64,000 nucleotides of DNA from a bacterium (GTDB lineage: Bacteria > Electryoneota > Electryoneia > Electryoneales > Electryoneaceae). A program made the translations under genes and the position numbers. Within the stretch, counting starts at the first letter, position 1, and each line of letters begins with the position of its first letter. Below the pieces are notes generated by a model. That model made no database searches and was not told the DNA's origin. It worked only from the letters and a program-made list of their open reading frames with translations. The stretch covers positions 13,340 through 77,339 of the forward strand of contig JAHLLH010000013.1 of NCBI GenBank assembly GCA_020444265.1. Direction: 5' to 3'. Of this stretch, positions 1 to 64,000 are shown piece by piece.

Positions 1-3000
1 CTGCATCTCAGGCGGGATACCTGTTCCGGTGTCCTTGATATCGAGTTCAACATACTCACCAGGCGGGATGCCTTTCTCCGACGTTTCGAGGATCGTCCGG
101 TTCCGTGTGTGAATGGTCAACCAGCCACCCCCGGGCATGGCATCACGTGCGTTGACTGCCAGGTTGATAATGACCTGTTCAATCTGACCGGGATCGGCAT
201 GAACCGACCAGAGTTCATCCGCCAAGTCGACTTCTAGACGAATATCTTCCCCGATAAGTCGTTTCAGCATGGTGATTCGATCGAGGACCACCGAATTCAG
301 GTTGAGCAGCCTGGGCTGCAGGGTCTGTTTGCGACTGAAGGCGAGCAACTGCCGTGTCAACTCCGCCGCACTCCTGGTTGCTTTCTCGATTTCATTCAGA
401 TTGTCCATCATTTCCGGGTTGTCACGGCTGTCGAACTGTGCAAGCTCCGTGTATCCGGTAATCGCGGTCAGCAGATTATTGAAATCGTGTGCCACTCCAC
501 CCGCAAGCATGCCGATCGCTTCCATTCTCTGCGATTGGTTCAATCGCTCTTCCAGATCCTTGCGCTCGCTGATGTCTTGGCCAATCGCGGTCATCCCAAC
601 CGTTTCACCTTTTGCATCTTGGGTAAGACTGATGGTAAAGCCATACCAGTGGACGTCTCCATCTTTTGAAACCAGACGACATTGCAGGGTGGACGTTTTT
701 TTGCTCGCCTGCATCTGATTACGGATAATTTCTGATACTGCCTGCCGATCCTCAGGGAAGAGAATCCGGAGATAGTGCTTCCCGACAATCTCATCTGGAT
801 CATATCCGAGGATATTGAGTACGGATGGATTAACATAGGTAATGATCGCATTTTTGTTTGCCTGCACGATCAGGGTGCGCGTGCTCTGAACCACCTGACT
901 AAGCCTCGACCGCTCAGAAGCAACTTCACCGCGAAGTTGCCTTGCAAGACTCCGACTGATCAGGTAACGATGGATCAAAAGGAAGACACCGAAGAGGGCG
1001 GCAAGCCCTAGAAATCGGAACCACAAACGATCAACAATTGGGGGTAAAATGGTTATCGGACTAGTGCTACTTACGGGTCCCCAGTCGTTGTTCCGATGTC
1101 GAGCCTGAATTTCAATTTGATACGTGCCAGGTGAAAGATTTATAAAGGGTATATCGTGAGCGAGTGTTCGAACCTCAACAGGATCTCTCTGACCAGATCG
1201 ATGTAAGAAATATCGAAACTCGATCTGTTCCTCATGAACAAACGAAATAGCCTGGTAGTGTAGAATAAAATCATTATGGTCAGGTTCCAGTTTTATTGGT
1301 GTACCTACGTCATACATAACGCCGGCAACTTCTATTCCCTGTATGGTAACTGTGAGTGCGGGATACTGGCTACGATCATACCGGGACTCGTAGATCGTCA
1401 ATCCTCGAGATGTGCCAAACCAGATACGTCCCCGTGGCCCAAATGCAGCAGAATTGCGGTTTAACTCATTGCCCGACAGGCCTTCATCGATGGTATAGTG
1501 GCGTAAATCTTTGCCACTCGTTTTGAACAATCCCAGGTCTGTACCGATCCAGAGCTGATCTCCATCAATAAAGAAAAGGTAAACCGGACGGTCAATCGTA
1601 TGTCCTGCAATGGTGACGGGTTCTATACCATGTGTGGTGACACGAACCAGACCAGCGGTTGTACCCGCATACATTTCTCCCCACGGAGTACGAATGATAT
1701 TGAATACGTTCCGATAACCAAAATTGTCGTCCCAGGGAAGTGGTGTAGTCTTCTTCCCATCCCACTTGAACACGCCACGTTGGGCAACGCAGAGATAGAC
1801 ATTATCCTCATCAGGTGGGCTGTAAATCACACGAACATAGGCATGGCCAATGTCATCAAGAAGCTCAAATGTCTCCGAGACCGGGTCAAATTTGGTCAGT
1901 CCATTCTTCGTCCCGGTCAGGATTGTTCCGTCTTCTTTCAGGTAGACCGAGTATACCCCCAGGTAGTCATCAGGTGGTGCGTATCGCTTATACCGACCAT
2001 CGTACTCCATTTTCAGCAAGCCGTGTTGGCCGGTCGCAATCCATACACATCGACGGGTTTCGTCAACAGCCATATCCAAGGCCCGAGCCTGACTACCCGG
2101 GTAACCTCCACCATTATTGCGAAACGGAGCATGTTGAATGGTTCCCTTTCGCCAGATACTGATTCCGGCTAGATGACCAAGCATCATACCACCGTCCGGT
2201 AAGGCGGCAATAGCGGATACTTCATCTGTATACAGTCCGTTTACTGCATAATAATTTTCAAACCAGAAACCCTGAATTTTTGTCGCACCCCGGTAACTGG
2301 CGATCCAGAGATTCTTCTCCCGGTCCAGCAGAAGGTCATACGCACCTTCTGTTGGAAGTCCGCTTGTAACTCCCATTTTACGCCAATCACCGTCGGCGGA
2401 AATATGGATCAGTTGAATATACGTCCCAGCCAAAACACCACCAGCGCCGTCCGGGGCCATCGCAATCCGCGCGCTCGGATCTCCAAATGCGAACCGGTTA
2501 TAGGATGCCAGGACGGTAACCTCACCATCTTCCAGGTACCCAACCTTGTCCCTGCTGGAAAACCAAATCCTGTCTCGTGTAGCACCGTATGAATCCGGGA
2601 TCTCCTCTACATAGAGTCCTCGCAAACCGGGAATATTCAGTGCGTGAACATCGGCGGGAAGTGGCACCTCCTCATGTCTGTCAAAAGCATGCAGCCCATC
2701 GACGGCTCCTGCGAGGAACAACCCCTTATAGGCCACCATGGATGTAATTACGCGATGTCCGCCATGAATATAATCTGGACGGCGTACCTCACCATCGATA
2801 TAGAAATAGAGTGTGTCAACATAAACAGCAGCCACATCACTTTGAGAACCCTGTGAAGCGACTGCAGCGATATCGATCCGACGAGGATTCAAAACCCGTT
2901 CCGAAAAACGAGTTTTATACTCAAATCTTTTCCCTTCATATTTATAGAGTCGCCCAAATTCATTCAGCGCATAGATAGCACCTAGATCGTCAACCAGCAG

Positions 3001-3339
3001 CCGGCTGATCGAAACATTCGCTGTCTCATCTTGCGGGACATAAGTATCCCAATTGTAGCCATCATAGCTGACAATCCCACGTCGTGTCGCAAACCAGATT
3101 TTCCCGTCCTGGGTTTGTTTCACAGCGTATAATTCGGAACTGGGTAGTCCTTGCTTTTCGGTATAAACCTTTACGGTACCGTAGATTCCTGCGTATGTAG
3201 GAGCAGTAAGCATCAGTAATAACAAGGACATCAAAAGGAAGGCGAAAGCAAAGTTCATCTGTTGTGAGGGCGCACGGTTATCTGGACCGCAAATCTTGCG
3301 ATTGCGAGCTCGTGCGAATGGAAGCTGTAGGGACATCAT
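1..3339 (-). CDS. Sensor histidine kinase (periplasmic beta-propeller + Y_Y_Y, TM, PAS, HisKA, HATPase); 3' end runs off the window
   Basis: Absent from the ORF track because it has no stop in the window. Segments translated by hand share one frame: ATG at 3339 after AAGGA; [27 protein letters not shown] propeller repeat; [14 protein letters not shown] (Y_Y_Y); TM; PAS ([14 protein letters not shown]); [30 protein letters not shown] H-box; [11 protein letters not shown] N-box; DTGTG G1 box. Confidence 0.9.
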   Translation of the reverse strand, partial: [1113 protein letters not shown]

Positions 3340-3524
3340 CTATTCCTTGAAACATGAGTGGAACCGCCCCAGTAAGGATCGTATGTCCACGGTCCACCCT
3401 ACGGTTTAAGGTAAGCCGTCGCTCCACTCTGTCAAAAGTGAGGAGCGCGCTTTGTCAATTTGGTGTTTGGGCGCGAGAGGAAGTACCTTTTGCTGAGCCG
3501 GTTCCTGTTCACAATGAGACGATC

Positions 3525-5909
3525 ATGTGGTTTCGCCATTTGCGGTTGGCCCTGCGTCATCTGCTCCAGAACAGAACCTTCACCCTGATTAATGTTATTG
3601 GCCTGTCGCTCGGGATTGCAGCAACCCTGCTGATCCTCCGCTTTCTCCAACAGCAGCTCTCCTACGACCACCAGTTTGACCATTCTGACCGGGTCTATCG
3701 TGTCTCGACCGACCTCACCATGTCAGGCAGTGAACTCGCCGCAGCGACATCATCCTATAATCTCGCCCAGGCGCTGCTGACGGACTTCCCCGAAGTCCAC
3801 TCCGCTACCCGTATGCTCTTCTCCCAGCAGGTCCTGGTCAACCGCGAGGAGGAGCAATTCCGCCTGAGCGGAATCGCTATGGCAGACTCAACACTATTTG
3901 ATGTCTTCAGCTTTCCGCTTTTGCAGGGGGACCCGGAGCGGGTGCTGGCACGTCCCCAGACCATCCTCCTGACACAAGATGCTGCATCACGCATCTTTCA
4001 GGACGAGGATCCAATTGGCAAAACGATTACCCTGAACAACAACCAGGATTTTGAGGTCACAGGCCTGCTTGGCGAGGTGCCCTCACCCACCCATTTTCCT
4101 GCGATCGAAGGGATTACATCGTTCCATCATATCCCTGTGCCCGCCGAAGTAAATCGCTGGTTCAGCGTCTCCTACCACACCTACATCCAGCTGGCCGAGG
4201 GAGCGAATGCGGACGATCTGCAGGGGAAACTGCCCGAGTTTGTCGAGCGGCACATCGGGGAGTACATGGACACGTATGGCATGCGGTTCAAGTTCATCCT
4301 CGAACCCTTGACCGACATCTGGCTGCACACGGACCGTCTGGCCGAACCCAAACCAACAGGGGACTTGAGCCAGGTCGTAGCCTTCGCAGCCATTGGTCTG
4401 CTGATTCTGGTGATTGCCTCGATCAACTTCATCAACCTTTCGACCGCTCGATCAACAAGACGAGCGATCGAAGTGGGTATCCGGAAAAGCCTCGGCGCGC
4501 AGAATGGCCAGCTCATCACTCAGTTCTTCAGCGAATCGCTGGTGCTGGCCTTCATCTCGCTTGTGCTCGCCCTTTTTATGGCGGAGATTTCTGTGCGCTG
4601 GTTTAACCGCTTCCTGGTTGATCCAATCTCCATTGATCTACTTAACAATAGCGGCTTTGCACTGGGGATACTGCTGCTGTTTGTGGCGGTTGTGCTGCTG
4701 GCGGGGACGATTCCAGCTATCGTCTATTCGTCCTTCCGTCCCGCTTTGGTACTGAAAGGACAGATGCGTTCCGGGAAAAAGAGCGCCACACTGCGACGTC
4801 TCCTGGTCGTCCTTCAGTTCACCATTTCCGTCCTGCTGATTATTGGAACAGCCACCGTTTTCCGCCAGATGCAACATATGCAGAACCGTCCCCTCGGCTT
4901 TGACCGTGACCAGGTGATGGTGTTGCGCATCCCCGATGGCGAGTTTCGTTCCTCACTGGAAGAAATCAAGGCGGAGCTACTCAAATCTCCCGCCATTCGG
5001 TCCGCAGCAGGCGCATCGACGCTGCCGGGACGTGGCTTCCCAAAGCGAATCTTCCTGCCGGAAGGGTATTCTGACAATGAAGTCACAGAGGCCGGTCTGC
5101 TGATTGTTGATCCCCATTTCCTCGAGACGATGGGGATGGAACTGGCGGAAGGACGCTTCTTTGAAGCTGGTCGTCCCGCCGACTCTACCAACTTCATTCT
5201 GAACGAAACCCATGCGCGCAAACTGGGATGGGATCAGCCCGTCGGGAAGCGATTCGATTTTCCACCTCGAGGCGAATATGGCGGCGAAGTTATCGGAATC
5301 GTCAAGGACTTCCACATGTCCTCACTCCACTCCCCCATTGCCCCCCTCGTGCTGCATATGGGAGCAGGAGCTCCCAACTTCCTCACTATCCGGTTCCTAC
5401 CCGATCAATTGGATGAAGTACGCAGCTATGTGGGAGACATCTGGGAACGATTCGCGCCCGCCTGGCCTTTTGAGTTCACCTTCCTCGATGAGGATTTTGA
5501 TCGAGCGTATCGAGGGGATCGTCAATTCGGCCAACTCTTTGGTGCATTCACGTTTCTGGCGATCCTGATCGCCTGCCTCGGGCTATTCGGCCTGGCGGCG
5601 TTTATTGCGGAACAGCGGACGCGTGAAATCGGCATCCGGAAGGTGCTCGGCGCATCGACTCCTTCCCTTGTCCGGCTGTTAACACGTGACCTGCTGCGCT
5701 GGGTGGCGATCTCCAACCTGGTAGCCGTCCCAATCGCGCTCTTTGCCATCCCTAAATACCTGGCCCAGTTTGCCTACCCGGTCCCCGGATCGGTGTTGCC
5801 TTACGTGCTGGCCCTGGTCGCATCGCTTGCCATCGCACTGTTGACAGTTGGCGGGCATGCTCTGCATGCGGCGAAGAGCGATCCTGTTCATGTTCTCCGT
5901 AGTGAATAG
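3525..5909 (+). CDS. ABC transporter permease, MacB/FtsX family with duplicated architecture
   Basis: Start moved to MWFRHLRLALRH. Motifs FTLINVIGLSLG, INFINLSTARS..RAIEVGIRKSLGA, LVVLQFTIS, ACLGLFGLAAFIAEQRTREIGIRKVLGA, DPVHVLRSE. Confidence 0.93.
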   Translation: MWFRHLRLALRHLLQNRTFTLINVIGLSLGIAATLLILRFLQQQLSYDHQFDHSDRVYRVSTDLTMSGSELAAATSSYNLAQALLTDFPEVHSATRMLFSQQVLVNREEEQFRLSGIAMADSTLFDVFSFPLLQGDPERVLARPQTILLTQDAASRIFQDEDPIGKTITLNNNQDFEVTGLLGEVPSPTHFPAIEGITSFHHIPVPAEVNRWFSVSYHTYIQLAEGANADDLQGKLPEFVERHIGEYMDTYGMRFKFILEPLTDIWLHTDRLAEPKPTGDLSQVVAFAAIGLLILVIASINFINLSTARSTRRAIEVGIRKSLGAQNGQLITQFFSESLVLAFISLVLALFMAEISVRWFNRFLVDPISIDLLNNSGFALGILLLFVAVVLLAGTIPAIVYSSFRPALVLKGQMRSGKKSATLRRLLVVLQFTISVLLIIGTATVFRQMQHMQNRPLGFDRDQVMVLRIPDGEFRSSLEEIKAELLKSPAIRSAAGASTLPGRGFPKRIFLPEGYSDNEVTEAGLLIVDPHFLETMGMELAEGRFFEAGRPADSTNFILNETHARKLGWDQPVGKRFDFPPRGEYGGEVIGIVKDFHMSSLHSPIAPLVLHMGAGAPNFLTIRFLPDQLDEVRSYVGDIWERFAPAWPFEFTFLDEDFDRAYRGDRQFGQLFGAFTFLAILIACLGLFGLAAFIAEQRTREIGIRKVLGASTPSLVRLLTRDLLRWVAISNLVAVPIALFAIPKYLAQFAYPVPGSVLPYVLALVASLAIALLTVGGHALHAAKSDPVHVLRSE

Positions 5910-5927
5910 CGAGTGAGTTGATCAACG

Positions 5928-5960
5928 AAAAACGCGGCTGGCCTGATGGCCAGCCGCGTT
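5928..5960 (-). terminator. Intrinsic terminator downstream of the cold-shock gene, possibly bidirectional
   Basis: 13-bp stem AACGCGGCTGGCC/GGCCAGCCGCGTT with a 4-nt loop and a U-tract on the minus strand; lies between convergent genes. Confidence 0.85.
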
Positions 5961-5987
5961 GAATTTGCAGCGTAAAGAATGTCAGGC

Positions 5988-6191
5988 TTAAGCGGACAGA
6001 CGCGTGACGTCACGAGCAGCCGGGCCCTTCTGGCCCTGCTCGATCTCGAACTCAACTTCGTCGCCTTCCTCGAGCTTACGGAAACCGTTGCCGAGGATTG
6101 CACTGTAGTGCACGAACACATCTTTACCACCATCAACTTCGATGAAACCAAAGCCCTTGGTCTCATTGAACCACTTCACTTTACCTTGCAT
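5988..6191 (-). CDS. Cold-shock protein (CspA family)
   Basis: [17 protein letters not shown]...DVFVHYSAI (RNP1/RNP2 motifs), 67 aa. Confidence 0.97.
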
Positions 6192-6368
6192 CTGTTGCTC
6201 ACACTTTCTTTTACGAAAATCAACCGGCCATCTGTATTCCGGTTTCCTGACTGAAATGTACGATTGCCTTTTTCGGGAACCAATACGGAGTTTCAGCGCT
6301 GTCTCCAGCTTCGAGACAATTGGCTATCTCTACGTCCTGCCCGACATTGAGGTGTCGGGGCAGAAAGT

Positions 6369-7190
6369 TTATCTGGTCTCTTTCCTCGCGACCAGGCTGA
6401 AAGTCATCGGTATTCGGCCTTCGTAGGCGGGAAGCGTCCACCAGATTGCTTCCTGACGCACCATCTCGGGGTAGACCTGGAAGTAGCAGCGGTCATACTC
6501 ACGGAAAAGTTCAAGACGCAGGCCCGCTTTGATCAAAGCATTGAGGATGTCCTGTATCGGCCAGCGCCAACCGTAATCCGTCGTCTTATCCTTGTAGCTG
6601 GCATCGGCATAATCCGAATCCCCGGCCGGGAATTCATCGGGTTCGGCACGATGGAAATAGGAGCCGTCCGCCTCCAGTTTACCCTCCTCCATCTCCCAGA
6701 ATAGATCCAGCGTGGGATGGGTGTCCATCAGGTAGAGTATGCCACCCGGTTTCAAATAACGGGAGACGATCCTCGCCCACTCTTCCAGGTCTTTCAGCCA
6801 GAGAATCGCTCCACGTCCCGTGTAGACGATATCAAACTGCTCGTCAAGATGATCTGGCAAATCGTAAAGGTTGCAGCGAATAAAGCGCGCATCCGCCCCA
6901 ATCTCGTTCGCCAGCTTCGTCGCCTCATCAATGGACGCGTCCGAGATGTCCATCCCGGTGACCTTCGCACCCAGCCGTGCCCAGGAAAGCGTATCCATCC
7001 CGAAGTGACATTGCAAATGTAGCAGTGACTTCCCTTCCACCGGCCCAACATCCGCCATCTCTTCCTTGCACAGGGTGGACTCGCCCGCCTTAAAGGCTTG
7101 GAGGCCATAGAACTCCTCTGCCTCGAGATGGACGGAGGTCACCTCGTTCCAATGCTCACGATTCGCTGCTTCGTATTTGTTCTCAGGCAT
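6369..7190 (-). CDS. Class I SAM-dependent methyltransferase
   Basis: LLHLQCHFGMDTLSWARLGAKVTGMDIS motif I and LKPGG. Start moved to MPENKYEAAN after GAGGA. Confidence 0.9.
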   Translation of the reverse strand: MPENKYEAANREHWNEVTSVHLEAEEFYGLQAFKAGESTLCKEEMADVGPVEGKSLLHLQCHFGMDTLSWARLGAKVTGMDISDASIDEATKLANEIGADARFIRCNLYDLPDHLDEQFDIVYTGRGAILWLKDLEEWARIVSRYLKPGGILYLMDTHPTLDLFWEMEEGKLEADGSYFHRAEPDEFPAGDSDYADASYKDKTTDYGWRWPIQDILNALIKAGLRLELFREYDRCYFQVYPEMVRQEAIWWTLPAYEGRIPMTFSLVARKETR

Positions 7191-7266
7191 CTCATCCTCA
7201 GGTTTCGGAAAAAGGAAGTTCCCCTTCGGCAATCCATTTTTCAAGACGAGGGATCAAATAAACACG

Positions 7267-7292
7267 AAAAAGGGCTGCCGAAGCAGCCCTTT
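7267..7292 (-). terminator. Intrinsic terminator
   Basis: Minus strand AAAGGGCTGC-TTCG-GCAGCCCTTTTT, just after the stop at 7328. Confidence 0.88.
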
Positions 7293-7327
7293 GAAAGCAG
7301 ACTATAGGACAATCGCCACGGCGATTG

Positions 7328-9400
7328 TTACTTCATCAGCACCATCTTCTTCATGCTGTGGAAGCCATTAACATCCAGGCTGTAGAAGTAGATGCCGCTG
7401 CTGAGGTTGGCGCCGTTGACGGTCAGGTTGTGGAAACCAGCTGTCATCTCACCGTTCAGCAGTGTCGCTACCCTCTGACCCATCACGTTATATAGCGTCA
7501 GCTTCACGTTCCCAGCCTGCGGAAGTCCGAAACGGATTTCCGTGGTCGGGTTGAATGGGTTCGGGTGGTTCTGTGCCAAGCTGTATGCCTTCGGCAGATC
7601 GGAGAAGTTGTCACCTACTGCAGAACTGCTGGCGTTACCCGTGATCGGAACCACCTTCGGGCTGGCGTTGTCATCGGTATCGTTGTGGTAGACCAGGAGA
7701 CCTGCAGTTGGCATGGCGCCTTCAGCGGTCGGGGTCCATCCGAGTTCGATCTGGCCGGTGGATTCAGCATCAATCTGGAACGGCATGGCGCTGATGACAC
7801 GAACCTGGTCGTCCACGCTGCCACCAACCGTGATCGATTCGATGATACCGAACAGGTCACCCGTGTTCTCGATGTCCAGGGTCGCCACCAGTTCTTCGCC
7901 TACAACCGCTTCGCCGAAGTTCATGATCGTCGGGAATGCGAGGATTGGTTCTGCGGGTGCGGAACCAGCCACGATCAGCCCACGGATACCCCAGTTACCT
8001 GAATCGTCCAGATAGATGCTTCCATCCTGATACGAGAAGGATGCATCCGGCATACCCGGGTTTGCGGCCGAGGTCGGCGGATTGTTGTCCGACATGAAGG
8101 AGAGATCACCCGTCATCACGTAGATACCAATGAACATACCGTCGGCGATGTTGATACCGTTCGGCATCGCTTCGTCATTGATCTCAAAGGTGTTCCAGCC
8201 TTGAGTCACAGCACCTGTGTAGGTCCAGACTTCGAAAAGACCTTCAGATGTGAAAATCATGACACGCAGATCGGTCGCATCCGCATCCGTGTTGAAGAAC
8301 CACTGCATCGAGTCGATTCGTGCCGGATAAGACTGGGGATAGAAGGGAACGGCCCAGCCGTTACCGGGCTGGTTCGACACCGGTGTTTCGAAGGTGCCAT
8401 CATCGTAGGCCATCCATTCACCAACCGGCTGAATCTCTTGCAGCAGCGGGTAAACGTTGTTTTCCAGGCTACCTTCGTTCTCATCACCGGTCACGTTAAC
8501 GTAGGCGATGTAACGGCCATCGGTATCCGGTGTCCAGCTCTCGGTCGCGGTGACGGTCAGCGTATCAACAGCGCTGCCACCCATCACACCGATAGTGGTT
8601 GAGCTGGTCCAAACTTCCGTCCCCTCATCATCCTCAACACTGAAGACCACAGTCCCTTCCGGGGAGGCTGTGATACCAGTATTACGGACATCAGCAGAGA
8701 AGGTAACTTCGGTGCCATTGGCATAATGGAAAGCCAGGCTGTCGTTGTAGAGCGACACGACCGAGATGTCGTAGAAGGTACCGTCGTATGCACCACAGGC
8801 GTTGATCACCCAGTCAAAGGGCGCGATTTCGCTGAGGTTGGTCCAGGAACCCGTTGTGCTCCACTTGCTGCGGTCACCGGGAACCGCACCATCCTGGTCA
8901 AGGACGCAGGACCAATCACTGGCTGCGGCACCAGGGATACCACCGATAACAATCCAGAAATCGCTTCCGGTTTCGAAATCGAGGTAGTCTTCTTCGGCGA
9001 GGGTCAACTCAACCCAGTCCGAGCTGATAGCAGACGGGGCAGCATCAAAGGTGTACAGCAATGTTCCCGGCTGACCGTTGTTGTTCGTGTAGACACGAGC
9101 TTCAACCGTGGTCATGAGGGTCGAGGTGTCTGCATAGAACCTGATCCCCTGAAGCTGAAAATCTACCGGCGGTGTGAAACGAACACCTGCCGAGAAGTTT
9201 GTCGCTGCGGAGGGGTAGTAGTAGCTACCTGTGAAGTTGTGGTAGACCAGCGAGTCTGTGTAAACTTCATCCAGTTCACTCGGCATGGAGTAGTGGTCCA
9301 TGGGTGTGTCAACTCGGGTGAACGTCTCGGTCGCGAGTACTCCCCCGGCAAGGATGACTGTAGCAAGCATCCCGATCAGGGTTTTCTGCACGAAATTCAT
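7328..9400 (-). CDS. Secreted acidic multi-Ig-like protein with T9SS-type/FlgD-Ig C-terminal sorting domain
   Basis: AGGAG RBS then the MNFVQKTLIG signal peptide; CARDB-like (VRNTG...LENN) and ASH/choice-of-anchor-D-like (NFGEAVVG...IENTGD) segments; C-terminal LAQNHPNPFNPTTEIRFGLP...SSGIYFY...KKMVLMK. Confidence 0.85.
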   Translation of the reverse strand: MNFVQKTLIGMLATVILAGGVLATETFTRVDTPMDHYSMPSELDEVYTDSLVYHNFTGSYYYPSAATNFSAGVRFTPPVDFQLQGIRFYADTSTLMTTVEARVYTNNNGQPGTLLYTFDAAPSAISSDWVELTLAEEDYLDFETGSDFWIVIGGIPGAAASDWSCVLDQDGAVPGDRSKWSTTGSWTNLSEIAPFDWVINACGAYDGTFYDISVVSLYNDSLAFHYANGTEVTFSADVRNTGITASPEGTVVFSVEDDEGTEVWTSSTTIGVMGGSAVDTLTVTATESWTPDTDGRYIAYVNVTGDENEGSLENNVYPLLQEIQPVGEWMAYDDGTFETPVSNQPGNGWAVPFYPQSYPARIDSMQWFFNTDADATDLRVMIFTSEGLFEVWTYTGAVTQGWNTFEINDEAMPNGINIADGMFIGIYVMTGDLSFMSDNNPPTSAANPGMPDASFSYQDGSIYLDDSGNWGIRGLIVAGSAPAEPILAFPTIMNFGEAVVGEELVATLDIENTGDLFGIIESITVGGSVDDQVRVISAMPFQIDAESTGQIELGWTPTAEGAMPTAGLLVYHNDTDDNASPKVVPITGNASSSAVGDNFSDLPKAYSLAQNHPNPFNPTTEIRFGLPQAGNVKLTLYNVMGQRVATLLNGEMTAGFHNLTVNGANLSSGIYFYSLDVNGFHSMKKMVLMK

Positions 9401-9895
9401 GTTGCTTCTCCTTGTACGTATAGGTTGTATCAAAGACAGTTCAGCGGGGCTCAGGTTACTCGGGAATCCACTTGGAGGATAGAGCAACGTACTTGGTGAA
9501 CGATGCAAAACTCACTCAGGCAGGTGGTTCGGTAACGGAATGTTGTCTGTTCGTGTTAGGGTCCCGTTCTGCATCCCGATAAATGGTAGGCCGACTCTTA
9601 TAAAACATAGACAATTTTGAGGCCTTTTGCGACCCCATATGCTCTCTTAACCCGAGTTCACAGACAAACGAAGAATCATCCTCCTCGAATCAATCCTCCT
9701 GTAGAAAATGGAGCACGATTTGCATGAGTCCTCTGCAACCTGTGGCGCTTGTAACAGCTTGAAACAGCGATTGAGAGTGCTACTCCAGGAGCGAATCGTT
9801 TGTACAACTTGGGCTGATCCTTTTAACACCTTGTAATACAAGAATATCAAACTCCGGTGCGTACAAAAAAGAGTGTAATACAACAAGAAAAACGG

Positions 9896-9969
9896 CAAGA
9901 AGCCAAAAAGCTTATACTGGCAATTCTTATATTATTTGTTATGCTCTTGCAAAGCTTTTTGGCTTTTTG
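9896..9969. promoter_or_regulatory. Inverted repeat in a divergent, AT-rich promoter region
   Basis: AAGCCAAAAAGCTT (9900-9913) and its exact reverse complement (9952-9965), 38-nt spacer; extends about 4 bp further with one mismatch. Confidence 0.45.
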
Positions 9970-10049
9970 TACTTTACGCCTGTCATACTGTACACGGCCT
10001 GATCTCCCCCCAAATTGTAGGTTTCGCCGTGGCAGGAAGGAGCCGAAAG

Positions 10050-10613
10050 ATGAGCCGTAGGATTCGTTCTCTCCCCGTGTCTGTGGGACGGGGGGTACTG
10101 TTGTTGCTGTTCCTCACCTTGGGATTTACCTCGCCCGCCCATGCCCAGGTGGGCAAGGGGACTGCCTCGTTCACCGCATGGAACCTGTTGAAAACCCTCA
10201 GCATGGAGAACTCCATTGCCGGGAAAACAACCGACATTTCCATTCATGTAATCGGTGACGCGGAAGTGGCAGCTGAATTAAGTTCCAAAGTGGGTGAAAC
10301 CATCGGGTCGGCAACGTTGAAGCATGTCGACAGCGGCTACGGCCTGCCGAGCTCCCCTCCGGATGTCATCTACATAGGCAATCCTGACGAATACATGATT
10401 GACTCGGAGAAGTTACGTTCGTTGGTAGATTATGCGCGTGACAACAAGGTTATAAGCGTCACCTACGAGCCGATCCTGATCTACAAAGGGGTTACTCTCG
10501 GCATCGGTGCGCAGGAAAGCGGAACAGCCAAGTTCATGCTGAACCTGCAAGCCTCAAAGGACCAGGGTCTGAACTGGAACAAAGCCTTCATCAAGCTGGC
10601 TGAGACGATCTGA
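10050..10613 (+). CDS. YfiR/HmsC-like (DUF4154) periplasmic protein
   Basis: AAGGAG RBS and signal peptide; ISIHVIGD, PDVIYIG and KFMLNLQASKDQGLNWNKAFIKLAETI resemble the YfiR-family pattern. Confidence 0.7.
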   Translation: MSRRIRSLPVSVGRGVLLLLFLTLGFTSPAHAQVGKGTASFTAWNLLKTLSMENSIAGKTTDISIHVIGDAEVAAELSSKVGETIGSATLKHVDSGYGLPSSPPDVIYIGNPDEYMIDSEKLRSLVDYARDNKVISVTYEPILIYKGVTLGIGAQESGTAKFMLNLQASKDQGLNWNKAFIKLAETI

Positions 10614-10642
10614 CGCGTGCTCCTTGGGGGATTCGTTGTGCT

Positions 10643-10683
10643 GCGCGGCAGGCCTGTCCACGGGAATGCCGCGTTTTTCTTTT
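10643..10683 (+). terminator. Probable intrinsic terminator or attenuator between the YfiR-like gene and the MCP
   Basis: GCGCGGCA...TGCCGCGT stem followed by TTTTCTTTT. Confidence 0.6.
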
Positions 10684-10860
10684 GCGACAAATACGAAAGT
10701 TTTCGGAAAGCTGGCCGATAGACTGAACAGAAACAACATTTTCGTACTGTATGCTTCAGCCCCATCGGGGCAGGTCAATTCATCACACTTCCTTCTGCCT
10801 TGACCCGCAGATCTTTCGGAATTTTATCATTCGTTCACTGCCTGATTGAGGAGGTACACT

Positions 10861-13182
10861 GTGTCAGGTCTTTCGTTTAAAGCGAAGCTCACGTCACTAA
10901 TCATCGTGATCGGTGTTTTAATGGTTCTTCTGTTGACGTTTTTCGCACCCTATGAGGCACGTCAACTTGGTAACACCCTCCTCCGTCAGAACGCACGATT
11001 CATCGGTGACCTGCTGAGTGAGAACCTGGCCCTGGGTATCCAGACCATGGTCTTTGACGAGGGGGCCAGCATCCGTGATGCGCTCGCGATGGTCCAGGCG
11101 GATGATGGTGAAGATGGGACCGTACTTATCTCGAAAGTGAGGGTATACGATGAGAACCTGCAGTTCCTCGATGGGTTAAATACCGGCGCCGCAACCGAAA
11201 CAGATCGTGCCAGACCGGAAGAGATCACCTTCTTCGATGCGAGCGACCACCTGACCCTCTGGATGCCGATCAATGATACGGATATGGAGGTACTGGGCTA
11301 TCTCGAACTGTCCTTCTCCAAGCAGGTCCTGTCCTCCGCTACTCGCAGCAACACAATCCTCTCGGTCATGATTAGTGTTGCTGTCTTTATCATTGTGCTC
11401 ATCGTCAGCATGATTGTCATCCGTCAAATCGTCAAACAGCTCAAATCACTCGCCCGTGCAGCGGAGCAGGTCGCGGACGGCGCAACCGACGTGACAATTC
11501 GAATCAACTCAAACGATGAGATCGGGCAGGTGGGAGATTCCTTCCGACGGGTGGTGGACCAGATGAAGGAGAAGGCGGATGTTGCCTATGAATTTGCGAA
11601 CGGCAACCTCGATGTGGATGTCCGTGCCGCCTCGGACCGTGACGTACTTGGCAAGGCGATGCTGACGATGAAAGCGAGCCTGCGTGACCTGCAGAGCGAA
11701 TTGGGCAAGGCGATCAGCGGCCAGCAGGAAGGCGACATTGATGCCTACTGCGATCCCAGCCGCTTCCGTGGCGCGTATGCAAAAATCGCTGAAGGTGTCA
11801 ACGGCGCATTGATGGCGGTTACTCAGCCGATTATGGACGTTTCAAAGCTATTGGAAGAGTACGCCAAGGGCGATCTTGAAAAAGAGATGCGTTCCCTGCC
11901 TGGCAAGCAGCAGGTCTTGTCCGACAGCATCAACCAGATTCGCACCAACCTACGCGATCTGGTCGGGGAAAGCACCACCCTGGTGCGTGCGGCACGGGAA
12001 GGCAACCTCACAGTCCGCGGCAATGCAGTCCGCTTCGAAGGCGACTACGGTTCCCTGATCGAGGGCATGAACGCCATCCTCGAGAATATCGCATCCCCGT
12101 TGCACGAGCTCGTTGACCTCCTGCGGGAGATTTCCGAAGGCAACATGCAGGTCCATTCCGAAGGAAAATATTCGGGTGAATTTGATTCAATGATGCGTGC
12201 TCTGGATAATACCGCAAGTTCGCTAAACAGCATCCTGGGACGTGTTTCCGCAGCGGTTGACCAGGTAGCATCCGGCGCCAATCAGGTCTCGAGGACCAGT
12301 AATTCCCTGTCACAAAGTGCCTCCACCCAGGCCAGTTCCCTCGAGCAGCTTTCCGCCACTATCGCGGAGATCGAAGGGCAGACCACGCACAACGCGGACA
12401 ACGCTCAGCAGGCAGACAAGCTGGTCAAGGTGACTCGCGGCAGTGCGGAGGAAGGCAACCAGCAGATGCAGCAGATGCTGCAAGCGATGGAAGAGATCAA
12501 CAGCTCCTCCGAGGAAGTGTCCAAAATCATCAAGGCAATCGATGAAATCGCCTTCCAGACCAATTTACTGGCGTTGAACGCGGCGGTGGAAGCGGCTCGT
12601 GCCGGGGTGCATGGCAAGGGCTTCGCAGTGGTTGCCGAAGAGGTCCGAAACCTCGCCCAACGCAGTGCGAAAGCAGCGCAGGAGACCACGGTCCTGATCG
12701 AAGGATCCATCGAGCGTGTGACTCGCGGAACCAACATAGCCAACCAGACGGCGAAGGCGCTCGGCGAAATGGTAGAGGGAATTCAGAAGGTGACCGATCT
12801 GGTGGGAGAAATCGCAAACGCCTCCAACGAACAAGCCAGCGGCATCGGACAGGTCAACCAGACATTGACTCAGCTCGATACGATCACCCAATCGAATGCC
12901 GCCAGTGCTGAAGAAAGCGCCGCCGCCGCCCAGGAGCTCAGCAGCCAATCCGAAGAGCTGCGACGGATGCTGGATCGTTTCCAGCTCGATGTGGACCAGG
13001 CGGGTCAATTCGAGCAGCCACGTCTGGCCAGCAGCCAGCCACAGGAAAGAAAGAAACCTTCCGGGACAAAAGCCTACTCGAGCGAAGAAGATCGCAGGCA
13101 AGAAAGTGCGCCCAAGCAGTCCAAAGAAGTCCGTCCCGACGACATCATTTCCTTTGACGATGAGGACTTCGACAACTTCTAA
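10861..13182 (+). CDS. Methyl-accepting chemotaxis protein with poly-HAMP region
   Basis: GAGGAGG RBS before GTG at 10861; two TMs; repeated HAMP units; [40 protein letters not shown] signalling hairpin; C-terminal DFDNF pentapeptide. Confidence 0.96.
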
Positions 13183-13208
13183 GCTGTTTCTGATCCACGC
13201 ATCTTCAT

Positions 13209-13241
13209 GACCCGGGCAATCCCAATTGTCCGGGTCTCTTT
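13209..13241 (+). terminator. Intrinsic terminator of the MCP gene
   Basis: GACCCGGGCAAT-CCCA-ATTGTCCGGGTC followed by TCTTT. Confidence 0.8.
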
Positions 13242-13293
13242 ACGTTACGAGGCACCCAGACAACTGAACGAGTGACCTTCTCCATCTCTCAGC

Positions 13294-13324
13294 AAAAAAG
13301 AAACCCGGGCAACAAATGCCCGGG
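13294..13324 (-). terminator. Intrinsic terminator of the FecR-fusion gene
   Basis: CCCGGGCA/TGCCCGGG stem with TTTCTTTTTT on the minus strand. Confidence 0.8.
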
Positions 13325-13350
13325 CCATGAAATCAGCATCAAAGGTGTGA

Positions 13351-15441
13351 TCAGAAGCGGAAGACTGTCTCGACCGTCATAATCTTGTTCGGCTCGCCGT
13401 TTCGGTAGATCGTCTTGTTATCGTAGACAATCAACAGGCCGGCAGCCATCTCGAATCCGACACGATAGCCCAGGGTGGTCCCGTCCGCCTTGGTGTCGAA
13501 GATGTTATCCGCTTGCGGCTGCTGATAGTAAGCCTCCGCCAATCCAAGCTTTGGGATCGGGGTGGCATTCAGCGAGGCCTTCGCATAGAGCGACTTGTTG
13601 GGGGTTTTCACCTGGACCGAATCGACAGCAGGATTGTAGCTGGGATCATCATAACTCATCTGCTGGTAGGCCGCGTAGACATCAAGAAGGTTCGAGAAGG
13701 TGAAGCCCGCATCGGCGTAAATACCAGAGGCTGAAGGCCGTCCAGCCAGTTGCGACTTCTTGGTCACGTAGGCACTGTCCGCTTCGCTCCAGACAACACG
13801 TTCCACTTCATACCCGAGGTTGAAAAATTCGGGCATGAATTCCTTCTCGAAGATGCGATACTCTGCACCGGCACGGAACGGCCCGAGATTAAACGAAACA
13901 CCTGGTACCGAGTAACCGCGTCCAAAGTCGACAATCTGCGCCATCTGCGTGTAAACCCAGAGGTTCATTCGTTCGGAGCGGATGATCGGTACGCCGACAT
14001 CCACGCCCCAGATCGACACATTCTGCTCCAGATCGCCGATATTCGGCGCAGGATGCAGGATGTCTGGAATGTCGCCGGAAAGGATCAGTTGATCGATCTG
14101 GTTCGGGGTCAGCAGCCCCTCGAGATAGCTGATGGCATCGCCATCATGGCGATCTGGGAACTGGTCAAAAGCATTGGGCACGCCATCATCATCCGTATCC
14201 TTCGCTCCGAGATAGAGGTTGCCATCAAAGGCCGCTGTCGCGCCTGCGACCACAGGCAGACCAAGGCGCGTTTCATAGGTCGCTCGAGCCGCCAACAGGC
14301 CAGGGCTCTGGACTTCGCGGAAGTTGTTGAGCAGGAACTGAACACCCAGTTTCTCGCCCTGCCCACCAGTATGCAGACCAATACGCTTCACCTGCGGCCA
14401 TTCGATCGCGTTTGAGTAACGACGCATGATCATACCAAAACCAAGCGTCACATTGTCCAGCGATCCGACACGGGCGAAGAAGGGATCGCCGGGCAGGCCA
14501 TAGCGCAGGTAGTAAATCTTGTCAATGGCGTCCGCGCCCGAGTCCCAATCCTCCTCACGAAGGTTGCCATCGGCATCGAAGTAAAGCGACAAGTCCAGTC
14601 CAATGCCCCACTTGCCGAAGTGGATATCCGGACGGAGGCTGAAGAACTGGTAGGTTTCGCCATCGATCACTGCGGCACCAACCGCACCGTTCATCGAAAG
14701 ACCTGTGCCGCCTCCGGCACTTGCCTCCTCAACATCCCCTTCCTGCCCCGGACCTCCAGGGGGTGCTCCACCTGTGCCGCCGGGTGCGCCCGGCATGTCA
14801 TCCGGTCCCATTCCACCCTGCGGAGGGCTTTCATCCCAGTCTGGAACCGTTGTTTCTGGAGTCAGCTCACCGCTGGTCATCTCACCTGAAACAGTGGAAT
14901 AAGCCGTATACCCCTGTCCAACCTGAATCGTTTGACCAGTCACCAGGTTGGTCAGCTCGACCACCCCCTCGAGGGTAATCAGGGTGGTATTGCCATCGGG
15001 ATCGACCAGCAGCCAGTATTCGGTTCCCTTCACTGACGCTACAGATGTCGGGGTCGAAATTTGGATCGCCCCCTTCTGCTTCTTGACATCGTTGAAGAGT
15101 TCGCCAACTTCAAGAGTCACACGTTTCAGAATTGAATTATCGTCCTGCCGTTCCCCGAAAAGTGTGAGGCGGGTATTCGGGCGCATTTTCAGCTGCGATC
15201 CGTCATCGGTGAACGCCATCGCAGCAAAACCTGCTTCACCCGTGCGAACCTGTGTGCTATCGTAGAGAACGGTCCCGAATTTCAGTGGTGTCCAAGAAGT
15301 ATCGGCGAGAGAGTAATCTGCAGGACCTTTGGTGACGAGTGTTAAGGCGATGACATCATCATCCGCAGCGCTGGCTGGGTTCATCCAGCTAAGCAACAGA
15401 ATGCAAATGAGTGCGCCTGAAAAGAACAAACGCTTGGACAT
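13351..15441 (-). CDS. Secreted FecR-domain protein fused to a probable outer-membrane beta-barrel domain
   Basis: Signal peptide; FecR motifs (VRTGEAG..AFTDDGSQLKM, ISTPTSVASVKGTEY, LEGVVEL); Pro/Gly linker; amphipathic C-terminal domain ending VETVFRF; GGGAGG RBS. Confidence 0.75.
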   Translation of the reverse strand: MSKRLFFSGALICILLLSWMNPASAADDDVIALTLVTKGPADYSLADTSWTPLKFGTVLYDSTQVRTGEAGFAAMAFTDDGSQLKMRPNTRLTLFGERQDDNSILKRVTLEVGELFNDVKKQKGAIQISTPTSVASVKGTEYWLLVDPDGNTTLITLEGVVELTNLVTGQTIQVGQGYTAYSTVSGEMTSGELTPETTVPDWDESPPQGGMGPDDMPGAPGGTGGAPPGGPGQEGDVEEASAGGGTGLSMNGAVGAAVIDGETYQFFSLRPDIHFGKWGIGLDLSLYFDADGNLREEDWDSGADAIDKIYYLRYGLPGDPFFARVGSLDNVTLGFGMIMRRYSNAIEWPQVKRIGLHTGGQGEKLGVQFLLNNFREVQSPGLLAARATYETRLGLPVVAGATAAFDGNLYLGAKDTDDDGVPNAFDQFPDRHDGDAISYLEGLLTPNQIDQLILSGDIPDILHPAPNIGDLEQNVSIWGVDVGVPIIRSERMNLWVYTQMAQIVDFGRGYSVPGVSFNLGPFRAGAEYRIFEKEFMPEFFNLGYEVERVVWSEADSAYVTKKSQLAGRPSASGIYADAGFTFSNLLDVYAAYQQMSYDDPSYNPAVDSVQVKTPNKSLYAKASLNATPIPKLGLAEAYYQQPQADNIFDTKADGTTLGYRVGFEMAAGLLIVYDNKTIYRNGEPNKIMTVETVFRF

Positions 15442-15616
15442 GGCAGCCTCCCCTTATCCCGCATGATTGGTGCATCTGGCCGTCATAGTACATCGAGCTC
15501 CACCCCGAATGGTGGCCCGAAACGCAATCTCTGGAAAAAGATACGACGATGAGGTGACAACAGTCACCCAATCAATAAAAAATCTTGAACCTTGGCAATG
15601 TTGCGTCCAGTCTCCT

Positions 15617-17419
15617 TTAGAAGGCCTGGCCGATGCTGAAGTAAACCTTGTACGAATCCTCGCCGGGTAAGGGGTCCACGTTCAACCCAAGATCAACACG
15701 TGCCAGGCCAATTGGTGAATCGACACGCAAACCAACACCCGGGGAGTAACGCAGGTCAACAGGGTCAAAATCGGATGTACTGGCCCAGACATTACCCATG
15801 TCGAAAAAGAGGGCCGCGCCAAACCATTTGTAGATCGTGCGTCGGGCTTCGATGAGGTTGGCGACGAGCAGGACACGGCCACCGATCGGATTACGGTTCG
15901 GATCAAGCGGGCCGACTTTCTGGTAGTCAAAGCCACGCAGGTTGTTGGGACCACCTGCGTAATAGCGTTCGTTCAACGGAATGGCGGTTAAACCACCACC
16001 TGTCGAGTTCATCCACCCCGCCTGCATGCCCGTTGCGAAAACTGTTTTAGTTCCCCATGGCAGGTAATAGCGACCTGTAACTCCCGTTCTCACAAAAGTG
16101 TTCGTCCCCTCGAGAAATGCCCCGGCCAATTCATTGGACCACTCGAGGAACGAGCCACGTTTCGGGTTAAAGAGGTTGTCTCGTGTGTCAAGCAGGACAC
16201 TTTGACGGAACGAACGGATACGAGTATCGAGCTCCTCTGGAATCTGCGCGACTCGCACATTTCTCAACAGGGAGGTTTCGTGACGATAGGTAAAAGTGAT
16301 TCGTGATTTTTTCAGGAAGACATGACCAACCGTCAGCCTGCCACCCGTGGTATAGATCTCATAGCCGGGTTCCTTTTTGTACAGTGTTGAAACCGAGAAG
16401 TCGGTTCGCCAGGGCGTGCCAAAAGTGTAGGGATCGGTGAACTGCCCTTCAACGGCTCGATGGATCAAGCTTAGCCGCCCCGTCATACCGATCTTGCGTG
16501 CTGTCCCCGCCAGGTTCGTGTTGAAGAGTTCCAGCTTGCCTCGCAGCCGTTCCAACGACCCGTATCCCGCTGCCACACTGAACTCTTTCGGCAGATTTTC
16601 ACGAACCTCAACAACTACATCCTTTAAGGTCGAGTCCTGCGATTGAGGGACAACCGGACGGACAAAGACCGACTGAAAAAGACCCGTCAGGTAAAGGTTT
16701 CGCTGAGTCTGGAGCAGCTTGGAATAGACGACTGTCTGGCCCGATTTAAACCGTAACTCTCGTCGAACAACATTGTGTCGGGTGATTTCATTGCCCTCGA
16801 ACCGAATTTCTCCAATCGTATACTGTTTCGCCTCATGAATGTTGAAGTCGATCAGCGCAAGGTGAGCAACCGAATCCACACGTACATCCGGTTCCACCGT
16901 TGCATCGAGGTAGCCTCGATCCGCGTACATCCGCAATATGGAGACATTCGCATTGTCGTTTTTACGTCGGACCAGGGGGTCGCCCACCTTGATCTTGATA
17001 CGTGCCAGCAGGCTGTCATCGGGGATAATTTCGTTCCCGAACATCGTGATCCCCTCGATCCGTGTCAGATTCCCTTCACGCACCTTGAGGGTGATCGTCA
17101 CCTTCATGTTGCTACTGTCCGTCTTCACCGTTGGTGGATCAAACGTCGCCTCGAGATAGCCATTGCTCTGGTAAAAATTGGTGAGCTGACGGATATCCTC
17201 GGTCAGGATTGAGCGATAGTAGTAGTACTTGTGGAAAATGGAAGAGGGGCGGGAGAGCATCACCTTGTAGAGTCGTGAGTCGGAAAAAGCCTCATTCCCT
17301 TCAATCTCGACTTCATCAATTACATACCGGCTGTCCGCCTTGACCGCCAGCGCCTCAGCCGAGCAGAGCATTATGAGAGTAAGGAAAAGGCTTGTCTTAA
17401 TCCATCTACCCCCGTTCAT
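15617..17419 (-). CDS. Omp85 family outer-membrane protein (TamA/BamA-like)
   Basis: About three POTRA repeats (IEGNEAFSD, FGNEIIPD, FEGNEITR), YYAGGPNNLRGF lid-lock motif, C-terminal FSIGQAF; ATGA overlap with tamB. Confidence 0.9.
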   Translation of the reverse strand: MNGGRWIKTSLFLTLIMLCSAEALAVKADSRYVIDEVEIEGNEAFSDSRLYKVMLSRPSSIFHKYYYYRSILTEDIRQLTNFYQSNGYLEATFDPPTVKTDSSNMKVTITLKVREGNLTRIEGITMFGNEIIPDDSLLARIKIKVGDPLVRRKNDNANVSILRMYADRGYLDATVEPDVRVDSVAHLALIDFNIHEAKQYTIGEIRFEGNEITRHNVVRRELRFKSGQTVVYSKLLQTQRNLYLTGLFQSVFVRPVVPQSQDSTLKDVVVEVRENLPKEFSVAAGYGSLERLRGKLELFNTNLAGTARKIGMTGRLSLIHRAVEGQFTDPYTFGTPWRTDFSVSTLYKKEPGYEIYTTGGRLTVGHVFLKKSRITFTYRHETSLLRNVRVAQIPEELDTRIRSFRQSVLLDTRDNLFNPKRGSFLEWSNELAGAFLEGTNTFVRTGVTGRYYLPWGTKTVFATGMQAGWMNSTGGGLTAIPLNERYYAGGPNNLRGFDYQKVGPLDPNRNPIGGRVLLVANLIEARRTIYKWFGAALFFDMGNVWASTSDFDPVDLRYSPGVGLRVDSPIGLARVDLGLNVDPLPGEDSYKVYFSIGQAF

Positions 17420-20400
17420 TTGAACCTCAGCTTGTAAATAAGGTCCAAGCCGGTCTGGCCCTGCTGGTCAGTCTGACCTTCCACAGAGAAATGCTCGGTA
17501 AGTTTGTAGTCGAGCTTGATGCCTTGTTCATTCATGTGGCCCACACGTGTTGTGTAGGTCACTTCCATTCGGTCTGTCAGTTTCTTTGAAGCGAGCAGCT
17601 GTGGCCCCCAGGAATTGCTGACGTTGAACAGGTTTCCTTCCACCGACATCTGCTCGAGCCCGAATGCGCTGCCCACCTTCCGGGAAACGTAGCCTGATAT
17701 CCGTTGGCTGGAGAGGTCCTCGGCACGTTGACGCAGAATATCGGCCATTGTTGTACCCGCACCACCCCGTCCGGCAATCTGCTCACGTGTTGCGCCCACA
17801 GTAAGAATTGAGATGATATCCGATTCCGACAACGGCGGATCGGAAGTCAGGCTCACCTGTGCCTGATCCACAGGTCCCTGGATGTTGAGGGTAATTGTAT
17901 AGGCCTTACCGTCAACGGTCTGGTATGCCTTTAACACACTCCTGGCCGTCAACTCAACTATGGGATTGATACGGTTGGGATCGATAAAGTCGAGGACACC
18001 ATTCTCGACTTTAAATTTCCGGTCGAGAAAGAGCACATAGCCCTCCTCCACCACCACTCGACCGTTCATCGATATCTGTTCGAGGGTACCGAGAAATGCC
18101 ACATCCAGATTAGCCCGCAGCCGTGCAAGGTTATTGTCCATCCAGACATTGTTGCTCTCTCGCACACGCACGTTCAAATCAAGACGCTGCAGAAGATTGG
18201 GGAGTTCGGATTGGACTCGGTCGTTCCCCTGAACCACGCCGAGAAGTTCGGAGGTCTGGAGACGACGTTGGTAGATTGTTTCGCCGAGATAGAGATCGCC
18301 ATCCAATTCGAAACGATCCCCGTTGGACGCCAGGTTGAGCTCCCCATTGTCCAGGGTAAAAATGAACCAGCCCGGCTTCCTCACCTGCAGGTTGTTTCCT
18401 GTCGCTTTCATCCGAACGTCATGGATCTTTCCATCCTCATGGCCGAAATCTCCACGTGCGAGGAAGTTGCCCTGGTCAAGGGCGAAGGCAAGGGTATCAA
18501 GGTGGACACGCTTTCTGTTGAAATTGAGCTTGACGGTCCCCTTGGTGAAAGCTTGATCCATCCCGCTCGGTTGGACCGTAAGACCGCGGATCAGGATATG
18601 GCCATCGATGTTCGGATTTTTCGTTGGTCCCTGGACCACAAGGGTGGAGCGCAGTAAGCCCTGCAGCCGTTTCACACCGGGAGTGAACGCCTGTAGCATC
18701 GACATGTTCAGCCCGCGCGTGGTCATTCTCATCCGGATGGATTCGCTGGTGAATTCACCCTCGCCGGCAACCACTTCACGATTTTCCACCAGCAGCTTAT
18801 ACTGTGTGCTGAACTCCAGCCAGTCCCGTTGCAGCAGCCTGCCCCGCAAATCAAGGTGTGCTTCCCCGATTACCCCCCGAAGGGAATCAATCGTCAACAA
18901 CGTGTCATTCAGGACTGCACCCAGGTTGACCTGTTTGATTTCCGGCGAATCAGGACTGATCCGGAATCGCCCCCCTCGAACCGTCAACCTGCCCCGAAGC
19001 CTCGGCTTACCAAGGGTGCCATTCATGGCGAGGGAGTAATTGGTGATCCCTGCTTTGATTGGATCGTTCGCGAGGAAGGGGTTCATTAGAAGCATGTCGA
19101 TGTTGTTCGCTTCGGACCGCCCTTCCAATTTGCTGCCGCGATTGATTATCGGTGTACCATCCTCCGCATGGGTCAACCCGATCTTTAGGGAAACGAAGGA
19201 GTGGTTCTCACCAAGGAAAAGCTCAAGGTTTCGCAAGTTGAGTAGTTTTGAGTCGAGCTGGATGTCCCCACGCATCGAATCCATGCCAACGGTCTGGTAT
19301 CGGGGACGATTTATCGTAAACCGCAATTCGCCATCCGGATCTTCCAAGCTGCCAAAGAAACTGGATTCGAACGAGGCTTCCCCGGAAATGTCCGGTGCGC
19401 TTTCTCCCATGCAAAGCAGGTTTTCGATTTGAATCTGCTGAGCTTCGAGGGCGAGGATGATGTTCTTCAGATCATCCAACTCGAACCAGGAGGAGGCAGT
19501 CCCTACCGGGATGTAGTCTGAAGGCGGGATCTTTTCCGCTGCGGGAATACGTCCAGCTGGATCGAGTGATGCAAGCTTCGACTGCGGAATCGAATAAAAA
19601 GCAAGATCAGCGCTGCCGGATCGGACAGGAAGGTCATACGTACCCGTAGCACGAATCAGCAGGGAATCACGCGCGACCTGGAGTCTATCTACTTGTAAGA
19701 TTGTATCCTTGATACTCGCCTGTAAGTGCGCAGCATCCACATGGTAGCCGTAGACCACAGGTTCACCGAAGTAGGCCTTAATTGATCCGGTCGGGTTTTC
19801 CGGGGAACCGTGCAGTCTGATCTCGTAGCTAAAGGTGCCCTCGATGTTTTCCTGGTGAAAGGGGGGACGGAGCGGGTCAATTCTTGTCGGATGAGCAATG
19901 GCGACACTCTCGCCAAGCTGGATCGTGCCGTTGTCGTAGAGTACGCTGCCGTGCACCGAATCGACAGGAAAATCCTGAAAGACAAGGTTCGACCCATCGA
20001 ACGATGCGTCAATCACTGGCGCATCCACCCGACCTTTGATGGTCCCTTCCAGTGTCAGACGGCCTGTCAATTCAGAGACGTTGACCAGATCAACCAACGG
20101 TCCAAGTTCACTGATGCGGAAGGTGAACTCCCCATCGAGTACCCGCCGTGCAAAGCGAAGGCGCAGTGCCAGGTTCGAGTTGGCCTGCTGAATATTCAGG
20201 TTCGCAACACCCTTGTGCGAGCTACCAATCGCGGTAAAATCTGGCAAAGGTTGTGCCTTGTATTTCACCCGCTCCATGGCCAGGTTGCCTCGGACGTCCA
20301 TCAACCGCGGACGCAACAAGGGACCCTGCGAGGTCAGCCCGCCACGGATCACCCCACGATAGGGTGCCTGTTCATGGTAGAGGTTGGACCAGGCATCGCC

Positions 20401-21501
20401 CAGGTTGACTGATTCGAGTTGGATGTCCAGCGCATGGGTCAGCAAACTGTCAATCAGCAGCGACCCACTCATCGCAATTTTACCCTGCGCATAGTTGGAA
20501 CGGAAGGATTTGATTTGCAGCGTCTTATGCTGATAAATCGCTGACAGACTACCTTGTTTCAAGGTCGCCCCGGGAAAGTCGAGGCTGGGATAACTGACCT
20601 GGCCCACCATACGAGGATTGGCTAGGGTTCCATCGAGCTGAACCCGCATGGTCAACTGACCCTTGATCGGGGCGACCGCACTGGTTAAGAGGTGATCAAA
20701 CTGACGGGACAATGGCTCGGGTGTACCCTCTATCTGGACAACAGCCTGCAATGGGGCCGGCTTGTCCCCCCAACCAAAACCACCTTCAGCTTCGACACGG
20801 AATCCGGGAATATCAAAGAAGAGAGTGTCGAGATGGAGACGGTCCGGGGCGACATATCCCTCCGAGATCAACTCGTTCAGTTCGAGGGGAACCTCCTCAT
20901 AGTTCCCGTTGACCTTCGTAATCTTCAAGCCAAAATGCCACAATTCGGACTGGATGAGAGTGACCGAAGCATCCACCCCATCGAGCGATCCGGTCAATGG
21001 GATACGATCATCGGCATAGATGGCGGAACCACCATTGAGCAGGACCTGTTCCAACCTCAGATCAAAACCGCCTCCCCCCTCGCTCGAATCCGGTTCTTGC
21101 CCGGTTGTCCGATCGGGAGGTGCCAGCAGGAAGCGGCCTGCTGAATCACGGCGTAGATCAATCCTCAGGCTATCGAGATGGATCGCATCGATCTGAAGCT
21201 TCCGATCAAACAGTCCAAAAAGGCGATAGTTGATCAGCGCCTGGTCAAGGCTCAGCAGAGTTTGTGCCGCGGTGGTGGAATCATTACGGATCGTGATTTG
21301 CTTGAGTTGAAGACGGCTCAGCAGGTTGGTCTCCAACCGTCCGATTTCCACCGGATGGCCGAGTTGTTCGGTCAGCAGTTTCTGGCCCTGGAGACGAAGC
21401 AAACGTTCGCCTGGAGCGGTTGTGAGAAAGAGCACGGCCATCCCGGCAAGGGCGAGCAAGATCAAGAGCAAGCCTCCAACCCAGGACAGCAGTCGTTTCA
21501 C
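17416..21501 (-). CDS. tamB: Translocation and assembly module TamB (AsmA/DUF490 family)
   Basis: N-terminal TM anchor, long beta-taco repeats, LTSDPPLSESDIISIL motif, C-terminal GLDLIYKLRFK. GTG start at 21501 chosen for its GGAGGAG RBS. Confidence 0.85.
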   Translation of the reverse strand: MKRLLSWVGGLLLILLALAGMAVLFLTTAPGERLLRLQGQKLLTEQLGHPVEIGRLETNLLSRLQLKQITIRNDSTTAAQTLLSLDQALINYRLFGLFDRKLQIDAIHLDSLRIDLRRDSAGRFLLAPPDRTTGQEPDSSEGGGGFDLRLEQVLLNGGSAIYADDRIPLTGSLDGVDASVTLIQSELWHFGLKITKVNGNYEEVPLELNELISEGYVAPDRLHLDTLFFDIPGFRVEAEGGFGWGDKPAPLQAVVQIEGTPEPLSRQFDHLLTSAVAPIKGQLTMRVQLDGTLANPRMVGQVSYPSLDFPGATLKQGSLSAIYQHKTLQIKSFRSNYAQGKIAMSGSLLIDSLLTHALDIQLESVNLGDAWSNLYHEQAPYRGVIRGGLTSQGPLLRPRLMDVRGNLAMERVKYKAQPLPDFTAIGSSHKGVANLNIQQANSNLALRLRFARRVLDGEFTFRISELGPLVDLVNVSELTGRLTLEGTIKGRVDAPVIDASFDGSNLVFQDFPVDSVHGSVLYDNGTIQLGESVAIAHPTRIDPLRPPFHQENIEGTFSYEIRLHGSPENPTGSIKAYFGEPVVYGYHVDAAHLQASIKDTILQVDRLQVARDSLLIRATGTYDLPVRSGSADLAFYSIPQSKLASLDPAGRIPAAEKIPPSDYIPVGTASSWFELDDLKNIILALEAQQIQIENLLCMGESAPDISGEASFESSFFGSLEDPDGELRFTINRPRYQTVGMDSMRGDIQLDSKLLNLRNLELFLGENHSFVSLKIGLTHAEDGTPIINRGSKLEGRSEANNIDMLLMNPFLANDPIKAGITNYSLAMNGTLGKPRLRGRLTVRGGRFRISPDSPEIKQVNLGAVLNDTLLTIDSLRGVIGEAHLDLRGRLLQRDWLEFSTQYKLLVENREVVAGEGEFTSESIRMRMTTRGLNMSMLQAFTPGVKRLQGLLRSTLVVQGPTKNPNIDGHILIRGLTVQPSGMDQAFTKGTVKLNFNRKRVHLDTLAFALDQGNFLARGDFGHEDGKIHDVRMKATGNNLQVRKPGWFIFTLDNGELNLASNGDRFELDGDLYLGETIYQRRLQTSELLGVVQGNDRVQSELPNLLQRLDLNVRVRESNNVWMDNNLARLRANLDVAFLGTLEQISMNGRVVVEEGYVLFLDRKFKVENGVLDFIDPNRINPIVELTARSVLKAYQTVDGKAYTITLNIQGPVDQAQVSLTSDPPLSESDIISILTVGATREQIAGRGGAGTTMADILRQRAEDLSSQRISGYVSRKVGSAFGLEQMSVEGNLFNVSNSWGPQLLASKKLTDRMEVTYTTRVGHMNEQGIKLDYKLTEHFSVEGQTDQQGQTGLDLIYKLRFK

Positions 21502-21750
21502 ACACTCCTCCATGATTGGTCGATCTAGCAACAGGCGAGATGGATTCCCCCGGACGGAAAATCCCCAGAAATGATCTACTACATCTCTCTCAGCACGTGA
21601 GAACCAACAGGATGTTCCATCAACCGGAAGGTACCGTCAGAGAATAAGGAGCCGAGTGGGGCCTCGTCCACGGAGAGTCACGACTACTGAAACTTTTTCT
21701 GCCTGTATCCCCGTACTGATAAAGTCGATTCCAGACCGATGGAGAACGCG

Positions 21751-23589
21751 TTACCCCACCTCTCTCACATGCTGACGAATTTCATCGAGAAAGGCTTCGC
21801 CGAATTGCTGCGCCTTGCGTTGACCGACACCCTTGACCGCGAGGAAATGGGAAGGATTCTCCGGCTTGTGAGCGGCAAGTTCGCGCAAGGTCGCATCGTT
21901 GAAGATGATATAGGGCGGTACGCCACGCGACTGCGCAAGGCGCATCCGCAAGTTGCGCAGACGTTCAAACAGAGCCTCATCCACTTCGGACGTCCCGGGA
22001 ACAGTCGCTTTCGAGGTAGCCCGTTTCCGCACCTTCTTCACAGGCGCGAGCAGGTCTGGCGCCGGTTCGAGACCGCGCGCAACATTGCGCCCGGCTGTGC
22101 TCAACTCCAGCACACGGAACTCCCCGGTCCGTTCCAGGTAACCCAGCTCAACGAGCTGCTCGATCCAGTCACGCACATCGCGCATCCGATGCTCCGCAAG
22201 CGCGCCGTAGCCGGTCAACTGATCATGGCGATTTTCGAGGATGCGGCTTTCGGTCGATCCGCTAAGCACTTGGGCGACATAGTGCGCCCCGAAACGTTCA
22301 TCCAGCTCACGCACCGCTTCGAGGACGGTTCGTCCGACCTCATCGGAGCCGTCCATCGTCTCCAATTCCTTCAGGCAGACATCGCAGGCGCCACACTCTT
22401 CCTCATCCAACTCCTGCCCGAAGTAGCCGACCAGCGCCTTGTGACGGCAAGTGACACTGCGGCAGTAGTCCCGCATGCCGTACAGCTGTTCCAGCTTCGC
22501 TTCAAGCTGGCTTTCGGAGTCACCGTTTTCACCGTTACTCCGTTCGAAAATCCGGGTCCAGGTTGCCACATCCGCATCGCTGTAGAGCAGCAGGCATTCA
22601 GAATCAAGCCCATCACGACCCGCGCGTCCACTCTCCTGCATGTAATGCTCGACTGATTGTGGCATCCCGGCATGAATGACATAGCGCACATCCGGCTTGT
22701 CGATGCCCATCCCAAACGCGACGGTCGCCACAATCACATCGGCTTCGTCCCGCACGAAAGCATCCTGGTTCTCGACTCGTTCCTCTTCTTCCAGGCCAGC
22801 GTGGTAGGGCAGCGCCTTGATCCCCTTTTTCCGCAGGAAGGCAGCGGTTTCTTCAACATCTTTGCGACGAATCCGGTAGACGATCCCGGCACGTCCCGGG
22901 TGACGCCGGACCGCTTCGAGCACCTGCTGCTGTGCATCGTGACGACGACGGACACGGTAGGTCAAGTTGGGACGGTCAAACGGGCCGACCAGCAGCGAGG
23001 GATCTTTTAAGTCGAGTTGCTCGACAATATCCTGACGGACTCGTTCGGTGGCCGTCGCGGTGAATGCGTGTAGCGTGATGCCTTTCAGGCGATCCTTCAG
23101 CTCACGCAGCCGTCTGTATTCCGGACGGAAATCATGCCCCCACATGCTGATGCAATGGGCCTCATCGATGGCGAGGTAGACCGGTGGGTGACGGTTCAGC
23201 CAGCTCAGGAATTTTTGCTGGACCAATCGTTCCGGGGAAACATAGAGTAGCTTCAACTTGCCGGAGCGCATCAGCTTTGCCGCACGGTCCCGTTCCTCAG
23301 GCGTGTTCGCACTGTGGATCGCTGCGGCGGGGACACCATCTGCCTCGAGCGCATCCACCTGGTCCTTCATCAACGAGATCAACGGCGAAATGACTAACGC
23401 CCATCCTTCGGTGACCAGCACCGGCGCCTGGAAACAGAGGCTTTTGCCCCCACCAGTCGGCAGCACCACAAGGCTGTCCCGTTTCGTCAGGATCGCATCC
23501 ATCGCCTCCCGCTGCATCGGACGGAGCGTCTTGTAGCCCCACACCTTGTGCACGGCATCGTTAATCTGCTGGTGAAGCGGTGAGATCAT
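21751..23589 (-). CDS. recQ: ATP-dependent DNA helicase RecQ
   Basis: PTGGGKSLCFQ, DEAHCISMWGHDFRPEY, ATVAFGMGIDKPDVR, QESGRAGRDG, Zn-binding CR...CGACDVC, RQC and HRDC domains. Start moved to ATG 23589, which overlaps the upstream TGA. Confidence 0.96.
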   Translation of the reverse strand: MISPLHQQINDAVHKVWGYKTLRPMQREAMDAILTKRDSLVVLPTGGGKSLCFQAPVLVTEGWALVISPLISLMKDQVDALEADGVPAAAIHSANTPEERDRAAKLMRSGKLKLLYVSPERLVQQKFLSWLNRHPPVYLAIDEAHCISMWGHDFRPEYRRLRELKDRLKGITLHAFTATATERVRQDIVEQLDLKDPSLLVGPFDRPNLTYRVRRRHDAQQQVLEAVRRHPGRAGIVYRIRRKDVEETAAFLRKKGIKALPYHAGLEEEERVENQDAFVRDEADVIVATVAFGMGIDKPDVRYVIHAGMPQSVEHYMQESGRAGRDGLDSECLLLYSDADVATWTRIFERSNGENGDSESQLEAKLEQLYGMRDYCRSVTCRHKALVGYFGQELDEEECGACDVCLKELETMDGSDEVGRTVLEAVRELDERFGAHYVAQVLSGSTESRILENRHDQLTGYGALAEHRMRDVRDWIEQLVELGYLERTGEFRVLELSTAGRNVARGLEPAPDLLAPVKKVRKRATSKATVPGTSEVDEALFERLRNLRMRLAQSRGVPPYIIFNDATLRELAAHKPENPSHFLAVKGVGQRKAQQFGEAFLDEIRQHVREVG

Positions 23590-24290
23590 TCCGGCTGCTC
23601 TCCGGGTGGGATGGTGTCCATGGGTACGAATGTGGGTGATATTTCTGGACCGCATTCAGGGGCCACGACCCGTTCCGCTTCTTCTAACAGAATCGGCTTC
23701 TTCAAGGATACAACCACGCCCGGGCGAACCTCAACATTCTCCGCGATCTGCGGCTCGTAACCCACCGCAGCAATCTGGAGGGCGAATTGTCCTACCGGCA
23801 GCCTTTCGATCTTGAACGTACCATCCAGTTAGGTTTCGTTTCCCAGACGAGTCTCAAGCACAATGATATTGGCACATACGATCGGTTCGCCGGTCCGCGC
23901 CTCAAGCACTTTGTCGCTCACACCACCCAGGCCACCACCTGGCAACGGCTTGAGTTGGAAGTCCAGCCGTAACGGATTCGGGGGACCGCGATAAACCGTA
24001 TCCAATGCCACTGTTTCCATCCCCGGCCTGGCTACGGATAGGTGGACCTCTCCGGCCGACCAGGCTGGAACGGAATAAAAGCCATCGCGGTAGGTGGTAA
24101 TCGATTTCCGGAAACCTTCACTGCTCAATTTGATGGTCGCTTTCCCCACCGGTTCGCCGGTTTCTGCGTTGCGTATATGACCGTAGATAATACCCCTCGC
24201 CTGCGATGATGCGGGAAGCATCAAGCAGGCGAAGGTGGCAACCACGATCCAACAAACCGTCCAGTGGATCCTGTGAGGCAAGAGGCTCAC
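23586..24290 (-). pseudogene. Secreted protein with two carboxypeptidase-regulatory-like domains, interrupted by an in-frame TAA at 23829-23831
   Basis: The frame reads ...VCANIIVLETRLGNET*LDGTFKIERLPVGQFALQIAAVGYEPQ... and continues to a TGA at 23586-23588 that overlaps the recQ ATG. The paralogous domain in the upstream gene reads GASTDLDGRF. Confidence 0.8.
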
Positions 24291-26233
24291 CGATCATGCC
24301 ATTCTTGTCGCTCCTCCATCTCCTTTTCTTTCTCCATCTGATCAGCGATTATCTGGGCACGTTCCACAAGCTGGAGAAATTCTGCACGATACCCGTTATC
24401 GTCAGCACCTTTGCTCTTTTTCCCCAGTTCGAGCACCTGTTCAAAGGTTGCTTCGCCGGCGTACTCGCTTTCGCGCAACAGGAGGGCGAACTCTGCTACG
24501 GAGGTCGCAAAGCGGAAATCATCGCTGGTTTTCTTTAGTGGGAGGTGTTTGGCAGCAATCTGAATATCCCTGCGCAGGCTTGTACTCCCCTCAGGTTCCT
24601 TGTATCGGAAGGCTAAGTTTGCCAACTCTCCACTCCGTTCAGCCGCTGAGTTCAGTTTGGTCTGCTGGTATTTCAAACCCGTAGTACCGGTAACCTCCGA
24701 TGCACCACTTTTAGCCGGGATGATCTCATAGAAAGCGGTCACTGAATGGCCCGCTCCCATCTCGCCGCCATCCTTGGTATCATCGTCAAATTCTTCATCT
24801 TCCAGAAGCCGGTTTTCGTAGCCAAGCAGACGATATTCCGATACGTAAAAGGGATTAAATTCGATCTGCAACTTGACATCTTTCGCCACAGTGTACAACC
24901 CGCCCAACTCCTTGACGAGGGATTTTTTTGCCTCGTTCAAGTTATCAATGTAGCTGTAGTTACCGTTGCCCTTATCCGCCAGCAATTCCATCCGGTTGTC
25001 TTTCAGATTGCCCTGACCAAACCCGAGCACGGTGAGGAAGATGTTGGACTCACGCTTCTCCGTGATCAGCTTTTCAAGCCCACCCATGTCCGAAATACCA
25101 ACGTTGAAGTCACCATCCGTGGCGAGAATCACACGGTTGTTACCATCTTCAATAAAATTCTCTCCTGCGACTTGGTACGCTTTGATGATTCCGCTCGCAC
25201 CGGCTGTCGAACCACCTGCCCTCAATCGATCCAGCGCTTCACGAATGTTCGCCTTTTCGCTACCTGGCGTCGAGGATAAAACGGTCCCGGATCGACCTGC
25301 ATAGGTTACGATCGCGATACGGTCCTCTTCTCTGATCGCATCCACCAGCAGGTTCATGCCCGAGACCAACAGGGGAAGTTTGTCCGGCGAGTTCATCGAA
25401 CCCGAGACATCGATCAGGAAGACAAAATTGCTTGGTGGCAGATCCTCTTCCTGCAGGTCAGGGGTCCGCAATCCTACCCTCAACAGCTGATGATCGCCGT
25501 TCCAGGGGCAATCGGATAGGACCGCGTCCATCGCAATTCGGTCATTCCATTCCGGTACCGGGTAGTTATACTCGAAGTAGTTGACAAATTCTTCGAGGCG
25601 GACTGCATCAAACGGTGGGAGCTGATGCTGATCGAGGTAGCTTCTCATGATCGAATAGGATGCACGATCCACATCAATCGCAAAGGTCGACAAAGGCGAG
25701 ACGAGTGTGGAGAGGTATGGATTCTCTACAAAATGTCCGTACTCTTCGTTCCCCGCATCGGCACGTCCGCCAAATTCACCTGAGCGGCGGTAGGGCAAAT
25801 GAAACCTTCCTGACCCTATACCTGGAATGCGTGTGGCCATGGCCCTGGATGAGACATCAAGTTCCACCGATGGCATGCTGTAGACTGTCGTTACCTCTTC
25901 CAATTGGAAGGCAGAAGAGACAAGTTCAAATTCCAGGAGCGTAGTTCTGGATTCACTGAGGACTACATCCGTTATCGTCTGTCTGGTATAGCCTACTGCT
26001 GAGGCAGAAATAGTATAGGTGCCGACAGGAACCGCAAGGATTACAAATCGCCCATCCAAATCTGTTGATGCTCCTCGGCCAGTCCCCTCGATTATCACAT
26101 TGGCGCCAATAATCGGATCACCCGTCCCTTTTTCCACGACGCTACCGACAATCTTGCCGGATTGAGCATGAAGTTGAGGAACAAGCAATACAAGAAGAAG
26201 AAGGACAAAAATAGAATAGCGAACATGTTTCAT
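24287..26233 (-). CDS. YfbK-like von Willebrand factor A protein with N-terminal carboxypeptidase-regulatory-like domain
   Basis: STFAIDVDRASYS (vWF_A N-term), FLIDVSGSM MIDAS motif, ILATDGDFNVG, YRLLGYENR (DUF3520-like); signal peptide; GAGGAGG RBS. Confidence 0.9.
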   Translation of the reverse strand: MKHVRYSIFVLLLLVLLVPQLHAQSGKIVGSVVEKGTGDPIIGANVIIEGTGRGASTDLDGRFVILAVPVGTYTISASAVGYTRQTITDVVLSESRTTLLEFELVSSAFQLEEVTTVYSMPSVELDVSSRAMATRIPGIGSGRFHLPYRRSGEFGGRADAGNEEYGHFVENPYLSTLVSPLSTFAIDVDRASYSIMRSYLDQHQLPPFDAVRLEEFVNYFEYNYPVPEWNDRIAMDAVLSDCPWNGDHQLLRVGLRTPDLQEEDLPPSNFVFLIDVSGSMNSPDKLPLLVSGMNLLVDAIREEDRIAIVTYAGRSGTVLSSTPGSEKANIREALDRLRAGGSTAGASGIIKAYQVAGENFIEDGNNRVILATDGDFNVGISDMGGLEKLITEKRESNIFLTVLGFGQGNLKDNRMELLADKGNGNYSYIDNLNEAKKSLVKELGGLYTVAKDVKLQIEFNPFYVSEYRLLGYENRLLEDEEFDDDTKDGGEMGAGHSVTAFYEIIPAKSGASEVTGTTGLKYQQTKLNSAAERSGELANLAFRYKEPEGSTSLRRDIQIAAKHLPLKKTSDDFRFATSVAEFALLLRESEYAGEATFEQVLELGKKSKGADDNGYRAEFLQLVERAQIIADQMEKEKEMEERQEWHDR

Positions 26234-26392
26234 GGCAGCCTCCTCAAAGGGCAGATCACGGGAAAAATGCCAGCATCCGTTAGCATCGTGTGGCTTTGAT
26301 CAAAATCTGCAAGTCGATCCTGTGATTGTCTTGTGTGGTACGTACGGAAGAGGGAGACGGAACAACCGTTCAGGTGACCCTCTTCCACCTTA

Positions 26393-27076
26393 TTACTCCT
26401 TAACGATCAATGGAAAACGTCGGTAGAGTCGGTAGACGATCTTGCATAGCAGGTCACCCGTCTCGCTCCATGAACCTTCGATGTGCGTGACGTCCACGTA
26501 CAGGGTTTCCCCAACATCTTCTGTGCGCCCCACATAAGGAGAATCCCAGCCAATCTTTTCGAGTCCCCATTCCTGTTGCTTCAGTACATCCACTTGGAGT
26601 TGGAACCCAGGTGTCATGCCACCAAGCGATAGGGTATCACCCACATGGAATGCTGCGGGCAGGGATAGCTGGTCGAGACGTTGGTGCGGATACTCGTCCG
26701 TCCAGTTGAAGATCAAACCATCCACATCCAGCATCAAAGGCCAGTTCTCGTCAGCATCTGGAAGTGTGCTCATTTGGCCAACGTAAAACCCATTTTCGAT
26801 CTGTTCCTCGAGCGTCACTTCCCCAGCTTCAAGAATCGCGTTGTAGACCGGGTCAACTATAATGGTTGTGCTGCTGAAGATAAAGCTGTCCCGTTCTTCG
26901 ATTTGCCGGTTCAAACTCGCCTGGTAGCGAGTGGTTTCGTCCCCAGTCGTATCATCCGAATGAAGGAAGACGTTCATCTCGAGGAAATAGCTGGTGGTAT
27001 TCTCGGAAGAACCGCAGCCAGTCAACATGACCATCGCAGTTATCAGCACGAGGGTGAGCAAGAGACGTTTCATCAT
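26393..27076 (-). CDS. Hypothetical lipoprotein
   Basis: MKRLLLTLVLITAMVMLTG-C lipobox; ATGA overlap with the upstream gene. Confidence 0.75.
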   Translation of the reverse strand: MMKRLLLTLVLITAMVMLTGCGSSENTTSYFLEMNVFLHSDDTTGDETTRYQASLNRQIEERDSFIFSSTTIIVDPVYNAILEAGEVTLEEQIENGFYVGQMSTLPDADENWPLMLDVDGLIFNWTDEYPHQRLDQLSLPAAFHVGDTLSLGGMTPGFQLQVDVLKQQEWGLEKIGWDSPYVGRTEDVGETLYVDVTHIEGSWSETGDLLCKIVYRLYRRFPLIVKE

Positions 27077-27840
27077 TGTTCCTCCCCTGCTTCACTTGGT
27101 TCCACAACAACTGAAGATCCCAGCAGCGTTCTTCGGTAGATGGGGGTAACAGTCCCCAGGTCAGCTGCTTCGAGCATGCTGCTCTCGCTGATGATCTCCC
27201 ACTGAAGTCTCCAGTAAAGCGTCATTCCAACAGGCAGGTTTTCCATGGACACGAGGAGAGAATCATAGTTGCTCACCATTTCTCCATAGCTGGTCAGCAA
27301 GGAATCTTCCTGATCACTCACCAGCTCAAGGCTCAGATGCGCACCGCTGTTCAACCCCCTGTTGAAACCTATCTGAAAGCTGCTCGGAACAGAATCCGGT
27401 AAAGCAACCGTTTCCCAATGGAGAATGTCACGGAACCCGTTGAAGCTGCCGGTTCCACTGTTGGTTGCTCCGATCAACAGATGGTAAGCGGGGTCCTCCG
27501 TGTCCAGTTCAAAATCATCGTTGCCAAACCAGCCATCCTCGTTTTGCCGTTCGAAACGGACACCGTTCACCTCGACCAAAACGGTGTTATCCGGAGCGAC
27601 CAGCCGGTCGCTGCTCCGCTGCGGCGATTTGCTGACAAAAACGTAGACCTGTTCCTGGGGTGTCGGATCTGGCCATTGCACCAGCGAATCGAAATAGATA
27701 TCCGCACTGAACTTGTCGAAGTGAAGCGTGCAGCCGGAGAACGGCAGCAGCAAAATTGGAAGAAGGGGGAGGAAAAAACTCGACCAACGTGCACGAAAAG
27801 TGTCACCGGGCGGGGGTGCAGGAATGCGAAGCCAGTGCAT
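27073..27840 (-). CDS. Hypothetical lipoprotein
   Basis: Hydrophobic stretch ending FSG-C; 255-aa ORF coupled to the next gene; start uncertain. Confidence 0.65.
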   Translation of the reverse strand: MHWLRIPAPPPGDTFRARWSSFFLPLLPILLLPFSGCTLHFDKFSADIYFDSLVQWPDPTPQEQVYVFVSKSPQRSSDRLVAPDNTVLVEVNGVRFERQNEDGWFGNDDFELDTEDPAYHLLIGATNSGTGSFNGFRDILHWETVALPDSVPSSFQIGFNRGLNSGAHLSLELVSDQEDSLLTSYGEMVSNYDSLLVSMENLPVGMTLYWRLQWEIISESSMLEAADLGTVTPIYRRTLLGSSVVVEPSEAGEEQ

Positions 27841-28021
27841 TGGAACTCCATCTGATTGGGGGATGCTGCTTCTTTAAGATTGGCTCTTTTCTGTTCAAGA
27901 TCAAGGGGTTAAACACACCTTTTGTAGATATCAGCCGTTGTAAATCGCGGGCGGAAGGTGACTACCCTTGACTGGTTTTACGTTGTACGTTTGTGAATCA
28001 GCTCATCAACCCGGCAGATCG

Positions 28022-28903
28022 ATGACCCCATCCGCCTGGCAACACCATACTGTCCTCGCCGTGAGCGGAATCCCCGGCTCGGGACGGGCCGACCTGATGC
28101 ATCAGCTGGCGACCGCGCTGGCAAAACAGTCGATCAACGTGGCGCTCGTGATTCAGGAGCAGAACAATTCGGAGCCGGACAGGAAGCGGGAGTATTCCCT
28201 CGCCCTCACATCGAAAAACAAATTGGAACTGCACCTCGATCTGCACGACGGCCTGGAGGATACTCTCCGTCTGCTGGCACCCCTCCACGACCTCGTGCTT
28301 GTCGAGGGGGATGCAACCACATCCCTCCCAAAACTATGGTTGGACCACCCTGATGAGGCGGGAACAAAACAGGATGCCGACCTGGTACTCGAACAGTTTG
28401 CACCCGGTGCAAGCCGTCTCCCAGCCACCCTTTCCTTTGTACAGAACTGGTTGATGTCTGCCTGGATCAACCGTCCGGTGATGGTCGCGATTCACCGTGC
28501 AACAGCCCATTCGGAGGAGAACGACTCCTCCCTCCTGCACCATGTCGCTCTGGTCACCAACCTCTCGAATCGGGATGACACTCTGCTGCTCGATTTTCCG
28601 ACTGGGGATGATCTACCCGGGGGCGAAGCGTTGTTGCGAACCCTTCGTTCACGACCCGGCTCCGCATGGCTGCTGGCTGGAACGGAGGATGAACTGCCCG
28701 ATGAAGAGCGGATGAAAACGCTGTTTGAAGCTCGTAGACCGGGGCGTTGGATCATCGGATTCGTGGCAGACGACAAGACTTTGCTCCCCCTGCTGCTCGA
28801 ACCACAGGCAATCCCCATCCTTGAGCATTTTAATGGCGAATTAGATAAGTTGCTTCAGCACCCTTGCTTTTATCCAATCGTTCAAGCCGAAACCGCTGAA
28901 TAG
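28022..28903 (+). CDS. Degenerate MobB-MobA-like fusion protein
   Basis: MobB-like N-terminus VLAVSGIPGSGRADL and HDLVLVEG; MobA-like C-terminal part (AWLLAG...LP, PLLLEP) lacking the GGxSxRMG motif. Start set at MTPSAWQ. Confidence 0.55.
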   Translation: MTPSAWQHHTVLAVSGIPGSGRADLMHQLATALAKQSINVALVIQEQNNSEPDRKREYSLALTSKNKLELHLDLHDGLEDTLRLLAPLHDLVLVEGDATTSLPKLWLDHPDEAGTKQDADLVLEQFAPGASRLPATLSFVQNWLMSAWINRPVMVAIHRATAHSEENDSSLLHHVALVTNLSNRDDTLLLDFPTGDDLPGGEALLRTLRSRPGSAWLLAGTEDELPDEERMKTLFEARRPGRWIIGFVADDKTLLPLLLEPQAIPILEHFNGELDKLLQHPCFYPIVQAETAE

Positions 28904-29007
28904 GTGGGACGAAGGACACAAGTTGTACAGCCAGTATCGAACTATTTGTCGAATTGCAGTTTCACACGTATCTTTCATTTTCCCCGCCACACTGAAGGGT
29001 GTACCTC

Positions 29008-31773
29008 ATGCCGTTGGGTTGGAATCGCATACATTTACTACTCGCATCTGTTGCCATCCTTTTCGTGTCAACGATTCACACCAAAGACCTCAGGGCTGAG
29101 CCAGCGTTCACGCCTTCCTTGAAGGACGCTCCCCGCGGCCCTGTCGCATCCCCTTTTCCTTACCGATCGTTTGCCGACATCCAGGCAGAAAACCGTGTCC
29201 ATGATGTCGGCAATATCCGTGTCAACGTTGCTAACTGGGGTTATATCGGCAACAAACAGCCGAACCTGGACGGCAACATGCTGGACCCATGCACGGGCGA
29301 CTGGGCACCGCAATTTGAATACCCGAGTGGCAGCGGGGTGCAGTATCTCTGGCAGTCCGGTGTCTGGATCGGGGCGGTCATCCGTGAAGAAGCTTTCGAA
29401 TACCCTCGGGTAAGCGAGGGGGTTTCTCCGACCACCTTTGAGACAGAAATGTATCCCGGCCCTCCTCCGGGCAACGGGATTGTGGAGCGATCCACCCGTG
29501 CAAACGCGTTCAACTGCCTCGGTGATTTTGTCAGCGACCCGCTGGCAGTCTCCGAACAGGATTTTTATGCCGTTTACAGCGATACCCATCGAGTCCGTCC
29601 GGGCGGTTCGACCATCGACAACCCAACCGACGGTCAGCACATTCCTCTTGGTATCAAGGTGACCCAACGTTCCTATGCCTGGTCCTACAACTACGCCAGT
29701 GATTTTATCCTGATTGATTACGAGATTGAGAATATCGCGGACAAGTACCTTAAAAATGTCTACGTGGGCCTGTATGTGGATGGGGATGTCGGTTCGATCA
29801 ACGAGGCGACACGTTACAACGATGACCTATGCGGGTTCATCCGGAACTTCACCTACCGACCGGAGGGGTCTCAGGATTCGGTCAACCTCACGATCAACTC
29901 CGCATGGATCGCAGACAATGATGGTCGAGCGGTGGGTGTTTCTTCCGGAAGCAATTTCGACAGCCCAGATGTCGTCGGCGCCCGGGTCGTCCGCGCCCCA
30001 AACCCGAAACTGCGTACATCCTTCAACTGGTGGGTGACCGGATCAAGCAATGAACTCGATTATGGACCAGCCTGGGTGGATGATCATTCACGCGGGGACT
30101 GGACACGCGACCAGGGCACGCCCTACGGCGATGAACGTCGCTATTTTCTTCTCTCCAACCGTGAATTCGATTTTGACCAGGTCTACGTCGATGAACCGGC
30201 TTACATCAGGAACAACCCACAAAGATTCGTCGATCGGTTTACTGGGGAAGTGCAGGAGGAACACGAGTGGCGTCCAACCACTCTCCCAAATCCCATTTCC
30301 GTAGCATCGGGTTTTGATACTCGCTACTTGCTCTCCTGGGGACCGTTGGGAGTCTTCGATTACATCGACGAAGCTGGGGAACGTGTATATCGTCTGAACC
30401 CTGGGGAACGATTCTCAATGACCGTCGCCTTTGTCGGTGGTCGCAATTTCCACGACCGGAACAACTTTCAATCTTCGAATACCCTGATCGACCCGACCAA
30501 GTACAATTACCTCGATTTTCAGGTCAATGCCGACTGGGCCGCCAAGGTGTACGACAACCCGATGATTGACACAAATGGGGACACATGGTTCGGGGAAGAT
30601 GCAGGGCTGGATGGTCTTTTCGGATTGATCCCGGGCGACTCGATCAGCTTCACCAGCTATGATGGAACACTCGTGGAAGCGATCTATCCCGGTGCAGATG
30701 AGGGAGAGGGTGATGGCATCCTCCAGCAGGAAGAAGATGAAGCACCCCGTCCTCAGAAATACGACTACACCGTCCTGAACAATCTGCTCGATGCCGGTGA
30801 TGGCGAACCGGACTTCCAGGGGCCTCCCCCACCTCCTTCACCCCAGATCAGATTCCGGACAGAGGGCAATGTCCTCTACCTGCAATGGAGTCCCTTTCCG
30901 AGTGAGGATTCGACGTACACGGACCCATTCTCGCACCTCAACGACTTTGAAGGTTACCGGATCTACGTCTCCAACTCGGGGCTCGAAACGGAATACAGTT
31001 TCCTCGCTGAATTCGACAAGGTCAATTTCGCTTATTTCAGCGACGATGACAGCCTGATGACCGTACCGGTCGGTCCAGAAGTGATCCCGGGTTTATCCCC
31101 CTTTGTGATCCATGAAACACCGGATGGAGAAGAAATCCAGGGCTTTCTGGCACCAGTCGGGAACAACATCGGAATGGATGATATTACGGTGAGTGACTCG
31201 CTCTATGAATATCGGGTCGGGGCCGTGAACGCACTTATCCCACGCTACTATGCGATTACCGCCTATGACTATGGTGATCCTCGTTCCGGTATTGAGCCGC
31301 TGGAAAGTGCCAAGGCAATCAGCTCCACCTTCATTGCTCCATCTGGCAATCCTGACCGTAAGCCGGGAGTCGTCCCAAATCCATATCGTGGCGACCAGAA
31401 TTACACGCAGCACTTCCTCCCATTGACCTTCAATAACATTGACACCTCCTTCGTCTCCTGGGAGAATCGGGATGATGGCACCCCCGAGTTTTACGGACAG
31501 ACAGATCGTCGAATCTACTTCTACAATCTGCCAGCGAAATGCATGATCCGTATCTTTACTGTATCTGGGGATTTGGTCCAGATGATCCAACACGATTCCG
31601 GTGTCAGGACGAGTCGTCTAAGCCAGTGGAATGCGGCCCATGCAGAACCCTGGAACCTGAACAACAGGAACAGTCAACAAGTCTCGTCTGGATTATATCT
31701 CTTTAGTGTGGAGGATCTCACCCCGGGGAATCGAGGTGACATCAATGTCGGCAAGTTTGTGATTATTCGCTAA
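29008..31773 (+). CDS. Large secreted protein with FN3-like region and T9SS-like C-terminal domain, function unknown
   Basis: Signal peptide; VHDVGNIRVNVANWG, FEYPSGSG, DFEGYRIY, YYAITAYDYG, VVPNPY...SGLYLFSVED...GKFVIIR. Start uncertain (28999 or 29008). Confidence 0.8.
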   Translation: MPLGWNRIHLLLASVAILFVSTIHTKDLRAEPAFTPSLKDAPRGPVASPFPYRSFADIQAENRVHDVGNIRVNVANWGYIGNKQPNLDGNMLDPCTGDWAPQFEYPSGSGVQYLWQSGVWIGAVIREEAFEYPRVSEGVSPTTFETEMYPGPPPGNGIVERSTRANAFNCLGDFVSDPLAVSEQDFYAVYSDTHRVRPGGSTIDNPTDGQHIPLGIKVTQRSYAWSYNYASDFILIDYEIENIADKYLKNVYVGLYVDGDVGSINEATRYNDDLCGFIRNFTYRPEGSQDSVNLTINSAWIADNDGRAVGVSSGSNFDSPDVVGARVVRAPNPKLRTSFNWWVTGSSNELDYGPAWVDDHSRGDWTRDQGTPYGDERRYFLLSNREFDFDQVYVDEPAYIRNNPQRFVDRFTGEVQEEHEWRPTTLPNPISVASGFDTRYLLSWGPLGVFDYIDEAGERVYRLNPGERFSMTVAFVGGRNFHDRNNFQSSNTLIDPTKYNYLDFQVNADWAAKVYDNPMIDTNGDTWFGEDAGLDGLFGLIPGDSISFTSYDGTLVEAIYPGADEGEGDGILQQEEDEAPRPQKYDYTVLNNLLDAGDGEPDFQGPPPPPSPQIRFRTEGNVLYLQWSPFPSEDSTYTDPFSHLNDFEGYRIYVSNSGLETEYSFLAEFDKVNFAYFSDDDSLMTVPVGPEVIPGLSPFVIHETPDGEEIQGFLAPVGNNIGMDDITVSDSLYEYRVGAVNALIPRYYAITAYDYGDPRSGIEPLESAKAISSTFIAPSGNPDRKPGVVPNPYRGDQNYTQHFLPLTFNNIDTSFVSWENRDDGTPEFYGQTDRRIYFYNLPAKCMIRIFTVSGDLVQMIQHDSGVRTSRLSQWNAAHAEPWNLNNRNSQQVSSGLYLFSVEDLTPGNRGDINVGKFVIIR

Positions 31774-31788
31774 ACAGCTGGCTTACCA

Positions 31789-34764
31789 TTATGTCTTTTC
31801 ATCGGTTCCTTCGCTGGTTTCCTGCTGGTCTAATCCTGCATCGAGTTGCTGCTCTTCGCTGCTCAATTCCAGGATTTTCATCCCTGCCGCATAATCCGCT
31901 TCACGTACCTCGGTGATATTGAGCAGACGACGCACGAGACTCTTCATCCTTTGGATGGTCTTCGGAATCCGATTGAGCTGATCCGCGATTTCCTTCGGAG
32001 CGGAGTCACGCATCTGACGTTCGTACAAATCGTAGACGCCACTTATAATCGCCAGAGGATTGTTGAATTCATGCGCCACCGATGCGGCCATCTGCTGTGC
32101 AGTGCGCAATCGTTCCGACTCGAGCTGCATCTCCCGGCTCGCGTGAAGCTGCTTGAGGGCGGTTTCCAGCTCACGAGTTCGCTCCTGGACTTTCCTCTCC
32201 AGTTGACGGTTCGCCCGCCGCATGGTTAAGACCTGTAACAGGTTGAAACCAAGGAAGAGTCCGAGAACAAAGAGGGCGACCAGCACACCGAACCACCAGG
32301 TACGGTACCAAGGCGGTGTAATCACCAGCGCCACTTCTGCTCCAGTCTGGTTCCAGACACCATCATTGTTGGAGCCACGAACCCGGAAGGTGTAGCGGCC
32401 AGGATTCAAGTTGGTGTAACTGACAAAACGACGATTCCCGCTGAACACCCAATCATCATTAAACCCATCGAGCATGTAAGCATACTCATTCTTTTCAGGA
32501 TTCGTATAGTTGAGCGCGGCAAATTCGAAGGCGAGCAGGTTCTTCGAGTAGGGAAGGGTGATCGTCTGATCCCCTTGTCGGGCTGAATTGTAAGGGATCT
32601 TTCGATCAAATGTGTTGATCGCGGTAATCTCAACCGGCGGGATGTAGGTATTCTCTTCGATGTGGTGCGGGTAAAAACTGTTCAAGCCGTATAGCCCGCC
32701 GAAAAAGAGTTCCCCATCTTTTGCGCGGTAGTAAGCGGACTGGTTAAACTCATTACTCTGCAGTCCATCATTCGCATTGTAGTTCCGGAAAGTGAGATTT
32801 TCAGGATTAAACCTGCAGAGCCCATTGTTCGTACTGAGCCAGAGGTTGCCCGCATCATCCGGCAGAATTCCATAGATGACATCATTAGGAAGACCATCCT
32901 GCATGTAGAATGAAGTGAAACTTTGGTCCTCAGGATTGTAACGATTCAGACCACCAGGTGTGCCAACCCAAATTCTCCCTTCCAGGTCTTCTTGTACGCT
33001 CAGCACCACATTGTGGCTCAAAGAAGCCGGATCATCCTCAGCGTGAACATAGGTTTCCACCTCCCCTTCACCACCGTCGGTATTGTGACGCGACAATCCA
33101 CCACCGCGCGTCCCGATCCAGATATTATTCTGGCTGTCATGGTAAATGACGGTGATAATGTTACGGTTCATCGTGGTGGGATCACCGGTATTTCGACGGA
33201 TATGGGTAAGCGTCCCCTTCTCCGTATTGATGATATCCAACCCGCTGCCGCCGGTACCGATGTAGAGACGGCCATCTTCATCTTCAAAAATGACACGGAC
33301 CCAATCATCCGACAGACGATCCTCTTCGTACCGAGTGAAGGTGCCGGCTCGTTCGTTCATCAGGCAGAGACCACCGCCACGAGTGCCGACCCAGAGTCGT
33401 CCTTTTCCATCACGATGGATTGCTCGAATACGGTCGCTGCTGATGGAACGTGGATTATCAGGTTTGTGACGGTAGTGGGTGACAATTCCGCGTGCACGAT
33501 CCACACGGTTCAAACCACCCATTTCGGTTCCGACCCAGAGGATGCCATCATCATCAATGTAGACGGCACGCACGTCACTCTGGCTTAATGAGTTTGGGTT
33601 GCTGGGAATCGAACGAAGCAGATTGAACCTGTTGCGTGCTCGGTCAAAACGAGATACTCCGCCGCCATTTGTCCCGATCCAAACACCACCTGAACGATCT
33701 TCGTAAAGACTCCAGATCAGGTCGTAGGCAATGCTGGAGGGATCAACTGGATTATGGCGAAAATGGTCGAAAGTACCTTGTTCGGGATTGTAACGGTCCA
33801 GACCATTTCCTTCCAATCCAACCCAGAGAGTTCCTTCGTGATCGAAGAGTAGCGCCGCAACTGCTCCTTCGCTTATTCCGTCACTACGTCCGGAGTGATA
33901 GCAGTAGGTATGCTTGACACGGAGGGATGCATCCAGACAGTTCAGGCCTTCTTGCGTACCTATCCAGAGTTCGCCTTCTTTTCCTTCTGTAAGGCTGAGG
34001 ATGTGGTCGGAATTCAATCCCAGCGTTTGCTTCCCCTGGGTGCTTGTATGATGAAAAGCTCCCAGTGCAGGATCCCAGCGATCAAGACCACCGCCGAAGG
34101 TGCCGACCCAGATCCAGCCATTACTATCCTGAAGCAAAGAGGTGATAAAATCGCTGGCGACGCTCCCCGGATCCTCAGGATCATGGCGCAAATGCTCGAT
34201 AGATCCAGTCAGTGGATCAAGACGATCGAGCCCACCACCGAAGGTGCCAATCCAGATTCGACCCTCGTTGTCTTCGAGCAGGGCACGTACTTCGTTATGA
34301 CTGATAGTAGAAGGGTTGCCCTCTTCATGGACATAGCGATAGAAGCGGTCTTCTTCGGGACGGTAGCAGCTCACTCCACCCTGGTAGGTCCCCGCCCAGA
34401 TCCAACCGCGACCGTCCTCGAGTAGCGTATAAACCCAGTTGCCACTCAACGTGGTCGAATCGCCAGCGACAGGTTTGTGCGTAGTAAACGAGTAGCCATC
34501 ATAAACATTGATACCATCCTGAGTTCCGAACCACATGAAACCACGCTGGTCCTGGAGGATGGCATTCACAGAATTCTGGCTGAGACCATCATTGCTGGTC
34601 AGCCTGTCAAAACGGAGATAGGAAAAACGGGAGGATATGCCATGGCCGTATCCGGGCATGATGGCAAACAGAGCGAGGCAGAGGACAATCAGTACTGCCC
34701 GGCGCAACCCTCGGTCATGTTTACCCACTGGCAAAATCCTCTGCAACGCTGCATCTGTTTCCAT
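31789..34764 (-). CDS. Membrane sensor (double beta-propeller + Y_Y_Y, TM, HisKA) with no HATPase domain
   Basis: Many WIGTxGGGL propeller repeats, YTNLNPGRYTFRVRGSN, TM, AHEFNNPL H-box. The protein ends about 90 aa after the His with no N/G1/F/G2 boxes. Confidence 0.9.
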   Translation of the reverse strand: METDAALQRILPVGKHDRGLRRAVLIVLCLALFAIMPGYGHGISSRFSYLRFDRLTSNDGLSQNSVNAILQDQRGFMWFGTQDGINVYDGYSFTTHKPVAGDSTTLSGNWVYTLLEDGRGWIWAGTYQGGVSCYRPEEDRFYRYVHEEGNPSTISHNEVRALLEDNEGRIWIGTFGGGLDRLDPLTGSIEHLRHDPEDPGSVASDFITSLLQDSNGWIWVGTFGGGLDRWDPALGAFHHTSTQGKQTLGLNSDHILSLTEGKEGELWIGTQEGLNCLDASLRVKHTYCYHSGRSDGISEGAVAALLFDHEGTLWVGLEGNGLDRYNPEQGTFDHFRHNPVDPSSIAYDLIWSLYEDRSGGVWIGTNGGGVSRFDRARNRFNLLRSIPSNPNSLSQSDVRAVYIDDDGILWVGTEMGGLNRVDRARGIVTHYRHKPDNPRSISSDRIRAIHRDGKGRLWVGTRGGGLCLMNERAGTFTRYEEDRLSDDWVRVIFEDEDGRLYIGTGGSGLDIINTEKGTLTHIRRNTGDPTTMNRNIITVIYHDSQNNIWIGTRGGGLSRHNTDGGEGEVETYVHAEDDPASLSHNVVLSVQEDLEGRIWVGTPGGLNRYNPEDQSFTSFYMQDGLPNDVIYGILPDDAGNLWLSTNNGLCRFNPENLTFRNYNANDGLQSNEFNQSAYYRAKDGELFFGGLYGLNSFYPHHIEENTYIPPVEITAINTFDRKIPYNSARQGDQTITLPYSKNLLAFEFAALNYTNPEKNEYAYMLDGFNDDWVFSGNRRFVSYTNLNPGRYTFRVRGSNNDGVWNQTGAEVALVITPPWYRTWWFGVLVALFVLGLFLGFNLLQVLTMRRANRQLERKVQERTRELETALKQLHASREMQLESERLRTAQQMAASVAHEFNNPLAIISGVYDLYERQMRDSAPKEIADQLNRIPKTIQRMKSLVRRLLNITEVREADYAAGMKILELSSEEQQLDAGLDQQETSEGTDEKT

Positions 34765-34911
34765 GATTCATTCAGACCTTCCAAGGTAGCGAACCAATAT
34801 CCAAAATTCCAGAAAAAGCAAATGTTGCCATACGCGAAACCGGGGACTCGCCTCACCCACTTGCCTCTGCCCCCACCATGCGACCATCTTCCCGCCTTGA
34901 AAGGGGACTTC

Positions 34912-35637
34912 ATGCCAGCCAGGGACCAACATACACTCCCTCTCCATTTTGAGGAACCATGCGACAAGGATCAGCTTGCCAGCAGGTTGACGCATCGGAT
35001 CGGAAAAGATGTCCACCTCACCCTGACACGGAACCGTGTTTCGATGGTCCATTTCCGTCACGAAGCGAAGCAGGTTCGGATTCGACTACACCGAAACATG
35101 TGCCACATGCCTGACGAGGTTTTGAACTCCTTGGCTGGCTGGATCCGTAAACCTGGAAAGAGTGGAGCCCCCGATCTGGTGCGTACCTACATCCGTTCCC
35201 TGCCTGCAGAAGAGCAACCGACACGCCGGAGACGTCCCGCCCAACTTGTACAGCAGGGAGATGTGCATGATCTCGGCTCTATCGCCCAGAGGGTCAACCA
35301 GGAACAGTTCAATGGATCGGTCACTGCTGGAGTATCCTGGGGTCGGGACACGTCCCGCACACCTGTTCGAGTGCGACGGATCGGATCCTATCACCGCGAC
35401 AGCAACACGATCACTATCCATCCGGTGCTCGATGATGTCCGAGTCCCGGAAGCGATTGTAGCCTTCACTATTTTCCACGAAATGCTGCATGCCCTGCAAC
35501 CAGCCACCCAGAAACGTCACCATGACAAGGCCTTCCGCCAGGCGGAGCAGGCCCACCCAGACTACGATTCCGTGCAACGCTGGATGAAGAAGCATAGCCG
35601 TCTGATGAACGGTGGCCACGGACGCAAACTCTCCTGA
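34912..35637 (+). CDS. SprT/YgjP-like zinc metalloprotease
   Basis: IFHEMLHAL HExxH motif with HHDKAF third-ligand motif; AAGGGGA RBS before MPARDQ. Confidence 0.75.
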   Translation: MPARDQHTLPLHFEEPCDKDQLASRLTHRIGKDVHLTLTRNRVSMVHFRHEAKQVRIRLHRNMCHMPDEVLNSLAGWIRKPGKSGAPDLVRTYIRSLPAEEQPTRRRRPAQLVQQGDVHDLGSIAQRVNQEQFNGSVTAGVSWGRDTSRTPVRVRRIGSYHRDSNTITIHPVLDDVRVPEAIVAFTIFHEMLHALQPATQKRHHDKAFRQAEQAHPDYDSVQRWMKKHSRLMNGGHGRKLS

Positions 35638-35735
35638 CTCAACTGATTTCCAATGCTTTCCCCTCTATCCCCCTTGCCTTTTCTGCCAATACTCTGCTAC
35701 GATGCAGACAACGGTGTAGCTGGCGGGAGGTCCAG

Positions 35736-36620
35736 GTGGGGAATCAGAAAAATCCGAGTAAACAAGCTTTGAAGAAGCGTGGCAATACGACCACCAGGAA
35801 GACCTCCCGCAACGGAGAGGTGGCGCTGCACGCTCCCAGTGAAAAGCTGAAGAAGAAGGTCTACGAAAAAGAACTGGCCCGTCTCCAGATCGAACTCGTC
35901 AAACTGCAATACTGGATCAAGGAGAAGGGACTGCGAGTCGTCATCCTCTTCGAAGGTCGTGATGCTGCCGGTAAGGGCGGCACGATCAAACGCATTGTTG
36001 AGCCACTTAACCCTCGCGGCGCACGCATTGTCGCCCTCGACAAACCCTCGGACCGTGAAAAAACCCAATGGTATTTCCAACGGTACATCGCTCACCTCCC
36101 CTCCGCAGGCGAGATGGTTTTTCTCGACCGCTCCTGGTACAACCGTGCGGGTGTCGAACGAGTGATGGGGTTTTGCACCGATGATGAATACCGTGAGTTT
36201 ATGCGCTCCTGTCCCGAGTTTGAACGGATGATCGTGCGCAGTGGTATCACACTGATCAAGTACTGGTTTTCGGTGAGTGACGAGGAGCAGGAACGTCGCT
36301 TTCAGGCACGGCTGGAAGATCCCACCAAGCGGTGGAAGCTGTCGCCGATGGACCTGGCAAGCCGTGAAAAGTGGGTTGAGTATTCGAAGGCGAAGGACGA
36401 GATGTTCTTCTATACGGATATCGAGGAGGCGCGCTGGTACGATGTGCCTTCGGATGACAAAAAACGGGCACGTCTGAATACCATCCGTCACCTGCTGTCG
36501 GTCATCCCTTACCAGGATCTGACCCCGGAACCGATCGAACTACCGGATCGACCGGCGGAGCGGGAAAGCTACAAACGCCCCCCACTGGACAAGTTTATCA
36601 CCATTCCGAACCATTACTGA
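35736..36620 (+). CDS. ppk2: Polyphosphate kinase 2
   Basis: FEGRDAAGKGGTIKR Walker A, FLDRSWYNRAGVERVMGF, RWKLSPMD lid; GGAGG RBS before GTG. Confidence 0.96.
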   Translation: MGNQKNPSKQALKKRGNTTTRKTSRNGEVALHAPSEKLKKKVYEKELARLQIELVKLQYWIKEKGLRVVILFEGRDAAGKGGTIKRIVEPLNPRGARIVALDKPSDREKTQWYFQRYIAHLPSAGEMVFLDRSWYNRAGVERVMGFCTDDEYREFMRSCPEFERMIVRSGITLIKYWFSVSDEEQERRFQARLEDPTKRWKLSPMDLASREKWVEYSKAKDEMFFYTDIEEARWYDVPSDDKKRARLNTIRHLLSVIPYQDLTPEPIELPDRPAERESYKRPPLDKFITIPNHY

Positions 36621-36635
36621 CAAGGTGATGGTCGA

Positions 36636-36799
36636 CGTCATTGCGAGGAATCAGGCAAAGCGAAACGTCGCCTGATGACGTGGCAATCCGGGTTGTTTTA
36701 CGGTGTCGCAGATACTGTTCCTTCTCACCCTGTTTGGGGGCTGACGCCCCAAATTCGACACAGATGGCCGCACAACGCTTTGCTTCGTTCGCAATGACG
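36636..36799. repeat. REP/MITE-like palindromic element (GTCATTGCGAG...TCGCAATGAC type)
   Basis: 11-bp terminal inverted repeats CGTCATTGCGA/TCGCAATGACG; internal TCAGGC...GCCTGA hairpin and CGTGGCAATCC motif; sits between convergent genes. Confidence 0.7.
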
Positions 36800-36824
36800 A
36801 AATAGGGTAATACCTGATTTTCGC

Positions 36825-36857
36825 AAAACAAAAACCCGGCTTGCAAGACAAGCCGGG
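36825..36857 (-). terminator. Intrinsic terminator of the transglutaminase-like gene
   Basis: CCCGGCTTG/CAAGCCGGG stem with TTTTTGTTTT on the minus strand. Confidence 0.8.
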
Positions 36858-36885
36858 GCACGAAAACAGCTCACATGGTCCCACC

Positions 36886-39333
36886 TTAGCGCAACGTATT
36901 CCTTAACCGACTTGGCAGGTTGAGATCATATCCCGCCTGGCTGAAGAGTAGCTTGCCCTCTTCATCGAAGTAGTAGACAAAAGGCGCGCCCTCATCGGTG
37001 CGATCCTCCAGGCCGAGTCGGGTTCGGTCGCCTTCGCTCAGTTTGTCGAGACCCTCGATATACCCGACATGCAACCCCTTCATGGTTATCTCATCCACCA
37101 GCCCGCGTGTGCGCTTCGAGGGTTCATTGTCTCCCAGAACGATCAGCAGGTGAGTGGTGCCCCGTTTCGGCTGCCAGTCGAGATCGGCAAGGCTGACTTC
37201 AAAGCCACGTGAGGAGGGCGGTTCTGGCGGTGGGGTGATGTCCAGCTTGATAGTCTGGATTTGCTCACTTGCCAGTTCCACCTGCTGTACTTGCATCGCC
37301 ACATCACCACGGCCATTGCGACGCCCGGCAAAAAGCAGGTAACTGCCCGGAGCAACCGTCACCACCGTACTCGACTCCTCTTCCTTCAGCTCGACAGGGT
37401 TATCCGACCGATAATCTGCGAGCCCCTTCTCCCCGATCGGAAGCAGCAGGAATTCGGAATACCACGATGGCGCACTGGTTGATTCGGCCCACTGTACGAT
37501 CACCATCGCAGGCTCCTCATAATGCGCTGCAACATCTGGAAGAGCATTCAGATCACCCAACTTTTCCGCTTGATCCGGTAAGAGAGGTAACCATGAACCG
37601 TTAAAATGGAATTCGAGCCACTCGCTGAAGGGCTGGCAGCGGGCCGGGATGCCTGCGCGACGCATCCGGTCGGTCCACCAGATGGTGGCACTCGCCTTGC
37701 TCACATGGACTCCATCGGCCAGCATGTGGTCAATGGTCACTGGCGGTAACGGACGTTGACGCGCTTCATCGTCCACAAAATCCGAATAGGCCGCAACATC
37801 CGCACGAATTTCATCCAGTGAAGCGTAGCTCGGCGATTCGGTCACGTAATCGGCAGGCAGACCGGTGCCGGGATATTCATAAGCAATCTGCGGGTCGAGG
37901 ACGTAGGGTTTCAGCTCATCTTCGCCCTCGAATCCAATCGGTGTTCGCGCCAACCAGCGATTCAGTACCTCGGGTGACACATCACGCAGATCTTTATCCG
38001 AGAGATTGGAGACGATAAAAACTGCTGTTTCCCGTTTTCCCTCGGGCTGGTCGAGGACACCATCCAAGATGGTTGCCTCGTTGCCAGGAGCCCGTTTCAG
38101 CGTCGCCAACAGATCGGCACCCCAGGCAGGGCTCGTTTCGGCAATCCAACGATCCAGCCATTCGCTGTCCCAACTACGATTGGCGTCGCGTTCCCGTCGC
38201 TTCCAGTTCCCCAAATCAATACGGTGCTGGGGAAGGATTTCTGGTCCACGCTCTCGATCAACTGGAGGCCAGGGGTAACTCAGGGTGAAAACCTGCGGGA
38301 CAGATGCTTCGGTATCAAGCGAAAGATGGGTTTCCCGACCGATCTGGGTGGTGAAGGATTGGAAGAAGAGCTCGCCCTTGTAGAGCCCCATAAGCAGGAA
38401 ATCGCCCTGCCCCATTTCAAGGGTGGCAACTCCTTCTTTCGGAACCAGCTCGACTATCGGACGAACCGCGCCAAAATTGAACAACGAGAACCAGACACGG
38501 TCTTCTTCGCCCCAATCCTCAGGCACATCGACCACAAGCTGTGCGGGGGAGACATAGTTACGAGTCACATTGATCGCAAACGATGACCCGATTTTCACTG
38601 CATCGGGATCATCTGCGGAAACCATCTTTCCGCGACTCAACAGCACACTGGCGCGAAGTACCGGATCGTCAAACCATGCCTGGTTCAAGCGTGGTGCCGG
38701 TTCGCATGCGCCCATGTACTTCCATCCCTCTTCCGTGTAGACCTCGATCCAGGCATGGTTATTATCCGAATGGGACCAGAACGGGACATACACCCCGCGC
38801 GCCGGGATGCCAACCGAACGCATCGCGTCAATTGCAACAATCATCATCTCGCCACATCGTCCGAATCCGCAGGAGAGGGTGGTCAAGGGACCCTGGTCTC
38901 GCCAATCGGTCGACTGGAACCCGACACGTTCTCCCAGCCACAGGTTTACCTCCAGTGCGGCGCGTGAAAGGCAGGAAATGGTATCGATCCGTGCCCCGAT
39001 CTCGTCCATGAATTGCCTGCGATAGGGCTGCAAGGGTTCATCATCAACACGCAATGGCAGGACATATCGACGGTAGATCTCGTCCGAATAGCTTTCTCCC
39101 CACGGGAATGCATGCTTCACCTCGAGGGCGGCGCGGAACCCATCGAGCAGCATGTCGGTGTCCGCTTCATACCAGTCGGCAGCGGTAAGTGCATCTGCAA
39201 AATGGACCGCCTCAACCGGATCGATTTCTTCTGCCTGGTCGAGGAACCGCTCTCGCCCGCTTGGTTGTTCAGCAAAGGATATCTGTGTCAGCAGCAGCAC
39301 CAACAGCAGGGTCGGCAGTGTGCGTCGAATCAT
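36886..39333 (-). CDS. Secreted transglutaminase-like (papain-fold) protein
   Basis: Signal peptide MIRRTLPTLLLVLLL; YVLPLRVDDEPL, GRCGE catalytic Cys, NHAWIEVY, MGACEP; a second degenerate repeat (RRAGIPAR...WLEF). Confidence 0.85.
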   Translation of the reverse strand: MIRRTLPTLLLVLLLTQISFAEQPSGRERFLDQAEEIDPVEAVHFADALTAADWYEADTDMLLDGFRAALEVKHAFPWGESYSDEIYRRYVLPLRVDDEPLQPYRRQFMDEIGARIDTISCLSRAALEVNLWLGERVGFQSTDWRDQGPLTTLSCGFGRCGEMMIVAIDAMRSVGIPARGVYVPFWSHSDNNHAWIEVYTEEGWKYMGACEPAPRLNQAWFDDPVLRASVLLSRGKMVSADDPDAVKIGSSFAINVTRNYVSPAQLVVDVPEDWGEEDRVWFSLFNFGAVRPIVELVPKEGVATLEMGQGDFLLMGLYKGELFFQSFTTQIGRETHLSLDTEASVPQVFTLSYPWPPVDRERGPEILPQHRIDLGNWKRRERDANRSWDSEWLDRWIAETSPAWGADLLATLKRAPGNEATILDGVLDQPEGKRETAVFIVSNLSDKDLRDVSPEVLNRWLARTPIGFEGEDELKPYVLDPQIAYEYPGTGLPADYVTESPSYASLDEIRADVAAYSDFVDDEARQRPLPPVTIDHMLADGVHVSKASATIWWTDRMRRAGIPARCQPFSEWLEFHFNGSWLPLLPDQAEKLGDLNALPDVAAHYEEPAMVIVQWAESTSAPSWYSEFLLLPIGEKGLADYRSDNPVELKEEESSTVVTVAPGSYLLFAGRRNGRGDVAMQVQQVELASEQIQTIKLDITPPPEPPSSRGFEVSLADLDWQPKRGTTHLLIVLGDNEPSKRTRGLVDEITMKGLHVGYIEGLDKLSEGDRTRLGLEDRTDEGAPFVYYFDEEGKLLFSQAGYDLNLPSRLRNTLR

Positions 39334-39579
39334 GATCCACTCCAGAAAAGGCTTTCTATGGGAAGCTGGGCTGAAAGGCACAGCTTTGGAATATAGGCCC
39401 AACGTCAAAGAGTGCAAGGATGCTGCTCGAGCGGATGCTACCCTTCAAACGAGACAAATCTGCCTTTCCCCCTGACTTCCATCCGAAATCATGTTATACT
39501 TCGCGAAGTTTAAAGAAGTGAACAAAGAAGCGGGGCATGAACGGTCATGTCCCAACGATTGTCTAAGGATTAAAACGGC

Positions 39580-41043
39580 ATGACAGACGATTTACAGCCG
39601 GGCAAGCCGATTGAGCAGCCCGAAGATGCCCTCGCCCCGATCACACGAGACCAACTGCCAGACAGCTACAATGAGGCTCTGAAACGTGCCAACTGGCCGG
39701 ACTTGATGCCGGTGCAGGCACGTACGATCCCCTATGTCCACAGCAAACGGGACATGATGATCCAGTCGAGGACCGGCTCAGGAAAAACAGGAGCCTTCGT
39801 CCTTCCGATGTTGGAGATCATCGATCCCACCGAAGCGAGCTGTCAGGCATTGGTCATGGTCCCGACACGAGAACTGGCGAAGCAGGTCGCCAGCGAGGCC
39901 CAACTCCTGCTGAAGGATGTCGGCATTCGAACCGTCGAAGTGTATGGCGGTGTCGGCTACAAAGCCCAACTCGATGGATTCCGCGCCGGGGCACACCTGG
40001 TTGTCGGTACGCCGGGTCGTATTCTAGACCATTTGCTTCGCGGCAATTTGTCCCTGGAGCACCTGCGGTTGCTGGTCTTCGATGAAGCGGATCGAATGCT
40101 CTCGATGGGGTTCTACCCGGACATGCGCGAGATGCAGCGCTACCTGCCTCGCCACCCTATTCAGGGTTACATGTTCTCTGCGACCTACCCGCCACGTGTC
40201 CGCAGCCTGGCGCAGCAGTTCCTGACCAAGCCTGGTTTCCTCAGCCTCAGCAGCGACAACATTCTTGTTGTCGAGACCGAGCACCGCTACACGATTGTCC
40301 CGGAGAGCGACCGGGATCGTGCGCTGGTCCGTCTCATCGAAATTGAGAACCCCACTTCCGCCCTGATCTTCTGCAACACGAAGGACAAGGTGCATTATGT
40401 GGCGACGGTGCTGAAACGGTTCGGCTATGACGCAGCAGAATTGTCGGCAGATGTCTCCCAGGCGGAACGTGAAAAGGTGATGGAACGTGCCAAACAGGGC
40501 ACCTTGCGCTTCCTGGTCGCCACCGACGTCGCGGAACGTGGGATCGATATCCACGAACTGTCGCACGTAATCCAGTTCGAGCTGCCGGACGATCCGGAAA
40601 CGTATGTCCATCGTGCGGGCCGAACGGGCCGTGCAGGGGCAAGTGGTGTGGTTATCACCCTTCTGACCCAGCTCGAGATGCGTCAATTGAAGTCCCTCGC
40701 CAAGCGGTTCAAGGTGACCATGATCGAGAAACCCTTGCCCAGCGAAGAGCAGCTGCGAGAGGTGGTCGCGGAACGCACCACGACTCTGCTCGAAGCGAAG
40801 ATGCGCGCCCGGGACCGTCTCAAGGTCGAGCGCATGGAACGTTTCTATCCTCTCGTACGCGCCTTGGCAGGCAGCGATGAAGAGCTCCCGCTGCTGGCGA
40901 TGCTGCTGGACGACTACTACCAGAACGAAGTCCATGCGCCGAAAGTGCCCTACGTCGATGAGCCAAGCAGCTACAAACCTGGCGGAGGACAAGGCGACAA
41001 GCCGAAGGGACATGGGCGTGGACGCGGAAAGCGTCGCCGCTGA
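39580..41043 (+). CDS. DEAD-box ATP-dependent RNA helicase
   Basis: SRTGSGKT, PTRELA, TPGR, DEAD, SAT, HRAGRTGR motifs; basic C-terminal tail. Confidence 0.96.
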   Translation: MTDDLQPGKPIEQPEDALAPITRDQLPDSYNEALKRANWPDLMPVQARTIPYVHSKRDMMIQSRTGSGKTGAFVLPMLEIIDPTEASCQALVMVPTRELAKQVASEAQLLLKDVGIRTVEVYGGVGYKAQLDGFRAGAHLVVGTPGRILDHLLRGNLSLEHLRLLVFDEADRMLSMGFYPDMREMQRYLPRHPIQGYMFSATYPPRVRSLAQQFLTKPGFLSLSSDNILVVETEHRYTIVPESDRDRALVRLIEIENPTSALIFCNTKDKVHYVATVLKRFGYDAAELSADVSQAEREKVMERAKQGTLRFLVATDVAERGIDIHELSHVIQFELPDDPETYVHRAGRTGRAGASGVVITLLTQLEMRQLKSLAKRFKVTMIEKPLPSEEQLREVVAERTTTLLEAKMRARDRLKVERMERFYPLVRALAGSDEELPLLAMLLDDYYQNEVHAPKVPYVDEPSSYKPGGGQGDKPKGHGRGRGKRRR

Positions 41044-41081
41044 CAAGACTGTTTCCAGTAAGACGTTTGAAAGGATAAAAA

Positions 41082-42908
41082 ATGTCGTTGCTGAGTGAAT
41101 TGACCAAGGACTATTTAAAGGTCCATGTGGCAAAAGAAGATGCTTTCTGGGCAGCGAAAATGGGTCTCTCATCCGCGATCCCTGGCGATGCTGAGAAACG
41201 TGAAATCGCGCTGAAAAACTTCATCTCGGATGCCTCCTGGCTTCCGAAACTGCGTGCCGAGCTCGAGCGGGGCGACCTTGAACATGCCGATCGCACCGCC
41301 CTCGAGGGATGGGTCAAGTTCTTCGAAGCCAATGCGATCGAGAGCGAAGATGCCAAGCAGGTTCAGCGCAAGATCATCGAGATGGAAGGCGTACTGAATC
41401 GAAATCGCCGGACGATGGAACTGGGCTATTTCGATCCCGATTCTGGTGACTTCATCCCGAAATCGGTTCAGATCCTGCACCTGATGCTGCTCTCCGAAGC
41501 GGATGAGCGCAAGCGCAAGGCGGCCTGGGAAGGGCTGCGTTCCATTGAAACCTTCATGCTCGAAAACGATTTCATCGAGATCGTCAAAGAGCGCAACCGT
41601 TTCGCCCGCCTTCAGGGCTATCCTGACTTCTATGCCTGGAAGGTGCAGGTGAGCGAAGGATTCAGCAAGGAACGTCTGTTCGAGCTGCTGGATGAGTTGG
41701 AAGAGAATTCACGGGATGCCTGTAAGGCCGCTATCGACAAAGTGGCGGATGAACACGGCGACAGTGCGGTCAAACCGTGGTCCTTCAAATACACTACATC
41801 CGGCGACCTTACATCTGAGAAGGACCCTTACCTGCGGTTCGATTCCGCGGTAGCGCAGTGGGGACGTACCTTCACCGCCCTCGGCATCCGTTATCGTGGT
41901 GCAACCCTCACCCTCGACCTGCTGGACCGTAAGGGCAAGTACGAGAACGGCTTCATGCATGGTCCTTCCCCCGCATTTGTCGAGGATGGGGAGTTCCGGC
42001 CTGCACGGATCAACTTCACGGCCAACGCCGCCGCTGGGCAAGTTGGCGCGGGCAACCGTGCGCTGAACACCCTCTTCCACGAGGGCGGCCATGCAGCCCA
42101 TTTCTCGAATATCGTGATGCCGGCTCCCTGCTTCGCGCAGGAGTTTGCTCCGACCTCGATTGCCTTCGCGGAAACCCAGTCGATGTTCCTTGACAGCCTG
42201 TGCAGCGATCCTGACTGGCTGGCGAAGTATGCGCTGGATGCCAATGGCAACCCGATGCCGAAGGAACTGGTCCACCGTATCCTCGAAGAAGAGCACACCT
42301 ACATGGCGCGCGAACTGCGCAAGATGATGGTGGTTCCCTACTTCGAACGGGCGATGTATGAGATGAGTGACGAAGAACTGACGCCGGAGAACCTGCTCAA
42401 GACGGCTCGTGCGACCGAAGAGAAGCTGATGTTCATGCCCTCGGACCGTCCCGTCCTCTCCATCCCCCACCTCGCCGAGTCCGAGTCGAGCGCGTACTAC
42501 CATGCCTACGTGCTGGCACAGATGGCAGTTTTCCAGACACGCGACTTCTTCCTGAAACGGGATGGCAAGATCACGGACAATCCGAAGGTGGGCGAGGATC
42601 TGGCGAAGGTCTACTGGCAGCCGGGCAACTCTGTCACCTTCCTCGAGTTGATTGAACGACTGACTGGCGAACCCTTCCGCGCGAAAGCAACGATTGAGCT
42701 GGTTAACAAACCGACCGAAACACTCTTCGCCGATGCGGACAATGCCATTGATCGTGCCCTCGAAGAGGGACCCTATCAGGGTGAAGTCGAACTGGATGCA
42801 AGTATCCGCTTGATTCACGGCGATGAAGTGGTTGCCAACAGTGAAAAGGGCGGTTTTGCAGCAGCCGCTTCTGCTTATGGCAAGTGGATTCGCGCACAGG
42901 CAGACTGA
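41082..42908 (+). CDS. M3 family metallopeptidase
   Basis: LFHEGGHAAHF HExxH, AETQS third ligand, YYHAY, FARLQGYPDFY. Confidence 0.88.
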   Translation: MSLLSELTKDYLKVHVAKEDAFWAAKMGLSSAIPGDAEKREIALKNFISDASWLPKLRAELERGDLEHADRTALEGWVKFFEANAIESEDAKQVQRKIIEMEGVLNRNRRTMELGYFDPDSGDFIPKSVQILHLMLLSEADERKRKAAWEGLRSIETFMLENDFIEIVKERNRFARLQGYPDFYAWKVQVSEGFSKERLFELLDELEENSRDACKAAIDKVADEHGDSAVKPWSFKYTTSGDLTSEKDPYLRFDSAVAQWGRTFTALGIRYRGATLTLDLLDRKGKYENGFMHGPSPAFVEDGEFRPARINFTANAAAGQVGAGNRALNTLFHEGGHAAHFSNIVMPAPCFAQEFAPTSIAFAETQSMFLDSLCSDPDWLAKYALDANGNPMPKELVHRILEEEHTYMARELRKMMVVPYFERAMYEMSDEELTPENLLKTARATEEKLMFMPSDRPVLSIPHLAESESSAYYHAYVLAQMAVFQTRDFFLKRDGKITDNPKVGEDLAKVYWQPGNSVTFLELIERLTGEPFRAKATIELVNKPTETLFADADNAIDRALEEGPYQGEVELDASIRLIHGDEVVANSEKGGFAAAASAYGKWIRAQAD

Positions 42909-42936
42909 TTCTATGCAACACGGTACACACGTGGGT

Positions 42937-42965
42937 GGCCCGGGTCTGATGACCCGGGCTTCTTT
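42937..42965 (+). terminator. Intrinsic terminator of the helicase-peptidase pair
   Basis: GGCCCGGGTC-TGAT-GACCCGGGCT followed by TCTTT. Confidence 0.8.
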
Positions 42966-43065
42966 GTAGGGGCATCTTTGTGGGGATGGATTTGCTTTGT
43001 GCTGGTCACGAGAAAGAATCAAGCGTGGTAAACTGCGCTTACCTCAACTCCCCTACCCGAACAAT

Positions 43066-43716
43066 TTACTCAGTTGGAAGGTCGGCATTGAGGTCGTCTG
43101 CATCGGTATCCCGTCCAAGCTCGGCTCCATCATCATCGATATCGAGAATTTTCAGCGCGGCGGCATAGTCGGCTTCGCGCAGGGTACGCAGCCGAAGCAG
43201 TTTGCGTACCAGGCTGTGCATCCGTTGTACCTGGAGATTCACCCGTTCCATCCGTTCCCGCAGCATCTGGTCGGTGGATCGATCAATCTGAGTCAGGTCG
43301 CTGAAACCCTGGATGATGCCAAGCGGGTTGTTGAACTCGTGGGCAATGGTTGCGGCCAGCTGATTCAGGGTTTGTAAACGTCGCGCCTCAAGCTCCGCCT
43401 CTTTCGCCTGCTCCAGCTGCTGCATCGCCAAGTCCAGCTCGGCGGTGCGTTCGGCGAGAAGTCGTTCCAGCTCTTGTTGATGCTCCAGTTCGACTCGTTC
43501 ACGTGAGCGAACCGCCAGCAAGACTACAGCGATAAGGAGAAGTAAAGCAAGGAGTTGGACCCACCAGATGTGGTAGACTGGCAACTGGGTGGTGGACAAC
43601 GGTTCAAGGTTCGCAAGGGCAAATGCGATGCTGCCAGCGGCGATGATCAGGATCACCAGCAACGCGAAAAGGTCCAGTCCCCTTCCATGCAAACCACTTT
43701 TCCCCGATTTCCCCAC
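43066..43716 (-). CDS. Small 2-TM HisKA-only protein with no HATPase domain
   Basis: Two TM helices with a short loop, ERTAEL coiled coil, AHEFNNPL H-box, ends READYAAALKILDI plus an acidic tail. Confidence 0.85.
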   Translation of the reverse strand: MGKSGKSGLHGRGLDLFALLVILIIAAGSIAFALANLEPLSTTQLPVYHIWWVQLLALLLLIAVVLLAVRSRERVELEHQQELERLLAERTAELDLAMQQLEQAKEAELEARRLQTLNQLAATIAHEFNNPLGIIQGFSDLTQIDRSTDQMLRERMERVNLQVQRMHSLVRKLLRLRTLREADYAAALKILDIDDDGAELGRDTDADDLNADLPTE

Positions 43717-43964
43717 CTGGCTTTCCTTCGCTGGTTGTACTCTCCTTCAGGAAGGTAGCGCGGCAGAAGAACTCATTCCATACGTAGGGTCATGTGGACA
43801 ACAATCGTCCTCCCGACGGCTCGCCTGCGCTTCTGTAAGTTGTTAGTTTGACCTTTTCTTGCATGAGATCGGGGAGTATCTTCCCGCGAGTGCAAGCGGG
43901 ATCCTGATGTCGTCCATCATGACACCTGTTTCCATCCCATACTTCCGAACAGGAGCTTGACATC

Positions 43965-45215
43965 ATGACCAGGCAGGAACAAGCCCTTCTGAAAGCAACC
44001 CGTTCCGTCCTTGATGCGAACGATACGTTACACATCATCCTCCAGATTCTCTCTGCTGGACAGGACCTGCTGCAAGCGGAAGCGGCTTCCCTCTTCCTCG
44101 TGGATACCAGACGTCGGGTGCTGCGCATGGCAGCAGCCACCAATTTGCCTCAAAAGGTTTGGAAAACAATTGAAGTTCCGTTGGGACAGGGAATCAGCGG
44201 CTGGGTCGCCGAGCAAGGTGAATCAGTTCGTGTCACCGATGTATCCAGCGATCCTCGACACTTCTCCGGCGTTGACCGTCAAACCGGATTCAAAACCCGT
44301 GGCTACATGTCAGTACCATTGCTTGTCGGGGAAGAGGTCATCGGCACACTTCAGGTACTGAACCAGACCAGCGGTGGGTCTTTTTCGCGTCAGGACGAGG
44401 AACTGCTGGAAGGGTTTGCAGTCATCGCTGCACTGGCGATTAATAAGCGACTGATGCACAAAGCGGAATTGGAAAAGGAGCGAATGGAAGCCGAGCTGAC
44501 GGTGGCGGAAGCCTTTCAGCGACGTTTGCTACCGGACGATTTCCATGCTCCGGACGGGATTACGGTTCACGGTTACCACCTTGCCGCACGTTCCATGGGC
44601 GGGGATCTCTATGACGGTTTCCCCTCCGGGAAAGATGGATTTACCTTCCTCATCGGAGATGTCAGTGGTAAGGGTCCGGGCGCAGCGATCTGGATGTCCG
44701 GCTTTTCCAGCGCGGTTCGACTTATCGCGCGAGAAGGTCGTGACCCGCTCGCTGAATTGCAGCTTCTCGACCAGCACATGCACCATCTGCTGCCTGCCGA
44801 ATCCTTCCTCACCCTCTTCATCGCACGAATTGAGGACAACGAGCTCCATTATTCGAGCGCGGGTCATAATTCGATGTTGTTGATGCAACCGGATGGCAGC
44901 CATCGCTGGTTGGAGTCAACTGGTTTGCCGATCGGGATGATGCCCGATTTCCCCCGTGAATTGGGGCAGGTTCCCTTCCCTGCAGGCAGCCGTCTCATCC
45001 TCTTCACCGATGGCATTACCGAAGCGGAAAACCCAGCCGGGGACATGTACGAAGAAGATCGTCTTCTGAACATCGTCCAGCGAAACATCGCCCAGCCTGA
45101 TGATATTCTGGTAAACCGTGTGGTTCGTTCGGTGAAACGGTTTTCCAACGGTACTGAACAATCCGATGACATCACCCTGCTGGTCGTCTCAAGCAATGGC
45201 AACCTAGAATCATGA
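43965..45215 (+). CDS. GAF + PP2C/SpoIIE (RsbU-like) serine phosphatase
   Basis: GAF (GQGISGWV...DVSSDPR); MGGDLYD, IGDVSGKG, AGH, FTDGITEA, QSDDITLL; AGGAG RBS. Confidence 0.93.
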   Translation: MTRQEQALLKATRSVLDANDTLHIILQILSAGQDLLQAEAASLFLVDTRRRVLRMAAATNLPQKVWKTIEVPLGQGISGWVAEQGESVRVTDVSSDPRHFSGVDRQTGFKTRGYMSVPLLVGEEVIGTLQVLNQTSGGSFSRQDEELLEGFAVIAALAINKRLMHKAELEKERMEAELTVAEAFQRRLLPDDFHAPDGITVHGYHLAARSMGGDLYDGFPSGKDGFTFLIGDVSGKGPGAAIWMSGFSSAVRLIAREGRDPLAELQLLDQHMHHLLPAESFLTLFIARIEDNELHYSSAGHNSMLLMQPDGSHRWLESTGLPIGMMPDFPRELGQVPFPAGSRLILFTDGITEAENPAGDMYEEDRLLNIVQRNIAQPDDILVNRVVRSVKRFSNGTEQSDDITLLVVSSNGNLES

Positions 45216-45931
45216 ACCAATCCGCATCGGATAAACCCTCTTTGCGAAGCCCTTACGGCGATGCGCCGCAGATGCGCATGGTGTACCGTCACGGCAGCGC
45301 GCTGTTGCGATTGATTTCAAAGCTGTTGTTTCGTTTGAAAATCGTGGGACGGGAGCGTGTGCCACATGAGGGCCGTCTCGTCCTCGCCTGCAACCATCTC
45401 TCCCATCTCGATCCACCGCTGGTTGGCATTTCTATCCCTCGCGAGGTCCATTATGCCGCCAAGATCGGCATTTTTCGTGGGTTGTGGAGCCACTTCTTTC
45501 GCTGGGTAAATGCGGTCCCTGTCCGGCGAAGAGGGTCCGACAAACAAGCGGTACGAGTTCTACTCGAAGCCTTGCACCATGAGCATGCCATCCTCATCTT
45601 TCCTGAAGGGACCAACAGCAAAGATGGTAAGCCGCTACCCGCAAAACCTGGTGTAGGACTACTGGCCATGAAAACCGGCAGTCGCATCCTGCCTGTCCGC
45701 ATCGAGGGCACTCCAACCGGGGCTTGGAAGTGGACAGCGATGCTCAAGCTCATTGTCCACCGCAAAGGAAATGGGGTGACTATTCGCTTTGGCGATCCCT
45801 ACGATCCGTCCCCCATCGCAGCCAAAGCAGGCAGCGACCGGGAAGCGTATCGTGCCATCGCACAGGATGTCATGGGACGGATCGAGCAGCTTGGGGGGAC
45901 AACCAACGGCACCAACCGGGAGGCATCATGA
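45212..45931 (+). CDS. plsC: 1-acyl-sn-glycerol-3-phosphate acyltransferase (PlsC family)
   Basis: CNHLSHLD (HxxxxD) and IFPEGT motifs; ATGA overlaps at both ends. Confidence 0.85.
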   Translation: MNQSASDKPSLRSPYGDAPQMRMVYRHGSALLRLISKLLFRLKIVGRERVPHEGRLVLACNHLSHLDPPLVGISIPREVHYAAKIGIFRGLWSHFFRWVNAVPVRRRGSDKQAVRVLLEALHHEHAILIFPEGTNSKDGKPLPAKPGVGLLAMKTGSRILPVRIEGTPTGAWKWTAMLKLIVHRKGNGVTIRFGDPYDPSPIAAKAGSDREAYRAIAQDVMGRIEQLGGTTNGTNREAS

Positions 45932-46950
45932 GTTCTCCGGATCTCCCCACATCCATTCCACGCATACCGTTTGATTCGATCATCGACAGCAATGGTGAGC
46001 CAATCGAGGCCGGTGCGCACCGTTTCGGAGAAGCGCTTCGCACCATCGGCTTTGTCGTCCTCGCCGATCCACCTTACCGCAGCGACCTGCTTGAAGAAAA
46101 CTACAGTCTGGCACGTGATGTGTTCCGTTTAGGCGACGATCACCTTGCCAAACATTACGCCTACCCGGAAATCGGCTACCAGCGTGGCTACATGCCGACA
46201 CGAGTCGAGCGTGGCTTCCTCTGCGGCGGAGATCCGGACGAAAAAGAGGTGATGTGTTTCGGGTCGTACCACAATGTCCCGGTGGCCGAGTACCAGGACT
46301 ACCTGCCAACCGCCGAAGCCTACTATGCCGCTTGCCAACGGGTCGGCTATTCGCTGGTCAAAGCATTGTCGCTCTATCTCGATCCAGATGGCAACGAACG
46401 TGACTACATGCTTGGCTTGTTTGTCGACAGGGAAGGAGAAGTGGTGGATGACAGCCACATGCGTCACCTGAAATACCCGGGCGACGCCGAGCTGATGGCC
46501 TGCCGTCACACCGACATCAACATCATTACCCTGCTGCCCGCCGCGACGAGGTCCGGCCTGCAGGTGCAGCGCAACGATGGCGAATGGCTACCGCTCAGCC
46601 CGCAAAAGGGGGATTTGATTGTCAACGCGGGCGACATGCTTAACTTCATGAGCGGTGGAAAAATCAAGAGCACACTGCACCAGGTGCTTAACCCCAATCC
46701 TGACCCGGCCAATCCGCGCTTTTCCATGCCCTTTTTCTACCATCCCGACCACAGCCAGGTAGTAAAAGTGCTGGACACCTGCCGCGGCCTGCCAAAGGAA
46801 GGTCGTCGCTTCCCTTACGACGAGAAACTGGGTTATCACCTGCTCTACGAAGTCCTGCACGGCATCCAGCAGATCCCGGAAGAGGTCACAGCAGAAGCCT
46901 ACACGGAAGAGATGAAGCGGTGGCGTGTCGAGGGACTACCCGAGCGATAG
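45928..46950 (+). CDS. 2-oxoglutarate/Fe(II) dioxygenase, isopenicillin N synthase-like family
   Basis: HTDINIITLL (HxD), NAGDML, STLHQV (distal His), RFSMPFF (RxS); GGAGG RBS; start moved to MSSPDL. Confidence 0.92.
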   Translation: MSSPDLPTSIPRIPFDSIIDSNGEPIEAGAHRFGEALRTIGFVVLADPPYRSDLLEENYSLARDVFRLGDDHLAKHYAYPEIGYQRGYMPTRVERGFLCGGDPDEKEVMCFGSYHNVPVAEYQDYLPTAEAYYAACQRVGYSLVKALSLYLDPDGNERDYMLGLFVDREGEVVDDSHMRHLKYPGDAELMACRHTDINIITLLPAATRSGLQVQRNDGEWLPLSPQKGDLIVNAGDMLNFMSGGKIKSTLHQVLNPNPDPANPRFSMPFFYHPDHSQVVKVLDTCRGLPKEGRRFPYDEKLGYHLLYEVLHGIQQIPEEVTAEAYTEEMKRWRVEGLPER

Positions 46951-46962
46951 GCACAAAGTGGC

Positions 46963-47250
46963 CCGGGCAATCTGCGCCTGCCAGGCTGTAGCCTTGGCGA
47001 AGGCTGGTTGCCCGGTATTCTTCACTTTTTGAGAACATGCAGGTCACCCACAGTAAACCCCGGCATCGAGCTGCCGGGGCCAGCCTTGTTGGAACCTGTA
47101 CTCGGTATCTCATTCGTTCCGTCAGGTCCTTAGCGAAGCGGAGACCTGACGGAGTACTCTAGCCTTCCAACCCAGTTGTGTCAGACGCCTACGTCTGACA
47201 CACCATTCGCGCCTCCGGTGCGAAGCTTGGGCATGCTGCCCATGCCACCC
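46963..47250. repeat. Cluster of about six different REP-like hairpins between convergent genes
   Basis: Stems at 46963-47015, 47058-47079, 47118-47153, 47177-47202, 47206-47224 and 47230-47246. Confidence 0.65.
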
Positions 47251-49659
47251 CTACTCGTACCGCAAGGCTTTGATCGGGTTGGTCAGCGAAGCTCGTATCG
47301 CCTGGGTACTGATGGTGACGACAGCGATCAGCAGCGAGATAGCCGTTGCCACAAGAAAGAGCGGAATCCCCAGCTCAATACGGTAGGCAAACCCCTCCAG
47401 CCAGTTGTTCATCACATACCATGCGATGGGCCAGGCGATCACATTCGCGATCAGCACGAGACGCATGAAACGGATGGTCAACAGACGGAAGATCTCCGTC
47501 TCGCTCGCACCCAGTACTTTCCGTATCCCAATCTCCTTTGTCCTCTGTTCCGCCGCGAAGGTGGCGAGGGCAAACAAGCCAAGACAGGCAATAAATATGG
47601 CGAGCGCGGTGAAAGAATTGAACAGGGAGGATAGCTTCAATTCCGTGCGGTACTCCCGGTCGAACAGATCATCGAGGAATTGATAGTTCAGAGGCACCTG
47701 CCCATCAGTAAAATCGTGCCAAATCGACGATAATTCATTCATCGTTGCACGGACACTGTTCGGTTCAAGGCGGAAAAAGAGCCAGACTGGTTCACCTTCA
47801 TAGATTCTCAGGATCAAAGGGCGAATTTCTGTGTGCAGGCTCTGAACATGGAAGTCATGGACCATCCCGATCACGTTCAAGGCCAGCAGACTGTCCATCC
47901 CACCAGACTCATATTGTTCAATCACTCGACCATTCACTTCACGCCACCCCAGCTTCTGCGCGCACGCCTCGTTGATGAGAATCGATGTGCTCGAGTCGGA
48001 CGAGATGGCTGGATCAAACTCGCGCCCCTCACGCAGCTGGATACCCATCATCTCCATGTAGCGATGATCGATGTGCATCACCCCGATCAGTAGTTGGTCC
48101 TCATCGGCCTCACCCGGAATGTGAAAGAGGCTGTTCTGATTGAGATGGTTTGGTAACTGATCGCCGGAGGCAATAGAGAGGACGCTTGGAAGACGGCTCA
48201 TCTCATGTTCGAGGATCTCATGACGTTGCATCAACTCCCAGTTGGGAAGATTGATCGCGAGGACATGGTCTCGGTTATATCCGAGGTCTTTATTCCGCAA
48301 ATAGCTGAGTTGCTGCATCACAACCAACGTGCTGACAATCAGGACGACGGAAATCGCGAACTGGAGAACCACCAACGACGCGCGCAAGCGATTCCCCTTG
48401 CCGCCGCTGACCAACTGCCCGCGCAACACATCCACCGGTTCAAACGTTGAAAGCACGACCGAAGGATAAAAACCAGCAAGCAAACCAATCACCAGGACGG
48501 ACCCGATAACCAGTGGTATCAAGAAGGGATTGGTCAACCATTCGAGGGTCAGATCAAGGCCGAGAAAGCGGTTGAAGCTTGGCAACACCAGGTAGACCAA
48601 CAGCATCGCGAGCAACATTGATGCGGTGGTGGACATCAACGATTCCCCAAGGAACTGGTTCCGTAACTGGGCACGCGATGCTCCCAGTGATTTGGTGATA
48701 CCAACCAGTTTGCCTCGTTTCGTGCTGCGAGCCGTCGTCAGGTTGACATAGTTCAAAACCGCAATCAGCAGGATAAAAATCCCAATGGCTGTAAACTGAA
48801 TCACATAGCTCAGAGACCCGGTTTTTTGCGCCTCGAAGCTGAAATCGGAGGTCAGGTAAATCTTCTCGAGGGGGATCAGGTGAAAGGCAAAGGTCCCCCC
48901 GATCTGCTCGAGGGTTTCTCCGATATGGCGCTGTGCCGAAGCATTCATTGCCTCAACCACCTCATCAGGATCGGTGCCGGGTTGAAGACGCAGGTAGGTG
49001 AGATAGTTGAGGTTGTTCATCCAGTCCTGATCATCCTGGATATTCCTCGAATTCCAGGACATCACCGCCGTGAACCCTTCGAGGTGGGAGGACTGCGACA
49101 CATCATCAAAAACACCTGTGACGGTATAATCACGCGAGCCGTATAGCTTAACTGTCTCCCCGACAGGATCTTCTTCCCCAAAGAGACGATGGACAGCGCT
49201 ACGGGCGAGAACAATACTATTGGGACGTGATAGTGCTGTGGCAGGGTCACCCTGCGCGAGGGTGTAACCGAGGATGTCGAAGAGGGAGGAATCGGCGTAA
49301 ATCGCCAGCGGTTCCACGGATTCCTTGACCCCGGCACGCATCTGTACATCCTGATTGCCAAATTCGATGCGTAGGTACTCTTCTATGCTGTTGATTTCAC
49401 GCTTCAGGTCCACCGGCATCGGCGCCGATGCGAATTGTGCATTGATCTCCTGCGATCCACCGAAACGAGCCTTCGCTCCAATCATGTAGGTTCGATCTGA
49501 GTCGGGATGGAAACGATCATAGCTCAATTCGTGCGTGACATAAAGCGTGATCAGAATTGAGACCGCCATCCCGACCGCAAGGCCGAGCAGGCTGATCAAG
49601 GTCATCAATTTGTTGCTGCGAATGTGACGGAAATAGAAACGTAGCGCCGTCGAACGCAT
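47251..49659 (-). CDS. ABC transporter permease, MacB/FtsX family
   Basis: NYVNLTTARS, LVVLQFAIS, ACLGLFALATFAAEQRTKEIGIRKVLGA, NPIKALRYE; GGAGG RBS before MRSTAL. Confidence 0.93.
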   Translation of the reverse strand: MRSTALRFYFRHIRSNKLMTLISLLGLAVGMAVSILITLYVTHELSYDRFHPDSDRTYMIGAKARFGGSQEINAQFASAPMPVDLKREINSIEEYLRIEFGNQDVQMRAGVKESVEPLAIYADSSLFDILGYTLAQGDPATALSRPNSIVLARSAVHRLFGEEDPVGETVKLYGSRDYTVTGVFDDVSQSSHLEGFTAVMSWNSRNIQDDQDWMNNLNYLTYLRLQPGTDPDEVVEAMNASAQRHIGETLEQIGGTFAFHLIPLEKIYLTSDFSFEAQKTGSLSYVIQFTAIGIFILLIAVLNYVNLTTARSTKRGKLVGITKSLGASRAQLRNQFLGESLMSTTASMLLAMLLVYLVLPSFNRFLGLDLTLEWLTNPFLIPLVIGSVLVIGLLAGFYPSVVLSTFEPVDVLRGQLVSGGKGNRLRASLVVLQFAISVVLIVSTLVVMQQLSYLRNKDLGYNRDHVLAINLPNWELMQRHEILEHEMSRLPSVLSIASGDQLPNHLNQNSLFHIPGEADEDQLLIGVMHIDHRYMEMMGIQLREGREFDPAISSDSSTSILINEACAQKLGWREVNGRVIEQYESGGMDSLLALNVIGMVHDFHVQSLHTEIRPLILRIYEGEPVWLFFRLEPNSVRATMNELSSIWHDFTDGQVPLNYQFLDDLFDREYRTELKLSSLFNSFTALAIFIACLGLFALATFAAEQRTKEIGIRKVLGASETEIFRLLTIRFMRLVLIANVIAWPIAWYVMNNWLEGFAYRIELGIPLFLVATAISLLIAVVTISTQAIRASLTNPIKALRYE

Positions 49660-49764
49660 ACCACCTCCATGCAATGGTTCCGCTGTTGGACTGGAGGTTG
49701 GGTCGAATAGTTACTGTCGTATGTCACGAAACAATTTGTGGAGACACACTCGCCGTCTGGTTCG

Positions 49765-52347
49765 CTAGCGTAGCAACATCACTTTGCGCACTTCGCTGCT
49801 CCCCGGGTATTCGAAACGTACGAAATAAGGACCGGAAGCCTGGCCAAGTGCATCCCAGGACACTGCATGCAACCCCGAGCTCATGTTTCCCTGGTGCAAC
49901 ACAGCGACCTCCCTGCCAAGTAAATTCGTAACAGAGAGGGTGACATGAGCAGCATTTGGCAGCGACAAAGTGATGGTCACTAACGGATTGAAGGGATTGG
50001 GCCACGTGTCGACAATGTGGTAACCGACAGGCATGAGAGAAGGATCTTCCTCATCCACGCCCACTTCCTCCACACCAATCGTCATCAGTGCATGAGTGAT
50101 AGCGTTTGTGGCGCTCAGTTCTGTCATCGCCGAAAGAGGAAAGTCGAATAGAACCCACCCGGGCTGAACCTGGCCATCCATGATCCCCGATATCTCTCCA
50201 TGATACTCGGAATCTGCCCCGTCTGCTGCGTTGAACGCATAAATCGGAACTGATCGTCCGGAATTATCAAGGGTCAGGACATCCATGATCGGAAGTGCGC
50301 CCGGAAGGGTGGGATAATAGTCGGTATTTAACTCGACATCCGGGAACGTCTCATCGGGGAACCTCCACTCTACCCCCGATGCGCCGATAAATTGCGGATC
50401 GGAAACTGCGGTGACCGTACTCGTTTCGATTCCAAACACATCGCGGAATAGTGTACCCTCATCAAAGGTTTCCGAAAAATTCCGGCTGTTACCAAGGGAT
50501 GATGAGAGCCGCCACCCGCAAAGGACAAGCCGTCCACCATGCGCGATGAATTGGCGAATCGCCTCACTGTTTTCGCTGAAATTGTTGTCCAGTCCATCTG
50601 CATGGATCACCACAACCTGGTGTAAGCCAAGATCCGCGTCGGTCAGTGGACGGTCTATTGCTACACTATCAGCCAGATCCCAAATTTCTGCCACGTTAAA
50701 GTTCAGCAGGATTGAGGCAAAAAAATCGTCTACCACGTCATCTTGTGGTGAACCGGGGGTTCCATCCCCATCAGAGGTTGCATCCACAACAAGCATGCCT
50801 CCCTGATGCCCGATCAGCGCACCATAGACTACTTTAGACGGCGCGCTCCGACGGCCATCCTCCAACACAGTCACCATTCGATAGAGAAAGAGCTGGCCTT
50901 GGGGCATATCCCACTCGAACCGACTGCTATCATCTGGTTCTATTTCATGGATGATTGTGAAATCCCCACCCGGTTCCGCACGCTCCAGATCGTAATGGCT
51001 TACCGTCGGAATCTGCACAGGGGTCCATCGTAATAAGACGGAGTTGAACCCAGATGTCCCTCTGAAATTGGAAGGAGGATCGATTGTTGACGAGACGGTG
51101 ATGAAAACCTCGTCGCTAAAGGGTGAGGGGAGTCCGTTGACATCTGTGACTGACATACTGATGGCAATCTCGTCACCTTCGATGAAACCGGAAAGAGCGA
51201 TGTCGCGATCATTTTCTCCTTCCACCATTTGGTCCCAATGGGTCTCATCTGTATAGCGCACGGCAACATAAGAGGTGCCCCCGGTCGGGACATACCCACT
51301 CGGCCAACTGACCTGAATGGACTCACCATCAGCCATATTCACAACCTGGGGAGGTTCGGGTGCGGGCGGAGCCTGCGCAATAGTAGCGGTTACGCCGAGG
51401 ACAAGACGGACATTTTTTCGGAAGTAATTGAAATCCATTGCCTCGGGCAGATCGGTATCATCGTGCTGAAAATCCGTATCCTCTCCGGTTTCGATGACAC
51501 GAATCGCTGGGAAGCCAGCATCGGAGAAGGAAGAGTGGTCACCACCACGTCCCGGTCGGTCCTCCGCTGGGATCAACGTGACGGTCAACCCGTCCGCATA
51601 GGCCTCTCCCACCCACTTGGCATAGCGTGCCAGTTGACGTGAACTCGACCCTTGCGGTCCAGCACTAAAGATGCGAACCGTACTCGTGTCGATTGTGCCA
51701 TCTGGAAAAACGGTATGGGCCAGCATATCCATGCTCAGCATGCCTGTCACATTCCTGGAATCCGCAGCAAAGGCCTCCGCCATGGCGCTTGAGCCCAGCA
51801 ATCCCTGTTCTTCCCCGGTGAATGCTGATTGGATGATGGTGGGTCCGAGTTCAAGGTTGGCAAGAAGTCGTCCAATCTCGATCATCGCTGCGACGCCGCT
51901 GCCATCATCATCAGCACCGGGGGCAAAACCGGTGACGTCCGAGCTCGAAACGGTCCTCGAGTCCAGATGACCACCGAGGATCAGGTAGCGCTCAACCTCC
52001 CCCGATCCTCCATAGGTTCCCGTGACGTTGTAGCAGAGGTGTGGACTGCCGTCCCAATTTCCCATCCATGGAAACAACTCGTCATCCAATCCATGACGAG
52101 CATACTCGTCCCGAACCCAGTTCCGGGCTGCACCAACTCCCGTCGTTTCGGACAGGGTATCCGAATAGGTGTGGCGTGTGTGAAAGGAAACGAGCTGGTC
52201 AATGGAGGCCTCCAATGAATCCGCGCTGACTTGATCAGCAAGAGCGAGAATGGCAGGATCGGCCGGGAATGGGAAAGGTTGTGCTTTCGCAGCAAATGGA
52301 AGCGAGATCATGAGCATTAGCAAAGCTGCAGATGATAGGAACTTCAC
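49765..52347 (-). CDS. Secreted M28 family peptidase with FN3 repeats and T9SS-type C-terminal domain
   Basis: GGHLDS, GADDDGSG, GEEQGLLGS, DML, GDHSSF, H ligand; FN3-like PPSNF...LRW; WPNPFNP...RKVMLLR. GTG start chosen for its GGAGG RBS (alternative 52359). Confidence 0.9.
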   Translation of the reverse strand: MKFLSSAALLMLMISLPFAAKAQPFPFPADPAILALADQVSADSLEASIDQLVSFHTRHTYSDTLSETTGVGAARNWVRDEYARHGLDDELFPWMGNWDGSPHLCYNVTGTYGGSGEVERYLILGGHLDSRTVSSSDVTGFAPGADDDGSGVAAMIEIGRLLANLELGPTIIQSAFTGEEQGLLGSSAMAEAFAADSRNVTGMLSMDMLAHTVFPDGTIDTSTVRIFSAGPQGSSSRQLARYAKWVGEAYADGLTVTLIPAEDRPGRGGDHSSFSDAGFPAIRVIETGEDTDFQHDDTDLPEAMDFNYFRKNVRLVLGVTATIAQAPPAPEPPQVVNMADGESIQVSWPSGYVPTGGTSYVAVRYTDETHWDQMVEGENDRDIALSGFIEGDEIAISMSVTDVNGLPSPFSDEVFITVSSTIDPPSNFRGTSGFNSVLLRWTPVQIPTVSHYDLERAEPGGDFTIIHEIEPDDSSRFEWDMPQGQLFLYRMVTVLEDGRRSAPSKVVYGALIGHQGGMLVVDATSDGDGTPGSPQDDVVDDFFASILLNFNVAEIWDLADSVAIDRPLTDADLGLHQVVVIHADGLDNNFSENSEAIRQFIAHGGRLVLCGWRLSSSLGNSRNFSETFDEGTLFRDVFGIETSTVTAVSDPQFIGASGVEWRFPDETFPDVELNTDYYPTLPGALPIMDVLTLDNSGRSVPIYAFNAADGADSEYHGEISGIMDGQVQPGWVLFDFPLSAMTELSATNAITHALMTIGVEEVGVDEEDPSLMPVGYHIVDTWPNPFNPLVTITLSLPNAAHVTLSVTNLLGREVAVLHQGNMSSGLHAVSWDALGQASGPYFVRFEYPGSSEVRKVMLLR

Positions 52348-52399
52348 TGTGACCTCCATAGTGTGATGTTAACTTAGTGGACGTGCTGTTGTACCGCAA

Positions 52400-52858
52400 T
52401 TGAGGATCAACAATTTGAAAACCTGGATGTCATTTAGTGACATTACACGATACCGCATGGATCTGGGTCTGCTGCTGCTACGATTAACCATTGGGTTCAC
52501 CATGCTCTTTGCTCATGGTCTGAGTAAGCTGGAGCGTTTCCCCGAACTCTCTCAACGTTTCGCTGACCCTCTGGGGATTGGTTCATTTTCCAGTCTGACA
52601 CTCGCCGTGAGTGCGGAAGTCCTTGCATCCATCTTCATAGTCTTTGGCCTACTGACCCGATTCGTCTCGATTCCTTTGATTTTCACGATGATCATCGCCT
52701 TTTTTGTAATCCACGGGGTTGATCCCTTTTCGTCGAAGGAGAAGGCGCTTCTTTTTGGCTCGGGCTATGCAATCCTGCTGCTGACCGGACCAGGACATTT
52801 CAGTCTGGATGCGCTCTTGACACGCCGATTCCCCGCTTTGGAACGTATTCTTCTTTGA
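52400..52858 (+). CDS. DoxX family membrane protein
   Basis: LGLLLLRLTIGFTMLFAHGLSKL, GLLTR, GPGHFSLDA; start uncertain. Confidence 0.9.
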   Translation: MRINNLKTWMSFSDITRYRMDLGLLLLRLTIGFTMLFAHGLSKLERFPELSQRFADPLGIGSFSSLTLAVSAEVLASIFIVFGLLTRFVSIPLIFTMIIAFFVIHGVDPFSSKEKALLFGSGYAILLLTGPGHFSLDALLTRRFPALERILL

Positions 52859-52964
52859 CCTGTTGCCTCCTCGGTCTCTATAGGCTAATCCTCTTTTATA
52901 CGTATCTTTTGCAGGTTTTCTACCTCGACCGGAACGCACCGGTTTTTAGCTCTTTGGGACAAGG

Positions 52965-54380
52965 ATGAGTATGATGGGATCGAGGCAGTACGAGCGTGCC
53001 GCGGACGAGATTTACCGCAGGCTGGGTCATGCGTATTACGAGCTGGACTGGATCACGGAAGAGGCGGTGGAAACCGTAAACTGTGACCGTCAGAACTTGC
53101 TGCAGTCTCTACCCTCAACGATCCACCACTCCTTCTGCCAACAAAAACCCCACAACGGACCTCTTTCACCCGGCTGCCAGATCTGCGCGGAGGGCACCTG
53201 GTCCTGCCTTTTCATCAATCGTGTATGCAATGCTCCCTGCTTCTATTGCCCGATCGACAAACGAATCCATGAGGACGAACCACCCAATGCCTCCGGCCTC
53301 GTCTTTGAAGATCCGGCGGAATACTGTGACTATGTGGAACGGTTCGGGTTTCATGGAGTGGGCATGTCAGGTGGTGAACCATTGCTTGCCCTGCCAAAAG
53401 CGCTCTCCTTCCTGACTGCCCTCCGTGCACGATTCGGCGACAAACTCTACATCTGGCTTTACAGCAATGGTATCCTCGCAGATGAAACCAAGCTGCACGC
53501 GCTCGCTGATGCCGGACTCGATGAAGTCCGTTTCGACATTTCGGCACATGATTATGATCTACGAGCTGTCCGTCTGGCAGTCGGTATTCTTCCCCGAGTA
53601 GTGGTTGAGATCCCAATGATCCCGGAAGATGAGGAACGTCTTCGTTCACTGCTGCCTGAGCTCGAACAGCTCGGAATCGCTCATCTGCATCTGCATCAAC
53701 TTACAGCCAACGAGGCCAGCTACAGTCGTTTCCTGGACCGTGGCTACACCTTTCTCCATCAGCCCGAATATGCCGTGCTTGGTTCTGAAGCTTCAGCCTT
53801 GAGGATCATTTCCCATGTTTCAACGCATCATCCAGGCTTGCCCGTACAGTTCTGCTCGAGACCATATAAAAAGCAGGTTCAGGGAAATGGGCGGAGGTTC
53901 CGAGCCTTAGACGTGGCTTCAGCGGAGTGGCTGGGGAACGACAGTCCAACTGAAACCGGTCTGTTGAGACGAGTTACGCACCCTGGCGACCCTGTCGCTC
54001 CATTTAAATCGGATACGGATGTCGTTTTATTGAACGTTGAAGAACTGGTGCCCCCTGAGCCGAAGCAGTTGCCGGTCTCCCTTGCCTATTTTGACCCAGT
54101 CATCCGAGCACGTTCCAGCTCTTCATCAGGGGAACTTCTTGTGACACTGGACAGCGGCAAGCCGCTCTACTTTGCACGCGAACCAGTGCGGGATTTTGGG
54201 GTATTAAGCAACCGGGAGACTGAGTTGTTACAGATGCTCACACTGAAGGATGTGGACACTATGACTGCCTGGAGCTGGGTTGAGAAGCTTCCTGATGGAA
54301 TCGAGGATCATGCACGGTTGCGTCTGGAACGAATCTTGAATTATGAACGGAAACGCTGGGGGAATGGACCTCTACTTTAG
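52965..54380 (+). CDS. Radical SAM protein of unknown substrate
   Basis: CNAPCFYC (CxxxCxxC), SGGEPLL, YSNG, GLDEVRFDI, upstream LSPGCQIC. Confidence 0.9.
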   Translation: MSMMGSRQYERAADEIYRRLGHAYYELDWITEEAVETVNCDRQNLLQSLPSTIHHSFCQQKPHNGPLSPGCQICAEGTWSCLFINRVCNAPCFYCPIDKRIHEDEPPNASGLVFEDPAEYCDYVERFGFHGVGMSGGEPLLALPKALSFLTALRARFGDKLYIWLYSNGILADETKLHALADAGLDEVRFDISAHDYDLRAVRLAVGILPRVVVEIPMIPEDEERLRSLLPELEQLGIAHLHLHQLTANEASYSRFLDRGYTFLHQPEYAVLGSEASALRIISHVSTHHPGLPVQFCSRPYKKQVQGNGRRFRALDVASAEWLGNDSPTETGLLRRVTHPGDPVAPFKSDTDVVLLNVEELVPPEPKQLPVSLAYFDPVIRARSSSSSGELLVTLDSGKPLYFAREPVRDFGVLSNRETELLQMLTLKDVDTMTAWSWVEKLPDGIEDHARLRLERILNYERKRWGNGPLL

Positions 54381-54604
54381 GGAGTTTCAGATCCCTCCTC
54401 GTACTTGCCTCGTTCGAAACCACCCAATTCGCCCTTCTCCAGGGAATCTTTCCGTCCGGGCAGAACAGCAATGACAGCTCGTTTTTCCTCATCAGTCATC
54501 TTGAACCATGTCCCCGCTTCGGACATATGTCGTCCACAGCCAATGCAATACCGTTTCACATTGTACTTGCAGATTGACTGGCACGGACTTTCGACTGGTG
54601 GCAC
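54377..54604 (-). CDS. DUF1289 family small Cys-rich protein
   Basis: SPCQSIC...CIGCGR...W..MTDEEKRAV; GGAG before GTG at 54604 (alternative TTG at 54616). Confidence 0.8.
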   Translation of the reverse strand: MPPVESPCQSICKYNVKRYCIGCGRHMSEAGTWFKMTDEEKRAVIAVLPGRKDSLEKGELGGFERGKYEEGSETP

Positions 54605-54614
54605 GACTGGCTCC

Positions 54615-54651
54615 AAAAAGAATTGACCCCGCTTGGGTAAGCGGGGTCAAT
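54615..54651 (-). terminator. Intrinsic terminator of the hydrogenase operon
   Basis: 13-bp perfect stem ATTGACCCCGCTT/AAGCGGGGTCAAT followed by TCTTTTT on the minus strand. Confidence 0.88.
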
Positions 54652-54682
54652 CTAACCGTCAAACTGTGGTTCAACAACACAA

Positions 54683-55954
54683 TCAGTGCACTGAACAGGA
54701 GATACAAGGGTCGTAGGCACGGACCAGCATTGAGCACATGAGCTCTAGTTGGGTCGAATCCATCCCTTGTGCCGCGAACTGATCGACGAGATCATACATG
54801 TCGTAATGGATGTTCGCGTTGTTCTGCGTCGTCGGAATAATGCAGTTCGCTTTCTTGATCCGGCCATCTGCATCGTAGGTGTAGTGGTGATAGAGAATGC
54901 CGCGTGGCACTTCCACTGCTCCAACTCCCTGCCCCTTCGAAGGCTTGATCTCTTCTGCCATAGTCGGCTCGTTCTGCATCCCTTCGAGCTCGGCGATTAG
55001 CTTCTGGGCTTCCGCAACCACATGGACACACTCGATCAGTTGCGCAAGGTTGTTGTGGAAGGGATTGTGGCTGACCGGCTTGAGACCAAGCTTTTTCGCC
55101 AGGGATTTCGCCTCGGGCAGCAGCGATTTATAGTTGTTGTTAAACCGGGCCAATGCACCCACTGCGAAGGAATTTCGCGACAATCGTGCCCACTTGCTGG
55201 TGTTGTTCTTGTCGAGGTACTCGTTGGTCATCTCGAGGTACTGCTGCTCTTTTTTCTGCACCCCATCCGTTGAAACCAGATTGCCCCCAATCCAGGGATA
55301 ATGGCCATTGCCCTCGAGCGAGACAAATTCGGTTTCACGTGTGAACTCGGGAATGCTGAAAGTTTCAAACAGGGGCACCACAGCCAGTAGATCCTCCAAT
55401 GTCCTCGCCATGATGTCTTTCAACTCGCGCAGCTCTTTTGGCATCCGCTGAACCCCACCGACATGCAGAGAAACCGGGTGGACCGCTCGTCCCGCGACAA
55501 TGGTTGCCATCCGGTTCGCCGCTCCCTTGATACGAACGGCGGTCTGCACCACCTCCGGATGGGATTCGGCAATCGGCAGAGCCGAGGGTGCACCGAGGAA
55601 ATCAGGCGCCGCGAGGAAAAAAAGATGGAGCGCGTGGCTTTGAAGTGTTTCTGCGTGCTTGGCCAGCAAACGTAATTTCTCCGCAGCGGGCGGAATCACC
55701 ACTCCGAAAGCATTTTCGGTAGCACGCAAACTGGCAAGTTGGTGGCCCATTGAACAGATGCCACAGATACGGCTGGTCAGGGGCGCGGCGGAGGTGTAGT
55801 GCTTACCTTTCAGCATTACCTCGAAGTAACGGGGAGTTTCCACCACATCCCAACGCGCTTCTTCCAGTTTGCCTTCACGGACTCGCACCACGATGTTGCC
55901 ATGCCCTTCGACACGTGTCAGATGGTGGACATCCACATCCATATTCAGCTTCAT
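54683..55954 (-). CDS. hydA: Group 3b [NiFe]-hydrogenase (sulfhydrogenase) large/alpha subunit
   Basis: TRVEGHG, L1 SRICGIC, EVPRGILYH, L2 RAYDPCISCSVH. Confidence 0.94.
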   Translation of the reverse strand: MKLNMDVDVHHLTRVEGHGNIVVRVREGKLEEARWDVVETPRYFEVMLKGKHYTSAAPLTSRICGICSMGHQLASLRATENAFGVVIPPAAEKLRLLAKHAETLQSHALHLFFLAAPDFLGAPSALPIAESHPEVVQTAVRIKGAANRMATIVAGRAVHPVSLHVGGVQRMPKELRELKDIMARTLEDLLAVVPLFETFSIPEFTRETEFVSLEGNGHYPWIGGNLVSTDGVQKKEQQYLEMTNEYLDKNNTSKWARLSRNSFAVGALARFNNNYKSLLPEAKSLAKKLGLKPVSHNPFHNNLAQLIECVHVVAEAQKLIAELEGMQNEPTMAEEIKPSKGQGVGAVEVPRGILYHHYTYDADGRIKKANCIIPTTQNNANIHYDMYDLVDQFAAQGMDSTQLELMCSMLVRAYDPCISCSVH

Positions 55955-56703
55955 TTTTCCCCCTCGAAGCCACCGAAAAAGGCCATCCGTTCCGAGATTT
56001 CCAGATCACTGAAGCCACGTTCATGAGCGATCTTGCTGAATTCTTTGAAGTTTGGTTCCGCGGCTTCGCCACGGCAGCCCCAACAGCCTGTTCCACCTGC
56101 TGGGCAGGGAGCTGTACATCCACCTCGTGTGATCGGACCAAGGCAGAGCTGCCCCTTCTCGAAGACACAGGTGGTGAACCGTTGCTTGCACTCGAGGCAG
56201 ACCGGGTGCTCCGGGAAATTGAAGGGGATCGACCAGATCAAATGCTGAACAATCCGCTCCACCTCATCCTTGTTTACCGGGCAACCGGGGATTTCCATGT
56301 CTACCGGGACCACTTCCTTGATCGCACGGGTGGGTAAGGTCTCACGCGGTGCGGTGCCGTAGACCTCACGGTTCGCATCAGTCAGGTTGTAGGCGTTTTT
56401 GAGCGCATTAACGCCGCCGAAACAGGCACATGACCCAAGTGCGACAAGGATTTTTGCCTGGCGACGGATCTCGATGATCCGTGCAAATTCATCACTTCGT
56501 GTGATCGATCCTTCGACAAAGGCGATGTCATAATCCTTGCCTTGATCGGAGGAGATTTCACGAAAATTGACAATATCTATCGCGCCGAGGAAGTCGAGCA
56601 GAGTCTCTTCCTTGTTGGCAAACTGGAGTTCGCAGCCTTCGCACGAGGTAAAGTCAAAGACTCCGACACGTAGCCGTTTCGGTTCGATGCCGAGATATTT
56701 CAT
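55951..56703 (-). CDS. hydD: Group 3b hydrogenase small/delta subunit
   Basis: FTSCEGC, VEGS, GSCACFGG, PGCP, VCLECK, CLGPITRGGCTAPCP...CWGCRG. Confidence 0.92.
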   Translation of the reverse strand: MKYLGIEPKRLRVGVFDFTSCEGCELQFANKEETLLDFLGAIDIVNFREISSDQGKDYDIAFVEGSITRSDEFARIIEIRRQAKILVALGSCACFGGVNALKNAYNLTDANREVYGTAPRETLPTRAIKEVVPVDMEIPGCPVNKDEVERIVQHLIWSIPFNFPEHPVCLECKQRFTTCVFEKGQLCLGPITRGGCTAPCPAGGTGCWGCRGEAAEPNFKEFSKIAHERGFSDLEISERMAFFGGFEGEK

Positions 56704-56715
56704 CGATCAACCTCC

Positions 56716-57624
56716 TCAGATCGCTTCTTGCAGATTCATCACGGTCCAGTAATCGAACACCGGGCCATCCACACAGGTGTAGGTCGAACCGATGTTGCAG
56801 CGGCAGCATTTCCCCATACCGCAATGCATCCGTCGCTCGAGCGATACAAACATCCGGTGCATTGGAATGCCCATGTCGGTCAGGCGCTGGCAGACGAATT
56901 TGAACATGACCGGAGGACCGCAGACAATCGCGTTTGTCTCGCCCGGATCAACATCGACCTCGTCAAGCAGATCGGTAATCAGACCGATCTCTCCTTTCCA
57001 GTCCTTGCTGCCCTGTTCTGCAATCACGCGCAAATTGATGTCCGCAATCCGGTCCCACTCCTCGTATTGGTAGGTAAAGAGCAGCAGGTTCGACTCTTTC
57101 GTCCCATAGAGGATGTAAACATCCTTGTAGTAGGAACGATTCTCAATCACGTGGAAGATTGGGGCACGCAAGGGTGCCAGGCCGAGGCCACCGGCGATCA
57201 GCAGGATGTTGTTGCCACGCATCTGTTCCATCGGAAAATGGGTCCCGAAGGGGCCGCGAATCCCGACTTTGCAGCCACGTTTCGCATTGTGCAGGACCGT
57301 GGTCACCAACCCCACCTTGCGGATACAGAGTTCGATGAAGCCTTTGTGGGTGAAGGAACTCGAAATCGAGATTGGAATCTCACCATACCCGGGCACTTCC
57401 ACCATAACAAACTGACCTGGCAGGAAGGTGAACCTTTCCCGTTCGGTATCATCGATGATCCGCACCTGGAAGAGCTTTTCCATCTCGGTCAGGCGGATGA
57501 TATTGGTAATCTCGGCCTTGTAGGTCTTGTCGTAATGTTTGAGCTGGCTGCGCCGGTTGTAGTCCAGCGGCAGCATCATCTCACGTTCACGTGTAATGTC
57601 GTAGGGTTCGAGGATCTGCTTCAT
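56716..57624 (-). CDS. hydG: Group 3b hydrogenase gamma subunit (FAD/NAD(P)-binding, 2Fe-2S)
   Basis: [40 protein letters not shown]...CVDGPVF. Confidence 0.92.
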
Positions 57625-58664
57625 TATGCTCCTCCCTCCGCCTGCAAGTCATTAAAGATGGCGGGTGGATTGATCCCGGCTAAGCAGACACGGCCGCAAC
57701 GGTTGCACCCGACACAGAGGGGCGACTCGAAGGTTTCGGTGAAGCCGCGATGCTGATGGTAGTACCTGTACTTCAGGCGAGTAGCGGGATCGGGACGGAA
57801 ATTGTGGTTGCCCGCGACACAGGCGAAGTCTTTCAGGTTGCATGAATAGAGCTGACGGGATTTTTCGCCCTCATCGCCACCCATGCTGACACGTTCGCTG
57901 ACGCCATAGCAATAGCAGGTGGGGCAAACCATCGCACAGCTGCCGCAGTTGAGGCATTTCTGGCCCCACTGACGCCAGACATCCGAATAGAATTCGATAT
58001 CGAGCAGATTCGGAATGTCGTGGAGATTAAGCGGTTTCTGACCGGCAGCATGTTCACGACGGACTTCGAGGTAGGCCTGCGTGTCCTCATCCGTCACATC
58101 ATGAATCGCGTACTTCTTCAAGAGATTGAAGCCACGGTCCGAGTTGATCGAGACGAAATAACGATCACCAAGGCTGGTCAGGTAAAGCTCAAACCCCTGG
58201 GTAACAACATCCGCGCCAACCGCCCGGCAGAAACAATCCTCGAGCGGAGGATGATCGATGCCGACGATGAAGGTATTGCGTCGCCGTGAAATGTAGTATG
58301 GGCTCGGGTAGCTGTCTCGAGCCAGCACTTTGTCGAGACGCAGCAGCGCATTGATATCGCATGCATGCAACCCGATCATGAAGCGTGGTTTGAGACGGTA
58401 CTCGATCTCCTGCTGCCAGTTGTCATTGCTGAATTTGTACTTGGACAAGGTTTCCTTGTAAGGCAGGAAATAGGTCTTGGCCGAGTACTCCGTTCTGCCG
58501 TATTCAAGGTCCAGTTCCCCGTAAGACTGGACGGGGAGAAATTGATGGATCGCTTTCCCATCCTCCCGCTCACCAATCTTTTTCGGACCGATGACCTCTT
58601 CCTCTTTCAGCAAATCCTCGACAAGGCGTTTGAATTCTGATTTCGCGATGGTTTTGAAAAGCAT
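57624..58664 (-). CDS. hydB: Group 3b hydrogenase beta subunit (2x4Fe-4S, AsrA-like)
   Basis: [16 protein letters not shown] and [11 protein letters not shown] ferredoxin motifs; start moved to MLFKT. Confidence 0.92.
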
Positions 58665-58994
58665 CGCGCACCCCCGAAGCAATGTTATGGTCTGCTTTCA
58701 GGTAAGATAGTACAGTTTGTGAAGAAATGGTACAATCTTTTCTATGAGTCTCCGGGGGCCTTTCTTGAATATCACTGCTTTTACTTGGGATGTACCAAGC
58801 TATCATTCTCTCGAAACCCTTTATTTTGTGAATTCATACGCATAATTTCAGGGACATAGAGTGTCGTTTCCAGAAATTTCATCTTTTAGTCTCGTATTCC
58901 ACTGTCCCTTGTTGCATATTGTAAGCTCAGGGGAAACAACGGGTCTTTACTCGTCATTGGTGGTACTGGGGACCGCCTAGCGTGGGCTGCGGTC

Positions 58995-61253
58995 ATGGGC
59001 AATCGTGCTGCATACAACAATCGCTTATTCCTTGTCCTGAGCATCATGCTACCGGCAGTTTTAACTCTGTTGCTGATAGCCGGGACCTTTTTCTTCCTCT
59101 TCATTCCCGCCCTCGAAACGGATCTTCTCCAGGCACGTCGCGAAATGACACGTGAAACGTGCAACATTGGTTATAACCTCATTTCCGAGTACTACCAACG
59201 TTATCAGAATGGATCTCTAGCAGAGCAGGAAGCACAGGAACGTGCCTTGGCCCGACTGGAGGCCTTGCGGTTTGGCCCCGAAGGAAAAGACTATTTTTGG
59301 GTAAACACCGTTGAAGGTGGCATGGCGATGCACCCCTACCGGAAAGACCTGGTCGGCACCGACATGCTCAATTGGGAAGACCCGACCGGGAAGCAATTCA
59401 TCCGTGATTTTATCTGGGTTGTTCGGAACCAGGGTGAAGGATTTGTCGACTACCAATGGCAGTGGAAAGATGATTCCACCCGCATCGTCCCGAAAATTTC
59501 CTATGTCAAAGGCTTTGAACCCTGGGGCTGGATCATCGGCACCGGCATGTATATCGAGGACATTCATCAGCGAATAGCCAACACGACCCAACGGCTGGCT
59601 CGTGTTTTTGTGCTCATCTTCATGCTCATTGTCCTCCTCTCCATCGTCATCATCTTAAACGGTTTGCGAATCGACAAACATAGGCAGCTCTCTGAACAAG
59701 CCTTGCGGGCGAGCGAAGAGAAATTCCGTTCGTTGTTCGAAACGATGACAGAAGGGGTCTACATCCGGAGCATCGATGGCGAGTTGGTGGAGAGCAACCC
59801 TGCGTTCCAGAAAACCCTCGGCATTGAGGGAGAGGACTTATCCTCCTTCAATATCAGTCAGTTTTATTCTGATCCTGAGGAGTACAAGCGCTTCACCACG
59901 GAAGTGGAAGCCAATGGAATTGTCAGCAATTACCCGATGAAAGTTATCCGTAGGGATGGCACGCCCCTCCATGTATTGGTGACAGCAATTTTGCGCAATG
60001 ACGATGAGGGCAATCCCACCCAGGTGCAAGGAGTGGTGCGGGACGTTACAGAAACCAAGGAACTGGAAGAACGGTTGAACCAATCACAGAAGATGGAAGC
60101 TGTCGGCCGTCTCGCAGGTGGGATTGCGCACGACTTCAACAATCTTCTGACGGTAATCATCGGTCAAAGCGAACTGATGTTGCTCGAGAAAGAGAAGATC
60201 GGTGAGGATACAACCCATGTTGATGACGTCCTGAAATCTGCTTACCGCGCCACCGAACTTGTGGGGCAGCTCCTCGCCTTCAGCCGTCACCAGGTCATTG
60301 TACCCGTCCCCATGCGCATCAACGAGTCCCTCCGTCACCTGAGCAAGCTGCTCCACAGAACGCTCGGAGAGGATATCACGTTACGTCTGAACCTCCAGGA
60401 TGAGGTTCCCTGTATCCTGGCAGACCCACCGCAGCTTGACCAGGTCATTCTGAACCTCTGCATCAACTCACGCGACGCTATGCCTTCAGGTGGAGAGCTG
60501 AACGTCCGCACCTACCTCATCCCACCCGATGGTAAGAAGAACATTATAGACGGAATCCTCTATGATTCCGGAGTCGTCGTACTTGAAATTGAGGATAGTG
60601 GCATTGGGATTGATGAGGAAACTCTCCCACATATTTTTGAGCCCTTTTATACCACCAAATTGGAAAAGGGTGGTTCAGGGCTGGGCCTGTCCACGGTCTA
60701 TGGTATCGTGCGCAAGCTGAATGGTCAGATCACCGTGCAGTCCACCCCTGGAGAAGGAACCCGCTTCACTCTCCGATTCCCTGCCATTCTTTCCAAGGAA
60801 ACAAAGACTTCAGATATACACTCGCAAGAGGGAGTGGAGAATGGCGGCACAGAATCCATCCTTGTTGTTGAGGATGATCGTAACGTTCGCAGTATTACCA
60901 TACGCATCCTCCGCCAATTCGGGTACACGGTCCACGCAGTAGAGGATCCAGTGAAGGCACTGGATCTTGTGAAGAAGTTGCCAGAACCGGTAGACCTTCT
61001 GCTGACAGATATGATCATGCCGGGAATGAACGGCTTCGAACTGATGCACAAGCTACGAGCGATCTGGCCCACGACTCGTCTGATGATGATGTCCGCCTAT
61101 ACTCCTCAACAGGATGGCGGCGGAAAAGAAGAGAACCTGACCTTCGGGTACCTGCAAAAACCATTCGGTCCTGCGGCACTGACACGGAAGGTTCGGGAAA
61201 TCCTGGACACTTCGCTGGAATCATCCGGCAAACAAAAAACGTCCGGCGCATAA
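58995..61253 (+). CDS. Hybrid histidine kinase (sCache_2, PAS, HisKA, HATPase, REC)
   Basis: KDYFWV...MHPY...KISYVKGFEPWGWIIGTGMY Cache domain; AHDFNNLL; NLCINSRDAM, DSGIG, FEPFYTTK, GLGL; VVEDD...LLTDMIMP...KP receiver. Confidence 0.95.
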   Translation: MGNRAAYNNRLFLVLSIMLPAVLTLLLIAGTFFFLFIPALETDLLQARREMTRETCNIGYNLISEYYQRYQNGSLAEQEAQERALARLEALRFGPEGKDYFWVNTVEGGMAMHPYRKDLVGTDMLNWEDPTGKQFIRDFIWVVRNQGEGFVDYQWQWKDDSTRIVPKISYVKGFEPWGWIIGTGMYIEDIHQRIANTTQRLARVFVLIFMLIVLLSIVIILNGLRIDKHRQLSEQALRASEEKFRSLFETMTEGVYIRSIDGELVESNPAFQKTLGIEGEDLSSFNISQFYSDPEEYKRFTTEVEANGIVSNYPMKVIRRDGTPLHVLVTAILRNDDEGNPTQVQGVVRDVTETKELEERLNQSQKMEAVGRLAGGIAHDFNNLLTVIIGQSELMLLEKEKIGEDTTHVDDVLKSAYRATELVGQLLAFSRHQVIVPVPMRINESLRHLSKLLHRTLGEDITLRLNLQDEVPCILADPPQLDQVILNLCINSRDAMPSGGELNVRTYLIPPDGKKNIIDGILYDSGVVVLEIEDSGIGIDEETLPHIFEPFYTTKLEKGGSGLGLSTVYGIVRKLNGQITVQSTPGEGTRFTLRFPAILSKETKTSDIHSQEGVENGGTESILVVEDDRNVRSITIRILRQFGYTVHAVEDPVKALDLVKKLPEPVDLLLTDMIMPGMNGFELMHKLRAIWPTTRLMMMSAYTPQQDGGGKEENLTFGYLQKPFGPAALTRKVREILDTSLESSGKQKTSGA

Positions 61254-61286
61254 CACACCGGACGTTGAAACTCTGAAAATATCTGC

Positions 61287-63308
61287 TCACCTCACCAACA
61301 TCACCTTGCGGACCAGCGTACCCTCACCCGGTGCTGAGGCACGGATAAAGTAGATTCCGCTCGCATTGTCATGACAATCGAAGCTGAAGTTGTGAGATCC
61401 AGCGTTGTAGAACCCGTCGGCAAGAGTCGCAACCTGCTGACCGACAAGATTGTGCACGGTCACCCGAAGATCGGATGCCATCGGCAGAGTCACCGTCAGG
61501 CTTGTCGACGGATTAAACGGATTGGGCCAGGCAGAGCTCAAGTCAAATGACAACGGCTGGGTCCCTTCGCCTGGTCCCGCCACATCGTTCACGTGGCCTA
61601 GCAGGTAACGGACCGCTCGATCCATCATGGCGTTACGATGATCCTGAGTCGAAATCGCCTCGAATGGGAACCCGAACAGGAGTGTCCGGTAGGTTTCCGT
61701 GGTGTTATGCACGGCTGCCCACTGATCGGGGTTGAAATGCAACGCCGCTTCCCCACCGAGCAACTGCAGGGTACGTGTGATGCCTGAATTGTCTGCACCA
61801 TCGCCACCGGCAATGTAAAAGTCCAGCCCATTCCCGATGACATCGCCTTCCACGCCCACCACATGCATATTGCTGGTGTTGATGCCCTGGACCGCAGTGC
61901 CCATCATCGTCGCCAAGGTGGTGTTGAATAGTGCTGTTGGAGCGAAACTGCCGTTCATCCAGAGGTTTCCACCCCCTTCGAGGAAAGCTTCGAGCTCAGG
62001 CAGAACCTCGGCATCAAAGGTCATGCTTGTACCGAGGTACCAGATCACCGCTTCGATTGGCAGATCCGTAAACGTGGCAACGTTCAACTCGTCCGGCGAC
62101 CGTGGCCATACAGCCCAGCTCACTCCATCCTCACCGATCTCACCCGCCACTGCTTCAAGCGCGGTTGAGTAATACTCCGCGAAATCACCATTGGTGTCGC
62201 CATTGACCACCAACACCTGTCCGCTAGCGAGCACAAAGAAGGTGACCGAGTTGGTCAATTGCGTCAGGTTCTGGGAGGTAAACTGGAACGTCACTGCACC
62301 AGCAACGCCTGCATCATCAGCTGCAGTCGTGATGGACAGATCGATGGGGTAGTTCTCAGCAGAGGCGAGGTCAAGCGTTGCATCACCAGCCTGTTCTCCA
62401 TCGGGCAGCATATAGCTGAACTCCCACCCTTCAGGTAGATCCGATGCGACGGTGATGTCGTACGTATCGTCCTGTAGACCGAGGTTGGTAACATTCAGGG
62501 AGAAATCGGAACCCTCGCCGGGAGCAACAAGATTGGAAGTCTGAGTGGATTGCAGGGTGAAGTAGTAATCCGAACTCAACTCGCACTGCTCCGCCTGCAA
62601 TACTTCGCGGCCATTGTCGTTCTGCACAAAGCAAACGACATGGATGTTCTCGGGGTCGATCTCGATGCCACCGAGGCTTTCCGGCCAGGAGAAACTCGCC
62701 TGGAAGGTTTCGGTGCTGTTTGCCTCGATCGCGAATGCCAGTCCGTGTGCATCGGGTGCCATCGAGACAACATCGTTATGGAACTCGCTAACACCAGTCG
62801 GGCTGGTGTAGTGGTCCCAGTAGTTTGTCAGCAGAGCAAAACGAATCTTGTAATTACCGCTGATCGCCGTTTCAGCACTGGTCACAGTTGCTGTGACATC
62901 AATGCTGTTGCCTGTTCCAACCGCCATCATATCAATGCTGATTGGACTTTCAATGGCGATGCGTGTGTTGTAGGCGTTCAGCATCTGGGATGTGACACCG
63001 GGATGCAGGCCACCGATCAAGCCATCAACTTCCAGATCCGGCCACGCTCCGACACCGTAATACCCCTCACGAATCCCATGGCAGGGGTCGCCATTGGACC
63101 AGGGATCGCCGCCATCATGGTAGACCATCGGGACGATGTTTTCCGCCCGTACAGGATCTGTTACAAAACCGTAATACACCGGCGCCGCCGATGCACACGG
63201 TCCTCACCAGTATGCAAACCACTCTTCGAACAACACTTTCCTTGGGAAAGCCTGCGAAGAAGCGGTTAGCGCCATGAGAATGGTCACACCTAGCAGGAAA
63301 CGTTTCAT
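61287..63308 (-). CDS. Secreted Omp28/thioredoxin-like selenoprotein (Sec at codon 35, TGA 63204-63206) with Ig-like domains and T9SS-type C-terminal domain, 673 aa
   Basis: Extending the 630-aa ORF upstream in frame gives MKRFLLGVTILMALTASSQA-FPRKVLFEEWFAYW(TGA)GPCASAAPVYYG. Also a purine-rich RBS, cis-Pro motif YGVGAWP, VVCFVQN...EVLQA Omp28-like end and AWPNPFNP...RKVMLVR. Confidence 0.88.
63166..63203 (-). promoter_or_regulatory. Putative bacterial SECIS element
   Basis: Directly 3' of the UGA: GGACCGU-G-UGCA-UCGGC-[GGC]-GCCGG-UGUA-UU-ACGGUUU, a roughly 16-bp stem with a small G-containing apical loop. Confidence 0.75.
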
Positions 63309-63508
63309 CTCTACCCCCATCTCCGTAGCAACTCTCTCAGCTCATCCTTGACAGACACTCGCCTGCCGTATCAAGTGAAAAAGGTAGCATTCCTGGGAGG
63401 GCGACATAAACCACTGTTTGCAAAAGAACAACAGCGACATCCGGATTAAACTCTCCGAACTTACAGCAGGTCCCGTTTCGATGGCCGCCGGTTTGCCTGA
63501 AAACTCCG

Positions 63509-64000
63509 CTAAAAGCGGTAATCCATCCCGATGTAGTTATTCACAGGGCTGTTGCGGAAGGGGAATTGATCACGCAGATGACGGCCGACGAACAGCGACA
63601 TGCCACCCTCATCGCGTTGAATGTTGAGTCGAAGACGTATATCGGACCGTTGACGCCAACGGTTTGGTTGGCTTTCGGAAAGCATCATGATGTCGTAGCG
63701 GAAGACGAGCTCGGCTTGGAAGGTGCGGTTCAAGGGCAGCACAGCGACCCCATAGGTGTTCCCGATGGCCTTCCAGCTGGGAACATTGCCAAACAATTCC
63801 GAAACGCCATTGCCACTGATGATTGGGCCTGCGTACACATAACCGTCCAGCTGAGGTTTTGCAAGTTTACGCGCTCGGATGGCTGGCATAGCCTTCTCCG
63901 CCGGGTTGATGGTCCCAATGCCGAGGTCCCATTGCGTGTAGTAGGTCGCCCATCGGCTGTGACGATCAATTTCGTGGAAACACCACCGTTCAAACCAGGA
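63509..64000 (-). CDS. Hypothetical probable outer-membrane beta-barrel protein, 5' end outside the window
   Basis: The frame is open from 64000 to the stop at 63509; amphipathic strands; ends YIGMDYRF (BAM-type terminal Phe). Confidence 0.6.
   Translation of the reverse strand, partial: SWFERWCFHEIDRHSRWATYYTQWDLGIGTINPAEKAMPAIRARKLAKPQLDGYVYAGPIISGNGVSELFGNVPSWKAIGNTYGVAVLPLNRTFQAELVFRYDIMMLSESQPNRWRQRSDIRLRLNIQRDEGGMSLFVGRHLRDQFPFRNSPVNNYIGMDYRF

Follow-up and report, generated by a model that had tools for sequence, protein, structure and literature searches.

Two membrane sensor genes in the window, that is, the whole 64,000-nucleotide stretch of DNA that was analysed, raise the question of what a histidine kinase output can do when its ATP-binding (CA) half is missing. 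The original prediction described their products, P0001 and P0002, as ATPase-less HisKA sensors with closely similar outputs and no CA gene downstream. Both open reading frames were found exactly where it had placed them. Their features, and one neighbour of P0002, are the following (positions are those of the window).

31789..34764, minus strand: P0001, 991 aa, with signal/TM segment, twelve Reg_prop stretches, Y_Y_Y, TM segment, coiled coil, HisKA, hairpin and acidic end
32320..34632, minus strand: P0001 residues ~45-815, a predicted extracytoplasmic sensor made of beta-propeller repeats and Y_Y_Y, from the Pfam stretches
32227..32298, minus strand: predicted TM segment of P0001 (residues ~823-846), WWFGVLVALFVLGLFLGFNLLQVL, from the translation by eye
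31864..32211, minus strand: output module of P0001 (residues 852-967), DHp helices followed by the hairpin, from the BLASTP alignment
31864..31905, minus strand: hairpin tail of P0001 (residues 954-967), READYAAGMKILEL, with Tyr958, from the alignment and homology to the AlphaFold2 model of P0002
31792..31863, minus strand: acidic low-complexity C-terminal extension of P0001 (residues 968-991), from sequence and family statistics
43066..43716, minus strand: P0002, 216 aa, GTG start, with two TM segments, coiled coil, HisKA, hairpin and acidic end
43510..43671, minus strand: two predicted hydrophobic (TM) segments of P0002 (residues ~16-69), from the translation by eye
43138..43479, minus strand: output module of P0002 (residues 80-193), ending in the hairpin, from BLASTP, alignment and AlphaFold2 model
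43138..43179, minus strand: hairpin tail of P0002 (residues 180-193), READYAAALKILDI, with Tyr184, from the AlphaFold2 strands
43069..43137, minus strand: acidic disordered C-terminal extension of P0002 (residues 194-216), from AlphaFold2 and family statistics
43965..45215, plus strand: GAF-SpoIIE (PP2C) phosphatase, divergent neighbour of P0002, from Pfam (SpoIIE 154.4 bits, plus GAF)

The Pfam analysis of P0001 gave twelve Reg_prop stretches (216.8 bits), Y_Y_Y (75 bits) and HisKA (40.0 bits); that the sensor lies after the N-terminal hydrophobic stretch and before the TM segment was read off the sequence. Hybrid sensors of the Bacteroides type consist of two Reg_prop, Y_Y_Y, a TM segment, HisKA, HATPase_c, REC and HTH_AraC. 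P0001 resembles them in its extracytoplasmic propeller plus Y_Y_Y input, TM segment and HisKA, but it has no HATPase_c, REC or DNA-binding domain, and the likeness is confined to the input part. In P0002 the two predicted TM segments are joined by an outer loop of ~13 aa. In 15 sister genomes P0002 was matched over residues ~45-195 only, within propeller sensors of ~1000 aa; judged by these alignments, it is a pared-down paralogue of the propeller type.

Both proteins score above the HisKA (PF00512) gathering cut-off of 26.9 bits (42.7 bits for P0002), and both display the H-box AHEFNNPL, in which the acceptor His is followed by an acidic residue; the fold, as modelled for P0002, has two helices joined by a loop. 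No match to HATPase_c was detected in either of them with Pfam, even at E<=1. An HMM of the CA domain, trained on 30 of the genome's own canonical kinases, matched 53 open reading frames of this genome and none of the 15 belonging to the family described below, P0001 and P0002 included. The C-terminal HATPase_c with N, G1, F and G2 boxes of a canonical sensor kinase is absent from both proteins, in which 24 (P0001) and 23 (P0002) residues are left beyond the hairpin. Past the stop of P0001 lies a convergent gene (28999-31773, plus strand) after 15 bases, and past that of P0002 a convergent Peptidase_M3 gene (41082-42908, plus strand) after 157 bases, so that no room is left for a CA gene or its remnant, as had been predicted. 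Hpt (PF01627) gave no Pfam match at E<=1 in either protein, and a SPOB_a match in P0002 (18.1 bits) stayed under its cut-off of 28.1 bits. Having no ATP-binding domain, P0001 and P0002 cannot autophosphorylate.

The similarity between the two outputs was borne out by BLASTP: residues 852-967 of P0001 and 80-193 of P0002 are identical at 55 of 116 positions (47%, E 1e-25), in an alignment that spans ERTxEL, AHEFNNPL, QRMxSLVRxLL and READYAAxxKIL. The key residues are His898-Glu899 and Asn902 in P0001, and His126-Glu127, Asn130 and the conserved Arg165 in P0002. Against the P0002 module, the canonical HisKA domains encoded in this genome score far more weakly (24-38% identity, E 6.9e-11 to 9.4e-4), which places the likeness of P0001 and P0002 well beyond the HisKA background.

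The module is indeed shared, though not by a pair. The 4.3-Mb genome, a 94%-complete draft assembly in 19 contigs, encodes 12 tail-bearing paralogues, P0001 and P0002 among them, and three divergent REC-fused relatives. In a search with the family profile the 12 members end 1-9 aa past the module (P0001 is matched over profile positions 2-130, up to 8 aa from its C-terminus), and the 32 canonical kinases caught by the same profile continue 153-410 aa beyond it. Among the 150 best cluster representatives from 1.84 billion proteins, 136 stop within 40 aa after the module, and the CA HMM found no CA domain in any of these. In the other 14 the module, with His and tail both preserved, lies mid-protein, upstream of a second, canonical HisKA, which is accompanied by a CA domain in 13; REC was present in none of the seven such fusions scanned with Pfam. 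HATPase_c was found in none of 70 CA-less proteins scanned with Pfam (78 of 151 proteins were scanned). Close homologues do not, in the strong sense, continue into an ATPase domain. The shared end point and tail were found in 40 of the 79 genomes of the phylum, with up to 15 copies per genome, and this recurrence agrees with the earlier suggestion that the truncation is not random. The output is also modular, as proposed, being attached to propeller, PAS, GAF, Cache, REC and TM-only inputs. The acidic ends noticed in the two proteins recur in 135 CA-less relatives, with a median of 17 aa after the hairpin, 27% D+E and a net negative charge in 105.

In a tree of DHp domains only, 11 of the 12 paralogues and the three REC-fused relatives were split from the 30 canonical kinases by a branch with 93/94 support, and a single clade of all 12 was not rejected (AU p 0.33). 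Both proteins thereby belong to a large family of single origin, which has expanded in this lineage. Synteny around single-copy members is kept in five genomes, and in flagellar clusters of sister families the single-copy member sits between fliA/HDOD and DUF6115. In family f9, a complete REC-PAS-HisKA-HATPase gene has a 4-base overlap with a REC-PAS-module gene, which counts, like the mid-protein fusions, as a link of the module to a CA domain.

The residue conservation is pronounced, although the counts are partly circular, the sampled proteins having been picked by a profile made from these same paralogues: the phospho-acceptor His and the tail Tyr are kept in 150 of 150 modules, the Glu at H+1 in 148, and the residue at H+4 is Asn in 97, Gln in 39, Thr in 11 and Ser in three. 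The three REC-fused relatives have lost the Glu and retain His, Asn at H+4 and the tail. In the mid-protein fusions the module mostly carries Gln at H+4, beside a canonical DHp that already bears the phosphatase motif.

The module of P0002 was predicted by AlphaFold2 to form helix, helix and hairpin (pLDDT 83.3), with helices at 2-61 and 67-91 and strands at 97-101 and 105-109 (module numbering); block-mean pLDDT was 78 and 74 over residues 91-110. The C-terminal extension was predicted to have no secondary structure (block means 55, 55 and 64). The same helix-helix-hairpin arrangement, followed by a disordered linker, was predicted for the fusion P0139 (pLDDT 89.5), so that the beta-hairpin tail is predicted in two subfamilies. 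The top structural matches of the P0002 model are DHp domains, the closest being that of GacS in the RetS complex (7n0e_A, Z 8.9, rmsd 1.3 over 59 residues), values of Z<=8.9 being frequent for helical hairpins and not distinctive. The second tail strand aligns with the CA beta1 position of canonical kinases, and by position the hairpin is a remodelled DHp-CA linker plus CA strand beta1. The tail had been suggested as a docking motif. It is not a terminal linear motif but a predicted beta-hairpin at the linker/beta1 position, after which comes an acidic disordered extension or, in the fusions, a linker and further domains.

Comparison with known systems yielded no characterised family that includes the module. 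Spo0B of Bacillus is kinase-derived, carries its phospho-His on a DHp-like helix pair and relays between receivers; it retains a degenerate CA-like C-terminal domain and has no sensor domains. ChpT of Caulobacter is, in the cited passages, also kinase-derived, with its phospho-His on a DHp-like helix pair and a receiver-to-receiver relay function (PMC3433190), and it too keeps a degenerate CA-like C-terminal domain and has no sensor domains. In contrast, the present proteins are sensors in which the CA domain is gone save for the ~14-aa hairpin: P0001 and P0002 end 23-24 aa after it, with no CA-like alpha/beta domain past the helix pair. RedE of the Myxococcus xanthus RedCDEF system does not autophosphorylate according to the passages cited; it is given its phosphate by RedD, a receiver protein, and acts on RedF-P as a phosphatase (PMC2755868). 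This behaviour is the working model proposed here. Compared by description, RedE differs in keeping a conserved HATPase_c, in having a HisKA that is weak by SMART values, and in being a soluble protein that lacks sensor domains (PMC2755868); neither P0001 nor P0002 has an HATPase_c by Pfam or the CA HMM. In split kinases such as CheA3/CheA4 of Rhodobacter sphaeroides and EnvZ domains A and B, the cited part of one review places acceptor and ATP parts on separate polypeptides, with the free acceptor part serving as phosphatase, and cites EnvZ as functional in vitro as two polypeptides (PMC3591291). The CheA acceptor is an Hpt-type P1 domain, unlike the DHp found here.

A class of 'HisKA, no HATPase' or 'possible incomplete histidine kinase' proteins had already been catalogued (PMC5847659, PMC1183210 and, as a P2CS category, PMC3591291, in the passages cited), so that the earlier speculation has precedent: the same three functional guesses are made in the relevant passages, which report no tested member (PMC5847659, PMC3591291). 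One SMART count puts HisKA proteins without the ATP-binding half at 3.66% of HisKA proteins (PMC3591291, passage cited). P0001 and P0002 show the features that define the catalogued class in PMC5847659, a sensor region and a C-terminal HisKA with conserved His, with no HATPase to be recognised. In the passages cited, the class has N-terminal sensors, no HATPase_c and REC-PAS-HisKA forms; its definition is purely one of absence, and the members described are mainly from Archaeoglobi and Methanomicrobia. Compared by description, the present family differs in being bacterial, in having a positive signature in its hairpin tail, whose Tyr is invariant, and in its propeller/TM inputs, its up to 15 copies per genome and its fusions to complete kinase cores.

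We prefer, at a rough probability of 45%, the reading that the family module is a sensor-gated phospho-acceptor and relay, and also a phosphatase where H+4 is Asn or Thr. The sole output of these proteins is a self-contained HisKA-type DHp helical hairpin with a predicted beta-hairpin cap, followed by a disordered acidic end. Since the ATP-using half is gone, phosphate must come from, or be stripped off, other signalling proteins; and as conservation of the His and of the Glu beside it is no less strict than in working kinases, we infer that the His still obtains phosphate from an outside source. This could be a complete kinase whose CA domain works in trans, or else a receiver in its phosphorylated state, for example that of a hybrid kinase with a C-terminal receiver. 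The sensor domain would gate the handover of phosphate to a response regulator and, in members with Asn or Thr at H+4 such as P0001 and P0002, also the dephosphorylation of the regulator. Such a working mode may be likened to RedE and to the DHp part of a bifunctional kinase that has been split.

The genome offers some candidates for these partners. It encodes 18 hybrid kinases in CA-then-REC order, and Pfam Hpt was found in one CheA-like protein only, plus one weak match in a hybrid kinase; the many hybrids against the scarce Hpt are counted in favour of a demand for relay. Stand-alone Hpt proteins are present in some sister genomes that also bear the module, so that the distribution is not complementary. 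No stand-alone CA partner without its own DHp was found among the 59 HATPase_c matches, of which the nine short or odd open reading frames scanned are minimal kinases, RsbW-like kinases, GyrB and similar; a donor of the split-kinase type would therefore be a complete kinase. The natural fusions with complete kinase cores point to a working relationship between module and cores, which are generic and unrelated to the two sensor-less minimal kinases. No recurrent signalling neighbour was found, most of the 15 members in this genome being orphans; given the incomplete assembly, partners may lie in unassembled sequence. The GAF-SpoIIE gene is a possible functional neighbour of P0002, as a candidate only: two of the seven SpoIIE genes in the genome adjoin family members.

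A rather unlikely alternative is that the DHp only binds a phosphorylated regulator and dephosphorylates it under control of the signal, the His never being phosphorylated. It requires no extra phosphate donor, was raised for the class by Galperin et al. (PMC5847659, in the passage cited), and suits the Asn at H+4 in P0001 and P0002 and the Asn or Thr there in 108 of 150 modules. The whole H-E-x-x-N motif had been credited with supporting phosphatase activity. This stands for H+4, where the cited passages require Asn or Thr, and not for the Glu, which is needed for kinase activity (PMC3510030). In CrdS, by the same account, H371A barely alters phosphatase activity, E372A has no effect and N375Q abolishes it (PMC3510030). 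Hence the nearly invariant His and Glu, and the Gln at H+4 in 39 of 150 modules, argue against a pure phosphatase, as do the fusions, whose mostly Gln-bearing modules adjoin a DHp with the phosphatase motif. The Glu could, on the other hand, be conserved for a structural role, and the REC-fused relatives, with Asn kept despite the loss of Glu, fit a phosphatase or pure relay better than a substrate of a kinase in trans.

It is improbable that the module is a non-catalytic regulator, whose helices would pair with the DHp of a complete kinase in the manner of RetS and GacS, blocking it or adding a sensor, with the hairpin as a contact for the CA domain of the partner. The GacS match would suit this (its Z score being common for helical hairpins), as would one member (C6) lying 131 bases upstream of a complete Y_Y_Y-HisKA-HATPase kinase on the same strand and another (C11) transcribed divergently from genes for PAS-HisKA-HATPase and REC; a few kinases serving many sensors would also explain the orphan genes. 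However, a kinase gene is absent near most members, the family DHps group apart from the 30 canonical ones, so that there is no obvious pairing partner, and a purely structural role leaves the invariant His and Glu unexplained. That the genes are functionless kinases cut by mutation or mis-assembly, a thought invited by a draft in 19 contigs, is refuted by the same end in 12 paralogues, 40 of 79 phylum genomes and 136 of 150 representatives, and is further opposed by the invariant Tyr, the intact convergent genes beyond both stops and the conserved synteny of the single-copy members.

The preferred relay reading can be extended, with considerable doubt, to a portable DHp-plus-hairpin output that connects many sensors to few engines. 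At least a dozen sensors per cell would then gate the flow from a few ATP-using kinases, or hybrid kinases without Hpt, to shared regulators. The Tyr, placed near the phospho-His by helix geometry, would be a new catalytic or docking residue standing in for lost CA-domain contacts. The flagellar single-copy member would be ancestral, tying the origin of the family to motility control.

Proteins that retain the phospho-acceptor half of a kinase but not the part that binds ATP routinely receive the annotation of histidine kinase, and no such protein has been studied. The present finding makes of a class defined by absence a definable family, with a positive signature in sequence and structure, a clear origin, the CA domain having been lost once, directly behind strand beta1, and a marked expansion specific to the lineage. 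Once settled, a role as relay, phosphatase or decoy would alter the counts and the wiring of signalling networks in many uncultured bacteria of the FCB group. The extended reading, if true, would mean a portable output module of a kind not yet described, within a split architecture from many sensors to few engines.

Both open reading frames were confirmed at the positions originally predicted, and each of them encodes a protein with a HisKA match.

31789-34764, reverse strand: P0001, the propeller sensor, 991 aa; 12 Reg_prop stretches, Y_Y_Y and HisKA at 40.0 bits (cut-off 26.9)
43066-43716, reverse strand: P0002, the 2-TM protein, 216 aa with a GTG start; two hydrophobic segments and HisKA at 42.7 bits

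No match to HATPase_c, the ATP-binding (CA) domain, was found in either protein with Pfam even at E ≤ 1, which upholds the original prediction that neither has a CA domain. With NCBIfam only sub-threshold partial matches were obtained, to the DHp region (the helix pair carrying the phospho-acceptor histidine) of many named kinases. The outputs of P0001 and P0002 share 47% identity over 116 residues (E 1e-25), in agreement with the close similarity that had been claimed for them, and the canonical HisKA domains of the own genome (G000) showed 24-38% identity to the P0002 module (E 6.9e-11 to 9.4e-4). Convergent genes lie beyond both stops, and since the gaps before them are of 15 bases (P0001) and 157 bases (P0002), a downstream CA gene, already stated to be absent, is not possible, nor is a remnant of one. 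In 15 sister genomes no full-length orthologue of P0002 was found; only its residues ~45-195 were matched, within propeller sensors of ~1000 aa, suggesting that P0002 is a P0001-type sensor that was copied and pared down recently.

The gene convergent with P0001 (28999-31773, forward strand) encodes a 924-aa protein to which Pfam assigned no family (E ≤ 0.001). Proteins bearing T9SS sorting domains (Por_Secre_tail) are encoded next to several of the other family members. Four genes were noted between the two sensors: a SprT-like/YgjP-like metallopeptidase identified with Pfam (34477-35637, forward), a protein with a DEAD-box helicase motif read from the sequence (39580-41043, forward), and the genes at 35736-36620 (forward) and 36886-39417 (reverse). 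No signalling gene was recognized among the four, with Pfam applied to 34477-35637 only.

The assembly that contains the window (4.33 Mb, 19 contigs, 94% complete) was searched with the P0002 module and its open frames were inspected. Twelve proteins were found to end just past the common tail; the shared tail was thus confirmed, as that of a family instead of a pair. A profile was built from the 12 paralogues (alignment A1) and applied to every open frame of the genome. Past the profile, the 12 paralogues had 1-9 residues left; they score high by construction, as the profile was trained on them, but this does not explain the common end point. The 32 canonical kinases were matched only to profile positions 90-108 and continued for 153-410 further residues. 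Three weaker matches, all of them REC-HisKA proteins, ended within 6-20 residues; this REC-fused trio has lost Glu and Pro and has kept His, Asn and the tail. Among the 12 paralogues the inputs vary, including propeller/Y_Y_Y, multi-TM, GAF/PAS and coiled-coil only.

Residue conservation was evaluated in 150 tail-bearing modules, a set chosen by the profile of these paralogues, so that the counts are partly circular.

Conserved positions of the module (H+n and Tyr+n counted from the phospho-acceptor His and the tail Tyr)
His (phospho-acceptor): 150/150 in the profile-chosen set
H+1: Glu, 148/150
H+4: N 97, Q 39, T 11, S 3 (n = 150)
H+5: Pro, 146/150
Tail Tyr: 150/150 in the profile-chosen set
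Tyr+3: Gly, 112/150
Tyr+8: Asp, 128/150
Tyr+6, Tyr+7 and Tyr+9: hydrophobic

The presence of the Tyr in every module bears out the predicted conservation of the tail. In a 60-sequence alignment the only invariant positions were His, Glu and the tail Tyr. The P0002 module was modelled on this alignment with AlphaFold2 (pLDDT 83.3), resulting in two helices (2-61 and 67-91) followed by a hairpin of the strands READY (97-101) and LKILD (105-109), with block-mean pLDDT values of 78 and 74 for residues 91-110, and a disordered end past the hairpin. An independent model of P0139 (pLDDT 89.5), a fusion protein in which the module stands mid-chain ahead of a second HisKA, displayed the same unit, with helices 120-173 and 179-202 and strands 209-212 and 216-219; the Tyr is residue 212, and the module His is His154. 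There, the hairpin is followed by a low-confidence linker, a canonical DHp (246-324) and a CA domain starting with the strand 332-334. Helix 2 of the model stops roughly six residues above the His, so that the hairpin would be close to the phosphorylation site. In none of three comparisons with solved structures did an alignment extend through the hairpin. Foldseek against the PDB returned no match at E ≤ 0.001. In a VIA structural comparison the helices alone were aligned (Z ≤ 8.9), and a profile search of PDB sequences found 18 kinases, none of them aligned past profile position 109.

In the kinases of the own genome, a canonical 'h-h-D/N-L-N' strand precedes the first CA helix. When the conserved Arg of helix 2 was used as anchor, the second tail strand fell within 2-3 residues of this strand, indicating that the family ends just after the former CA strand beta1. 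Judged from this alignment, the tail is the old linker plus CA beta1, lengthened by about three residues. A tree of 45 HisKA domains from the own genome was calculated on DHp columns only, with the tail excluded (65 columns, weakly resolved). In this tree, a branch with support of 93/94 separated all 30 canonical kinases from the REC-fused trio and from 11 of the 12 paralogues; the remaining one, on contig C9, formed a long branch among the canonical kinases. A single clade for all 12 paralogues was not rejected (AU p 0.33), and the weakly resolved tree agrees with a shared derived tail. The picture suggested by these comparisons is one of a single CA-domain loss and a subsequent spread onto different sensors.

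Beyond the own genome, the profile was searched exhaustively against 1.84 billion cluster representatives; 35 proteins passed E ≤ 1e-30, and 3647 passed E ≤ 1e-10. Continuation of all close relatives into a HATPase domain would have spoken against the original prediction: among the best 150 of the 3647, the module lies ≤ 40 residues from the protein end in 136 and ≤ 10 in 93. In the other 14, the fusions, it stands mid-protein, ahead of a second canonical HisKA with 129-172 residues remaining. Pfam was applied to 78 of 151 proteins, namely part of the best 150 and the canonical kinase P0005. HATPase_c was detected only in P0005 and the 7 included fusions, and the other 70 proteins displayed HisKA last, behind Reg_prop/Y_Y_Y, PAS, dCache, REC or nothing. 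A CA-domain HMM built from 30 kinases of the own genome was applied to all 151 and recognized P0005, 13 fusions out of 14 and nothing else; in the control it recognized 53 ORFs of the own genome, with all 15 family ORFs negative. The sole fusion missed is P0077 (551 aa, metagenome), whose C-terminal 129 residues are Gly/Arg-rich, as expected of a frameshifted or mis-called end.

At least 40 of 79 sampled genomes of the phylum contain a module match at E ≤ 1e-18.

Module matches by taxonomic family of the phylum
f1 (own family, G000 excluded): at least 14/15 genomes; 1-15 copies per genome as lower bounds (12 in G000)
f3: at least 9/16 genomes; 1-2 copies per genome as lower bounds
f5: at least 8/9 genomes; at least 1 copy per genome
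f9: 6/6 genomes; at least 1 copy per genome
f6: 0/24 genomes among the matches listed
f2: 0/4 genomes among the matches listed

The nearest named record is the Ca. Electryonea clarkiae MAG (FCB group). In a contig scan, true members were present in 3 of 79 loci, including the Ca. Electryonea clarkiae and Zixibacteria MAGs; the rest were canonical kinases drawn in by the H-box pattern. Word-indexed homologue searches gave 3 matches at near lengths and 11 among longer proteins. Small HisKA-only clusters in the ESM Atlas, commonest in Myxococcota, serve as a lead only.

Proteins with HisKA and no HATPase are catalogued, untested, as a general class in PMC5847659, PMC1183210 and PMC3591291, and a preprint (10.64898/2026.02.27.708494) names the class in its abstract and studies the opposite case. 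In open-access full text and bioRxiv no description was found of the positive signature of a large bacterial subfamily (DHp plus beta-hairpin with invariant Tyr), of an expansion to 12-15 sensors per genome or of module fusions to complete kinase cores; word searches of the same sources returned none of a truncation just past CA beta1 as origin.

Most members in the own genome are orphans, and no shared signalling partner was found among 57 annotated neighbouring proteins (18 + 39). T9SS cargo proteins and MacB-type permeases recur among these neighbours by raw count. A GAF-SpoIIE phosphatase gene is the divergent neighbour of P0002, and 2 of the 7 SpoIIE genes in the genome adjoin family members, an adjacency that was noticed after the fact and is suggestive. 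An operon on contig C9 (G000:C9:711481-715421; L100:2482-6422) consists of STAS, an RsbW-like kinase, GAF-STAS, an RsbW/PP2C fusion (HATPase_c_2/SpoIIE), the module protein (179 aa, coiled-coil, HisKA-only) and a single-domain receiver. Rsb-type partner switching and His-Asp signalling are joined in this operon, with a two-component pair at its end. A complete Y_Y_Y kinase lies 131 bases downstream of the member on contig C6, and one REC-module gene comes after a hybrid kinase.

Five genomes, belonging to families f4 and f5, each carry a single-copy member (GAF-PAS-HisKA, tail SYLGSTKMVDL) within a conserved same-strand array.

L133:4639-13239, with matching stretches in L134, L135, L140 and L141: flagellar regulatory array

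It starts with FlhF (TIGR03499, 209 bits), a MinD/FlhG-like ATPase, a 125-aa protein and FliA/WhiG (TIGR02479, 249 bits), followed by an HDOD protein, the module protein, DUF6115 and a 345-aa protein without family match; the 125-aa or the 345-aa gene was not found in one of the five. No full-length orthologue of this copy was found in the own genome. In f9, amid receiver and kinase genes, a REC-PAS-module gene and a REC-PAS-HisKA-HATPase gene share an overlap of 4 bases. The run (L136:86-7289, L137) comprises a 279-aa PAS-DHp protein without the His, REC, REC-HisKA-HATPase and then the overlapping pair.

Autophosphorylation by the family proteins is excluded because the CA domain is missing. 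A stand-alone CA partner was discarded, since the 9 HATPase_c ORFs of the own genome that are short or odd included no CA-only protein. These were two minimal kinases (259 and 265 aa), two PAS-HATPase proteins without HisKA match (341 aa, cut at the locus edge, and 437 aa), a 393-aa weak-HisKA kinase, an RsbW-like kinase, GyrB, a HisKA_2 kinase and a Y_Y_Y kinase. The minimal kinases (G000:C11:279797-280573 and G000:C9:245720-246514; L106, L107) are sensor-less, with weak HisKA and HATPase_c only. The idea that they are the missing halves was dropped, as 10 fusion cores best match generic NtrB-like kinases of the genome instead. A complementary distribution of Hpt and module was also rejected: no clean pattern was observed, with Hpt in 32 of 41 related genomes, and small stand-alone forms occur in some sister genomes that also bear the module.

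Two possible phosphate donors are suggested by domain content. The fusions, with a receiver in 0 of the 7 scanned with Pfam and a CA domain in 13 of 14, join an intact module to a CA-bearing second HisKA, which points to the CA domain as one possible donor. The own genome encodes 18 hybrid kinases with a C-terminal receiver, while a single Pfam model for Hpt matched just one CheA-like protein, in two copies, and gave a weak match in one hybrid kinase, pointing to phosphorylated receivers as another. A tested precedent is described in PMC2755868: RedE of Myxococcus, a histidine kinase-like protein, takes its phosphate from a receiver and dephosphorylates a second regulator; RedE keeps HATPase_c, whereas the family modules lack it.

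In the mutagenesis of four HisKA kinases, as described in PMC3510030, the His was almost dispensable for phosphatase activity, which requires N or T at H+4 and is abolished by N-to-Q, and the Glu was required for kinase activity. Selection for phosphatase activity only should keep H+4 and could lose His and Glu. The family appears to show the reverse, with Gln at H+4 in a quarter of the modules and near-invariant His and Glu, which argues that the module His is still phosphorylated. The REC-fused trio may be relay-only or phosphatase-only. P0001 and P0002, because of their Asn at H+4, would be expected to act both as phospho-acceptor and as phosphatase.

Follow-up and report, generated by a model that had tools for sequence, protein, structure and literature searches.

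A probable selenoprotein resembling HBP35, predicted to be a type IX secretion cargo in a bacterium of the Electryoneota

Described relatives and the locus

[quoted passage not shown] According to the accessible part of its description, HBP35 has an insulin-reducing activity that is lost in a C48S/C51S mutant; its growth phenotype concerns haem use, and its haem-binding site lies outside the thioredoxin motif (PMC2907840). What is best documented for HBP35 is not redox chemistry but a part in haem use, played by its C-terminal portion.

Selenoproteins with a comparable core have also been described. A UxxC thioredoxin-like, Omp28-related selenoprotein was predicted in 2008 by Zhang & Gladyshev as GOS_C, which is the same as NCBI model NF045500 (PMC2398784, PMC13188914), and the accessible text of the first source counts 74 Sec and 312 Cys sequences of GOS_C in the GOS data (PMC2398784). 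Selenocysteine (Sec) forms with a UxxC motif are given for thioredoxin, DsbA-like, DsbG-like and thiol:disulfide interchange proteins in Table 1 of a 2026 review, whose accessible part includes several thiol:disulfide selenoproteins of the periplasmic type (PMC13188914). In the accessible portions of these sources, the descriptions of NF045500 and GOS_C mention neither secretion, nor the T9SS, nor HBP35 (PMC2398784, PMC13188914). Our literature search found no publication linking selenoproteins to the T9SS, a search pairing Omp28 with selenoprotein returned nothing, and the accessible part of the Haft 2022 preprint mentions neither Omp28 nor the T9SS.

The stretch of DNA analysed here (the window, 64,000 nucleotides) contains on its minus strand a reading frame that runs from an ATG at 63308 to a TGA at 61287-61289 and corresponds to a read-through product of 673 residues, whose translation begins MKRFLLGVTILMALTASSQA/FPRKVLFEEWFAYW-U-GPC. 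The true stop codon is thus a TGA as well, and the sole break in the frame is another TGA at 63206-63204, which falls on residue 35, the first position of the U-G-P-C motif. The probable start codon is the ATG at 63306-63308, with GGAG and a run of G 7-16 nt upstream, and an in-frame ATG further upstream at 63320-63318 is the alternative. Under translation table 11 the open reading frame shrinks to 61287-63179 (minus strand; 630 aa, GTG start), and the public protein collection holds the product only in this truncated form (P0002). The sequence agrees with a preliminary description of this DNA, which had extended the frame to ATG 63308 with a ribosome-binding site and a signal peptide, had placed a single TGA at the first Cys of a WCGPC-type motif, and had foreseen that annotation would truncate the protein, as the public entry does. 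We read the gene, with a probability of about 85%, as encoding a 673-residue Sec protein that is exported by the T9SS and acts as a thiol/disulfide oxidoreductase. Very probably, then, it is an exported redox protein of the cell-surface type in which selenocysteine stands for the active-site Cys.

Downstream of the stop by 21 nt lies an intrinsic-terminator-like hairpin with a T run (61238-61266, minus strand; 13 pairs, tail TTTTGTTTGC), situated between the selenoprotein gene and a convergent histidine-kinase gene; over the entire terminator scan, such sites were no more numerous than in shuffled sequences. The upstream gene (about 63509-64462, minus strand) matched no Pfam family and was not seen beside homologues of the selenoprotein gene (29 loci, 1.5-kb flanks), so the gene context offers no functional clue.

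The window protein shares with HBP35 both the two-domain module and the order of parts (signal peptide, module, type A sorting domain), and its U35 aligns with the active Cys48 of HBP35. HBP35 differs in having Cys in place of Sec and in lacking the extra Ig-like domain and the amidotransferase-like domain. With NF045500, named 'Omp28-related selenoprotein', the window protein has in common a UxxC thioredoxin-like fold followed by an Omp28-like region and, as far as the accessible descriptions go, many Cys homologues. The NF045500 model aligns to residues 76-244 of the window protein (20.1 bits) and, from residue 22 and across the TGA, to a Sec paralogue in the same genome (45.6 bits). Its curated cut-off is 200, and none of 61 related genomes exceeded it (best score 63 bits). 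NF045500/GOS_C and the window selenoprotein are distant relatives. Unlike Omp28 lipoproteins, the window protein scores 12.8 against 150 with the NCBIfam Omp28 lipoprotein model and has a leader without a lipobox Cys; the domain that defines the Omp28 family (PF11551, 2r2c) is here a single element in a predicted T9SS cargo of five parts. Like the Sec forms of thioredoxin, DsbA-like and DsbG-like proteins, several of which are extracytoplasmic by homology, it has Sec for the attacking Cys of CxxC. Those proteins belong to other sequence families, and the accessible text of the literature searched ascribes a T9SS sorting domain to none of them. UxxC Omp28-related selenoproteins were predicted as early as 2008, and the window protein is a variant on a predicted T9SS cargo. 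The earlier view that this is an unusual place for Sec chemistry holds only in part, since GOS_C had been predicted by then and periplasmic-type selenoproteins are tabulated in the accessible part of the review (PMC2398784, PMC13188914).

Domain architecture, export and proposed function

The product starts with a signal peptide (residues 1-20, MKRFLLGVTILMALTASSQA; 63249-63308, minus strand), modelled as a helix at 2-15 with low pLDDT and probably cleaved before FPR. The thioredoxin-like domain (residues 22-118; 62955-63245, minus strand) is assigned from the structure model and the match to HBP35; the model has a strand at 25-31, U35-x-x-C38 at the start of a helix at 36-49, and P90 before a strand at 91-94. 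The cis-Pro motif YGVGAWP read earlier is present at the position that the model calls for, and its P90 is nearly invariant. An Omp28-type beta-sandwich (residues 120-246; 62571-62951, minus strand), recognised from PF11551, 2r2c and 5y1a, packs on the thioredoxin domain as in HBP35, with Pfam Omp28 (PF11551) matching at 83-246 (41.4 bits, above the gathering cut-off of 34.9).

The N-terminal module was modelled with a pLDDT of 95.3. The model matches HBP35 (5y1a) with a Foldseek E of 4e-14 and a VIA Z of 25.2 (rmsd 2.3 over 222 residues, 17% identity, spanning 19-246), and the Omp28 domain of 2r2c with a Foldseek E of 2.5e-6. The family profile finds 5y1a at E 1.1e-6 and places the EWCGYC of HBP35 on the U/C column. 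Pfam Thioredoxin (PF00085; 14 bits against 23.5) and TIGR01068 (14.9 against 96.8) both stay under their cut-offs, so the thioredoxin assignment comes from fold and profile. Fold and sequence thus show residues 21-246 to be a module like that of HBP35, in which a thioredoxin domain packs against an Omp28-type beta-sandwich, and the thioredoxin fold proposed earlier agrees with the model and the HBP35 match.

Two further domains follow. The first is a second Ig-like beta-sandwich (residues 250-361, NPCBM_assoc/DUF11-like; 62226-62561, minus strand), indicated by a Pfam NPCBM_assoc match at 262-296 and an all-beta model with pLDDT of about 87-95. The second is an alpha/beta domain (residues 364-572; 61593-62219, minus strand) with a class-I glutamine-amidotransferase-like fold (ThuA/IFT52-N/STM3548-like), whose structure matches include 2gk3 (Z 17.8), 5fmr (Z 16.2) and 1t0b (Z 14.5). 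Pfam gave no match in residues 355-592, and the protein Atlas gave for the same residues scores of at most 0.90, all to unnamed clusters.

At the C-terminus lies a type A T9SS sorting domain (residues 594-673, WPNPFNP ... KVMLVR; 61290-61529, minus strand). It passes NCBIfam TIGR04183 (28.7 bits, cut-off 23), and Pfam Por_Secre_tail (PF18962) matches residues 594-669 with 24.7 bits, under its cut-off of 27. A beta-sandwich is modelled at 601-671, P595-N599 are nearly invariant among 20 full-length relatives, and a sorting-domain-like tail ends all 23 complete full-length relatives. The Omp28-like, Ig-like and PNPFNP sorting domains of the preliminary description stand. The genome encodes PorU (693.6 bits against 420) and SprA (537 bits against 200), and a PorV-like gene adjoins porU (204.6 bits, under the cut-off of 250); the N-terminal leader and the T9SS machinery expected for a T9SS substrate are accordingly found in one genome. 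T9SS export and a surface location are predicted from these domains. The signal peptide would carry the chain across the inner membrane, and the type A C-terminal domain would pass the folded protein to the T9SS (SprA translocon, PorV-like shuttle, PorU sortase). The PorU sortase would then remove the C-terminal domain, leaving the protein on the surface or releasing it.

In the proposed mechanism, Sec35 would be the attacking residue, corresponding to Cys48 of HBP35, and Cys38 the resolving Cys, so that the selenoprotein would work as an extracytoplasmic thiol/disulfide (selenenylsulfide) oxidoreductase. With Sec, the enzyme would attack more readily as a nucleophile at ambient pH and would better withstand inactivation through over-oxidation, and the Ig-like and amidotransferase-like domains may position or bind a substrate.

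The protein could also be a true selenoprotein of another kind, either a periplasmic or outer-membrane Omp28-like protein or one that captures a ligand (haem, metal, polysulfide) by binding metal or chalcogen through U-x-x-C. Its geometry is that of a canonical thioredoxin, with UxxC at the N-terminus of a helix, P90 and an invariant Glu in strand 1, and the thioredoxin motif of HBP35 is catalytically active in vitro, even though the accessible description of HBP35 puts its phenotype in haem use and its haem site outside that motif (PMC2907840). As to location, the Pfam sorting-domain score is under cut-off, yet TIGR04183 is passed and the tail recurs in 23 of 23 complete relatives. An extracellular reductant for a surface Sec/Cys pair is not evident, and a freshwater-sediment label attached to matching sequence data would make sulfide, polysulfide and metals plausible ligands. 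We consider these alternatives unlikely and infer, from the domains, a redox function and a surface location for the Sec protein.

Decoding of the in-frame TGA

The genome is 94% complete and has the full Sec machinery, selA, selB, selD and tRNA-Sec (selC). selA (541.7 bits), selB (331.5 bits) and selD (362.4 bits) all exceed their curated cut-offs, and the selD gene itself holds one TGA; tRNA-Sec, with the anticodon tca (ARAGORN), reaches 59.3 bits (gathering score 47). Relatives of the SelA of this genome include one labelled 'Calditrichaeota bacterium' at 62% identity, and KSB1, Calditrichota and Coriobacteriia are among those at 42-59%, labels in keeping with an FCB-type lineage.

With the 246-aa N-terminus as query, 126 matches were found in 56 of the 61 related genomes, and a hand count gave 45 with one TGA and 81 without. 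In all 45 TGA-containing homologues the TGA lies in the column of U35, and in each of 14 Cys forms inspected (of the 81) that column holds Cys; the 59 loci thus align either TGA or Cys at the column that the preliminary description had singled out as a test. The TGA forms comprise 45 genes in 23 of the 61 genomes (44 genes in 22 genomes besides that of the window). selB is over cut-off in 22 of these 23 genomes, and in the remaining one (G031) it lies in two contig-end pieces; ten relatives have two copies of selB. Five genomes (G009, G017, G050, G054 and G058) are without an over-cut-off selB, and their 8 matches are all Cys forms. The genome of the window itself holds a Sec paralogue (NYG-U-PYC) and a Cys paralogue (SST-C-APC), and a scan of its other PNPFNP-type sorting-domain genes, suggested by the preliminary description, found two more TGA-xx-C extensions. 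Upstream of the TGA, 58 homologues share a hydrophobic leader and, after it, a conserved A-[YF]-P-R in which R23 is nearly invariant; across the same sequences E28 in strand 1 is invariant and P90 nearly so. One Cys form (L046), whose start was not found, was left out of the alignment (A2).

A SECIS-like hairpin with a CAUCGGC-GGC-GCCGGUG core (63176-63194, minus strand) starts 10 nt downstream of UGA-35. Its lower stem can be extended over 63204-63165, and the annotated GTG start at 63179 falls within its 3' arm. Taken alone, the window hairpin is modestly better than shuffles (-29.7 kcal/mol, z -2.0; 11 of 200 shuffles fold equally well). In an alignment (A1) of 19 of the 45 Sec sequences, chosen by eye for a hairpin of the window type, RNAalifold recovers the hairpin with compensatory changes in 7 of 7 pairs. 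Hairpin cells in the Sec alignment are paired in 86.8% of cases against 66.6% in shuffles, and the covariation stands at 0.593, where shuffles give 0.202 and slid controls 0.06-0.19; 0 of 500 shuffles attain this value. A second alignment (A6), of 12 of the other 26 Sec sequences, shows compensatory change in 7 of 15 pairs; the covariation analysis covered the 19 and 12 sequences of these two alignments, and in another clade of the family a pair of differently shaped hairpins occurs. Sec forms make on average 6.9 of the 8 pairs and Cys homologues 3.0, and one homologue (L033) that encodes the identical peptide CGPCASAAP in other codons forms 2 of 8. From +3 to +48 the fold energy is -14.3 in Sec forms (n = 45) and -9.7 in Cys forms (n = 14), with p = 0.0007 among relatives that are not independent.

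Like the SECIS of E. coli fdhF, the element is a coding-sequence hairpin shortly after the UGA, and as in bacterial SECIS elements its apical loop, which lies about 20 nt from the UGA, contains G and U (GUC or GGC; GGUC in L034). In the minimum-energy fold of the window hairpin the loop is the 3-nt GGC, shorter than in bacterial SECIS elements such as that of fdhF. Rfam gave no match around the TGA; to our knowledge it holds no general bacterial SECIS model, so this is no evidence against a SECIS. SelB with Sec-tRNA(Sec) would recognise the hairpin 10 nt past UGA-35, and selenocysteine would be inserted in place of termination.

If the TGA at 63206-63204 were a genuine stop, the gene would start at GTG 63179, and the 34 codons upstream would be non-coding or the decayed remnant of a pseudogenised N-terminus. 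Gene callers do yield precisely this 630-aa protein, and TGA is the commonest stop of the genome, yet such a product would lack a signal peptide and still carry a T9SS sorting domain, and would begin within helix 1 of a well-folded thioredoxin domain. Because the upstream codons (leader, A-[YF]-P-R, E28, U/C column) are conserved in 58 homologues, all 45 TGAs occupy a single column and the hairpin, with the GTG in its 3' arm, covaries, we reject a pseudogene or truncated gene as very improbable.

In bacteria, tRNA-Trp or tRNA-Cys can read UGA at a low level, so the codon might be decoded without Sec, by a near-cognate tRNA or under a reassigned code (Trp, Gly or Cys). TGA, however, behaves as an ordinary stop, as the preliminary description had stated, ending 19 of the 38 stop-to-stop frames of at least 250 aa in the window, 644 of the 1487 frames of at least 400 aa in the genome, and this gene itself. 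The U35 column is Cys in 14 of the 14 non-TGA homologues examined, TGA forms are confined to genomes with selB, and the covarying hairpin stands at the distance from the UGA expected of a bacterial SECIS element. Non-Sec decoding is rejected on these grounds, and we give it very little credence.

Contigs from four sequencing runs, labelled as freshwater sediment, carry the TGA and show 0 differences over 62900-63400 at a word depth of 57-77; the runs belong to one study, possibly the source of the window, and are therefore not fully independent. An error for TGC or TGT in an ordinary Cys-form HBP35-like cargo, conceivable for a metagenome-type assembly in a family where Cys forms are common (81 of 126 matches), is rejected as next to impossible given these identical contigs, the TGA at the same column in 44 other genes of 22 other genomes, and a downstream hairpin specific to TGA forms. 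There is thus strong sequence-based evidence that the TGA at 63206-63204 encodes selenocysteine. The selenocysteine redox protein of the preliminary description is supported as to its Sec by machinery, column, hairpin and contigs; its redox activity and T9SS export are predicted from the domains.

Family scale and significance

A Cys-only profile of the module found 11,908 cluster representatives at E <= 0.001, and 7 of the best 150 of these begin just past the active site and are without a leader. Sec forms of a large module family are thus stored truncated, as gene finders routinely cut at the Sec codon, and the NCBI selenoprotein model NF045500 fails to reach the clade of the window protein (0 of 61 genomes). 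A search with the single protein found no named relatives; word-indexed protein searches were shallow (5 and 12 matches) and are a weak guide to the range of the family. One distant homologue of the cargo is labelled Krumholzibacteria.

Sec and Cys have been exchanged at least 8 times among 58 sampled sequences, and at least 5 of these exchanges are forced by well-supported branches, which makes the family well suited to studying under what conditions Sec is advantageous.

The finding joins GOS_C and the Omp28-related selenoprotein, the HBP35 cargo and the T9SS, which are kept apart in the literature searched and which jointly suggest that selenium-based redox reactions take place on the cell surface. 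More tentatively, and in our estimate with odds somewhat against it, sediment bacteria of the FCB group may possess, across a whole phylum, a set of selenoenzymes that the T9SS delivers to the cell surface. This set would comprise HBP35-like Sec proteins and at least one AhpC/TSA-type Sec protein with a sorting domain. If so, such enzymes would carry out selenium redox chemistry outside the cell. Sulfide or thiols from the environment may recharge them, and their substrates could be polysulfide, metal(loid)s or detrital proteins rich in disulfides. HBP35 and GOS_C, the abundant marine selenoprotein of 2008, would in that case represent a single invention, and surface-displayed bacterial selenoproteins would form a new location class.

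Reading frame and selenocysteine machinery

The gene occupies a minus-strand frame from an ATG at 63308 to a TGA at 61289-61287, and inspection of the sequence bore out the preliminary description in finding a single internal TGA, at 63206-63204. An alternative in-frame ATG lies at 63320, four codons upstream. Read through, the N-terminus of the 673-residue product is MKRFLLGVTILMALTASSQA-FPRKVLFEEWFAYW-U-GPCASAAP, with U at residue 35. The table 11 ORF list contains just 61287..63179 at this gene, with a GTG start and a 630-aa product. The public entry (P0002) is the same truncated form, as had been expected of automated annotation. TGA is otherwise an ordinary stop, as claimed for the window: it terminates 19 of the 38 frames of at least 250 aa there, 644 of the 1487 frames of at least 400 aa genome-wide, and the gene itself. 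TGC or TGT at the codon, as would follow from a sequencing or assembly error, was looked for in assembled contigs and rejected; Logan contigs from four runs over 62900-63400 all keep TGA (word depth 57-77, zero differences), all four runs belonging to one freshwater-sediment study that is possibly the window's own source.

The genome (4.33 Mb, 19 contigs, 94% complete) encodes all the selenocysteine (Sec) machinery that was sought: tRNA-Sec with anticodon tca (59.3 bits; gathering score 47), selA (541.7 bits), selB (331.5 bits) and selD (362.4 bits; G000:C4:219402-220331, L016). Because selD has one in-frame TGA within it, it appears to be a selenoprotein gene itself. Among 61 related genomes, selB was above cut-off in 55, including 22 of the 23 that hold TGA forms of the gene; in the remaining one (G031), selB lies in pieces at two contig ends. 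The five genomes in which selB does not reach the cut-off yielded eight matches to the gene in all, every one a Cys form. Ten relatives (G018, G019, G023, G024, G028, G029, G033, G036, G039 and G042) each have two full-length over-cut-off selB matches, and the Sec forms of G024, G033, G036 and G039 bear a two-hairpin downstream structure.

Homologues and the downstream hairpin

With residues 1-246 as query, a six-frame search of the window's genome turned up two paralogues, each having a leader as well as a T9SS sorting domain. One has a TGA at the matching place (G000:C9:151252-151944; L024:187-2211:-; 675 aa, NYG-U-PYC); the other is a Cys form (G000:C1:343143-343862; L023:58-2250:-; 731-736 aa, SST-C-APC) with a different middle region. 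Across the 61 genomes, drawn from the same family and phylum, there were 126 matches in 56 genomes; by manual count, 45 contained exactly one TGA and 81 none. When every TGA match and 14 Cys forms were aligned to the query, the residue-35 column held the TGA in 45/45 and Cys in 14/14, the pattern for which homologues had been sought. In 58 aligned N-terminal modules, E28, the U/C column and Y84 are invariant, and R23, V25, C38, H64, D68, P69, P90, D95, G96 and R116 nearly so. A tree of these modules, computed without the U/C column and under-sampled for Cys forms, has at least eight changes between Sec and Cys, at least five of them forced by well-supported branches, and places the window protein in an all-Sec clade of 14. 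One homologue (L057, G008:C17:47988-49313) has C-U-G-G-S in place of U-x-x-C, with the partner Cys immediately before Sec and Ser at the usual resolving-Cys position. Family members also occur in tandem, as two adjoining Sec forms (G010:C14:56177-58522) and as a row of three Cys forms (G013:C2:1555470-1560677).

A Cys-only profile retrieved 11,908 cluster representatives at E <= 0.001, 6,367 at <= 1e-10 and 1,545 at <= 1e-30. In seven of the best 150 (P0170, P0175, P0218, P0237, P0271, P0275 and P0279), the second or third residue is the first to align, at profile positions 42-50. These proteins start just past the CxxC column, without a leader but with a T9SS tail, and so are probably Sec forms that gene callers have cut short; one is the product of locus L042, beginning directly after its TGA.

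A SECIS-like hairpin (core CAUCGGC-GGC-GCCGGUG, 63194-63176, minus strand) starts after ten unpaired bases 3' of the UGA and is extendable to an 18-pair helix of -29.7 kcal/mol. By itself it is modestly unusual (z -2.0; 11 of 200 shuffles fold equally well), and Rfam gave no match around the TGA. The comparative evidence is stronger than this single-sequence folding. Given 19 Sec sequences from the window's clade, unguided RNAalifold recovered the hairpin, with compensatory changes in 7/7 pairs. An 8-pair structure that we defined had 86.8% of cells paired versus 66.6% in shuffles and a covariation of 0.593 versus 0.202, a value reached by 0/500 shuffles; slid-partner controls gave 0.06-0.19. 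On average 6.9 of the eight pairs form in the Sec group versus 3.0 in 14 Cys homologues, and L033 is a natural control: it has the identical peptide, CGPCASAAP, encoded by different codons, and forms 2/8 pairs by inspection. Fold energy over +3..+48 was -14.3 kcal/mol in 45 Sec genes versus -9.7 in 14 Cys genes (p=0.0007; relatives non-independent). Another clade has two differently shaped hairpins, with compensatory change in 7/15 pairs.

Domain architecture, T9SS and gene surroundings

The AlphaFold model of residues 1-246 (pLDDT 95.3) predicts a thioredoxin layout followed by a beta-sandwich: after a strand at 25-32, U35-x-x-C38 starts helix 36-49, and P90 stands just ahead of strand 91-94. 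The best solved-structure match was HBP35 (5y1a), a hemin-binding protein of Porphyromonas gingivalis (Foldseek E 4e-14, TM 0.74; by VIA, Z 25.2, rmsd 2.3 over 222 residues), followed by Atu2684 (2axo) and an Omp28 domain (2r2c). The family sequence profile also hits 5y1a (E 1.1e-6), and the EWCGYC of HBP35 falls on the U/C column. According to PMC2907840 and PMC10202324, HBP35 is a T9SS cargo, recombinant HBP35 outpaces E. coli thioredoxin in insulin reduction, its C48S/C51S mutant is inactive, and haem binding is located to residues 135-344.

In the full-length model (pLDDT 83.9), the module is followed by a second Ig-like sandwich (250-361; Pfam NPCBM_assoc/DUF11 and model), an alpha/beta domain with a class-I glutamine-amidotransferase-like fold (364-572; STM3548 Z 17.8, IFT52-N Z 16.2, ThuA-like Z 14.5), to which Pfam gives no family, and a sorting-domain sandwich (601-671). 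For the sorting domain, the score exceeds the cut-off of NCBIfam TIGR04183 (28.7 versus 23) and falls under that of Pfam (24.7 versus 27). The domain's PNPFN motif is nearly invariant among 20 full-length relatives, and a sorting-domain-like tail closes 23/23 complete relatives. Of the T9SS machinery, the genome has PorU (693.6 bits), a PorV-like protein adjoining it (204.6 bits, under cut-off) and SprA (537 bits). Scanning its other sorting-domain genes for an upstream TGA, as had been suggested, was productive: among about 145 ORFs with such a tail in a simple motif screen, only three have a leader upstream of an in-frame TGA, namely the window gene, the Sec paralogue on contig C9 and an AhpC/TSA candidate on contig C11.

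The C11 candidate (TGA 439696-439698, minus strand; L161:100-885:-) would be a second kind of T9SS-type selenoprotein in this genome. The protein (262 aa) carries a signal peptide and a sorting domain of type A (TIGR04183, 36.3 bits); FFGYS-U-PAC belongs to its AhpC/TSA/Redoxin domain (PF00578, 60.7 bits), and a hairpin of -20.2 kcal/mol lies 3' of the UGA. Upstream of the window gene, a same-strand gene (window ~63509-64000, to ~64462 in L022, 2439..3392, minus strand) specifies a protein of 317 aa without a Pfam family; the protein has a segment resembling a leader, and its C-terminal ...GMDYRF recalls an outer-membrane barrel. This upstream gene was not seen beside homologues in 29 other loci. 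From visual inspection of its translation, the convergent downstream gene (58995-61253, plus strand) specifies a hybrid sensor histidine kinase of 752 aa with Cache-like, PAS, HisKA, HATPase and receiver domains; this gene shares a terminator-like hairpin (61238-61266) with the selenoprotein gene.

Relation to known selenoproteins and proposed role

The NCBIfam model NF045500, 'Omp28-related selenoprotein', is the UxxC 'Hypothetical protein GOS_C' in Table 1 of a 2026 review (PMC13188914, in part). It derives from Zhang and Gladyshev 2008, where, in the portion available (PMC2398784), 74 Sec and 312 Cys sequences and a Trx-like fold are noted; no mention of secretion was found in the available parts of either source. 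Against NF045500 (cut-off 200), the window protein scored 20.1 bits and its Sec paralogue 45.6, and none of the 61 related genomes had a match above cut-off. Judged by sequence, the window protein is a distant relative of NF045500/GOS_C, not a member, and is best filed as HBP35-like, related to GOS_C yet outside the NF045500 model.

Both the observation and the interpretation of the preliminary description stand: the sequence argues for a real hidden selenoprotein, with export predicted from its parts. Literature searches found no paper joining selenoproteins and the T9SS, and a T9SS sorting domain on a selenoprotein is a feature that we did not find discussed in print. With all the parts present, the hairpin would guide SelB and tRNA-Sec to place Sec at codon 35; the leader would take the chain across via the Sec translocon, and the sorting domain would route the protein, once folded, to the surface by way of the T9SS. 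There, because the module is homologous to an enzyme of measured activity (HBP35), Sec35/Cys38 may exchange with disulfides or other chalcogen or metal substrates.
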